44,017 nucleotides of DNA from Flavobacteriales bacterium. GTDB lineage: Bacteria; Bacteroidota; Bacteroidia; Flavobacteriales; JBLHRE01. The stretch's first letter is position 1; every line of letters starts with the position of its first letter. Both the position numbers and the translations under genes were made by a program. The DNA lies in assembly GCA_047625765.1 (NCBI GenBank), contig JBLHRE010000001.1, positions 1-44,017 on the forward strand. The letters are read 5' to 3'. Positions 1-44,017 of the stretch are shown here, piece by piece. Below the pieces are notes generated by a model. The model had not been told where the DNA came from. It was given only the letters and a program-made list of their open reading frames with translations, and ran no database searches.

Positions 1-887
1 CAGATGTAAGAATTTGTCAATTCGAAAAATCTCTTTTCCAATTAGATACTAACTCTTGGGGAAGTGAGTTTTCTGAATTAATTACGGAATTCCCACCCTT
101 TTTTGAGGAAACAAATAATCCGGAAATTTGGAAATTGCGATTACAAGATCAAGATTTGGTGAAACTTTATACCCAAGTTGGATTAAATGATTCATTGTTT
201 CTGTTGGGTTTAAGTGGTATTGAGGATGGGCTAAAGCATTATAGCTATTATTTTCCGGATCAAGAAATTGGAACGATTTATACCTATGTGTCGGGCTTAG
301 ATTTAGATTATCCTATAATTTTTGCGGATACGATGCTGTTTGTTGCTGCAGACTTATACTTGGGTAAGGGCCACGAGGCATACGAAAGTGTTCCAGAATA
401 TATACAAGAGGGATACCAGCCAAAGTATGTGCTAAAAGATGTGTTTAGAGAAATTAGTAGGTTCCATATTCCAAACAACCCAACGGATAAGACTTTCTTA
501 AACCGAATGATTTATGAAGGCAAACGCATGTACTTTTTGGATGCAATGATGCCTAACCATGCTGACAATCTAAAAATTGGTTTTAGCACAGAGCATATAA
601 ATTGGGCCATAGAAAACGAAGCTTATATATGGTCGTATATGATAAACAATAAACTGTTGTTTAGTCAAGACCAATCTGTTGTTGCACGTTTTGTAGAGCC
701 AGCTCCTTTTACGAAGTTTTATGCCGATGTAGATCCGTTAACACCTGGAAGGCTGGGTATTTGGTTAGGATGGCAGATAGTAAGAGCGTACATGAAAAAG
801 CATTCAGAAATGAGTCTAATAGAATTGATAAACACTGTCAATTCTCAAGAAATATTAAATCAATCCAATTACAAACCAAAGAAATAA
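1..887 (+). CDS. gldB: gliding motility lipoprotein GldB, 5'-truncated by the window edge (codon phase starts at nt 3)
   Basis: The frame of ORF 135..887 stays open back to nt 3 (DVRICQFEKSLFQLD...), so the N-terminus lies outside the window. The C-terminal PGRLGIWLGWQIVRAYMKKH region looks GldB-like. It is followed by a GldC-like ORF through a TAATG overlap, the gldB-gldC pairing known from Flavobacterium johnsoniae. Confidence 0.75.
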   Translation, partial: DVRICQFEKSLFQLDTNSWGSEFSELITEFPPFFEETNNPEIWKLRLQDQDLVKLYTQVGLNDSLFLLGLSGIEDGLKHYSYYFPDQEIGTIYTYVSGLDLDYPIIFADTMLFVAADLYLGKGHEAYESVPEYIQEGYQPKYVLKDVFREISRFHIPNNPTDKTFLNRMIYEGKRMYFLDAMMPNHADNLKIGFSTEHINWAIENEAYIWSYMINNKLLFSQDQSVVARFVEPAPFTKFYADVDPLTPGRLGIWLGWQIVRAYMKKHSEMSLIELINTVNSQEILNQSNYKPKK

Positions 888-1222
888 TGGCAGTTCACGA
901 ATCTGAAATTAAGTTTAATGTTAGCCTAGATGAAAACCGCGTACCAGAGAATATCGTTTGGTCTGCAAGCGATGGAGGAGTTTCTGAAGCAGAGGCTAAA
1001 GCTATTATGCTTGCTGTTTGGGACGAAAAATCGAAAAGTACCTTGCGTATCGATCTTTGGAGTAAAGAGATGTCAGTTGATGAGATGAAACAATTTTTCC
1101 ATCAAACGATATTAACCATGTCCGATACCCTAATCAAATCGACCAACGAAGAGGCGATGGCAGGTGATATGAGAGATTTTGCACAATATTTTGCAGAGAA
1201 AATGGGTCTCCTGAATAAATAA
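887..1222 (+). CDS. gldC: gliding motility-associated protein GldC
   Basis: The ATG at 887 overlaps the gldB stop (TAATG). The 111-aa product MAVHESEIKFNVSLDENRVPENIVWSASDGG...LRIDLWSKEMSVDEMKQFFHQT matches the size and sequence style of GldC. The longer ORF from 761 lies inside gldB and is rejected. Confidence 0.8.
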   Translation: MAVHESEIKFNVSLDENRVPENIVWSASDGGVSEAEAKAIMLAVWDEKSKSTLRIDLWSKEMSVDEMKQFFHQTILTMSDTLIKSTNEEAMAGDMRDFAQYFAEKMGLLNK

Positions 1223-1230
1223 GGAGCCCC

Positions 1231-1833
1231 TTAGTGTTTGTACTCTTTATTGTACTTGTCAATAAAGTCTAGAATTTCTGGACAGCCCATTTTTGTTTCA
1301 CTAGAAGTGATAAAAGTGGGTGGTAACTGCACCCATGATTCCAACATTATTTCTTGGTAAGCTTCTACTTGCTTAACTCTAGCTGGTTTGGTTAGTTTGT
1401 CACCTTTGGTGAAAACAATAGAGAAAGGAATGCCTCTCTCTCCTAACCATGCCATAAAAGCTTGATCGACTTTTTGTGGTGTATGACGCACATCAATTAG
1501 AACAAAGACACAAATAAGGTTTGGTCGTTCGTCAAGATATTGTCTAATAAAAGCCTGAAATTCTTTACGTTTCCCCTTACTAACTTGCGCATAACCATAA
1601 CCAGGTAGATCGACCAAGTACCATAAATCATTGATAAGAAAATGATTTATAAGTTGTGTTTTCCCAGGTCTACCAGAGGTTTTTGCTAAATCCTTTCTGT
1701 GGGTAATCGCATTTATCAGAGAGGACTTACCAACGTTAGAACGACCTATAAAAGCGTATTCCGGAATGGTAGGTTTAGGGCAAAGAGTTATGTCGGTATT
1801 ACTGATAACAAATTCGGCAGAGCGTATATCCAT
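1231..1833 (-). CDS. engB: ribosome biogenesis GTP-binding protein EngB/YihA/YsxC
   Basis: P-loop GRSNVGKSSLIN, DLPGYG (G3) and TKGDK (G4). The ATG at 1833 overlaps the upstream hydrolase stop by 1 nt (TAATG on the minus strand) and gives an N-terminus (MDIRSAEFVISN...) aligned with YsxC. The alternative TTG at 1854 is less likely. Confidence 0.9.
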   Translation of the reverse strand: MDIRSAEFVISNTDITLCPKPTIPEYAFIGRSNVGKSSLINAITHRKDLAKTSGRPGKTQLINHFLINDLWYLVDLPGYGYAQVSKGKRKEFQAFIRQYLDERPNLICVFVLIDVRHTPQKVDQAFMAWLGERGIPFSIVFTKGDKLTKPARVKQVEAYQEIMLESWVQLPPTFITSSETKMGCPEILDFIDKYNKEYKH

Positions 1834-2594
1834 TATGAGTGGCGTTTTAACCAATCGCCAACGATCTTATTAAATTCTTTAGGTTGTTCCATCATTGCAG
1901 CATGGCCACATTCGTCTATCCAATTCAATTCCGAATTAGGTAAAAGCTTATGGAATTCATTTGCAACGTCAGGAGGTGTAACACCATCGTTCTTACCCCA
2001 AATCAAACAAGTAGGAACATTCATGCTTGGTAAATCTTTAGACATGTTATGGCGAATTGCAGATTTAGCAATGGCTAAAATCCTTACAACCTTTTCTCTA
2101 GAGTTCACCATATCGTAAACTTCATCAACTAATTCATCTGTAGCAACTGCTGGGTCGTAGAATACAGCTTGTGTTTTTTCTCTGATATAGTTTTTATCCT
2201 CTCTTCTTGGGAAAGTGTCACCCATTGCACTTTCGTACAGTCCAGAACTTCCAGTTAATGTCATTGTAATAACATTTTCCGGAAACTTATTGGTGTAGAT
2301 TAATGCCACATGACCGCCTAAAGAATTTCCTAAGAGGTGGAATTTATCCAAGCCTTTATGGATAACAAATTCTGTTAAGAATTTTGCCATGCCCTTGGCG
2401 CTGGTTTTTAATAGCGGTAATTCGAAAATTGGAAGCAATGGAATAAATACACGATATCCGTTGCTGCTTAAATGTGCTATAAGGCTCTCGAAATTACTCA
2501 AAGCACCCATCAATCCGTGTAATAAGATTATTGGTGTCCCTTCGCCTCTTTCTAGGTATTCAAACTTGCCTTCTTTTTGTATTTCTGGAATCAT
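1833..2594 (-). CDS. alpha/beta-fold hydrolase
   Basis: Nucleophile elbow GNSLGG, the HGLMG oxyanion region and a C-terminal CGH motif. The start is taken at the ATG at 2594 (MIPEIQKEG...). The ORF also allows a TTG at 2627. Confidence 0.8.
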   Translation of the reverse strand: MIPEIQKEGKFEYLERGEGTPIILLHGLMGALSNFESLIAHLSSNGYRVFIPLLPIFELPLLKTSAKGMAKFLTEFVIHKGLDKFHLLGNSLGGHVALIYTNKFPENVITMTLTGSSGLYESAMGDTFPRREDKNYIREKTQAVFYDPAVATDELVDEVYDMVNSREKVVRILAIAKSAIRHNMSKDLPSMNVPTCLIWGKNDGVTPPDVANEFHKLLPNSELNWIDECGHAAMMEQPKEFNKIVGDWLKRHS

Positions 2595-2769
2595 AATTTG
2601 TCCTAATTCTAACCAAAAGTAACCCAAATTTTGGATAATCTGATATCAAAGTAGGGTAAGCCAATCTCTAAGGAATTTGATTTTTGTCAACCTGTTGATT
2701 TACAATGGATTAAAATCAATAGTGAGTGTTGAATTTTAGTTGAAATCAACGAGACTAGCACGTCACATA

Positions 2770-2799
2770 AATTCAAATTCAAAAAGTTGAATTTGAATT
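2770..2799. promoter_or_regulatory. perfect 13-bp inverted repeat (AATTCAAATTCAA-AAAG-TTGAATTTGAATT) in the divergent hydrolase/mraZ intergenic region
   Basis: Read directly from the sequence: arms 2770-2782 and 2787-2799 are exact reverse complements. No upstream co-directional gene needs a terminator here, so a candidate operator is more likely. Confidence 0.4.
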
Positions 2800-2846
2800 G
2801 GATGTTTTATGCCTGGTTTATCTCTAATGTGTCAAAAGTTATCAAC

Positions 2847-2876
2847 AAAGTGGTGGAAAGTGGTAAAAAGTGGGAT
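2847..2876 (+). promoter_or_regulatory. MraZ operator: three direct AAAGTGG boxes at exact 10-bp spacing
   Basis: AAAGTGGtgg / AAAGTGGtaa / AAAGTGGgat at 2847, 2857 and 2867, ending 38 nt upstream of the mraZ ATG. This matches reported MraZ sites (GTGGG repeats with 10-bp periodicity in E. coli; AAAGTG[G/T] with 3-nt spacers in Mollicutes). A near-consensus -7 box GATATTTG follows at 2874-2881. Confidence 0.7.
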
Positions 2877-2913
2877 ATTTGTAAATAATTCAAAAACGAG
2901 GGAAATAGACCAA

Positions 2914-3384
2914 ATGCTCAATTTTATAGGGACATATGAATGCAAGCTAGATGCGAAGGGGCGATTACTTATGCCTGCTGCATTGAAGAAACAGCTGCAA
3001 TCCATTTTAGGAGATGGGTTCGTGTTGAAGCGAAGCGTGTTCCATAAATGTTTGGAATTGTATCCCATGTCAGAGTGGGATCAGGTTATGGCTAAGGTCA
3101 ATAAACTGAATCGCTTTGTGAAAAAGAACAATGATTTTATCCGACTATTTACGGCAGGAGTTAAGGTGATTGATATAGATGCCAATGGTCGTGTGTTGGT
3201 TCCCAAAGATTTGATTTCGTACTCCAACTTGAAAAAAGAACTGGTTCTTTCTTCGTCTGGAAATATGATAGAATTGTGGGATAAGGATGCTTATGAAGCT
3301 GTATTGAATGATCCAGATTTGGATTTTGCTGCCTTGGCAGAGGAAGTAATGGGTAATGATTCTAATGATTTAGGAAATGAGTGA
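2914..3384 (+). CDS. mraZ: transcriptional regulator MraZ
   Basis: MLNFIGTYECKLDAKGRLLMP... is the canonical MraZ N-terminus, with two SpoVT/AbrB-like halves (DAKGRLLMP and DANGRVLVP). The 35 codons upstream in the ORF cover the operator and are rejected. Confidence 0.9.
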   Translation: MLNFIGTYECKLDAKGRLLMPAALKKQLQSILGDGFVLKRSVFHKCLELYPMSEWDQVMAKVNKLNRFVKKNNDFIRLFTAGVKVIDIDANGRVLVPKDLISYSNLKKELVLSSSGNMIELWDKDAYEAVLNDPDLDFAALAEEVMGNDSNDLGNE

Positions 3385-4279
3385 TTACCATACTTCGGTG
3401 TTGCTACATGAAAGTGTAGATGGACTGGCTATTAAGCCAGATGGGGTTTATGTAGATGTAACCTTTGGAGGAGGTGGTCATTCGCGTTTGATTTTAGAGA
3501 AATTAGGTCCAAATGGAAAGCTGTTTGCATTTGACCAAGATGCTGATGCGCAAAAAAATATTTGGGACGATGCACGCTTAACCTTAATTCCTCAAAATTT
3601 TAGATACCTAAAAAACTCTTTGCGCATGTATGGTGCAAAAGAAGTCGATGGGATATTGGCTGATTTGGGCGTAAGCTCTCATCAGTTTGATGTAGCAGAA
3701 AGAGGCTTTTCTACGCGTTTCGATGCGGATTTAGATATGCGAATGAATCAATCTGCCAGTAAATCGGCAAAGGATATTGTGAACGAATACGCAGAGATTG
3801 ATTTAAAGAAAATGCTTTGGGCTTACGCAGAATTGAAAAACTCTGGTCGTGTTGCTGGGGCAATATGTGCAGCAAGAGCTTATAGGCCAATTACTACCAT
3901 TGCCGAATTGAAAGAAGCAACAATTGATTGTGCTCCAAAATTTAAAGAAAACCGTTTTTATGCACAATTGTTTCAAGCAATTAGGATTGAAGTAAACGAA
4001 GAAATGCAAGTGCTTAAGGAGATGCTAGAGCAGACTTCGGATGTGTTAAAACCAGGTGGGAGACTTTCGGTAATTGCATATCATTCTTTAGAAGATAGGC
4101 TGGTAAAGCATTTTATGCGTTATGGGAATTTTGAAGGTGAGCCTCAGAAAGATTTCTATGGAAACCTAATCGCTCCATTTAAGCCGGTAAATAGGAAGCC
4201 ACTTATTCCAAACGAAGCAGAGATAGAAAGCAATAATAGAGCGAGAAGTGCGAAGCTAAGAGTCTCAGATAGGGTATGA
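3377..4279 (+). CDS. rsmH: 16S rRNA (cytosine1402-N4)-methyltransferase RsmH
   Basis: HTSVLLHES, the SAM-binding VDVTFGGGGHS motif, DLGVSSHQ and YHSLEDR, plus its position after mraZ. Confidence 0.95.
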   Translation: MSDYHTSVLLHESVDGLAIKPDGVYVDVTFGGGGHSRLILEKLGPNGKLFAFDQDADAQKNIWDDARLTLIPQNFRYLKNSLRMYGAKEVDGILADLGVSSHQFDVAERGFSTRFDADLDMRMNQSASKSAKDIVNEYAEIDLKKMLWAYAELKNSGRVAGAICAARAYRPITTIAELKEATIDCAPKFKENRFYAQLFQAIRIEVNEEMQVLKEMLEQTSDVLKPGGRLSVIAYHSLEDRLVKHFMRYGNFEGEPQKDFYGNLIAPFKPVNRKPLIPNEAEIESNNRARSAKLRVSDRV

Positions 4280-4623
4280 CAGATCACGAGCCACATATCG
4301 ATTCTGAAAAAAAGAAAAGCTTCTCAATAGTTCGTATGCTCTTGGGGAGTTTTTTGGTTGATACGAAGTCGTTTAAACAACTTCCTTTTGTGTTGTTCTT
4401 AGCGATTTTGGCCATTATCAGTATTGCATGTTCGCACTGTGCCGATAGAAAAGTAATAGAGATAGCACAAAAGAATACAGAATTAAGAAAAGTACGCTCG
4501 GCCTACATTACCACAAAGCGCGAGTTAATGAGAAAGAGCAAGCAAAGTGTGGTAGAAGAGCAGGCAGGCGAAATGGGAATTTACTTTTCGCAAGAGCCAC
4601 CAACAATATTAGAAATAGATTAA
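4276..4623 (+). CDS. ftsL: FtsL-like cell division membrane protein
   Basis: Small (115 aa) single-TM protein (LPFVLFLAILAIISIA) followed by a coiled-coil-like segment. ATGA overlap with rsmH. It sits in the conserved slot between rsmH and ftsI. Confidence 0.7.
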   Translation: MTDHEPHIDSEKKKSFSIVRMLLGSFLVDTKSFKQLPFVLFLAILAIISIACSHCADRKVIEIAQKNTELRKVRSAYITTKRELMRKSKQSVVEEQAGEMGIYFSQEPPTILEID

Positions 4624-4624
4624 A

Positions 4625-6685
4625 ATGGATAACAACAAGAATTTACTAAAACGCTTTTATCTGGTTACTGCCTTGTTGGCAGTGCTGGCTATTGGGGTGC
4701 TAGTAAAACTTGTAACCATCCAGTTTGTAGAAGGAGCAGAATTGCGCGCCAAAGCAAGAGCAACTACCATTAAACCAAGAATAGTTGAAGCAGCAAGAGG
4801 AAATATTTATGCGTCAGACGGAAGCCTATTAGCTACCAGCATGCCTATTTATGAGGTGCGAATGGATGTAAAGACCGTAGATGGAGATTTGTTTCAATCT
4901 GGAGTAGCTAGTTTAGCCGAGGGTTTGTCGAGAATATTTAAAGACAAATCAGCCGATGAATATTTGAGACTTTTAAGGAAATCTAGAAATAACAGGTACT
5001 TGTTAATTCAACGAAGTGCTAATTTTTTAGAGTTGCAGCAGTTGTTCGAATTACCCATTTATAATAAGGGAAGGTACAAAGGAGGCTTAATTTATGAGCA
5101 ACGTAACTCTAGAGAAATGCCATTGGGCAAATTGGCTGAACGTACAATTGGTTACGATAGAAACGGAATTCGTGTTGGTTTGGAAGGGGCTTTTAGTTCC
5201 GAATTAGGTGGTAGAGAAGGCAAGCGCTTAAAGCAGAAAATCAAAAGAGGCGTTTGGAAACCTTTAGACGATAATAACGCTGTAGATCCCATTGACGGTT
5301 GTGACTTGGTAAGTACCATCGACCCAAGGATTCAAGACATAGCGCATCATGCATTGTTAAGACAATTGGAGAGAACCACTGCAGACCATGGATGTATTGT
5401 GGTTATGGAAGTTGCTACAGGAATGGTAAGAGCCATTGCAAATCTTGGAGTAACCGAAGTTGGAACCTATTACGAGAAATACAATTATGCTATAGGCGAG
5501 AGCACTGAACCTGGCTCTACTTTTAAGTTGATGTCTATGATTGCCTTATTGGAAGACGGCAAGGTGGATACTTCGATGAAAGTAAATACAGGCAATGGGG
5601 TTTTTGATTTTTATGGATCTAAAATGCGCGATTCGCATAGAGGGGGGTATGGAACAATTTCTTTGGCGAGTGTTTTCGAAAAGTCATCAAATATTGGAAT
5701 TGCCAAGGTGATTCATGAAGCTTATGGAAAAAAGCCACAACGCTATGTAGATCGATTGTATCGTATGGGCCTACACCAAGGATTGAATTTGGACATTCCA
5801 GGAGAAGTGCGGCCAACGATTAGCAATCCAGAAAGTAGTAGATGGTCTCTTACCACTTTACCTTGGATGTCTACGGGTTACGAAATAAGTATGACTCCTT
5901 TACAAACCTTAGCATTTTACAATGCGGTTGCAAACAATGGAAAACTGATAAAACCTCTTTTTGTAAAAGAAGTGCTGCAAAGAGGAAGAGCGATTGAGAC
6001 GTATAAAACAGAAGTTTTAAACCCAGCAATCTGCTCAAAGTCGACACTTAAAATTGTACAAGCATTGTTAGAGGGAGTAGTTGAAAGAGGGACGGCAAGT
6101 AACATACGTTCGGAAAGATTTAAAGCAGCCGGAAAAACAGGGACCTGTGTTTTAAATTATTGGAAAAAAGGAGTAGAAAAAGAATACCAAGCGTCTTTTG
6201 CGGGTTACTTTCCAGCAGACAACCCTAAGTATTCGTGCATTGTAGTAGTTAATAAACCAGATAAATCCATTGGTTATTACGGGTCTAATGTTGCTGCACC
6301 GGCATTTCTAGAAGTAGCAAATAAAATCTATGCTGCAACACCTAAAAATACTGATTACACAAGCTCAGAAAATAATTTAGCATTCAATGTTAAAGGTCCT
6401 TCTGAAGATATTAATACCGCATTATCGATTTGGGGAGTAGACAAGCTTACCGAAGGCGATTGGATGGATGTAGATATGGCAGGATCTAAAGTTTCTGCCA
6501 AAACTATTGAAGTAAAAAATACGGTGCCAGATGTTAGAGGATTGCCCCTAATGGATGCCTTGTTTTTGTTGGAGAATAATGGATTGAAAGTGGAATTTGA
6601 AGGTGAAGGACTTGTAAGACGACAGTCTATTAAACCTGGTACAGCATTAAATTATTACAAATCTATTAGCCTAGTGCTTTCTTAA
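4625..6685 (+). CDS. ftsI: peptidoglycan D,D-transpeptidase FtsI (class B PBP) with a C-terminal PASTA domain
   Basis: N-terminal TM anchor and the transpeptidase motifs STFK, SSN and KTGT. The C-terminal VPDVRGLPLMDALFLLENNGLKVEFEGEGLVRRQSIKPGT is PASTA-like. Position in the dcw cluster. Confidence 0.92.
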   Translation: MDNNKNLLKRFYLVTALLAVLAIGVLVKLVTIQFVEGAELRAKARATTIKPRIVEAARGNIYASDGSLLATSMPIYEVRMDVKTVDGDLFQSGVASLAEGLSRIFKDKSADEYLRLLRKSRNNRYLLIQRSANFLELQQLFELPIYNKGRYKGGLIYEQRNSREMPLGKLAERTIGYDRNGIRVGLEGAFSSELGGREGKRLKQKIKRGVWKPLDDNNAVDPIDGCDLVSTIDPRIQDIAHHALLRQLERTTADHGCIVVMEVATGMVRAIANLGVTEVGTYYEKYNYAIGESTEPGSTFKLMSMIALLEDGKVDTSMKVNTGNGVFDFYGSKMRDSHRGGYGTISLASVFEKSSNIGIAKVIHEAYGKKPQRYVDRLYRMGLHQGLNLDIPGEVRPTISNPESSRWSLTTLPWMSTGYEISMTPLQTLAFYNAVANNGKLIKPLFVKEVLQRGRAIETYKTEVLNPAICSKSTLKIVQALLEGVVERGTASNIRSERFKAAGKTGTCVLNYWKKGVEKEYQASFAGYFPADNPKYSCIVVVNKPDKSIGYYGSNVAAPAFLEVANKIYAATPKNTDYTSSENNLAFNVKGPSEDINTALSIWGVDKLTEGDWMDVDMAGSKVSAKTIEVKNTVPDVRGLPLMDALFLLENNGLKVEFEGEGLVRRQSIKPGTALNYYKSISLVLS

Positions 6686-6686
6686 T

Positions 6687-8150
6687 ATGAAATTGCTAAA
6701 AGACCTTTTATACAAAGCAGGATTACAGGAGCTCATTGGAAGCACCAATGTTGCTATATCTCAAATTGTGCTTGACTCGCGCAAAGCAGTAAAAGACTCG
6801 CTTTTTGTAGCCGTTAGAGGCTCTTTGGTCGATGGGCACGATTATATAGAAATGGCAATTAACAAAGGAGCCTTAGCTATTGTTTGTGAAGAAATCCCTA
6901 CCAAAACTCAAGAAGGAATCATCTATGTCAAAGTAGAAAATTCACTTAAAGCCTTGAGTTTTATAGCTGCTAATTTTTACGATAATCCTTCGGCAAAATT
7001 AAAGCTAGTTGGTATTACTGGAACGAATGGTAAGACGACCGTTGCAACCTTGCTTTTTAATTTATTTAGAAACATGGGAATGCGTGTAGGCTTATTGTCT
7101 ACAGTCAATTGCAGAATCAATTCAGAAATTATTCCAGCAACGCATACCACTCCAGACCCAATCAGTTTAAATGCTTTGTTGGCAGAAATGGTTATCGAAG
7201 GATGTAAGTATTGCTTTATGGAAGTAAGCTCACATGGAATTGCTCAGCATAGAACATTGACTTTGGATTTTGATGGAGGCGTATTTACCAATATCAGTCA
7301 CGACCATTTAGACTATCACAAAACTTTTGATGCCTATATCAATACCAAGAAGGCTTTTTTCGATGGTTTAAAGCCAGAAGCTTTTGCCTTGGTAAATAGC
7401 GATGATAAACATGGCGAAACCATGTGTTACCATACCAAAGCTAAAAAGATGAGCTATGCTCTAAAGCGCATGGCAGATTTTAAGTGTCGCATTTTAGAAA
7501 ACCAGTTTACTGGTCTTCAAATTAATGTAGATGGACAAGATGTTTGGACCCGATTGGTAGGCAGTTTTAATGCTTACAATTTAACAGCAGTTTACGGAAC
7601 GGCAGTAATGCTAGGACTAGATAAAATGCAAGCCTTAACAGCGCTTTCTGCCTTGAATTCGGTAGAAGGCAGATTTCAATACATAAAATCCGAAAGCAAT
7701 ATAACGGCTGTTGTTGATTACGCACATACTCCAGACGCTTTAAAGAATGTATTGCAAACCATAGCCGATATCAGAACAGGTAACGAGCAAGTAATTGCAG
7801 TTGTTGGTTGTGGTGGCGATAGAGACAAAACAAAAAGGCCTTTAATGGCTGGTATTGCTGCTCAGTTTAGTAATAAAGTTGTTTTAACGTCAGACAATCC
7901 AAGATCAGAAGATCCTGCACAGATCATCGAGGATATGAAATTAGGCTTAGCCGTTTTGGACAAGCCAAAGGTGCTTAGTATAACCGACAGAGCCGAAGCA
8001 ATAAGAACGGCATGTGCAATTGCACAGCCAGGAGATATTGTGCTTGTGGCCGGAAAAGGGCACGAGAAATATCAAGATATAAAGGGAGTGAAACACCCAT
8101 TTGACGACTTCCAAATTTTAAGAGAAACTTTTAATATCAGTTTGAAATAA
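6687..8150 (+). CDS. murE: UDP-N-acetylmuramoyl-L-alanyl-D-glutamate--2,6-diaminopimelate ligase
   Basis: Mur ligase P-loop [10 protein letters not shown] and the MurE-type DNPR motif ([11 protein letters not shown]). dcw context. Confidence 0.95.
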
Positions 8151-9379
8151 TGTTATACTATTTATTCGATTTTTTAGAAGAAAATTACCAGTTCCCAGGA
8201 GCAGGGGTATTCCAATATATCTCGTTTAGAGCAGCTTTAGCGGTAGTTGTATCCTTGTTGATTTCTTTAGTTTTTGGTAAACGTATCATTCGTCTTTTAC
8301 AAAAAAAGCAGGTAGGAGAATCGATTAGAGATTTAGGTTTAGACGGACAAATTGAAAAAGCGGGAACCCCTACTATGGGAGGTTTGATTATTCTTTCAGC
8401 AATTCTTATTCCGACATTGTTATTGGCTAACCTTAATAACATCTACATTATTCTAATGTTAATTACCACAGTTTGGATGGGAGCTATTGGTTTTACAGAT
8501 GATTATATCAAGGTTTTTAAGAAAAACAAAAAAGGATTAGCCGGTAAATTTAAAGTGTTAGGCCAAATCGGCTTGGGTTTAATTGTAGGAGGTGTTTTGT
8601 ATTTCCATCCAGATGTTGTGATCAAAGAAAAAGTGACCAACAACACAGAAATTCAGTCTTTAACGCAAGACCGTCACTCTTTTACTGGAAATCCAATTAA
8701 ATCTACCAAAACAACCATTCCATTTGTTAAGAACAACGAACTGGACTATCAAGAAGGTCTGTCTTGGTTGGGCGATGATTATAAAAAATGGGCGTGGTTG
8801 TTATTTATTCCTATTGTTATTTTTATAGTTACCGCAGTTTCTAATGGCGCGAATCTAACAGACGGAATAGATGGGCTTGCCACAGGAACTTCGGCCATAG
8901 TAGGAGCCACGCTCGGGGCGTTTGCCTATGTATCCGGTAACACCATTTTTGCCGATTATCTCAATATCATGTATATCCCCTATTCTGGCGAACTGGTAAT
9001 ATTTATAGCGGCCTTTGTAGGGGCTTGTGTAGGCTTTTTATGGTACAACTCTTACCCAGCACAGGTGTTTATGGGGGATACAGGGTCTTTAGCAATAGGG
9101 GGGATAATAGCGGTATTCGCCATTGCCATTCGTAAAGAATTATTGATTCCAATATTGTGTGGAATATTCTTGATAGAGAACCTTTCGGTGGTAATGCAAG
9201 TGTCTTATTTTAAATACACCAAAAAGAGATTTGGCGAAGGCAAACGTATTTTCTTGATGTCTCCATTGCATCACCATTTTCAGAAAAAAGGACTTCATGA
9301 ATCGAAAATTGTCACCCGATTTTGGATAGTAGGAATCATGCTAGCGATATTAACATTTGTAACTTTAAAACTGCGTTAA
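8150..9379 (+). CDS. mraY: phospho-N-acetylmuramoyl-pentapeptide transferase
   Basis: Polytopic membrane protein with the DDYIKV and [13 protein letters not shown] motifs. TAATG overlap with murE. Confidence 0.95.
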
Positions 9380-9382
9380 TCT

Positions 9383-10726
9383 GTGTCTAAAGCAAATTAC
9401 ATAGTGGTATTAGGAGGTGGCGAAAGCGGCCTTGGCGCAGCTGTATTAGCAAAGCTAAAAGGGCACAAAGTGTTCTTGTCTGATAGCAAAACAATTGCGG
9501 ATAAGTATAAAACGCAATTGCAGGACTATGTCATAGAATTTGAAGAAGGAGGACATACCGAAGAGCGTATACTTAATGCAGGTGAAATAATAAAATCACC
9601 AGGTATTCCAGATACAGCATCTTTAATTGCTGCTGCAAGAGAAAAAGGGATTTCAGTAATTTCTGAAATAGAATTTGCCTCAAGATATACTAAGGCAAAA
9701 ATTATTGCAATTACCGGAAGTAACGGAAAAACTACAACCACGCTGCTCACCTATCACATGTTGCAAAAAGCAGGGTTAAATGTAGGCTTAGCAGGTAATG
9801 TAGGAAACAGTTTCGCATATCAGGTTGCTACAAAAGAGTTCGATTATTACGTGTTGGAGTTAAGTAGCTTCCAGTTAGATGGAATCAAAAACTTTAAAGC
9901 CGATATAGCTGTACTACTAAATATTACACCAGATCATTTAGATAGATACGCATACAGTTTCGATAATTATACCCAATCGAAACTACAGATTACCAAAAAT
10001 CAGGGAGAGCAAGATTGCTTTGTTTTTTGCAACGATGATCCCCAAATAATAAAGAACCTAGGATTAATTAAAACCAAGGGGAAACACTTTCCATTTAGCA
10101 CCAAATCGAAGCTAGGAGAGGGAGCGCATTTAGATAACACAGAACTACACATACAAACAGATAACAACATATTTTCTATGTCTATTCACGAACTAGCCTT
10201 GCAAGGCAAGCACAATGTCTACAACTCCATGGCCGCTGGAATTACTTCTAAGCTTTTGAATTTAAGGCAAGAAGTTATTCGCGAAAGCTTGACGGATTTC
10301 CAAGCAGTAGAACACCGTTTAGAGCCCGTTTTACATGTTCACGGAATCCAGTTTATTAACGACTCTAAGGCAACAAATGTAAATGCCACTTGGTACGCAT
10401 TAGAAAGTATGTCTCGTCCAGTTGTTTGGATTGTTGGAGGGGTAGACAAAGGGAACGATTACGCGCAATTACAACCTTTAGTAAAAGAGCATGTAAAAGC
10501 AATTATCTGTTTGGGGAAAAACAATGCTAAAATCCACCATGCATTCGAAGATTTGGTTGAGGTTATTGTTGATGCCGCTAATATGCAAGAAGCAGTAAGA
10601 ATGGCGTATGCATTGGGAAGAAAAGAAGACGCTGTCTTATTATCGCCTGCTTGTGCAAGTTTCGATTTGTTCGAGAATTACGAAGATAGAGGGCAGCAGT
10701 TCAAGCAATATGTAAAGGAATTGTAA
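9383..10726 (+). CDS. murD: UDP-N-acetylmuramoylalanine--D-glutamate ligase
   Basis: GTG start, N-terminal Rossmann GGGESGLGAA and the Mur ligase P-loop ITGSNGKTTT. dcw context. Confidence 0.93.
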   Translation: MSKANYIVVLGGGESGLGAAVLAKLKGHKVFLSDSKTIADKYKTQLQDYVIEFEEGGHTEERILNAGEIIKSPGIPDTASLIAAAREKGISVISEIEFASRYTKAKIIAITGSNGKTTTTLLTYHMLQKAGLNVGLAGNVGNSFAYQVATKEFDYYVLELSSFQLDGIKNFKADIAVLLNITPDHLDRYAYSFDNYTQSKLQITKNQGEQDCFVFCNDDPQIIKNLGLIKTKGKHFPFSTKSKLGEGAHLDNTELHIQTDNNIFSMSIHELALQGKHNVYNSMAAGITSKLLNLRQEVIRESLTDFQAVEHRLEPVLHVHGIQFINDSKATNVNATWYALESMSRPVVWIVGGVDKGNDYAQLQPLVKEHVKAIICLGKNNAKIHHAFEDLVEVIVDAANMQEAVRMAYALGRKEDAVLLSPACASFDLFENYEDRGQQFKQYVKEL

Positions 10727-10727
10727 A

Positions 10728-11888
10728 ATGTACAAATTGCTGGCGCACATACAAGGAGATAGAGGATTATGGGCAGTGGTGTTTCTGTTTATGCTATTTT
10801 CTTTTTTGCCAGTTTATAGTGCAAGTAGCAATTTGGCTTATGCTTATAGCGGAGGAAATACATTTAGTTATCTTATAAAACATCTGTTTTTTGTTTTCTC
10901 TGGTCTTAGCATAATTTACCTTATTCATAAAGTAGACCCAGTCTATTTTAGGAATATTGGAACGATATTGTTACTAACCTCTTTGGTCTTATTGATAGCT
11001 GTTTTGTGGCAAGGTGACACTATTGGCGGGGCCAATGCAAGTAGGTGGATACGTTTGCCATTTATTCAAATCACTTTTCAGCCATCAGAAATTGCCAAGC
11101 TGGCTCTAATCCTGTATTTGTCTAGGGCATTGGTGAAACACAAGGATAAATTACATTCTTTCAAAGAATCATTTATCCCTATTGTAAGTCCAATTTTGAT
11201 GGTGGTGATACTAATTTTGCCCGCCAACTTTTCAACGGCAGCTTTGATTGGAATTATTTCGATGATCCTACTATTTGTAGGAGGATACCCGTTTAAACAT
11301 TTGATAAAATTGGGATTTATAGGGGTCGGATTTTTAGGGCTGTTTTTATTGCTGGTTATGGCTTTTCCAGATGCAATGCCCAACCGTGTAGAAACGTGGA
11401 AAGCAAGAATAGAAAATTATCAAGATGGCGATAGCGAATCCAATTATCAAGTAGAGAAATCAAAGATTGCAATTGCTTCTGGCCATTTCTTAGGCCAAGG
11501 GCCTGGTAAGAGTATTCAAAAAAACTTTTTGCCACAGTCCTCTTCTGATTTTATCTATGCCATAATTGTAGAAGAGGGAGGTTTGGTATTTGGATTTGGA
11601 GTAGTAGGATTCTACCTTATTTTCTTGATAAGGATATTAAAAATAGCACATCAGGTTACTGATACTTTTGGAGTCTTGGTAGTAATTGGAATGGGATTTA
11701 GCGTAGTTTTTCAAGCACTCCTAAATATGGGGGTTGCCGTAAATATATTCCCGGTAACGGGTCAAACATTACCCTTTATAAGTTCTGGAGGAACCTCCTT
11801 GTGGATTACCTGTTTGGGAATGGGAGTAGTGTTAAGCATTAGTAAACAAATGCAGAAAAAGAAAATTATAGTAGATGAGCAAGCCTAG
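10728..11888 (+). CDS. ftsW: FtsW/RodA/SpoVE-family (SEDS) peptidoglycan polymerase, FtsW by context
   Basis: Roughly 10-TM SEDS-like protein with the conserved ...SDFIYAIIVEEGG... and PFISSGGTS motifs. Located between murD and murG. Confidence 0.9.
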   Translation: MYKLLAHIQGDRGLWAVVFLFMLFSFLPVYSASSNLAYAYSGGNTFSYLIKHLFFVFSGLSIIYLIHKVDPVYFRNIGTILLLTSLVLLIAVLWQGDTIGGANASRWIRLPFIQITFQPSEIAKLALILYLSRALVKHKDKLHSFKESFIPIVSPILMVVILILPANFSTAALIGIISMILLFVGGYPFKHLIKLGFIGVGFLGLFLLLVMAFPDAMPNRVETWKARIENYQDGDSESNYQVEKSKIAIASGHFLGQGPGKSIQKNFLPQSSSDFIYAIIVEEGGLVFGFGVVGFYLIFLIRILKIAHQVTDTFGVLVVIGMGFSVVFQALLNMGVAVNIFPVTGQTLPFISSGGTSLWITCLGMGVVLSISKQMQKKKIIVDEQA

Positions 11889-12981
11889 AAAAATTTTGAT
11901 AAGTGGAGGGGGAACAGGTGGGCACATCTATCCGGCCTTGGCAATAGCTCAGGAATATAAACGTAGATACCCTGACTCTCATTTTTTGTTTGTAGGAGCA
12001 ATAGGAAGAATGGAAATGGAAAAAGTTCCAGTCGAAGGTTTTGCAATAAAGGGTTTGTGGATTAGCGGAATAGACAGGAGTTTGACATTGAGAAATTTAA
12101 TATTTCCAGTCAAGTTGATCTTTGCATTAATAAAATCGTTTTTCATAATCCGAACTTTTAAGCCCAATGTGGTAATTGGAACCGGAGGCTTTGCAAGTGG
12201 TCCTATTTTATGGGTTGCTTCCAGGTTAAAGATACCAACTCTTATTCAGGAACAAAATTCGTTTCCGGGCATAACCAACAAGCTTTTGTCATCGAAAGTT
12301 GATAGAATTTGTGTGGCATATGATCGATTAGATCGATTTTTCCCAGAGCATAAAATCAGACTTACAGGCAATCCGATAAGAAAAGAGATTGGTGGAAGCC
12401 AGAGTACCCTAGAAGAGGCATTGGCTTATTTTAATTTAAGCGCAGAAAAACCAGTGGCTTTAGTTCTAGGGGGTAGTCTTGGTGCAAGAGCAATCAACGA
12501 TTATATCAGAGAAAACTTAAGGTGGTTCGAAGACAACGAAGTGCAACTGATTTGGCAAACGGGTAAGTTGTATTACGAACAATGCGCTAAAAAAGCAAAT
12601 ACTTTGGGTTATGGAGGGGTAAGAGTTTTTGCTTTTATTTCTAAAATGGATCTAGCCTATAAAATTGCAGATGTTGCAATTTCCAGAGCAGGGGCAAGTA
12701 CAGTTTCTGAAATGTGCGTAGCACGTTTGCCCGTAATTTTAGTGCCATCGCCAAATGTATCCGAAGACCATCAAACCAAAAATGCACTGGCATTGGTAGA
12801 CAAAGAAGCTGCAATTTTGGTGAAAGAAGCTGAACTGCCGTTGCGTTTGTTTCCCGCTTTAAAAGATGTTGTTACCAATGTTGATAAACGAGAAGCGATG
12901 AAAATCAATATAGGTGCTTTAGCAGAAGCCAATGCCGCAGCATTGATTGTGAATCATATAGAGGAGATTATAAAAGAATGA
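11875..12981 (+). CDS. murG: undecaprenyldiphospho-muramoylpentapeptide beta-N-acetylglucosaminyltransferase
   Basis: GGGTGGHIYPALAIA N-terminal motif and GT28 architecture. dcw context. Confidence 0.95.
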   Translation: MSKPRKILISGGGTGGHIYPALAIAQEYKRRYPDSHFLFVGAIGRMEMEKVPVEGFAIKGLWISGIDRSLTLRNLIFPVKLIFALIKSFFIIRTFKPNVVIGTGGFASGPILWVASRLKIPTLIQEQNSFPGITNKLLSSKVDRICVAYDRLDRFFPEHKIRLTGNPIRKEIGGSQSTLEEALAYFNLSAEKPVALVLGGSLGARAINDYIRENLRWFEDNEVQLIWQTGKLYYEQCAKKANTLGYGGVRVFAFISKMDLAYKIADVAISRAGASTVSEMCVARLPVILVPSPNVSEDHQTKNALALVDKEAAILVKEAELPLRLFPALKDVVTNVDKREAMKINIGALAEANAAALIVNHIEEIIKE

Positions 12982-14342
12982 AGTTTGAGCATATAGATAG
13001 AGTGTATTTTGTTGGTATCGGTGGCATCGGTATGAGCGGTCTTGCGCGCTATTTTAATGCAATAGGCAAAGAAGTTGCAGGCTATGATAAAACCCGAACA
13101 ACACTATGCGAAACATTAGAATTGGAAGGGATTTCGATAAGTTACGATGAACAATTAGAAGCTGTTCCAACTAAATTCTTAGAAGCTTCGAAAACCCTGG
13201 TGGTTTATACCCCCGCAGTGCCAACACAACATATCCAATTAAGTTATTTTATTGCAAATGGATTTGCAGTAAAGAAGAGAGCTGAGGTTTTGGGAATTAT
13301 TACTTCCGAGAATACGACACTAGCAGTTGCGGGAACACACGGTAAAACGACAACATCTAGTATTCTGGCCCATTTGCTAAAAAGTGCAGGAGAAAACATC
13401 AATGCTTTTTTAGGCGGAATTGCCTTAAACTATAATTCAAACGTACTATTGGGTGATGCATCTACTGTAGTTGTAGAAGCAGATGAATTTGATAGATCGT
13501 TTCTACACCTTAAACCTAACATTTCTGTTATTACCAATACAGATGCAGACCATTTAGACATCTATGGAGATGGTGCAAGTTTCATAAAAGGGTTCGAGGA
13601 TTTTGGGAGCATTTGTCGAGAAAAAGGACAGTTGATATGTCAAAAAAATGTGGCCTTGCCATCGGATTACAGCTATGGCTTGGATAATACTTCCGACTTC
13701 TATGCACACAATATAAAGGTTGTAGATGGGGCTTTTCGGTTCAGCTTGCAACTCTTAGATAAAGGAGCGCAAAATGTTGTATTGGCATTGCCCGGAAGAC
13801 ACAATATCGAAAATGCGGTAGCTGCTTCGGCAATTGCCTTTTTGCATGGATTAGAGATTGCACAGATTGTGAAAGGTCTAGAATCTTTTAAAGGAGTTTA
13901 TCGCAGGTTTCAATACCATCTAAATACTACAGAAAAAGTATATATCGATGATTATGCACATCATCCATCAGAAATAAAAGCGACTATAAGTTCTGTTAAG
14001 GAGCTGTTCCCACATAGACATATTACGGTAATATTTCAGCCTCATTTATTTTCTAGAACAAGAGACTTTATGGGCGATTTTGCAGAGAGTTTGTCTTTGG
14101 CAGACGAGGTAATAGTATTGCCTATTTACCCTGCAAGGGAGCGGCCAATAGCAGGTGTAAATTCGGAAGCACTTGCTGCTTTGGTTCAAAAAGCCCATTG
14201 TTCCGTTGTACATGGCTCAGGTCTCGTAGAAAGCTTAAAAGCAAAGCAATTGGATGTGTGTCTAACCTTGGGAGCAGGAGATATAGACCGATTGGTAGCA
14301 CCAATTTATCAAACCATAAAAAATCAGGGCTATGATGCGTAA
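12978..14342 (+). CDS. murC: UDP-N-acetylmuramate--L-alanine ligase
   Basis: N-terminal FVGIGGIGMSGLA and the P-loop VAGTHGKTTTS. ATGA overlap with murG. Confidence 0.95.
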   Translation: MKFEHIDRVYFVGIGGIGMSGLARYFNAIGKEVAGYDKTRTTLCETLELEGISISYDEQLEAVPTKFLEASKTLVVYTPAVPTQHIQLSYFIANGFAVKKRAEVLGIITSENTTLAVAGTHGKTTTSSILAHLLKSAGENINAFLGGIALNYNSNVLLGDASTVVVEADEFDRSFLHLKPNISVITNTDADHLDIYGDGASFIKGFEDFGSICREKGQLICQKNVALPSDYSYGLDNTSDFYAHNIKVVDGAFRFSLQLLDKGAQNVVLALPGRHNIENAVAASAIAFLHGLEIAQIVKGLESFKGVYRRFQYHLNTTEKVYIDDYAHHPSEIKATISSVKELFPHRHITVIFQPHLFSRTRDFMGDFAESLSLADEVIVLPIYPARERPIAGVNSEALAALVQKAHCSVVHGSGLVESLKAKQLDVCLTLGAGDIDRLVAPIYQTIKNQGYDA

Positions 14343-15054
14343 AGTGTTGCAGATGGGGTTTTGGTCGGTACTGGCAATTGCCTTGTTTTTTACTATGAGT
14401 TTCGTAGAGAAAACTGCGGTAGATAGGGTTTGCGATACCTTGGTTGTACGTGTAGATTATTCGGATAATAATTATTTCGTATCCGAAGAATCGGTAATAA
14501 AAATCTTGACGAAAACAGACAATTCTTTGGTCGGAAAGCCCTTGGAAGAAATTAACATTGCCCTGTTAGAAGAAAACATCAGCAAGCATCCATCGGTACG
14601 TAATGCTGAAGTATATTCAACTATTAATGGTGAGCTTAGGGTAAATGTAAAACAGAAGAAACCCATTGCGCGCGTTATTACTGGCAGAACTTCTTATTAT
14701 ATTGATGAAGAGGGGGGTAAGATGAAGTTGTCGACAACTTACTCAGCAAGAGTTCCATTGGTTTATGGAGCACTAAAAGAGGAGCGTTTTCTGGCCGTTT
14801 TACAGGTTTTACGCTTTTTGAAAGAAGAAAAATACTGGAAGTCCCAAGTGATTTCAATCGAAATGAAGAGTGAAGGCTTAGTTATTCGACCTCGTTTTGG
14901 AGCAAAGGAAATAATTGTAGGGAATTCGGATAATCTGGATAAGAAGTTTGAGAAGCTTAGCATTTTTTATAAAAAAGTAATACCAAGCAAAGGACTTGAT
15001 TTCTATCACAGACTAGATCTGAGGTTTGAAAATCAAGTTATTGGGAGTAAATAA
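14332..15054 (+). CDS. ftsQ: cell division protein FtsQ (POTRA domain)
   Basis: 240-aa bitopic protein (TM FWSVLAIALFFTM) in the slot between murC and ftsA. Confidence 0.8.
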   Translation: MMRKVLQMGFWSVLAIALFFTMSFVEKTAVDRVCDTLVVRVDYSDNNYFVSEESVIKILTKTDNSLVGKPLEEINIALLEENISKHPSVRNAEVYSTINGELRVNVKQKKPIARVITGRTSYYIDEEGGKMKLSTTYSARVPLVYGALKEERFLAVLQVLRFLKEEKYWKSQVISIEMKSEGLVIRPRFGAKEIIVGNSDNLDKKFEKLSIFYKKVIPSKGLDFYHRLDLRFENQVIGSK

Positions 15055-15061
15055 TAAGAGT

Positions 15062-16441
15062 ATGGAACAGTCAGGAATTGCGGTTGGCTTAGACATTGGT
15101 ACTACCAAAATAGTAGCAATGGTTGGTCGTATGAACGAATACGGCAAGTTAGAAGTCTTGGGGATGGGAAAAGCGCGCTCTTTGGGTGTGCAAAGAGGTA
15201 TTGTTTCAAATATTACCGAAACTATTCGTTCAATAGAACAAGCATTGCACGAAGCAGAAGCTACTTCAGGAATCGAAATTAAAGAAGTTATTGTTGGTAT
15301 TGCAGGACAGCATATTCGTAGCCTGCAACACAGCGATTATATAACACGTGAAAATTCTGAGGAAGTAATCAACGATGAGGATATCAATCGATTGATAAAC
15401 AATGTGCACAAATTGGTAATGTTGCCCGGAGAAGAAATTATTCATGTGTTACCACAAGAATTCAAGGTAGATGGCGAAGCAAATATTACGGAGCCAAGAG
15501 GAATGTATGGGATGCGTTTTGAAGCAAATTTCCACATCGTTGTTGGGCAGATTACAGCAATAAAAAATATTGGTAGATGTGTAAAAAACTCTGGCCTGGA
15601 CGTTGCTGATATTACATTAGAACCACTGGCATCGGCAGAAGCTGTACTTTCTACAGAAGAAAAAGAAGCAGGTGTTGTTTTGGTTGATATAGGTGGTGGT
15701 ACTACCGATGTTGCCATTTTCAAGGATGGAATTATTAGACAAACCGCGGTTATTCCTTTTGGCGGAAATGTAATTACAGAAGATATTAAGGAAGGCTGTA
15801 GTATTATCGAAAAGCATGCAGAACTTTTAAAAGTGAAGTTTGGATCGGCTTGGCCTAACGAGAATAAAGACAGCGAAATAGTTTCTATACCAGGATTAAG
15901 AGGAAGAGAACCAAAGGAGATTTCTTTGAAAAATCTTTCAAAAATCATCCACGCAAGGGTTGTAGAGATTATCGAGCAAGTGCACATGGAAGTGCAGAGC
16001 TATGGCGATGATGATCCTAAAAAGAAATTGATTGCAGGAATTGTGTTGACGGGTGGTGGAGCAAGGTTAAAGCACCTAAAGCAATTGGTTGAGTATGTAA
16101 CTGGAATGGATACGCGCATTGGATATCCTAACGAGCATTTAGCAAAAGAGACCGATCAAGAATTGTCCTCTCCATTATATGCAACCTCTGTAGGGTTAGT
16201 AATAAAGGGACTGGAAGCAAAGACTGCTATTTTGCCAGAGCAACGCAAAAGTGTAGCAGATGTAAATGATGTAGAGGAGATGAACACGAATACAGGCGCA
16301 AGAGAAACAACAGTTACTCAAGCCAAAGAAAAGCCTGCAAGTGGAGTAGAGCAAGTGCCATTGGAAGATGGCCCAAGGAAAAAATCAGTGTTCGAAAAGT
16401 GGACGGATAGTTTCAAAGAGTTTTTATCAAAAGAAGATTAG
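15062..16441 (+). CDS. ftsA: cell division protein FtsA
   Basis: Actin-fold phosphate-1 motif GLDIGTTKIVAMVG, plus DIGGGTTD and LTGGGA. The start is taken at the ATG at 15062 (MEQSGIAVGLDIG), because the ORF start at 15026 overlaps the ftsQ 3' end. Confidence 0.92.
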   Translation: MEQSGIAVGLDIGTTKIVAMVGRMNEYGKLEVLGMGKARSLGVQRGIVSNITETIRSIEQALHEAEATSGIEIKEVIVGIAGQHIRSLQHSDYITRENSEEVINDEDINRLINNVHKLVMLPGEEIIHVLPQEFKVDGEANITEPRGMYGMRFEANFHIVVGQITAIKNIGRCVKNSGLDVADITLEPLASAEAVLSTEEKEAGVVLVDIGGGTTDVAIFKDGIIRQTAVIPFGGNVITEDIKEGCSIIEKHAELLKVKFGSAWPNENKDSEIVSIPGLRGREPKEISLKNLSKIIHARVVEIIEQVHMEVQSYGDDDPKKKLIAGIVLTGGGARLKHLKQLVEYVTGMDTRIGYPNEHLAKETDQELSSPLYATSVGLVIKGLEAKTAILPEQRKSVADVNDVEEMNTNTGARETTVTQAKEKPASGVEQVPLEDGPRKKSVFEKWTDSFKEFLSKED

Positions 16442-16464
16442 CAACATACCAAAAAATAAGTGTC

Positions 16465-18276
16465 ATGAGTGATTTAGGACAAGGTGGAATTTCTTTCGAT
16501 CTACCCAAGAACCAATCATCAGAAATTAAGGTTATTGGTGTAGGTGGTGGGGGTAGCAATGCTGTAAACTACATGTTTGAACAAGGGATCAAAGGTGTAG
16601 ATTTTGTAGTTTGTAATACCGATGCGCAAGCACTACAGGATAGCCCAATTCCAAATAAAATTCAGTTAGGGATTACTTTAACGGAAGGTCTAGGAGCTGG
16701 TGCAAACCCCGAAATTGGCGAGAAATCGGCTATGGAAAGTTTAGAGGAAGTTAAAAACCTACTAAGCACAAATACCAAGATGGTTTTTATTACTGCCGGA
16801 ATGGGTGGTGGTACAGGAACCGGAGCAGCCCCTATTATTGCTAGAACAGCAAGAGAGATGGGAGTGCTTACTGTTGGTATTGTAACCTTTCCGTTCTCTT
16901 TTGAAGGTATGGCAAGAAAACGTCAAGCCGAAGAAGGTGTTGAAGCTTTAAGAGCAACCGTAGATTCTTTGATTGTTGTAAACAATGATAAACTACGTGA
17001 TGTATACGGAAACCTTGGATTTAAATCTGGATTCGTAAAAGCGAATGAGGTACTGTCTACAGCAGCAAAAGGTATTGCAGAAGTTATTACACAGCATTAC
17101 CGAATGAACATTGACCTTAATGATGCCCGTACTGTATTGGCAAATTCGGGTACTGCAATTATGGGCTCTGCTTCTGCATCTGGAGATAGCAGAGCAATAG
17201 AGGCAGTTTCTAAAGCGCTGGATAGCCCATTGTTAAATGATAATGACATTCGCGGTTGTCGTTCTGTATTGTTGTTGATTATTTCTGGCGAAAAGGAAAT
17301 TACTTTAGACGAAATTGGAGAAGTAACCGATTACGTACAGCAAGAAGCAGGTGGCCTTGCAGATGTAATTATGGGCGTTGGCGAAGATGAAACTCTAGGA
17401 GATAGTATCTGTGTAACAGTAATTGCTACAGGTTTCGATGCAGACCAACAGGATAATATTATGCCAGGAGAACCAACAAAAATAATTCACAGGTTAGATA
17501 GCGAAGATCTTGCCCCAAAGGTAACTATGAATGTAGAGCCAGCTAAGGTTGTCGTTCCTGCGCCAAGAACAACTAGACCTACAAGCACAGCAAAAGCACC
17601 AGCCGAAGTCGTTAGACAAGAGCCAAAACCAGAGCCGGTAAGACATAATTTATTCGATGACGAGCCCGTAGCTCAGGCAATACAGTATGTCAACGAGAAC
17701 CAAGCAACTTTAAGTTTTGACATGCCTTTACTACAGGAAGAGGCTGAAGTTGAGGTGGAGGAAATGGAGGAGTTTTCAAAGCCAGGGGTTGTATATCATA
17801 AATTGGTAGAAGAAGATTTAACAGTTACAGAATCGCCTAATGCATTGGACGAAGTAGAAGAAGAGGAAATTGTTTTTGAACTACGTACCGAAGAAGTTGA
17901 AGAAGTGGCGGAAGCACCTAAAGAAGATTGGGCCCGTCCTGTTGTGCAACAGGATATTGTTCGCGCAGAACGTAAATTGGCCGAGAAGCCAACAGTAACA
18001 AACGCACCGATAGAGGAATTTTCTGTTGCAGAAGAGCAGTTAAGAAGAGCTAGAGAAAGAAAATCACGATTAAAATCCTTCAATTATAACTTTAGAAATG
18101 CATCAAGTATTTCGAATGCAGAAAGTGTTCCTGCTTATAAAAGAATGGGAATAGATTTGGAAAAAACTTCCCACTCATCAGAGCAAACAGTTTCGCGTTA
18201 TACTTTAGGCGAAGACGAGCAGAAGAACCCGCAAATACGCCCAAACAACTCATTTTTGCATGATAATGTAGATTAA
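16465..18276 (+). CDS. ftsZ: cell division GTPase FtsZ
   Basis: Tubulin signature GGGTGTGAAP and the NTDAQAL motif. It has a long acidic/proline-rich linker and a VPAYKRMGIDLE C-terminal peptide with a further tail. Confidence 0.97.
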   Translation: MSDLGQGGISFDLPKNQSSEIKVIGVGGGGSNAVNYMFEQGIKGVDFVVCNTDAQALQDSPIPNKIQLGITLTEGLGAGANPEIGEKSAMESLEEVKNLLSTNTKMVFITAGMGGGTGTGAAPIIARTAREMGVLTVGIVTFPFSFEGMARKRQAEEGVEALRATVDSLIVVNNDKLRDVYGNLGFKSGFVKANEVLSTAAKGIAEVITQHYRMNIDLNDARTVLANSGTAIMGSASASGDSRAIEAVSKALDSPLLNDNDIRGCRSVLLLIISGEKEITLDEIGEVTDYVQQEAGGLADVIMGVGEDETLGDSICVTVIATGFDADQQDNIMPGEPTKIIHRLDSEDLAPKVTMNVEPAKVVVPAPRTTRPTSTAKAPAEVVRQEPKPEPVRHNLFDDEPVAQAIQYVNENQATLSFDMPLLQEEAEVEVEEMEEFSKPGVVYHKLVEEDLTVTESPNALDEVEEEEIVFELRTEEVEEVAEAPKEDWARPVVQQDIVRAERKLAEKPTVTNAPIEEFSVAEEQLRRARERKSRLKSFNYNFRNASSISNAESVPAYKRMGIDLEKTSHSSEQTVSRYTLGEDEQKNPQIRPNNSFLHDNVD

Positions 18277-18298
18277 TGAGTCTTGAATAGAAAATACG

Positions 18299-18327
18299 AA
18301 CCCCGAAGATTTTCTTCGGGGTTTTTT
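18299..18327 (+). terminator. intrinsic terminator of the dcw operon
   Basis: A 10-bp perfect stem AACCCCGAAG/CTTCGGGGTT with a 5-nt loop and a T-run, 23 nt after the ftsZ stop. Confidence 0.85.
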
Positions 18328-18368
18328 ATGCCATATAATTGAAGGTAAAAGCACAGCTAAGCTTTTTA

Positions 18369-18376
18369 TACTTTTG
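18369..18376 (+). promoter_or_regulatory. Bacteroidota-type -7 promoter box TACTTTTG (consensus TAnnTTTG)
   Basis: Exact match to TAnnTTTG, 25 nt upstream of the ATG at 18401. Confidence 0.5.
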
Positions 18377-18400
18377 CAAACTATTATTAAAACAAAGAAG

Positions 18401-18850
18401 ATGTCTTTAGAATTAGAAGTTAACGAGCAGATTAAAGTAGCCATGCGTGCAAAAGAACGCGATGTATTGGAGTCTTTAAGGGCGATAAAGAATGCTATTT
18501 TGGTTGCGAAATCGGATGTAGGGGCTACTGGTGAAATGACAGAAGCTGACGAGATTAAGTTAGTACAGCGCTTGCAAAAGCAACGTAAAGAAGCAGCGGC
18601 AATTTATACAGAACAGGGTCGCGAAGACTTGGCAGAGGTAGAATTACAGCAGGCAGCCGTTATTGCACGTTTCTTGCCGCAGCAAATGAGCGAAGCAGAA
18701 TTAACGGAAGCTTTAAAAGAGATTGTTGCCAAGGTAGGAGCAACAGGCCCACAGGATTTAGGTAAGGTAATGGGAATGGCTTCAAAGGCATTGGCAGGTA
18801 AAGCCGAGGGGAAAATGATAGCGTCTACTGTAAAATCTTTGTTGCAGTAA
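18401..18850 (+). CDS. GatB/YqeY domain-containing protein
   Basis: MSLELEVNEQIKVAMRAKERDVLESLRAIKNAI...LPQQMSEAEL...GKVMG is typical of the YqeY family (~149 aa). The start is taken at the ATG at 18401, downstream of the promoter box. Confidence 0.85.
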   Translation: MSLELEVNEQIKVAMRAKERDVLESLRAIKNAILVAKSDVGATGEMTEADEIKLVQRLQKQRKEAAAIYTEQGREDLAEVELQQAAVIARFLPQQMSEAELTEALKEIVAKVGATGPQDLGKVMGMASKALAGKAEGKMIASTVKSLLQ

Positions 18851-19072
18851 TCCCTTAATCTCCAGATTAAAACGTTAATAAAACTAGCAATTATGTTGAC
18901 AACGAAAGAAACATAGAAATCTTTTTAATCAACTGTTAGTAAGTATGTTAAAAATTACTATTTTTGCCGTCCGATTTTTGTTCAAAGGACATTTGCTTAC
19001 TAGAGCAAAGCTGAAACAGAGTCTAGGTGGTGGGACATCTTGATACTCTTAAATTTAAGCGAATTTTAGTTG

Positions 19073-19080
19073 TACATTTG
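19073..19080 (+). promoter_or_regulatory. candidate -7 promoter box TACATTTG for rplM-rpsI
   Basis: Exact TAnnTTTG match 46 nt upstream of the rplM GTG. A second match (TATTTTTG) lies at 18959-18966. Confidence 0.4.
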
Positions 19081-19125
19081 CGCCTCTTTTAAAGGCGTAT
19101 TATTAATTTTAAAAAACTTTAGAAA

Positions 19126-19581
19126 GTGGATACACTAAGCTATAAGACCGTATCGGTTAACAAGGCTACTGCTGAAAAAGAATGGGTGGTTGTAGATGCT
19201 GAAGGAGCGACTTTAGGTCGTTTGTCATCTATGGTTGCGAAGTTGATTCGTGGTAAATACAAGCCTAGCTTTACTCCTCATGTTGACTGTGGTGATAACG
19301 TAATTGTTATCAATGCAGATAAAATCAACTACGCTGGATTAAAATGGGAGAACAAAGAATACATTCGTCACACGGGATATCCAGGTGGTCAGCGTATCAC
19401 TACAGCTCGTGAGTTGTACGACAAAAACCCATGTATCTTGGTAGATAAGGCTGTAAAAGGAATGTTACCTAAAAATAAATTAGGTCGCGCATTGAATAAA
19501 AATTTGCACGTTTTTGTTGGGACTGAGCACCCTTTTACCGCTCAGAAACCAAAAACTATCAATCTAAATGAATTGAGATAA
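19126..19581 (+). CDS. rplM: 50S ribosomal protein L13
   Basis: GTG start. KEWVVVDAEGATLGRLSS and the ...HTGYPGG... motifs are typical of uL13. Confidence 0.97.
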   Translation: MDTLSYKTVSVNKATAEKEWVVVDAEGATLGRLSSMVAKLIRGKYKPSFTPHVDCGDNVIVINADKINYAGLKWENKEYIRHTGYPGGQRITTARELYDKNPCILVDKAVKGMLPKNKLGRALNKNLHVFVGTEHPFTAQKPKTINLNELR

Positions 19582-19582
19582 G

Positions 19583-19969
19583 ATGGCTGTTACTCATACT
19601 ATAGGAAGGCGTAAAAAGGCAATCGCACGTGTTTACCTGAAAGACGGTAAAGGTACGATCCTTGTGAACGGAAAAGATTATAAGAATTATTTCCCAACAG
19701 GTACGTTACAGTACAAAATAGAGCAATCATTTGCTCTAACTGAAAATACAGGAAAATTTGATGTTAATGTTAATGTGATCGGTGGTGGTGTTACTGGTCA
19801 GGCTGAGGCAATTCGTCTTGGAATCTCTCGTGCTTTGTGCGTGTTAGATCCTGAGCACAGAATTGTACTTAAACCTGAAGGTTTACTTACTCGTGATCCG
19901 AGAATGGTGGAACGTAAAAAATTCGGTCAGAAGAAAGCCCGTAAGAAATTCCAGTTCTCTAAACGTTAA
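19583..19969 (+). CDS. rpsI: 30S ribosomal protein S9
   Basis: GRRKKAIARVYL..., GGGVTGQAEAIRLGISRAL and a C-terminal ...KKARKKFQFSKR are typical of uS9. Confidence 0.97.
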   Translation: MAVTHTIGRRKKAIARVYLKDGKGTILVNGKDYKNYFPTGTLQYKIEQSFALTENTGKFDVNVNVIGGGVTGQAEAIRLGISRALCVLDPEHRIVLKPEGLLTRDPRMVERKKFGQKKARKKFQFSKR

Positions 19970-19986
19970 TACTGGTTTAGAATCTA

Positions 19987-20034
19987 AACTGCCAAGACTG
20001 CTTCAGGATCTCCTTGAGTCGCTACTTGGCAGTT
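19987..20034 (+). terminator. stem-loop after rpsI (10-bp outer stem with an inner hairpin); possible terminator/attenuator or rpsB leader structure
   Basis: AACTGCCAAG (19987-19996) pairs perfectly with CTTGGCAGTT (20025-20034). An inner helix TCAGG/CCTGA-type forms within TCAGGATCTCCTTGA (one G-U pair). The element is followed by a T-rich TGTTATTATT. Confidence 0.4.
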
Positions 20035-20075
20035 GTTATTATTAAAAGAAGGTAAACAAGATTAAGAAAATCAAA

Positions 20076-21062
20076 ATGGCGAAAATTAACACGCAAGATT
20101 TATTGAAAGCAGGTGTTCACTTTGGACACCTTACGCGTAAGTGGAATCCAGCAATGGCTCCTTACATCTTTATGGAACGTAATGGTATCCATATTATTGA
20201 CTTGAACAAAACTGTTGCAAAAATCGAAGAGGTTTCTGAAGCATTGCAATCTATTGCTCGTTCTGGTCGTAAGGTTCTTTTTGTTGCTACTAAGAAACAA
20301 GCTAAAGAAGGTGTTGCAGCTGCTGCAGCAGAAATTAATATGCCTTACATCACTGAGCGCTGGCCTGGTGGAATGTTAACAAACTTTGTTACCATTCGTA
20401 AAGCAATTAAGAAGATGTCTATTATCGACAAGATGAAGGTTGATGGTACTTTCTTGACTTTGTCTAAAAGAGAGCGTTTACAAGTAGATCGTCAAAGAGC
20501 TAAATTGGAATTGAACTTAGGTTCTATTGCTGATATGACTCGTTTGCCAGGTGCATTGTTTATCGTTGATATCAAGCGTGAACACATCGCTGTTGCTGAA
20601 GCTCAGAAGTTGGGTATCCCAACTTTCGCTATCGTTGATACAAACTCAAACCCTAACGAAGTTGATTTTGCAATTCCTGCAAATGATGATGCTTCTAGAT
20701 CTGTTGAAAAAGTGGTGTCTTTCATCATTGATGCAATGAAAGAAGGTTTGAGCGAACGTGCAAACGAAAAAGCAATCGCTAAGAAAGCTGAAGAAAAAGT
20801 AGCTGAAGAGAAAGAAGCTGCTAAAGCTGCCGCTGCTGCTGCAAAAGCTGCTCCTGCTCCAGCAAAAGAAGAGACTCCTGCTAAGGAAGAAGCTCCTGCT
20901 GCTGCAAAAGTTGTTCCTGCTCCAGTAAAAGAAGAGACTCCTACTAAGGAAGAAACTCCTGTTGCTGCAAAAGAAGAAACTCCTGTTGCTGCAAAAGAAG
21001 AGGCTCCTGCAAAGGAAGAGGCTAAAGAAGAAATAAAGGCGGAGGAAAAATCTGCTGAATAA
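20076..21062 (+). CDS. rpsB: 30S ribosomal protein S2 with a ~100-aa Ala/Glu/Lys/Pro-rich C-terminal extension
   Basis: The uS2 core (LLKAGVHFGH, ERWPGGMLTN, FIVD...E...A..E.KLGIP) is followed from about nt 20761 by low-complexity KEE[TA]P[AV]AAK repeats. Confidence 0.95.
   Translation: MAKINTQDLLKAGVHFGHLTRKWNPAMAPYIFMERNGIHIIDLNKTVAKIEEVSEALQSIARSGRKVLFVATKKQAKEGVAAAAAEINMPYITERWPGGMLTNFVTIRKAIKKMSIIDKMKVDGTFLTLSKRERLQVDRQRAKLELNLGSIADMTRLPGALFIVDIKREHIAVAEAQKLGIPTFAIVDTNSNPNEVDFAIPANDDASRSVEKVVSFIIDAMKEGLSERANEKAIAKKAEEKVAEEKEAAKAAAAAAKAAPAPAKEETPAKEEAPAAAKVVPAPVKEETPTKEETPVAAKEETPVAAKEEAPAKEEAKEEIKAEEKSAE
20949..20996 (+). repeat. perfect 24-bp in-frame tandem duplication (GAAGAAACTCCTGTTGCTGCAAAA x2) inside the rpsB tail
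   Basis: Units 20949-20972 and 20973-20996 are identical. Degenerate copies flank them on both sides. Confidence 0.9.
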
Positions 21063-21087
21063 TTATCCATTATAAAACTGTAAAGTG

Positions 21088-21912
21088 ATGACTAAAGTTA
21101 CAGCTGCTGAAGTAAGTAAGCTTAGAAAGCAAACTGGTGCCGGAATGATGGATTGCAAGAAGGCCTTGGTTGAAACAAATGGAGATTTTGAAGCTGCAGT
21201 AGATTTTCTACGCAAATCAGGTCAAAAAGTTGCTGCAAAACGTGCCGACAGGGACGCTAGCGAAGGTGTTGTATTATCTAAAGCTAGCGCTGATGGTAAA
21301 ATAGGAATTCTTTTATGTTTGAACTGCGAAACTGATTTCGTAGCGAAAAACGATGATTTTGTGAAATTAGCAACAGACTTATTAGAAGTAGCATTAAACG
21401 AAAAGCCTGCTAATACAGAAGCTTTCAAAGCTTTGGCTTTTGAAGGTATGACAGTTGGTGAGAAATTAATCGAAAAAACTGGTGTTATCGGTGAAAAGAT
21501 TGAAATCTCTGCTTACGAAATGGTAGAATCTGAATTCGTTGCTTCTTATATACACGCGGGTAACAGATTGGCTACTTTGGTTGGTATGACTAAAGAAGCT
21601 GCTGAAGCAGGTAAGGATGTTGCAATGCAAGTTGCGGCAATGAACCCACTAGGTTTAGATAAAGGTGATGTTGCTGATGATGTAGTTGCTCGTGAAAGGG
21701 AGTTGGCTATGGATATGGCACGTGAAGAAGGTAAGCCTGAGCAAATGATTGAGCAAATTGCTATGGGTCGTGTTAACAAATTCTACAAAGAGAACACTTT
21801 ATTAAACCAAGCGTTTATTAAAGATAGTAAGAAATCTGTTTCTCAATATTTGAAAGATGTTGACGGTGATCTTACAGTTACTACATTCAAAAGAGTTGGT
21901 TTAGGAGTTTAA
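21088..21912 (+). CDS. tsf: translation elongation factor Ts
   Basis: The UBA-like N-terminus ...VSKLRKQTGAGMMDCKKAL and the rest of the protein are typical of EF-Ts. The ATG at 21088 is preferred over the adjacent GTG at 21085. Confidence 0.95.
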   Translation: MTKVTAAEVSKLRKQTGAGMMDCKKALVETNGDFEAAVDFLRKSGQKVAAKRADRDASEGVVLSKASADGKIGILLCLNCETDFVAKNDDFVKLATDLLEVALNEKPANTEAFKALAFEGMTVGEKLIEKTGVIGEKIEISAYEMVESEFVASYIHAGNRLATLVGMTKEAAEAGKDVAMQVAAMNPLGLDKGDVADDVVARERELAMDMAREEGKPEQMIEQIAMGRVNKFYKENTLLNQAFIKDSKKSVSQYLKDVDGDLTVTTFKRVGLGV

Positions 21913-21977
21913 TATTCCTTTCAATTATATAAAAATCCGAATCATTACTGATTCGGATTTTTTTTGCTGAAAACTTT
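21895..21977 (+). repeat. left copy of the 83-bp perfect direct repeat (last 5 tsf codons + stop + terminator)
   Basis: Base-for-base identical to 28536-28618 (offset 6641 bp). Verified by aligning the two stretches by eye. Confidence 0.95.
21931..21965 (+). terminator. intrinsic terminator of rpsB-tsf
   Basis: A 13-bp stem AAAAATCCGAATC/GATTCGGATTTTT with loop ATTACT and an 8-T run. Confidence 0.85.
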
Positions 21978-22102
21978 GGGTATGAAATTTCGTAGTTTTT
22001 ATAATATACAATTACCTTATGTATTTGGCTGGTTTTAAGAGTGATAGATTTATGGTGAATTTTATTACCTTGTGTGTTTGTTAACCATAACTCATATAAC
22101 CC

Positions 22103-25100
22103 ATGAAAAAACATGCAATGCTTGGTCTTTTGTGTCTAAGCTTAAACCTACACTCTATTGCACAAGTTGTGAATGATATTGATATGACTGTATCCGAAAT
22201 ATTTGATGCAAATATTTCGATTTTGGATTCTCTGGAGGAATCTGGTGATACAAATAGGTATCAATGGTTTGGAAAAAGATGGCAGCGGTGGCAACATCAA
22301 AACACGGATATGTTAGGAGACCTTTCTAAAACTCCTAGGGAACATCTTGCAATGAGAAATAAAAATAATGGAATTTCGACAACAATAGATATTGGCCTGA
22401 CTGAGGGATTTTCTCGATCAACACCAAATTTGTGTCCCGATGTTTGGGATGAAATTGGAGCATTTGGCCCCCCACTTATTTATGCCCAGAACAACGAGCC
22501 AGTTCCAATGGGAGGAAGAGGGAATGGTAGAATAGATTTTGTGAAATATGATGCTACAAATAATCTACTATTTGCCTGCTCTCCCGGCGGAGGATTGTTC
22601 TATAGAAACATGAATGATGTGCATTGGAAGACAACCGGTTTTGATAAAATAAAAACTACTGGGGCTTCATATTTAGTGACTTCCCCTTTCAATTCGGATA
22701 TTTGGTTTGTGGCGACAGGAGGTTCAGATAGAAGAGATAAATACAAGCCATCGGATGGAGTATATAGGACCCTTGATGGAGGGGCTACTTGGGAATCTAT
22801 GTATTTGGTGGTAAATCAACCATCAAAGCCATTAAGAACAAATTACCAATGGTCAGGAACCATATTATATATTCAAAAAATATTAATGCACCCTTCAAAT
22901 CAAGATATTTTGTATGCGGCAACTACTTGGGGAATTTACAAAACTGTAAACGCTACAGAGTCCATACCTGAATGGAATCTAGTTTTAAGGAATGAAGGTA
23001 TTGATTCAAAACATGAGAGATTTTATGATATTGAATTTAAACCAGGAGATCCATCTGTGATTATGGCTTCTGGGGATTATGCTTGGATTTCGAATGACGA
23101 TGGGGAAGTTGGCTCTTGGTTCACAATTGGAGATATACAGAGTATCGTTGATGCTATACCTTGTGGAGAGCATAAAATTGGATTGGCTGTTACTCCTGCA
23201 AACCCCAATCGACTAATAATGATGGCTGCTCAACGTGACCCACAAGATGTTACTCTTTGTTCTGAAAAAGCTAAATTTTATACTTTTAATACAGTCACTA
23301 ATAAATGGGATTATTTAGGAGAACGTTCTAGTGTGGATACTTTTGTGCATACTTTAACCATTTCACAAGTTGATGAAACAAAAATGTTATTTGGAACCAT
23401 GGGAGGTTCAAATATTCATGTTTGGACAATAAACTATGGAGACCTTTCTAAACAAATTAAATCGTCAAATGTGGGTCATTTAGATACTCGGTTTATTGTT
23501 TCAGACTTAACTAACGGAGATGAGGATTTTTATGTTGGTAATGATGGCGGATTGCTAAAGTTTGAAAATATTGATAGTCCGAGTAACTATCAAGATTTAA
23601 CTGAGGATTTGGCTGCTGTAACGGCTTATGTTGTTGGAGATTCTGAATTTGACAAAAATGCCATCCTATATGGCGCTCAAGATAATCATGGTAACCTAAA
23701 AATTACGGGAACAGACTGGATGGTTGGATCTTTTGGAGATGGTAACGGTGCTTTGGGTGATAAGCATGACCCTGACTTGTTTTACCTAACAAATTACCCT
23801 AATTCAAACAATCAGTTAATGAAAATAACTCACGATGGAAGTGGAGGTTTTACTAGAGAAAATATTTATCCAGGCCAGTCAAGTCCTTTATACGATAAAT
23901 TTGCCTTTTCCATAGAGCAAAATAATTTCAAAGACCACCTTTATTATGCAGCAAATGGACTAGGTAGAAAAACTAGCGAATTTAATAATGGCAACTGGCA
24001 GGTGATATACGATGATGAATCTTGGGGGTTTGGGAGTCCTGCTCCTTCTCCTGTGAATAAAGATATTTTGTTTGTGGTTTTATGGAAAAAAATCCCAAAT
24101 AGCGGAGCTATTTTTAGAGTGATGAAGTCTAAAAACATTACTGCTGAGAACCCAGATTTTGAAGAAGTAGATTTGTCAGCATTTAACACAAATAACGAGT
24201 TAACATGGATAGCTATTGAGGCTGACGATATTAATGAAAATGGGTTTTGGTTGGCTAATCCAGGTTATTTTAATAAGCCAAAAGTTGCGTATTACGATGG
24301 AATTATTCTTCATGATATATCAGGGAATTTGCCGGATGATGTAAGTGTAAAAAAAGTGGTGAAACAACCTGGGCCGAGTAATATTATATATGTAGCGACT
24401 ACCCAAGGAGTGTTTAAATCTAGGAACAATACAGGGATTTGGGAAGAAATGTGTGGCATTCCTTATGCTATGGTTAATGATTTGGAAATTAATCAATGTG
24501 CTCAGAAATTAAGAGCGGCTACTTTTGGTAGAGGTATATGGGAAGCTGATTTAGAGTCAGAAGATATATTAGAAGTGAATATAGGTGCTGATGTGTATAT
24601 ACCAACAGACCCTCCACGTGAGATTAATGTTAAAGCGGGTTCTGTAGCTATAGTAACGGGGCAAGTAAATATGCCCATTGGTGGTAAAATTGTTATTGAA
24701 AGGGGAGGTAAACTAATAATTAATGGAGGAACTATTACATGTAATTGTGGATTTTGGGAAGGGATTCAGGTAGAAGGGGATAAATCACAGCCTTCTTATC
24801 ATCCAACGCAGGGAGAGGTGCAAGTAATTAATGGAGGAACTATTAAACATGCGAAAATTGCTATTTCAACCTCCAAAAAGACCAATGATATTATCCAATG
24901 GGATTATACTGGAGGTGTAATAAAAGCGGATAATGCCAATTTCATTGATAATTGGAGAGATATTGAAATGCTTACATACCATGATTCAAATAGACCTTAT
25001 TTGAATAGGACAAACTTTAAGAATACCACTTTCAAACGAACAAATCATTATGAATTGCTCTATAAAGATGTTTCTCACTTTGTACATTTAGAAAATGTGG

Positions 25101-26794
25101 CAGGGATTGAATTCAGTAATTGTCATTTTATTGGCAAAGAGTCTGATCTCCCTAATGATAGCGAAATCGGAATTTATAGTAATGGGTCCCATTTTAATGT
25201 TTCGGGTATTTGTGACCAATATGATGCTACTAATGCGATTGCAAGTTGTGTTGAATGGGAAAGGAGTAGTTTTGAAAATATCACCACAGGAATTATGGCA
25301 ACAAATATTGCTCCAACCTCCTTTGTTCCAAGTATTGCGTATGCTAATTTTATTAATTGCTACGAAGGGATTAGATTAGAAGGATTGATAAACGCTAGCG
25401 TGCATGATAATCAGTTTGTATTGCATGCACCAAGAAAAGGTTGGGAAAAACCATATGGAGTTTATTTAAGAGGTTGCACGGGTTATGGAGTTTATGATAA
25501 TACTTTTGAAGGGAATAACTTTACCGATTTTGGTGTTATCGTGAATAATTCTGCTCCTGACCCAAACCTCATTAACCGAAACGATTTCAATGGTTTGGCA
25601 CTCGGAATGTTGATTGAAGGTGAAAATAGGGATCCAAGTACCGGGGCTGGTTTAATAAACCAATGCAATAATTTCTCCCTTAGAAGGTATAATAAAACCC
25701 TTGATGAACAAGGTGTTAATAATGGCTATGACATCGCTTTGGTACCAGTGGGTAGCGCCAATCCATCTGTTGCTAATTATTGGGGAGATAGAGATGCTGA
25801 GAGTTATCCGGAATTGGCAAACAACTATTTTTCAGATAACTGCTTTACAGCAGATGATACCCATATTACGTCTGTTAATCTTCAACATAAATTGAAATAT
25901 GTGGTTAGTTTTGATCAGAACAATACCCCGTACCTGCCTGTTTGCTATAATGCAAGTTCTTTAGATATTGATCCTAAGTCTATTACTAGGTCTACCGGTT
26001 TCAACTATGATGTAGATTGTGCCAATTTTTATGATAATGTAACGACATCCACCTTGCGAGAGGTACAACAAACTTATAAGGATTTATTAGCACGTGCCCC
26101 AGGGGAGAATAAATTAAATAAAAGCGAAGCTATTGTCAACGAATTGGCAATAATAAAGAAAGCATACAAACTTCAATTAGATCATTACTTGAGGCAGAAA
26201 TTACACCCTAGGGATAATGAGTTTATTGATGATCAAAACATAAAATCAACACTCTTAGAGTTTGGAAGAGACTTTGAATCTTACCGATGGGTAATTTTAG
26301 CGAATAGCATGGATGATGTAGCTATTACCGATTCTTCCATCTTGCCCTTTATCGACTTATATAAAGGTGCTATCCAAAATGGATATTGGAATACAAGCAG
26401 CTTATCCAGTTATTGTGGTGATGTGTCAAGTTTTTATACGCCATTTGCAGAGGCAATTAGCAATAATCATTTTGATGAAGTGATACAATATCCTGCTATC
26501 AATTCAAAAGGCCGTATGTCTAGGGAAGAGCCCAATACTCAAGGAAAAGTATTGGAGGTTGCGCCTAATCCTAGTTTGGGTTTATTCAACTTAAATTTCA
26601 ATCGGGATCTGTTAAAAAAAGGGGTGTTGGTAGTCTATGATATGCAGGGTAGGGCTCTAATTGATTATACCTTAAGGGATGAAGTTTCAGCATTAAACTT
26701 AAATTTAGAAGGGTATCCAAAGGGCATTTATATGTTAAAACTCATCGGAAATGATCATGAAATTATTGAGCTACATAAATTATTACTACAGTAA
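22103..26794 (+). CDS. 1563-aa secreted multidomain protein of unknown function: signal peptide, Asp-box/BNR-type beta-propeller-like region, beta-helix-like region, T9SS type-A C-terminal sorting domain
   Basis: Signal peptide MKKHAMLGLLCLSLNLHSIAQ. Asp-box TLDGGATW (nt 22769-22792). The propeller-like region runs to ...FGRGIWEADLE (about aa 815). This is followed by repetitive G-x-I/V-x-I-xxGG-x-L-x-INGGTI strands. The C-terminal ~80 aa (nt 26546-26791: VAPNPSLGLFNLNF...KGIYMLKLIG...) look like a Por_Secre_tail sorting domain. Confidence 0.85.
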   Translation: MKKHAMLGLLCLSLNLHSIAQVVNDIDMTVSEIFDANISILDSLEESGDTNRYQWFGKRWQRWQHQNTDMLGDLSKTPREHLAMRNKNNGISTTIDIGLTEGFSRSTPNLCPDVWDEIGAFGPPLIYAQNNEPVPMGGRGNGRIDFVKYDATNNLLFACSPGGGLFYRNMNDVHWKTTGFDKIKTTGASYLVTSPFNSDIWFVATGGSDRRDKYKPSDGVYRTLDGGATWESMYLVVNQPSKPLRTNYQWSGTILYIQKILMHPSNQDILYAATTWGIYKTVNATESIPEWNLVLRNEGIDSKHERFYDIEFKPGDPSVIMASGDYAWISNDDGEVGSWFTIGDIQSIVDAIPCGEHKIGLAVTPANPNRLIMMAAQRDPQDVTLCSEKAKFYTFNTVTNKWDYLGERSSVDTFVHTLTISQVDETKMLFGTMGGSNIHVWTINYGDLSKQIKSSNVGHLDTRFIVSDLTNGDEDFYVGNDGGLLKFENIDSPSNYQDLTEDLAAVTAYVVGDSEFDKNAILYGAQDNHGNLKITGTDWMVGSFGDGNGALGDKHDPDLFYLTNYPNSNNQLMKITHDGSGGFTRENIYPGQSSPLYDKFAFSIEQNNFKDHLYYAANGLGRKTSEFNNGNWQVIYDDESWGFGSPAPSPVNKDILFVVLWKKIPNSGAIFRVMKSKNITAENPDFEEVDLSAFNTNNELTWIAIEADDINENGFWLANPGYFNKPKVAYYDGIILHDISGNLPDDVSVKKVVKQPGPSNIIYVATTQGVFKSRNNTGIWEEMCGIPYAMVNDLEINQCAQKLRAATFGRGIWEADLESEDILEVNIGADVYIPTDPPREINVKAGSVAIVTGQVNMPIGGKIVIERGGKLIINGGTITCNCGFWEGIQVEGDKSQPSYHPTQGEVQVINGGTIKHAKIAISTSKKTNDIIQWDYTGGVIKADNANFIDNWRDIEMLTYHDSNRPYLNRTNFKNTTFKRTNHYELLYKDVSHFVHLENVAGIEFSNCHFIGKESDLPNDSEIGIYSNGSHFNVSGICDQYDATNAIASCVEWERSSFENITTGIMATNIAPTSFVPSIAYANFINCYEGIRLEGLINASVHDNQFVLHAPRKGWEKPYGVYLRGCTGYGVYDNTFEGNNFTDFGVIVNNSAPDPNLINRNDFNGLALGMLIEGENRDPSTGAGLINQCNNFSLRRYNKTLDEQGVNNGYDIALVPVGSANPSVANYWGDRDAESYPELANNYFSDNCFTADDTHITSVNLQHKLKYVVSFDQNNTPYLPVCYNASSLDIDPKSITRSTGFNYDVDCANFYDNVTTSTLREVQQTYKDLLARAPGENKLNKSEAIVNELAIIKKAYKLQLDHYLRQKLHPRDNEFIDDQNIKSTLLEFGRDFESYRWVILANSMDDVAITDSSILPFIDLYKGAIQNGYWNTSSLSSYCGDVSSFYTPFAEAISNNHFDEVIQYPAINSKGRMSREEPNTQGKVLEVAPNPSLGLFNLNFNRDLLKKGVLVVYDMQGRALIDYTLRDEVSALNLNLEGYPKGIYMLKLIGNDHEIIELHKLLLQ

Positions 26795-28529
26795 GCAATT
26801 ATTATTGCTAGTATTGGCTTTGGGCATTGGAATTTCCAGTATGGCCCAAAGCCCTTTTACCTATAGATATACCAAGCATCAAAAGGAAGAGGGTTATTCC
26901 TTTCAGTTGCTGGAAGATAAAATTACTGTTATATGTGGTTATGGATGGCCTTCTTCTCCGATATTTTCCTATCCATCTTCGTTTACCATTGATTATGAAA
27001 AAAAACTATTAAATGAGGATACCCTTGATTTTATGGATATTTTTTATGTGTTGCCGGTAGATGAATCCTTTCTTTTGAATAGGGGTAAAATAGGCCATTC
27101 TTTAGATGGAGTTTTATTGAATAGTGATACTTCCGGATACTACCCTAATGATGCTATTGCTGTAGTTGATAGTCTCGGTAAATTTGACAGTATTATTTCC
27201 CTTGCATGGCTTTGGCACTCGGATAGTTTGTATACAAAAGGGGTGCAAAGATATACCGACTCTAGTTTAATAACTTTGGTAAAAAAGGATAATTATTCAA
27301 TTTCTTATTTTATAGAACTCGATTTTGAGGGCAATGAAATACGTAGGTGTTTTTTGGAGCGAGATGCTATTTATGCATTTAGACCCATGGCCAATGGAGA
27401 TTTGGTGCTTTGGTGGTTCGAAAATGGAAATAGTCATATACAGTTGATTAATACAGATTGTGAAATACGCTGGACCAGAGAATTGCACAATAGCATCGTC
27501 TGCTTAGGAGGGGTAGAAGGAAACTCTGTGGAGAATATTACTGAAGATTCGGAAGGGAATATTTATTTGGTAAGAACGGTGGATAGTCTTAATATCCCTG
27601 GAAATAGACAGCCAAAGTCAGTTATTCTTAAATTAGATCGAACGGACGGAAGCTGTATCTGGGAAAGAGGGATATCCCCCGCACATAATGGTGCCTTAAC
27701 CATAGGGGTTGAGTATGTCGAAAAGGATCATTCGGTTTTGTTTGCCAATACCTATGATTATATATACAATCCCCCATTAGAAATACCTTTAGGATTGGGT
27801 AAATTGGATGCTTCTACAGGTGATATTATATGGTTTAGAAAGGTAGATGTTCCTGAACTGAAATCCATTGGCTATGAAGCAACCCCTAGAGAACTTAAAA
27901 CGCATGGAGAAAACATTGTAACGCTTGCTACTATTGTCTATGAGACAAGAGATTCGCTGGGGAACATCGAGAAAATACATCGAGACCCCATGTTGTTCTA
28001 TCTGAATTGCGATGGTTTCGATAGTCTTCCCAGAGCAAATTTTACTGGAAGTAGCGAATCAAACCAAAATGTAATATTTTCTAATACAAGCACACATGCC
28101 TCAGAATTTTATTGGGATTTTGGAGATGGCACAACTAGTACAGATACTTTCCCTAGCCATACGTATGCTGCCGAAGGTTTTTATAACGTTCGGTTAATTG
28201 TCACATCCTGTGAGTATGCCGATACCATAAGTAAACAGATATATGCTACTAAAGTAAGCGTACAAGAATTTAATATTACGGATAAAGTATTGGTTTCTCC
28301 AAATCCAACGAGAGCGTATATTAATGTAGCGATAAACGAATTTAAAATAGGTGCAAATTGTAATTTAATGTTGTACAACAACTTAGGGGCTTTGGTTTTT
28401 TCTACAATGATACGTCAAGAGTTTTCAAGGCATTCTCTTTCAGATTTGCCTGATGGCATATATCATTTGCAAGTGCAACAAAATGGGAAATTATTGCATC
28501 ATCAAAAAATGATGCTGATGAAACCCTAA
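26751..28529 (+). CDS. 592-aa secreted protein of unknown function with a PKD domain and a T9SS type-A C-terminal sorting domain
   Basis: Signal peptide ...KQLLLLVLALGIGISSMAQ. PKD-like segment with the WDFGDGT motif (about nt 28035-28250). C-terminal LVSPNPTRAYINVAI...DGIYHLQVQQNGK... sorting domain. The start (ATG at 26751 or 26757) lies inside the preceding gene. Confidence 0.8.
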   Translation: MIMKLLSYINYYYSKQLLLLVLALGIGISSMAQSPFTYRYTKHQKEEGYSFQLLEDKITVICGYGWPSSPIFSYPSSFTIDYEKKLLNEDTLDFMDIFYVLPVDESFLLNRGKIGHSLDGVLLNSDTSGYYPNDAIAVVDSLGKFDSIISLAWLWHSDSLYTKGVQRYTDSSLITLVKKDNYSISYFIELDFEGNEIRRCFLERDAIYAFRPMANGDLVLWWFENGNSHIQLINTDCEIRWTRELHNSIVCLGGVEGNSVENITEDSEGNIYLVRTVDSLNIPGNRQPKSVILKLDRTDGSCIWERGISPAHNGALTIGVEYVEKDHSVLFANTYDYIYNPPLEIPLGLGKLDASTGDIIWFRKVDVPELKSIGYEATPRELKTHGENIVTLATIVYETRDSLGNIEKIHRDPMLFYLNCDGFDSLPRANFTGSSESNQNVIFSNTSTHASEFYWDFGDGTTSTDTFPSHTYAAEGFYNVRLIVTSCEYADTISKQIYATKVSVQEFNITDKVLVSPNPTRAYINVAINEFKIGANCNLMLYNNLGALVFSTMIRQEFSRHSLSDLPDGIYHLQVQQNGKLLHHQKMMLMKP

Positions 28530-28535
28530 ACCTGT

Positions 28536-28618
28536 GTTGGTTTAGGAGTTTAATATTCCTTTCAATTATATAAAAATCCGAATCATTACTGATTCGGATT
28601 TTTTTTGCTGAAAACTTT
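28536..28618 (+). repeat. right copy of the 83-bp perfect direct repeat (duplicated tsf 3' end + terminator)
   Basis: Identical to 21895-21977. It begins 7 nt after the stop of the 592-aa ORF. Confidence 0.95.
28572..28606 (+). terminator. duplicated copy of the tsf terminator, now terminating the islet genes
   Basis: Same hairpin and T-run as 21931-21965. Confidence 0.8.
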
Positions 28619-28680
28619 CGTTCAGCTTTAAACAACAATTGGTATTTTCGCAACAGATAAATCCAATAGCAAGAGATAGC

Positions 28681-29388
28681 ATGCATTACAAAAGAATATT
28701 ATTGAAGTTGAGTGGTGAAGCGCTAATGGGCGAAAAACAGTATGGAATTAATCCCGAACGGTTGAAATCATATGCCAATGAAGTCAAACAAGCAGTTGCT
28801 TCTGGTTGCGAGGTTGCAATTGTAATTGGAGGTGGAAATATCTTTAGAGGGTTACAGGCAGCGGAAAGTGGAATGGACCGTGTTCAAGGGGATCACATGG
28901 GTATGCTAGCAACAGTTATCAATGGTTTGGCACTACAGTCGGCATTGGAACAGTTGGATGTAAGTACACGTGTTTTATCTGCCATTAAAATGGATCAGGT
29001 GGCTGAACCTTTTATTAGAAGAAGAGCCATTCGCCATTTAGAAAAAGGACGTGTCATTATTTTTGTAGCAGGAACGGGTAACCCTTATTTTACGACAGAT
29101 ACTGGAGCTGCCTTAAGAGCTATAGAAATTGAAGCAGACGTTATTTTAAAAGGAACGCGTGTAGATGGTATTTACACGGCAGATCCCGAAAAAGATCCTA
29201 CTGCGACTAAATTCGATAACATCACTTTTAGCGAGGTATACGAAAAGGGATTAAACGTAATGGACATGACTGCTTTTACACTTTGTAACGAAAACAACTT
29301 GCCCATTATCGTCTTTGATATCAACAAACATGGAAACCTGAAACAGTTGGTAGAGGGGATATCTGTTGGAACCTTGGTAAATGCTTAG
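28681..29388 (+). CDS. pyrH: UMP kinase
   Basis: [23 protein letters not shown] and [10 protein letters not shown] motifs. The start is taken at the ATG at 28681, because the ORF start at 28639 adds 14 non-conserved residues. Confidence 0.95.
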
Positions 29389-29430
29389 GCATTTGAGATA
29401 AAATTATATTTTTACGCAAAACTATACATC

Positions 29431-29994
29431 ATGAACGAAGAAGTAAGCTTTATTCTGGATAGTGCTAAAGAGCAGATGCAAAAAGCGCTAAAACATTTGG
29501 AAACAGAAATGCTAAAGATCCGTGCAGGGAAGGCAAACCCTGTAATGTTACAAGGGATAATGGTAGATTATTATGGATCTATGACTGCTCTTGCACAAGT
29601 TGCAAATGTTGGAACGCCAGATGCTAGAACACTTACTGTTCAGCCATGGGAGAAAGCAATGATCGAACCGATTGAAAAAGCGATTTTGAACTCCAACCTT
29701 GGATTTAATCCAATGAACAATGGAGATCAGATTATGATTAATATACCGCCACTTACCGAAGAGCGAAGAGGTGGTTTGGCAAAACAAGCAAAAGCAGAAT
29801 GCGAACATTGTAAAGTGAGTGTTCGAAATGCTAGAAAAGATGCCAATGATGAAATCAAGAAATTAGGTAAAGATGGCTTGTCTGAAGATCTTGCAAAAGA
29901 TGCTGAAGCACAAATACAGAAAATAACAGATGCTCATATCTCTAAAACAGATGAGTTATTTGATTCGAAAGAAAAGGATATTATGACCATTTAA
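29431..29994 (+). CDS. frr: ribosome recycling factor
   Basis: 187 aa, with ...LKIRAGKANPVMLQGIMVDYYGS...PLTEERR... typical of RRF. Follows pyrH. Confidence 0.95.
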   Translation: MNEEVSFILDSAKEQMQKALKHLETEMLKIRAGKANPVMLQGIMVDYYGSMTALAQVANVGTPDARTLTVQPWEKAMIEPIEKAILNSNLGFNPMNNGDQIMINIPPLTEERRGGLAKQAKAECEHCKVSVRNARKDANDEIKKLGKDGLSEDLAKDAEAQIQKITDAHISKTDELFDSKEKDIMTI

Positions 29995-30012
29995 TGGTTT
30001 CTAATATACGTG

Positions 30013-30044
30013 CAAAGGCTACCTTTTGGTGGCCTTTGTTGTTT
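30013..30044 (+). terminator. probable intrinsic terminator after frr
   Basis: CAAAGGCTACC / GGTGGCCTTTG stem (one G-U pair) with a TTTT loop, followed by TTGTTT. Confidence 0.55.
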
Positions 30045-30111
30045 AGAATGGCTAGGCAACTTGTAACACTAAATACGTGTCTTTTCTTTGTGCACCCAAA
30101 CAGGATTTTAA

Positions 30112-32526
30112 ATGAAACACATATTATCTCTTTTTGCCTTTGTAGCGGTATCCTTTTATGCGAATAGCCAATACTTGGTTAAAGGAGTAATTTCTGATGC
30201 GAAAACATCAGAAGCTTTGGCTTTTGTAAATATCGTAGTAGAAGGAGCAGCGTTTGGTACAACAACGGATCTAGACGGTCGATTCCGTTTCGAATTACCA
30301 AAGTTTCCAAAAGGAATTTTGTTTAGCTATATAGGTTACAAACCTGCCATATTGGATTCGGTTCAATTGACATCTCAATCACTGGATGATTTAAAAATTC
30401 GACTATCGATAGACAATGAAGTGCTGCAGCAAGTAGATTTGATTGCCAAAGAAAATCCTGCCCATAGAATTATTAGAGCTGCAGTTGCCAATAGAGAACT
30501 ACACAAGCCAGAGAATTATCCTTCGTTTCGTTACAATTCTTACAACAAGTTTGTGCTTACAATGAATCCCGATTCATTGACCTTACCAGATACGCTAATG
30601 ACTCCGATTGATTCTACTAGGGCAGAAATGGTAGATTTTTTACAAACTAAGCATATCTTTTTGATGGAATCGGTGAGCGAGCGCAAGCGAAAATCAGATA
30701 AGGAGGACAGCGAAAAGGTTTTAGCGACAAGAATTTCAGGATTCGAAAACCCTGCCTTTGCGATGTTGGCTACAGAGTTTCAATCTCTGTCGTTTTACAA
30801 CGATTATATTTCTGTTTTATCTCAGCAGTATCTCTCACCTTTAAGCATAGGGAGCACAAAAAAATATTTTTTCCGGTTAAAGGATACCTTGTATCGTGAA
30901 GCAGATTCAATTTTTGTAATTCAGTTTGAACCTCGTAGAGGGACTAATTTTGCGGGTGTAAAAGGGGCCCTTTACGTTTCTACCGATGGATTTGCAGTAA
31001 CCAATGTGTTGGCAGAACCGGCCAAAAAGGAGGGTATTGGAGTAAGTGTTCAGCAACAATACAAGAAAACAAATACAGGGTATTGGTTTCCGCATCAGCT
31101 CAATGCCGATTTTGTTTTCCCAAATGCCCGCATCAATGGATTTCCTCCCGTAGGTATTAGTAGAAGCTATCTGAAAAATATCGAAGTTGGTATTGATTTC
31201 GAGAAAAAAGAAATTGCCAAAGTCGATTTGATAATTGATGATAAGGCTGCTAAACAATCAGACTCCTTTTGGAATCAATACAGAGAAGATACTTTATCGG
31301 CTAAAGAAAAAGGGACCTATGTATTTATCGATAGCCTGAGTAAAGCGGAGAGCCTTGAAAAGAAATTAAAGCTTTATCAAGCTGTTTTAAGCGGTGTTTG
31401 GCCTGTTGGCCCTGTAGAGTTGGATTTGGATAGGTTAATTTATTACAACGAATATGAGGGCTTAAGGTTGGGGCTTGGAATGCATACCAGCGATAAATTA
31501 TCGGAACATGTAAAAATTGGCGGCTACACCGCTTATGGGTTAAAGGATAAAGAATGGAAGTATGGGGCAGATATAGATTTTACGATAAATAAAATCTGGA
31601 ATTGGCACTTTGGCTATGCTTTTATGAATGATGTTAAGGAATCGGGGAAAATCACATATCTTTCAAAGAAGGCATTGTTTGGTTTGACGGACATCCGAAG
31701 CATTTATGTTTCTGGGAATCGCGACAGAATTAAGCGACACAGCTTGTACAACAGTATTTACCTTTTGCCAACATTGCATTTCAAGCAGAGTTTTCAGGTA
31801 GAGGAATATACCCGAATAGAAGATTATCTATATCTGGCGGGCGATTGGCAGATGGAGCAAGACCCAAACACTTTCAATTTCACCAATATTAGAGCCGAAT
31901 TTGAATTCAAACCAAACGAAAGGGTAATCCAGACAAGTCAGGGGAGGATGTCTTTAAATAAGTCCTTTCCTATTTATAATTTGAATATAGAACAAGGGAT
32001 AAATGGCTTGTTCAATTCTCAATTCGATTATACAGCAGTTCATTTTAAAGTGCATTACCAATGGGGGATTAGAAATGCGGGTAAATTAGAAGCTAGAATA
32101 TCTTTAGGGAAAGTGTTTGGAGAGGTGCCATATTCTAAATTAGTAACAGGATATGGAAACTCGGTAGACAAATTTGCAGTTTCTAGCCCATTTAGTTTTG
32201 AAACTATGGGGCTGGCAGAATTTGCGAGTTCGGAATATGCATACTTGAATTTAGCACATGACTTTGGGACATTATTGATCAATAAAAAGTACTTCCATCC
32301 AAGTATTCGAATTGTACACAACATGGCAATTGGTTCTTTTGCGAATAGTAATGAGCATCAAATTGAAAGAAAAAACTTAGAAAAAGGATACCTGGAAAGT
32401 GGGATAGAATTCAATAAAATCCTATCCACAATAGGCCTTGGCGTGTATTATCGATATGGGCCAAATGCTCTGGAAGATGCCAAGGAAAACATAGCCGTAA
32501 AAATGACGGTAAGCCTTCCTTTTTAA
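30112..32526 (+). CDS. CarboxypepD_reg-like domain protein, DUF5686-type putative outer-membrane protein
   Basis: Signal peptide. N-terminal YLVKGVISDAKTSEALAFVNIVVEG...TTDLDGRFRF (carboxypeptidase-regulatory-like fold). The ~700-aa remainder is aromatic-rich with alternating beta-strand character and ends in ...VSLPF. The family assignment is from memory and not searched. Confidence 0.65.
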   Translation: MKHILSLFAFVAVSFYANSQYLVKGVISDAKTSEALAFVNIVVEGAAFGTTTDLDGRFRFELPKFPKGILFSYIGYKPAILDSVQLTSQSLDDLKIRLSIDNEVLQQVDLIAKENPAHRIIRAAVANRELHKPENYPSFRYNSYNKFVLTMNPDSLTLPDTLMTPIDSTRAEMVDFLQTKHIFLMESVSERKRKSDKEDSEKVLATRISGFENPAFAMLATEFQSLSFYNDYISVLSQQYLSPLSIGSTKKYFFRLKDTLYREADSIFVIQFEPRRGTNFAGVKGALYVSTDGFAVTNVLAEPAKKEGIGVSVQQQYKKTNTGYWFPHQLNADFVFPNARINGFPPVGISRSYLKNIEVGIDFEKKEIAKVDLIIDDKAAKQSDSFWNQYREDTLSAKEKGTYVFIDSLSKAESLEKKLKLYQAVLSGVWPVGPVELDLDRLIYYNEYEGLRLGLGMHTSDKLSEHVKIGGYTAYGLKDKEWKYGADIDFTINKIWNWHFGYAFMNDVKESGKITYLSKKALFGLTDIRSIYVSGNRDRIKRHSLYNSIYLLPTLHFKQSFQVEEYTRIEDYLYLAGDWQMEQDPNTFNFTNIRAEFEFKPNERVIQTSQGRMSLNKSFPIYNLNIEQGINGLFNSQFDYTAVHFKVHYQWGIRNAGKLEARISLGKVFGEVPYSKLVTGYGNSVDKFAVSSPFSFETMGLAEFASSEYAYLNLAHDFGTLLINKKYFHPSIRIVHNMAIGSFANSNEHQIERKNLEKGYLESGIEFNKILSTIGLGVYYRYGPNALEDAKENIAVKMTVSLPF

Positions 32527-32614
32527 GTGTTTTTTATATCTTTTAAATTCGGAGAATTGTTGCTAATTTCGTGACTCCAATTATTTAAAGGCATTCACGG
32601 ATTTTCGGGGCACT

Positions 32615-35026
32615 ATGTGGGCAGCAATAGCCAGAATTATTCTTCGCAACAGACTGTTGTTTTTGATCCTCATCGGTTTGGTTACAGCCTTTATGGCGTA
32701 CCAAGGACGATCGATTCAAATGTCGTATCATTTTGCACGATTGTTGCCAATTGACGATCCTGTTAGTTTAGAATATCAAAGATTTAAAGACGTTTTTGGA
32801 GAGGAGGCCAGTCTTATGGTCTTGGGAATTAACGATTCCTCGATATTCGAATTGGAACACTTTAGATCTTGGGCAGTTCTTGCCGAAAATCTTAAAAAGG
32901 AAAAAGGAGTCACCAATGTAGTTTCTGTCACCGATTTATACGATCTAAAAGTCAACGAAGAAAAAGAGGAGTTCGAATTTGTCCCTCTTTCCGATGGTTT
33001 ACCCGAAACCCAAGAACAAGTAAATGCAATTCGTGATCGATTAAACGAGCTTCCAATTTATAATGGAGTGCTGCTTAATAAGGAAACGGGAGCTGTATTA
33101 ATGGTTATTTCCTTAGATAAGGATATAATGGATACAGAAAAAAGAGTGCAGCTTATCGAAGAGCTTGACACCATGATTAACGCATTTTCTGTAGGTTCGA
33201 ACATTGTTGTTCACCGCTCGGGATTGCCATACATCAGAACAAGAAATGCACAGAGCATAAAAAAGGAGATTAACATTTTTATTATGATGGCCATGGCGGT
33301 CACGGCACTGATTTTAATGTTATTTTTCAAATCCTTCAAAGCCATGCTGTTTAGTATGTTGGTAGTGGCTGTAGGTGTTGTTTGGTCTGTAGGGATTATT
33401 GGAATGTTTGGTTACGAAATCACCATTCTTACGGCATTAATTCCACCACTGATTATTGTAATTGGAGTCCCCAATTGCGTTTTCCTCCTCAATAAATACC
33501 ATCAAGAGTACCGCCATCACGGAAATAAAATGAAGGCGCTTTCTCGCGTAATTCAAAGAATTGGAAATGCAACATTAATGACCAATGCTACAACAGCATC
33601 TGGTTTTGCAACATTTATTCTTACGCAAAGTGGTATTCTGGTAGAGTTTGGTGTAGTTGCATCCATCAGCATACTTTGTGTGTTTGTACTTTCCATATTA
33701 CTAATACCTATTATTTTTAGTTTAATAGCCCCGCCTAAAACGAGTCAAATGCGTCACTTAGAGAAAAAATGGGTGAATGGATTTGTAGAGTGGATGGTGC
33801 GTATTGTGCAATACCATCGCCCGGGTATTTATATTTCGATGTGTATTCTTATTGTAGTCGCATTTTTTGGGGTAAGACAAATAAGGGTCACGGGAAGTAT
33901 TACAGAAGATATTCCTAGAACCGATAAAATCTATATCGACCTAAAATTCTTTGAATCGAACTTTAGCGGAGTAATGCCATTTGAGGTTGTAATAGATACC
34001 AAGCAACCCAATGGTGTAATGAAGATTTCAACGCTTCGAAAAATGGATCAGTTGAGCGAGGTGCTCAAAAAGTATCCAGAGGTGTCTCGTGCAATGTCCA
34101 TTTCCGATATGGTTAAATTTGGGCGACAAGCATTTTACAATGGCGATCAGAAGTTTTACGAAATCCCAAATGCCCAGGAAAAGAATTTTATTCTAGGCTA
34201 CTTACCAGAAGACGATAGCAAGATGTCTATGGCCTCTACTTTTTTAGATAGTACAAGATCTATAGCTAGAATAAGCGCAGGTATTGCTGATATCGGAACC
34301 AGCGAAATGGCCGTTTTACAAGAGTCTTTGCAAAAAGAAATTGAAGCAATATTCGATTCAGAGCGCTACGATGTATCGGTTACCGGCACCTCTGTGGTTT
34401 ACTTGGCTGGAACCAGATATTTAGTAAAAAACCTATTTATCAGTTTGATGTTGGCAGTAGTGCTTATTGCTTTATTCATGTCTTGGATGTTCCGTTCGGC
34501 AAGAATGGTAGTTGTTTCCTTATTGCCCAACCTTATTCCTTTGTTGTTTACAGCTGCAATTATGGGTTATGCAGGAATTACCATTAAACCTTCGACAATT
34601 CTGGTATTTAGTATTGCTTTTGGTATTTCTGTAGATGATACCATCCATTATTTGGCAAAGTACCGTCAAGAATTAAATGCAAGAAACTGGAATATTAGAC
34701 TTTCTGTTATTGCGGCATTAAGAGATACTGGAGTAAGTATGATTTATACTTCAATCGTATTATTCTTTGGCTTCTCTATTTTTACAGCTTCTCAATTTGG
34801 AGGAACTATTGCTTTAGGGATGTTGGTATCTATTACCCTAATGATAGCAATGATTTCGAATTTGATTTTACTGCCAACTTTGTTATTGACTCTTGAAAGA
34901 TATATTACCACGCGTTCATTTAAAGAGCCAATGATTCATATTTTAGATGAAGAGGAGGATATTGATTTAGATGAATTGGAAGTAGAAGGGAAGATTGGTT
35001 TACCCAAAGAAATACTAGAAGGATAA
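32615..35026 (+). CDS. MMPL/RND-superfamily transporter (two 6-TM bundles, two large periplasmic loops)
   Basis: TM1 is followed by a ~190-aa loop and 5 TMs (...GVPNCVFLLNKYHQEY...), then a second TM + loop + 5 TMs (...FGISVDDTIHYLAKYRQE...). This duplicated topology is typical of HpnN/MMPL-like RND exporters. Confidence 0.8.
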   Translation: MWAAIARIILRNRLLFLILIGLVTAFMAYQGRSIQMSYHFARLLPIDDPVSLEYQRFKDVFGEEASLMVLGINDSSIFELEHFRSWAVLAENLKKEKGVTNVVSVTDLYDLKVNEEKEEFEFVPLSDGLPETQEQVNAIRDRLNELPIYNGVLLNKETGAVLMVISLDKDIMDTEKRVQLIEELDTMINAFSVGSNIVVHRSGLPYIRTRNAQSIKKEINIFIMMAMAVTALILMLFFKSFKAMLFSMLVVAVGVVWSVGIIGMFGYEITILTALIPPLIIVIGVPNCVFLLNKYHQEYRHHGNKMKALSRVIQRIGNATLMTNATTASGFATFILTQSGILVEFGVVASISILCVFVLSILLIPIIFSLIAPPKTSQMRHLEKKWVNGFVEWMVRIVQYHRPGIYISMCILIVVAFFGVRQIRVTGSITEDIPRTDKIYIDLKFFESNFSGVMPFEVVIDTKQPNGVMKISTLRKMDQLSEVLKKYPEVSRAMSISDMVKFGRQAFYNGDQKFYEIPNAQEKNFILGYLPEDDSKMSMASTFLDSTRSIARISAGIADIGTSEMAVLQESLQKEIEAIFDSERYDVSVTGTSVVYLAGTRYLVKNLFISLMLAVVLIALFMSWMFRSARMVVVSLLPNLIPLLFTAAIMGYAGITIKPSTILVFSIAFGISVDDTIHYLAKYRQELNARNWNIRLSVIAALRDTGVSMIYTSIVLFFGFSIFTASQFGGTIALGMLVSITLMIAMISNLILLPTLLLTLERYITTRSFKEPMIHILDEEEDIDLDELEVEGKIGLPKEILEG

Positions 35027-35029
35027 ATT

Positions 35030-35893
35030 ATGAAAGGGATCATACTTGCAGGCGGCTCGGGTACAAGGTTACATCCATTAACTTTGGCGGTAAGCAAGCA
35101 ACTAATGCCTATTTATGACAAACCCATGATTTACTATCCATTGTCAACATTGATGATGGCTGGAATTCGCGAGATCTTAATTATTTCTACCCCTCACGAT
35201 ATGCCTTTGTTCCAAAAATTATTGGGAGATGGTAAAAATTTGGGTTGTCAGTTTACATACGCCATTCAAGAAATTCCAAATGGCTTAGCACAAGCCTTTG
35301 TTATTGGAGAAGACTTTATTGGAGATGATTCGGTGGCCTTAGTTCTTGGCGATAATATCTTCTACGGACAAGGAATGGAAACCTTACTTAAAGAGAATTC
35401 CAATCCTGTAGGAGGGGTCGTCTATGCCTACCATGTTTCAGATCCAGAACGATACGGAGTAGTGGAGTTTGATGAAAATCAGAATGCTATTTCCATAGAA
35501 GAAAAACCAATAAAACCTAAATCTAGATACGCAGTACCCGGCTTGTATTTTTACGACAACCGAGTAGTATCCATTGCCAAGGGATTAAAGCCAAGTGCCA
35601 GAGGCGAGTATGAAATTACAGATGTAAACAAGCAATATTTATCGGAAGGCAACTTAAAAGTTGGTATTTTGGATAGAGGAACAGCTTGGTTAGATACCGG
35701 TACTTTTCAATCGTTAATGGCTGCTGGTCAGTTTGTGCAAGTTATAGAAGAGCGCCAAGGATTAAAAATTGGTTGTGTCGAAGAAGTAGCTTACCGTCAA
35801 GGATTTATCAATAAGGAGGGTTTAAAAGCCTTAGCCACACCACTGGTTAAAAGTGGGTATGGCGAATACCTTATTTCTATTATAGCAGAATAA
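35030..35893 (+). CDS. rfbA: glucose-1-phosphate thymidylyltransferase
   Basis: [18 protein letters not shown]...[17 protein letters not shown] is nearly canonical RmlA. 287 aa. Confidence 0.95.
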
Positions 35894-36864
35894 TGCATTC
35901 CATTAAAGACTTACAACAAGAGTTCGGACAAGCCTTAAATAGCATGTCTGCAACGGGAGAGCCTCGCGAGCTGTATGAGCCAATTCGCTATTTATTGTCT
36001 ATTGGAGGTAAGCGCATGCGCCCGGTATCGGTAATGTTAGCTTGCGAATTGTTTGGAGGCAATGTAAATGATGCCATTTACCCAGCAATGGCCATAGAGG
36101 TGTTCCATAATTTTACATTGATGCATGATGATATCATGGACAATGCGCCAAAAAGAAGAGGGCAAGATACGGTTCACGAAAAATGGGACATAAACACAGC
36201 TATTCTTTCCGGAGACGCCATGCTGATTCAGTCCTATAAATTCTTAGAGCACCTAAAACCAGGATTACTGACTTCTGTTTTTCCACTATTCAATCAGACA
36301 GCTATCGAAGTTTGCGAAGGACAGCAATTAGATATGAATTTCGAAACGGCTGATGATGTTACCATTCCGGCCTATATAAAAATGATTACCTATAAAACAG
36401 CGGTGCTTTTAGCTGCTGCTTTAAAAATAGGGGCATTAACTGCGGGAGCTGACGAAAAAGAGGGCGAACATTTGTATTTGTTTGGGAAGCATTTAGGAAT
36501 AGCTTTTCAAATTCAAGATGATATTTTAGATGTTTTTGCAGACCAGGAGAAATTTGGAAAGCAAGTTGGAGGAGATATCATTAGTAATAAAAAAACCTTT
36601 TTGCTTTTAAAGGCTATGGAGCAATCTACTCCACAGCAAAAGCAAGAGTTATATGATTTGTTACATGGTAATCACACGCCATTTGATAAGGTTGGTGGTG
36701 TTACTTCATTATACAAAGTGTTAAATATCCGCACTTTGGCTGAGCAGGAAATGGAAGAACATTATTCTAAAGCCATTTCTTATTTAGATATAATTGATGT
36801 TGCCGAAGACAAAAAATCTGTTTTAAGAGAGCTAGCAACCTTTGTGAAAGTGCGAGAAGTATAA
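35893..36864 (+). CDS. polyprenyl diphosphate synthase (trans-isoprenyl diphosphate synthase family)
   Basis: First Asp-rich motif LMHDDIMD and second QIQDDILD. TAATG overlap with rfbA. Chain length cannot be judged from the sequence. Confidence 0.9.
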   Translation: MHSIKDLQQEFGQALNSMSATGEPRELYEPIRYLLSIGGKRMRPVSVMLACELFGGNVNDAIYPAMAIEVFHNFTLMHDDIMDNAPKRRGQDTVHEKWDINTAILSGDAMLIQSYKFLEHLKPGLLTSVFPLFNQTAIEVCEGQQLDMNFETADDVTIPAYIKMITYKTAVLLAAALKIGALTAGADEKEGEHLYLFGKHLGIAFQIQDDILDVFADQEKFGKQVGGDIISNKKTFLLLKAMEQSTPQQKQELYDLLHGNHTPFDKVGGVTSLYKVLNIRTLAEQEMEEHYSKAISYLDIIDVAEDKKSVLRELATFVKVREV

Positions 36865-36894
36865 GATTATAGTATCGAACGGTTTTACCACATA

Positions 36895-37746
36895 TTGGGC
36901 ATTAAGCCAGGGGCAACAAAACAAGAAATAAAAAAAGCTTTCAGAAAAAAAGCTTTGCAATTACACCCCGATCGCAACGCTGCTCCCAAGGCTAAAGAAC
37001 AATTTCAAGAAGTTTTAGAGGCCTACGAAATCTTATACGAAGGCAAAGCCTTGTACAAAAGAATAAAAGTAAAAAAGCCTAGATATACGAATCCACAAGG
37101 GAAAACCGAAAGGGATAAGCACGAAAGACCTTACACTTCGGAAGAGCGGGTTAAGGCCAAATTGGATGCAAGAAGAAAGCATTCCGATAAGATGGCTAAG
37201 GAATTTCGACAACAAGAAATACGTTACGATAATTTTAAGAAAACCATTAGTTATAAGTTGGTTATGGCTTATGCTGCACTTAGTGTAGCCTTAGGCTTTT
37301 TTCTTTTTTTAGATCAAATTCTACCTAATAAAACGGAGCTGGTTACGGTAAGTAGTACTAGGGTTGAAACATTCCAAGTTCAAGGATATGGAACCTACAA
37401 AAGATACTTCGCAGAAGTCTGTTACCAAGAGTGGGAAGTAGGTGCGTATCAATACAAATACTTTCAAACGAACCCCATGGCTTGGGTAGAATACACTCCT
37501 TTGCTAGAGGTGGTTAGGGATATTCAAGTAAAAGAAGGGAATGTAGTCGAGCAGGAGGATGTAAGTAACATGGTGATACTCCCTTATATGTTGCTTTTAA
37601 CCCTTTTTATTTTTTTAGCCGAAGGCCCAAATTATGGCTATTTCAAGACCATAGAATTAACCATCTTTGTTTCATTAATAGGCTTGATATTGTTTTGCAT
37701 GTTTAGCGATGGATTCACCCGATTATTAGGAATTTATGGCTGTTAG
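36895..37746 (+). CDS. J-domain (DnaJ-like) membrane protein
   Basis: ILGIKPGATKQEIKKAFRKKALQLHPDRN with the HPD motif, then a basic linker and about 3 predicted TM segments. The only canonical start is the TTG at 36895, although J-domain similarity continues upstream (see findings). Confidence 0.75.
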   Translation: MGIKPGATKQEIKKAFRKKALQLHPDRNAAPKAKEQFQEVLEAYEILYEGKALYKRIKVKKPRYTNPQGKTERDKHERPYTSEERVKAKLDARRKHSDKMAKEFRQQEIRYDNFKKTISYKLVMAYAALSVALGFFLFLDQILPNKTELVTVSSTRVETFQVQGYGTYKRYFAEVCYQEWEVGAYQYKYFQTNPMAWVEYTPLLEVVRDIQVKEGNVVEQEDVSNMVILPYMLLLTLFIFLAEGPNYGYFKTIELTIFVSLIGLILFCMFSDGFTRLLGIYGC

Positions 37747-38113
37747 TTTTAAAGATATTATAGTAACAGAAAACGAGATAATGTCACTAGAGCATCAAAC
37801 GTCTTGGGATAAGGTTGTAGCTCAAATCAGCAAAGATTTGCTTTGGGGCGAAATTCCATTTGTTTGGAAATCATCGGTAGAGCTAGCATACAAAGAGATG
37901 TATGAGTTGTTAAATGGCTGGGTAATTCATTTTATGGAAAAAGACCCGGAAGTTTTAGCGCAAGGCCTATATCGAGTAGATGTACCAGAGATAGCAATAG
38001 CTAAAGCAGAAATGGTCTATCCAGAAATGATGCCATCAGAAATAATGGCACATGGCATATTAAGAAGGTGTATTCAAAAAATTCTTTTAAGACAACGATA
38101 TAGCCAAAAATAA
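37736..38113 (+). CDS. hypothetical protein (125 aa), translationally coupled to the J-domain protein
   Basis: The ATG at 37736 overlaps the upstream stop by 11 nt. I recognise no motif. Confidence 0.6.
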   Translation: MAVSFKDIIVTENEIMSLEHQTSWDKVVAQISKDLLWGEIPFVWKSSVELAYKEMYELLNGWVIHFMEKDPEVLAQGLYRVDVPEIAIAKAEMVYPEMMPSEIMAHGILRRCIQKILLRQRYSQK

Positions 38114-38208
38114 GCGGCTTGGTATTATTCGGATTTGATGTAATTCATTTGGTTCTTTTGAAGTGTAAAAAACACATCCACTCGCTTTACTCCTTGTAAA
38201 AAAGGGTG

Positions 38209-38216
38209 TACTTTTG
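38209..38216 (+). promoter_or_regulatory. Bacteroidota-type -7 promoter box TACTTTTG upstream of sucA
   Basis: Exact TAnnTTTG match 23 nt upstream of the sucA ATG. It is the same octamer as at 18369. Confidence 0.5.
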
Positions 38217-38238
38217 TCAAAATTTTTCGTAGCTAATT

Positions 38239-40953
38239 ATGGATAGATTTTCCTTTTTAGGAAGTGCAAATGGAGCTTTTGTAGAAGAAGTGTACGAACA
38301 GTATTTGGTCAGTCCAGATGCCGTTCAACCAAGTTGGAGAAGCTTTTTTCAAGGATATGACTTTGCTAGAGAAGTCTATAGTGAGGTTGCCGAAGAGGTG
38401 GTTCCCGAAAGCGTTACTAAAGAATTCCGCATTTTAGAGTTAATAGACGGATACCGAACAAGGGGCCATTTGTTTACCAAAACAAATCCCGTTCGAGAGC
38501 GAAGAAAATACAGTCCAAACTTGGCACTGGAGAACTTTGGACTTTCTTCCGATGATTTAGATACTATATTTCAAGCAGGGACAGAAGTCAACTTGGGTCC
38601 TGTTTCCTTAAGAAAAATTGTTCAGCATTTAGAAGGTGTTTATTGCCAATCTATTGGTGTTGAGTTTATGTATATCCGTGAAGTTGAAGAGCGCGAGTGG
38701 ATAAAGAACAGACTACACAAAAACGGAAATGAGCCAAACTTCCAACCAGAACAGAAAAAACAAATTTTAAGAAAGTTGAACCAAGCGGTTGCTTTCGAAA
38801 GTTTCTTACATACCAAATATGTTGGACAGAAGCGCTTTTCTTTGGAAGGGGCGGAATCTACAATACCTGCCCTAGATGCGATTATAGAAAAAGGTGCTGC
38901 TCTGGGTGTTGATGAGTTTGTAGTGGGAATGGCACATCGTGGCCGTTTGAATGTTTTGACAAATATTTTCAATAAAACATACCGAGATATTTTTACCGAA
39001 TTTGAGGGTAAAGAGTTTGAGGAAGCATTGTTTGATGGTGATGTAAAATACCACCTTGGATATACTTCATCGGTAGAGACAGATAACAAAAAGAAGGTAG
39101 AAATTACTTTAGCGCCAAACCCTTCGCATTTAGAAGCAGTTGATCCTGTGGTAGAAGGGATTGTAAGAGCTAAAATTAACCATAAGTACAATAGAGACGC
39201 TTCTAAGGTAGTTCCTATCTTGATTCATGGAGATGCTGCAATTGCAGGACAAGGTGTTGTGTATGAAGTGCTTCAAATGGCACAATTAGACGGATACGGA
39301 ACGGGAGGTACAATTCATTTGGTGATTAACAATCAGATTGGATTTACAACCAACTACTTAAATGCACGTTCTAGTACTTATTGTACCGATGTTGCTAAGA
39401 CAACTTTGTGTCCAGTAATGCACATCAACGGAGACGATGTTGAGGCGGTAGTACATGCTGTAGAGTTTGCAATTGAATACCGACAAAGGTATGGGAAGGA
39501 TGTCTTCCTTGATTTGTTATGCTACAGAAAGTATGGACATAACGAAGGTGATGAACCTCGTTTTACACAGCCATTATTATATAAAGCAATAGCTACCCAC
39601 GCCAATCCAAGAGAAATCTACAATCAAAAGCTGATGGCTGATGAGGTGGTTGGGGCAAATATTGTTAAGGAGATGGAGGCCGAATTTAAGGCTATGTTGG
39701 AAGAGAATTTTGGTGAAGCAAAACGCCAAAAACGCGCTAAAATCACTCCTTTCCTAGCCAAAGAATGGGAAGGAAAGATTGATGCGCAAGATTCGGATTT
39801 CGATAGCTCTCCTGAAACAGGAATGGCAGAAGCAGAATTAAAAAATATTGCAAATACCATATATACCTTACCTGAAGGGAAAAACATTTTCAAGAAAACG
39901 CGAAAATTATTAGCGGATAGAAAGAGGATGATTGAAGAAAGCAACTCATTAGATTGGGGTATGGCCGAATTAATGGCTTATGGTTCTTTACTTACCGAGG
40001 GGCATTCGGTGCGTATTAGCGGACAGGATGTAGAGAGAGGAACCTTCTCTCACCGTCATGCAATTTTAAAAGTAGAAGATTCTGAAGAAGAAATTTGTTT
40101 GTTAAACGAGATTGGGCCAGAACAGGCACAGTTTAGTATTTACAACTCATGTTTATCAGAATATGGGGTCTTAGGTTTTGATTATGGTTATGCCATGGCA
40201 ACACCTGATAGTTTAACGGTTTGGGAAGCACAGTTTGGAGATTTCTCTAATGGTTGTCAAATTATTATCGACCAGTTTATAAGTGCGGCAGAAGATAAGT
40301 GGAAGGTGCAGAACGGATTGGTGATGTTATTGCCACATGGTTACGAAGGGCAGGGAGCAGAACACTCTAGTGCTAGGATGGAACGCTACTTACACATGTG
40401 TGCAGAGAATAATATGCAGATGGCAAATGTTACCACGCCTGCCAATTTTTTTCACTTGATACGTAGACAGCTGAAACGTGATTTTAGAAAGCCATTGGTC
40501 GTATTTTCACCAAAGAGTTTATTGCGTCATGCTAAGTGTGTTTCTCCTTTAGAAGATTTAGTACAAGGTAAATTCCAAGAATTAATTGACGATACTACCG
40601 TTATTGCTGCAACCAAGGTTGTAATGGTTTCTGGTAAATTGTATTACGAATTAATAGAGGAACGCGAGCAAAGAGGATTAACGGATGTGGCTATTGTTCG
40701 TATGGAACAGTTGTACCCAATGCCCGAAAAAGCATTTGCAGCCTTGGTAGAGAAATATGGGAATGATGTAAAATGGATTTGGGCACAAGAAGAGCCCGAA
40801 AACATGGGAGCTTGGTCGCATATATTGCGTCACTGGCGTCATATCCCTTGGCAATGTGTTGCGCGTAGCGCAAGTGCAGCGCCAGCATCTGGTTCTAGCA
40901 AACGTGCAGCAGCACGTCAGGCAGAGCTTATTGGAAAAGTATTTGAAATTTAA
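38239..40953 (+). CDS. sucA: 2-oxoglutarate dehydrogenase E1 component
   Basis: 904 aa, with [22 protein letters not shown]..., the ThDP-binding region ...[13 protein letters not shown]... and ...[13 protein letters not shown]... typical of SucA. Confidence 0.97.
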
Positions 40954-40970
40954 TCAAGATAGATCCTGTC

Positions 40971-42164
40971 ATGATAGTAGAAATGAAAGTCCCTAGTCCG
41001 GGAGAATCTATTTCGGAGGTAGAAATCGCCAACTGGTTAGTTGAAGATGGCGAATATGTTAGCAAAGATCAGGAGATCTGTGAGATCGACTCTGATAAAG
41101 CAACATTAACATTGGCAGCGGAAGAAAGCGGTGCCATTAAAATTTTAGTAGCTGCAGAAGAAGCTGTTGAAGTAGGCTCGATAGTATGTACTATCGATAC
41201 ATCTGCCGAAGGCTCTGCTGCGCCAGCTCCTAAGTCTGATGCTGCACCTGCGGCTGCAGCTCCAAATCCAATGCCAGTTGCAACGGAAACTTCTTATGCA
41301 ACAGGCCATGCTGGCCCAGGTACGCGCAAGAAAATGGCTGAAGCTGGAATTGCTATTCCTGCGGGAAGTGGTAAAGGTGGAAGAGTTACCAACGAAGATT
41401 TCGAGAATGCTGTTGCGGCTCGTGGAACCGGTCATGGTCCTAGAGGTGAAGAGCGTAAGAAGATGAAATCATTACGTAGAAAAATTGCGGAACGCTTGGT
41501 TGCGGTGAAAAATGAAACGGCTATGTTGACCACTTTTAACGAAGTGAACATGAAGCCTATCATGGATCTACGTAAACAATACAAAGTAGCATTTACAGAG
41601 AAGCACGGAGTAGGTTTAGGCTTTATGTCTTTCTTTACTTTGGCGGTAACACGTGCGCTTAAAATGTTTCCTGATGTGAATTCTCAGATCGATGGAACGG
41701 ATGTTATTTCTTTCGATTACAATGATATTGGAATTGCGGTTAGTTCTCCAAAAGGATTAATGGTACCAGTTGTGCGTAATGCAGAGTTGATGAATTTCAA
41801 CGAAATTGAGGCAGACATCAAGCGATTGGCTATTAAAGCAAGAGATGGGAAAATTGAAATTGACGATATGTTAGGTGGTACCTTTACCATTACCAATGGT
41901 GGTGTATTTGGTTCTATGTTGTCTACGCCAATTATCAACCCTCCACAGTCTGCTATTTTAGGAATGCACAATATCGTACAACGCCCAATGGCTGTTGATG
42001 GAGAAGTGGTTATTTTACCTATAATGTATGTGGCAGTGTCTTACGATCACAGAATTATTGATGGTAAAGAATCTGTTGGTTTCTTAGTCGCTGTTAAAGA
42101 GGCTTTGGAAGACCCAATCAATATCTTAATGAATGGAGATGCAAAAAAAGGCTTAGACCTTTAA
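40971..42164 (+). CDS. sucB: 2-oxoglutarate dehydrogenase E2 dihydrolipoyllysine-residue succinyltransferase
   Basis: Lipoyl domain with EIDSDKATL, an Ala/Pro linker, and a catalytic domain with the DHRIIDG motif. Confidence 0.97.
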
Positions 42165-42185
42165 GCGCTTTTCAATAAATATATA

Positions 42186-42231
42186 AATCCCATTCTGTTT
42201 CGGTTTAACCTTAACTGAGTGGGATTTTTTT
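42186..42231. terminator. probable bidirectional terminator between convergent sucB and the CxxC-protein gene
   Basis: An 11-bp stem AAATCCCATTC/GAGTGGGATTT (one G-U pair), a 21-nt loop, and a 7-T run on the plus strand. Confidence 0.5.
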
Positions 42232-42250
42232 GTCCTTGGAAATTGTAATT

Positions 42251-42607
42251 CTATTGTTTGGGCAAAGCCTTTTTCAAAGCTAAAATCAAATCTCCGATAT
42301 TTCCTTGTTTCGATATTTCATTAGAACCCATTAGCTCTTTGATTCCATCTTTATCCTTTAATAAGACGATTGGATAGCTGGTTGATTTGTAATCAGAGGT
42401 TTCCTCCCATGTGTCTTTGTGGTAGAAGTTTACTGGCATTTCTAAACTGGCAATAAATGCTTTCCATTCTTTTTTCTCTCCAAAATTACCATGAGTTAAA
42501 CTACACAGGTCGCAATTGTAGGTTTTGGGTGAAAATATTTTGTGCGCAAAATCACTTACCACCTCAAAAACACTTGAGCCAGCATTGTAAATAAAAATAA
42601 GTTCCAT
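42251..42607 (-). CDS. small conserved-looking hypothetical protein with a CxxC motif (118 aa)
   Basis: YNCDLCSLTHG motif. The start lies 3 nt after the pyrC stop, so it is probably co-transcribed with pyrC. Confidence 0.65.
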   Translation of the reverse strand: MELIFIYNAGSSVFEVVSDFAHKIFSPKTYNCDLCSLTHGNFGEKKEWKAFIASLEMPVNFYHKDTWEETSDYKSTSYPIVLLKDKDGIKELMGSNEISKQGNIGDLILALKKALPKQ

Positions 42608-42610
42608 GAT

Positions 42611-43948
42611 TTATCTTTCGAATGTCAAGCGCTGACCCAACACGGATTCGTCAAAATTTCCATTGTCATAAACGAGATGACCATTAACGAAAGTTTTCTC
42701 CACTTTGTTCTGGAAAGTTTGCCCTTCGAAAGGAGACCAGCCACACTGATACAGAATATTGTCTTTAGAAACAGTCCAAGGGTTTTTAGGGTCAACCAAA
42801 ACCAAATCTGCTTGGTAGCCTTCTCTAATAAATCCTCGGTTAGCCACTTGGAAACAATCGGCAGGGGCATGAGACATTTTTTCTACAGCCTTAACCATAG
42901 TAATGCGCTCTTGTAAAACCGACTCTAAAACTGCTGGTAGATGGTGTTGTACCAATGGCCCTCCAGATGGAGCGTTGAAGTATGTTCCAGATTTTTCTTC
43001 CAGAGTATGCGGAGCGTGATCTGTCGCTAAAATGTCAATTCTATCATCCAGCAAAGCTTTCCAAATACCTTCTTGGTCTGCTTTAGATTTTACCGCTGGG
43101 TTCCATTTGATAAAAGAGCCTTTGGTATCGTATTGCGAATCATCGAACCAAAGATGATGCACACATGCTTCGGCTGTAATTCTCTTTTCTTTTAGAGGAA
43201 TGTCGTTTCTAAAAAGTTCTGTTTCCTTGGCAGTTGAAATATGTAAGACGTGTAATCTTGCATTGGTTTTTTTAGCCAAGGCCACTGCTTTTGATGATGA
43301 CAGATAACAAGCCTCTACACTTCTTATTTCTGGATGACATCGCATAGGGACATCCTCGCCATACTTTGCCTTATAGATTTCGGTATTTTTACGAATCGTT
43401 GCTTCGTCTTCGCAATGTGTAGCAATAAGCATAGGGCTATTGATGAACAGCTGCTCTAAAACGGCTTCTTTGTCTACTAGCATATTACCAGTAGACGATC
43501 CCATAAAGACTTTTATTCCAGCAACATTTTTTGGATTGGTTTTAAGGACTTCTTGCAAGTTGTCGTTAGAAGCACCCATGAAAAAGGAATAGTTTGCCAA
43601 AGAGCCTTTTGCAGCTATTTGGTATTTGTCTTCTAATAATTCTTGAGTTAAGGCATTTGGAACTGTATTTGGCATTTCCATAAAGGAAGTAATTCCTCCT
43701 GCAACAGCGGCCTTTGCTTCTGATGCGATGGTAGCCTTATGCGTAAGACCAGGCTCGCGAAAATGCACTTGGTCATCAATTACTCCAGGAATTAAATACT
43801 TCCCTTCTGCATTTATTTCTCTGCAGGTACCATCCACCGAAATGGTTTGGCCAATTTTAGCAATACGCTCACCTTCAATAAGCACATCTCCAACAATAAT
43901 TTTCCCTTCGTTTACTATTTGTGCATTCTTGATAAGTGTACGTTTCAT
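42611..43948 (-). CDS. pyrC: dihydroorotase (amidohydrolase superfamily, long type)
   Basis: Metal-ligand motifs DDQVHFREPG and ATDHAPH. 445 aa. Confidence 0.88.
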   Translation of the reverse strand: MKRTLIKNAQIVNEGKIIVGDVLIEGERIAKIGQTISVDGTCREINAEGKYLIPGVIDDQVHFREPGLTHKATIASEAKAAVAGGITSFMEMPNTVPNALTQELLEDKYQIAAKGSLANYSFFMGASNDNLQEVLKTNPKNVAGIKVFMGSSTGNMLVDKEAVLEQLFINSPMLIATHCEDEATIRKNTEIYKAKYGEDVPMRCHPEIRSVEACYLSSSKAVALAKKTNARLHVLHISTAKETELFRNDIPLKEKRITAEACVHHLWFDDSQYDTKGSFIKWNPAVKSKADQEGIWKALLDDRIDILATDHAPHTLEEKSGTYFNAPSGGPLVQHHLPAVLESVLQERITMVKAVEKMSHAPADCFQVANRGFIREGYQADLVLVDPKNPWTVSKDNILYQCGWSPFEGQTFQNKVEKTFVNGHLVYDNGNFDESVLGQRLTFER

Positions 43949-43954
43949 CGCGTA

Positions 43955-44017
43955 TTATTTGTAATTTTTAAAAAGACTATTGATTTTCATGCTGATTACA
44001 CCAAAGAAAGCTTCTTT
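43955..44017 (-). CDS. 3' end (20 codons) of an unidentified minus-strand gene running off the window
   Basis: Only one minus-strand frame is open to the window edge (KEAFFGVISMKINSLFKNYK*). Its stop lies 6 nt before the pyrC ATG. It is too short to identify. Confidence 0.3.
   Translation of the reverse strand, partial: KEAFFGVISMKINSLFKNYK

What the first reader, a model, noticed from the sequence alone, without database searches (positions are those of the whole stretch)
21895..28618. 6.6-kb two-gene T9SS-cargo islet between tsf and pyrH, bracketed by perfect 83-bp direct repeats of the tsf 3' end and terminator
Seen directly: 21895-21977 and 28536-28618 are identical over 83 bp, offset by 6641 bp. 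The repeat starts codon-aligned inside tsf (VGLGV + stop) and includes the whole tsf terminator hairpin and T-run. Between the copies lie only two genes, both encoding large secreted proteins with T9SS sorting domains. Established: rpsB-tsf-pyrH-frr is a widely conserved housekeeping arrangement (for example in E. coli and B. subtilis). Inference: the islet was inserted, or is an indel, at the 3' end of tsf, with duplication of the target as in site-specific or homology-mediated integration. Recombination between the repeats would excise it precisely and restore tsf-terminator-pyrH. No integrase or transposase is present, so the mobilising mechanism is unexplained. Perfect identity of a mostly non-coding repeat suggests a recent event or ongoing gene conversion.
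Basis: partly seen in the sequence, partly recalled or inferred. Interest (0 to 1): 0.75.

Follow-up and report, generated by a model that had tools for sequence, protein, structure and literature searches.

The report
Repeat-flanked secreted-protein islet beside tsf
Two large secreted-protein genes (6.6 kb) sit between the housekeeping genes tsf and pyrH of an uncultured Flavobacteriales bacterium, bracketed by a perfect 83-bp duplication of the tsf tail and terminator, while close relatives carry the intact empty site; this is a clean but not unprecedented example of a strain-variable, probably excisable gene cassette with no recombinase of its own.

Summary
21895-21977 and 28536-28618 are identical over 83 bp. 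They are the only long repeat in the window. They hold the last five tsf codons, the stop codon, the intrinsic terminator and 15 further bases. Between them lie only a 125-bp leader and two genes for T9SS type-A cargo proteins. The 44-kb window is otherwise housekeeping and has no recombinase.

The junctions were assembled independently from at least five samples, so this is not an artefact. The predicted empty site exists. It is complete in a close relative (97.9% nt identity in tsf) and in a sister species (about 90%). A co-occurring 99.65%-identical strain shows a junction contig that is probably also an empty site.

Both copies carry this lineage's own variants at sites that differ in those relatives. 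The duplication was therefore made from host sequence recently, or has been homogenised since.

The cargo genes are orphans, although gene 2 has a distant paralogue in the same genome. How the duplication arose is unresolved.

The closest published analogue is the Salmonella wzy locus, which has 113-bp perfect repeats, excises precisely and has no known recombinase. I file this as a new member of a known kind, of moderate interest.

The parts
21088..21912 (+). tsf (elongation factor Ts). Its last 15 coding nt and stop codon lie inside repeat copy 1.
   Evidence: Pfam EF_TS E=1.6e-62. The exact product is on record in 8 contigs.
21895..21977 (+). Direct repeat copy 1 (attL-like): tsf tail VGLGV plus stop, spacer, terminator, and GCTGAAAACTTT.
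   Evidence: 100% identical to 28536-28618.
21931..21962 (+). tsf intrinsic terminator hairpin (14-bp arms, TTAC loop), followed by the T-run.
   Evidence: Inverted repeat I1. RNA fold -25.6 kcal/mol, z = -4.1.
21978..22102 (+). Islet leader: 125 AT-rich non-coding bases upstream of gene 1. A promoter here is presumed (inferred, not shown).
   Evidence: Sequence. Not similar to the pyrH leader. No exact TAnnTTTG motif.
22103..26794 (+). Islet gene 1: 1563-aa orphan secreted protein. The N-terminal half is distantly similar to Sortilin/VPS10-BNR propeller proteins. It ends in a T9SS type-A sorting domain.
   Evidence: PF18962 31.7 bits and TIGR04183 33.1 bits, both above cut-off. The best homologue is 29% identical over 38% of the protein.
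26751..28529 (+). Islet gene 2: 592-aa secreted protein with an unknown all-beta N-terminal region, one PKD domain and a T9SS type-A sorting domain.
   Evidence: PKD_4 E=1.2e-12, PF18962 and TIGR04183 above cut-off. Homologues are 40% identical (P0242) and 34% identical (P0243, from the same MAG).
28525..28546 (+). 8-bp inverted repeat CCTAAACC / GGTTTAGG with a 6-nt spacer, straddling the right junction. Its significance is uncertain.
   Evidence: Found. Only 1.15% of random window positions are spanned by such a repeat.
28536..28618 (+). Direct repeat copy 2 (attR-like). It starts 6 nt after the gene 2 stop codon and supplies the only terminator for the islet genes.
28572..28603 (+). Second copy of the terminator hairpin.
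   Evidence: inverted repeat I1.
28619..28680 (+). pyrH leader, contiguous with the terminator in empty-site relatives. It holds the conserved block TTGGTAnTTTCGCA (28640-28653).
   Evidence: Alignment with L099, L003 and L112.
28681..29388 (+). pyrH (UMP kinase).
   Evidence: Pfam AA_kinase E=1.9e-37. The 235-aa product is on record.
29431..29994 (+). frr (ribosome recycling factor).
   Evidence: Pfam RRF E=1.1e-65.

Best explanation
This is a recent, strain-variable insertion of a two-gene T9SS-cargo cassette. It landed in the only neutral spot between tsf and pyrH, after the tsf terminator and before the pyrH promoter region. It is bracketed by an 83-bp duplication of the host's own tsf tail and terminator.

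Shown:
- The ancestral state is tsf, one terminator, pyrH.
- The islet is present in some members of the lineage and absent in very close ones.
- The duplication has sharp ends and consists of this lineage's own sequence variant.
- The cassette brings a leader but no terminator. Copy 1 keeps tsf intact and terminated. Copy 2 terminates the islet genes and shields pyrH-frr.
- No recombinase lies in the islet or within 21 kb upstream or 15 kb downstream of it.

Inferred:
- The two identical 83-bp repeats act as att-like substrates for general recombination, RecA-dependent or by sister-strand slippage. The islet can therefore be deleted precisely, leaving one copy.
- It could be regained by a single crossover of a circular copy, or by ordinary homologous recombination in tsf and pyrH after DNA transfer.
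- This would give on/off population-level variation of two exported or cell-surface proteins. The Salmonella wzy locus, with its 113-bp perfect repeats, was shown experimentally to behave this way.

Unresolved: the founding event that made the duplication. My ranking is (1) a single crossover of a circular molecule that already carried host-derived 83 bp, (2) illegitimate or template-switch insertion that duplicated the target, and (3) a trans-acting site-specific recombinase.
For: - The repeat is perfect and unique.
- Both junctions were assembled independently in five samples.
- Empty sites with exactly one copy and exactly the predicted joint occur in L112 (97.9% nt) and L099 (about 90% nt).
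- L003 is an empty-type junction contig from the same sample as the filled contig L012. It is also the most divergent of the near-identical contigs, at 99.65%.
- tsf is directly followed by pyrH in most Bacteroidota loci examined.
- The single copies in L112 and L099 differ from the window's 83-mer at about 5 and 8 positions. The window's two copies differ at none.
- The contigs that carry the islet differ less from the window inside the islet than in its flanks. For L002 the counts are 1 SNP in 6.6 kb against 14 in 10.1 kb (Fisher p = 0.007; p = 0.10 if one SNP cluster is dropped).
- There is no recombinase in the window, no terminal inverted repeats and no homology beyond the 83 bp.
- Logan contig L097 equals the islet interior plus 30 nt of repeat at each end, so in that sample the islet ends join only to the repeat.
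- Precedent: the wzy locus has 113-bp perfect repeats, precise excision, a circular product and reversion, with no recombinase identified. The same paper quotes minimal efficient processing segments for RecA-dependent recombination of 23-27 bp and 44-90 bp, so 83 bp is sufficient (PMC12074656).
Against: - No read-level data were available, so excision, circular forms and allele frequencies are not shown.
- L003 extends only 23 nt past the repeat. It could rest on few or chimeric reads, and its strain-specific SNPs lie more than 2.2 kb from the junction.
- The empty alleles may all be ancestral rather than products of excision.
- Nothing explains how 83 bp of host sequence came to be duplicated in the first place.
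- The islet's tetranucleotide signature is an outlier (0.248 against a maximum of 0.213 for other windows). That could mean foreign origin, or only the unusual amino-acid make-up of secreted proteins.
Confidence: 0.6

Rival explanations
1. The islet is a decayed integrative element of the CIME type. A tyrosine or serine recombinase element that targets the 3' end of tsf integrated here, carrying its own copy of the tsf tail and terminator. [quoted passage not shown] The remaining cargo, with attL and attR, is excised and moved only when a related element supplies the recombinase in trans.
For: - The repeat begins codon-aligned inside the target gene and restores its 3' end. This is the classical layout of att sites at gene 3' ends, as in e14 with icd/icdC (PMC13626634) and in the CIME definition (PMC5704250).
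- An 8-bp inverted repeat with a 6-nt spacer sits at the islet-end/repeat boundary, the geometry of a recombinase core site.
Against: - There is no recombinase gene or remnant. Two intact ORFs fill 6427 of the 6558 interior bases, leaving a 125-bp leader and a 6-nt tail, so the P arm of any attP would lie inside a coding region.
- Both copies are identical, including non-coding variants specific to this lineage. An element-borne copy is normally distinguishable, as icd and icdC are.
- The putative 6-nt overlap (TGTGTT) differs from the attB equivalent (AGAGTT).
- None of about 90 Bacteroidota tsf loci shows a duplicated tsf tail. No recombinase was found in other tsf-pyrH inserts. The sequence has no viral contig match.
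Confidence: 0.17
2. The islet is an old resident that is being lost. It was already present in the common ancestor of this species group. The repeats are kept identical by gene conversion. Relatives such as L112 and L099 lost it independently by recombination between the repeats.
For: - GC (36.4%) and GC3 (0.28-0.32) of the islet genes lie within the host range.
- Gene 2 belongs to a lineage-native family, with a 34%-identical paralogue in the same MAG.
- Repeat-mediated deletion leaves an empty site that cannot be told apart from an ancestral one.
Against: - It needs at least two or three independent precise losses.
- It also needs sustained gene conversion across 6.6 kb at an 83-bp stretch that otherwise changes fast (5-8 differences among close relatives).
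- SNP density inside the islet is lower than in the flanks.
- No homologue of gene 1 above 29% identity was found among 5.8 billion clustered proteins, including the sister species' samples.
Confidence: 0.13
3. The structure is an assembly artefact, or the islet is a free circular element. The chromosome would really be tsf, repeat, pyrH. The 6.6-kb segment plus one repeat copy would be a separate circle, or would lie elsewhere, and would have been threaded into the chromosome by the assembler.
For: - A de Bruijn graph with k below 83 is identical for the integrated form and for an empty site plus a circle.
- Logan contigs break at the repeat.
- L003 shows an empty-type joint.
Against: - Contigs cross the left junction (L001, L002, L004, L098) and the right junction (L001, L002, L009, L012) in five independently assembled samples. 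No contig shows the circle joint.
- A circle carrying only two exported-protein genes has no replication function.
Confidence: 0.03

Closest known systems
Reversibly excised wzy locus of Salmonella Typhimurium DT8/DT30 (PMC12074656)
   Same: - A short chromosomal cassette sits between two housekeeping genes (nucA and thrS there, tsf and pyrH here).
[quoted passage not shown]
- Deletion alleles keep exactly one copy.
- No recombinase has been identified.
- The cargo acts at the cell surface.
- Presence or absence varies among very close strains.
   Different: - For wzy, excision, the circular product, dependence on attL and reversion by co-culture were all shown experimentally. None of this could be tested here.
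- This case lies in a different phylum.
- The cargo is two T9SS-exported proteins of unknown function, not an O-antigen polymerase.
- Here the repeat is demonstrably the tail and terminator of the upstream gene.
CIME (cis-mobilizable element): a decayed ICE or IME that keeps attL and attR (PMC5704250)
   Same: [quoted passage not shown] It has no integration or transfer genes of its own.
   Different: - There is no trace of a former integration or conjugation module.
- No related integrase-bearing element was found at tsf.
- The two repeats are identical down to host-lineage-specific non-coding variants.
Prophage e14 (and phage 21) in the 3' end of icd in E. coli (PMC13626634)
   Same: The inserted DNA duplicates the 3' end of a housekeeping protein gene, so the gene stays intact. 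Excision recombines the two copies.
   Different: - e14 encodes its own site-specific recombination system.
- Its icd tail differs from the host's icdC copy.
- Here there is no recombinase and the copies are identical.
Minimal mobile elements of Neisseria (definition quoted in PMC3082526)
   Same: It is a slot between two conserved genes that holds different whole-gene cassettes in different strains, with no mobility genes. Here the tsf-pyrH slot also holds a 23S_rRNA_IVP gene in L100 and a 212-aa ORF in L101, and is empty in L099, L102, L103 and L112.
   Different: Minimal mobile elements are defined by exchange through flanking homologous recombination and have no flanking direct repeats. 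Here the alternative cassettes occur in different species, not in strains of one species.
Cargo remnants with partial tRNA repeats in tycheposon-shaped islands of Prochlorococcus (bioRxiv 10.1101/2020.12.28.424599)
   Same: Strain-variable cargo is flanked by duplicated ends of the target gene, sometimes without an integrase.
   Different: Tycheposons target tRNA genes and are defined by their own tyrosine recombinases. Nothing of the kind was found here.

Membership tests
Recombinase-less excisable locus flanked by long perfect direct repeats (Salmonella wzy type) | Two identical direct repeats of roughly 100 bp bound the locus. | tested here: met
   83/83 identical, at 21895-21977 and 28536-28618.
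Recombinase-less excisable locus flanked by long perfect direct repeats (Salmonella wzy type) | Deletion or empty alleles keep exactly one repeat copy at the same boundaries. | tested here: met
   L112 and L099 are complete empty sites. L003 shows an empty-type joint within the same species.
Recombinase-less excisable locus flanked by long perfect direct repeats (Salmonella wzy type) | No recombinase is encoded in or next to the locus. | tested here: met
   Pfam scans of the window's ORFs and the Pfam families listed by the look-up of encoding contigs for the remaining genes show only housekeeping genes.
Recombinase-less excisable locus flanked by long perfect direct repeats (Salmonella wzy type) | Spontaneous precise excision gives a circular product and depends on the repeats. 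| not testable with these tools
   This needs reads, PCR or genetics. No contig carries the circle joint.
CIME (decayed integrative element) | [quoted passage not shown] | tested here: met
   The repeat contains the last 5 codons and the stop codon of tsf.
CIME (decayed integrative element) | Descent from an ICE or IME, shown by remnants of integration or transfer genes or by related integrase-bearing elements at the same site. | tested here: not met
   - Two intact cargo ORFs fill the interior.
- No duplicated tsf tail occurs in about 90 tsf loci.
- No recombinase was found in other tsf-pyrH inserts.
- There was no viral contig hit.
CIME (decayed integrative element) | Excision or mobilisation by a cognate recombinase supplied in trans. 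| not testable with these tools
Transposon or insertion sequence | Terminal inverted repeats and a transposase. | tested here: not met
   The islet ends are no more complementary than shuffled sequence. There is no transposase domain.
Transposon or insertion sequence | A short target-site duplication (2-15 bp, from general knowledge). | tested here: not met
   The duplication is 83 bp.
Minimal mobile element | Different whole-gene cassettes between the same two conserved genes in different strains. | tested here: inconclusive
   Different cassettes do occur in the tsf-pyrH slot, but in related species with 84-86% Tsf identity (L100, L101), not in strains of this species.
T9SS type-A cargo proteins | A C-terminal sorting domain (TIGR04183 / PF18962) above the curated cut-off. 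| tested here: met
   Gene 1 scores 33.1 and 31.7 bits and gene 2 scores 29.9 and 31.0 bits, against cut-offs of 23 and 27.
T9SS type-A cargo proteins | An N-terminal Sec signal peptide and a T9SS machinery in the genome. | tested here: inconclusive
   Hydrophobic N-termini ending in AQ were seen by eye, but no predictor was run. gldB and gldC are in the window.

The most novel reading that the evidence does not exclude
The 83-bp duplication would be a true target-site duplication, made by an unrecognised insertion mechanism. One candidate is a trans-acting enzyme that makes staggered cuts on either side of an intrinsic terminator. The left cut would fall at the base of the first small hairpin. 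The right cut would fall in the loop of the small palindrome GCTGAA-AACTTTCG-TTCAGC.

The enzyme would splice a promoter-plus-ORF cassette between the two filled-in copies. The same mechanism would underlie other recombinase-less loci with perfect repeats of about 100 bp, such as Salmonella wzy. That would define a new, cross-phylum class of cassette integration that automatically supplies the cargo with a terminator.
Probability: 0.07. Interest if true: 0.8.

Novelty: new member of a known kind. Interest (0 to 1): 0.4.

Why it matters
- The case shows, with base-pair resolution and matching empty sites, how an uncultured Flavobacteriales population gains or loses two exported or surface proteins inside a core ribosomal/translation gene block. 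Neither neighbour is disturbed.
- The cassette brings its own leader and borrows a duplicated terminator.
- Together with the Salmonella wzy locus, it suggests that recombinase-less cassettes flanked by perfect repeats of about 100 bp may be a general way to switch surface structures on and off in a population. The benefit could be escape from phages or grazers; that is an inference.
- Such cassettes are easy to miss in short-read assemblies, because contigs break at the repeat.
- How the founding duplication arises is unexplained in both cases.

Tried and rejected
- Two metagenome-contig scans found nothing: a 48-nt core of the repeat and the 33-nt pyrH flank. That collection does not hold these samples.
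- A viral-contig scan with the terminator found nothing.
- The genome-contig scan with Tsf found no relative above 65% identity. Close relatives had to be reached through the protein database and exact-product look-ups.
- I searched for a duplicated tsf tail or terminator in about 90 Bacteroidota tsf loci. It occurs only in this lineage.
- I scanned the genes that lie between tsf and pyrH in Flagellimonas, Pedobacter and other taxa for recombinases. They are ordinary genes: sigma factor with anti-sigma-like protein and DUF4097 proteins, a NagA-like amidohydrolase, and a phosphoesterase.
- Homology does not extend beyond the 83 bp. The islet has no terminal inverted repeats.
- Rfam found no family in 18000-31000.
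- Function of the cargo stayed unresolved. Pfam on separate segments gave nothing, even at E up to 1. There was no PDB sequence match. The AlphaFold models are too poor to use: gene 2 has mean pLDDT 56.8 and the C-terminal half of gene 1 has 35.1. No fold search was therefore run.
- The exact Bacteroidetes -7 motif TAnnTTTG is absent from both the islet leader and the pyrH leader, so no promoter position is claimed.
- I considered homology-facilitated illegitimate recombination as the founding event (PMC5361080). It can duplicate the target only if the donor already carried the islet next to an identical 83-mer, so it only moves the problem back.
- A duplicative copy from another locus of the same genome is unlikely. 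In Logan contig L097 both islet ends continue only into the repeat.


Full report
**1. Observation**

The window holds exactly two copies of an 83-mer, at 21895-21977 and 28536-28618. They are identical and 6641 bp apart. A search allowing 3 mismatches finds only these two, and none of 100 shuffles gave any match. No other repeat in the 44 kb comes close in length.

Copy 1 begins codon-aligned in tsf, reading GTT GGT TTA GGA GTT TAA. tsf itself is 21088-21912 (EF_TS E=1.6e-62). The copy continues through an 18-nt spacer, a hairpin with 14-bp arms and a 4-nt loop, a T-run and GCTGAAAACTTT. As RNA this folds as a classical intrinsic terminator (-25.6 kcal/mol, z = -4.1).

The edges are sharp. 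The 150 nt to the left and to the right of the two copies are no more similar than shuffled sequence.

**2. Anatomy**

The order of parts is as follows:
- rplM, rpsI, rpsB and tsf;
- repeat copy 1;
- a 125-bp leader;
- a 1563-aa ORF;
- a 592-aa ORF, whose called start overlaps the first ORF by 44 nt;
- 6 nt;
- repeat copy 2;
- a 62-bp pyrH leader, then pyrH and frr.

Both islet proteins pass the curated thresholds for the T9SS type-A sorting domain in Pfam and in NCBIfam. Both have hydrophobic N-termini.

The rest of the window is housekeeping: gldB, gldC, a GTPase, a hydrolase, the mraZ-to-ftsZ cell-division and cell-wall cluster, yqeY, a DUF5686 protein, an MMPL transporter, a nucleotidyl transferase, a polyprenyl synthase, a DnaJ-domain protein, sucA, sucB and an amidohydrolase. 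There is no integrase or transposase and no tRNA gene. The islet has no terminal inverted repeats.

**3. It is real, not an assembly artefact**

The window matches a JGI metagenome contig that is also deposited at NCBI as a Flavobacteriales MAG. Near-identical contigs from four further samples cross the junctions:
- left junction: L002, L004 and L098, besides L001, which is part of the window's own contig;
- right junction: L002, L009 and L012, besides L001.

Logan k=31 contigs stop exactly 30 nt into the repeat (L005, L007) or start 30 nt before its end (L010, L011). L097 is the 6558-bp interior plus 30 nt of repeat at each end. This is the behaviour expected of a genuine 83-bp repeat. It also shows that in that sample both islet ends continue only into the repeat.

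**4. Empty sites**

The genome collection holds no relative above 65% Tsf identity. In most Bacteroidota loci retrieved, however, tsf is followed directly by pyrH-frr.

The protein database yielded a graded series of close relatives. Exact-product look-ups gave their contexts.

| Locus | Relatedness to the window | State of the tsf-pyrH site |
|---|---|---|
| L112 | Tsf 99% aa, 97.9% nt over tsf | Runs from tsf through a single terminator copy into the pyrH start |
| L099 | about 90% nt, a sister species | Same empty arrangement |
| L003 | 99.65% nt, from a sample that also holds the filled contig L012 | Reads tsf, the 83-mer, then 23 nt of the pyrH flank |

In both complete empty sites the joint is exactly ...GCTGAAAACTTT|CGTTCAGC..., apart from the substitutions noted in section 5. 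This is the sequence expected if the 6641-bp unit is removed.

L003 is the most divergent of the near-identical contigs. I treat it as probable but not proven evidence for an empty allele within the species, for two reasons. The contig ends soon after the joint, and its distinguishing SNPs lie more than 2.2 kb upstream.

**5. Age and source of the duplication**

The single copies in L112 and L099 differ from the window's 83-mer at about 5 and 8 positions, in the hairpin loop, the spacer and GCTGAAAACTTT. The window's two copies differ at none. Both copies therefore carry this lineage's own version of a fast-changing non-coding stretch.

A foreign element bringing its own attP copy would be expected to leave distinguishable copies. 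That is the case for icd and icdC around prophage e14 (PMC13626634).

So there are two possibilities. Either the duplicated DNA is host-derived and younger than roughly 0.6 of the split from L112 (Poisson bound), or it has been homogenised.

Islet-carrying contigs also differ less from the window inside the islet than in the flanks. For L002 the counts are 1 SNP in 6.6 kb against 14 in 10.1 kb. The Fisher p-value is 0.007, weakening to 0.10 if one SNP cluster is dropped.

**6. Origin of the cargo**

Gene 1 is an orphan. Apart from itself, the best hit among 5.8 billion clustered proteins is 29% identical over 38% of its length. That hit, like the hits below it, is to Sortilin/VPS10-BNR propeller proteins with PKD and T9SS domains.

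Gene 2 has a 40% homologue (P0242). It also has a 34% paralogue with the same MAG locus-tag prefix (P0243). The paralogue lies at an unrelated locus, next to a divergently oriented gene fragment that looks by eye like the N-terminus of a UvrD-like helicase.

GC (36.4%) and GC3 of the islet genes lie within the host range, but the tetranucleotide signature is the strongest outlier in the window. A foreign origin is therefore neither shown nor excluded.

Structure prediction and domain searches gave nothing usable on function.

**7. The slot is recurrently variable, but the repeat is unique**

Related species use the same slot differently:
- L100 (86% Tsf identity) holds a minus-strand 23S_rRNA_IVP gene flanked by its own imperfect repeats of about 100 bp.
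- L101 (84% Tsf identity) holds a 212-aa ORF that is absent from L102 and L103. These two encode the identical Tsf, and no repeats flank the ORF.

More distant taxa have ordinary genes between tsf and pyrH. Across about 90 loci, a duplicated tsf tail occurs only in this lineage.

**8. Mechanism**

Shown:
- The cassette is an insertion relative to the ancestral tsf, terminator, pyrH order.
- It is bounded by a perfect duplication of host sequence.
- It lacks any recombinase.

The layout is also transcriptionally tidy. Copy 1 leaves tsf complete and terminated. The cassette brings a leader but no terminator. Copy 2, only 6 nt after the gene 2 stop codon, terminates the cassette and leaves the pyrH leader intact.

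Inferred: two identical 83-bp direct repeats exceed the minimal efficient processing segments quoted for RecA-dependent recombination (23-27 bp and 44-90 bp; PMC12074656). Precise deletion to a single copy should therefore occur. Re-acquisition is possible by a single crossover of a circular copy, or by flanking homologous recombination.

The Salmonella wzy locus is the closest documented case. Its features are:
- 2.56 kb between nucA and thrS;
- perfect 113-bp repeats;
- precise excision at about 1 in 500 cells;
- a circular product;
- reversion in co-culture;
- no recombinase identified.

**9. What remains unexplained**

The founding event is open. I considered three routes.

- *Site-specific integration followed by decay (CIME).* This fits the 'gene tail restored' layout and the 8-bp inverted repeat at the right junction. 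Only 1.15% of random positions carry such a repeat. It is weakened by the identical lineage-specific copies, by the lack of room or remnants for a recombination module, and by the absence of any related element.
- *Homology-facilitated illegitimate recombination.* This needs a donor that already had the structure.
- *A transposase-like staggered cut.* This would imply an 83-bp target duplication, far beyond known enzymes (general knowledge).

I therefore commit to 'host-derived duplication, general recombination for loss and gain' at 0.6. The trans-recombinase rival stands at 0.17. An old resident kept uniform by gene conversion stands at 0.13. An artefact stands at 0.03.

**10. Verdict**

The feature is a new member of a known kind: a recombinase-less cassette flanked by long direct repeats, wzy-like and CIME-like. 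It is well documented at base-pair level in an uncultured lineage.

It is of moderate interest. It is a clean example of population-level gain and loss of exported proteins, and a second, phylogenetically remote case of a repeat structure whose origin is unexplained.

Noticed in passing
window 20800-21060 (3' end of rpsB): RpsB carries an A/K/E/P-rich C-terminal extension built from degenerate 21-nt repeats. Its length varies among relatives: 328 aa here, 308 aa in L099, 289 aa in L100 and 251 aa in L101.
   Followed up: partly
L100 10376-10472 and 10869-10960: In a related species (Tsf 86%), a minus-strand 120-aa 23S_rRNA_IVP family gene sits between tsf and pyrH. It is flanked by imperfect direct repeats of about 100 bp (80-86% identity). 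This may be a small mobile cassette of a different kind.
   Followed up: partly
L101 1790-2600 compared with L102 1815-1885: There is a presence/absence polymorphism of a 212-aa ORF with no Pfam hit in the tsf-pyrH spacer, among contigs that encode the identical Tsf. It is a replacement-type indel that starts right after the terminator T-run, with no flanking repeats.
   Followed up: partly
window 28525-28546 and 28607-28626: An 8-bp inverted repeat (CCTAAACC, 6 nt, GGTTTAGG) straddles the right junction. The insertion point in the empty site lies in the loop of a small palindrome, GCTGAA-AACTTTCG-TTCAGC. Whether either matters for the insertion is unknown.
   Followed up: partly
window 25233-25276 (inside islet gene 1): Contig L098 ends at 25233. 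Contigs L009 (JGI) and L096 (Logan) both start at 25276. L098 and L009 are from one JGI sample, and L096 is presumably the same material assembled differently. Nothing in the sequence explains the break, which may be a coverage gap or a strain-variant site.
   Followed up: partly
L113 382-2109 (same MAG, locus tag ACI8ZO_000582): This is a 575-aa paralogue of islet gene 2 (34% identity, PKD plus T9SS domain) at an unrelated locus. It lies next to a divergently oriented gene fragment that looks by eye like a UvrD-type helicase N-terminus. Another signal-peptide gene follows it, overlapping by 4 nt.
   Followed up: partly
window 28640-28653; also L099, L100, L101-L103: The block TTGGTAnTTTCGCA upstream of pyrH is conserved across species with 84-100% Tsf identity. 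It is probably the pyrH promoter's -7-like element, although it is not an exact TAnnTTTG.
   Followed up: no
window 14332-15054: A 240-aa ORF occupies the ftsQ position of the cell-division and cell-wall (dcw) cluster but has no Pfam match. It is conserved in L100.
   Followed up: no
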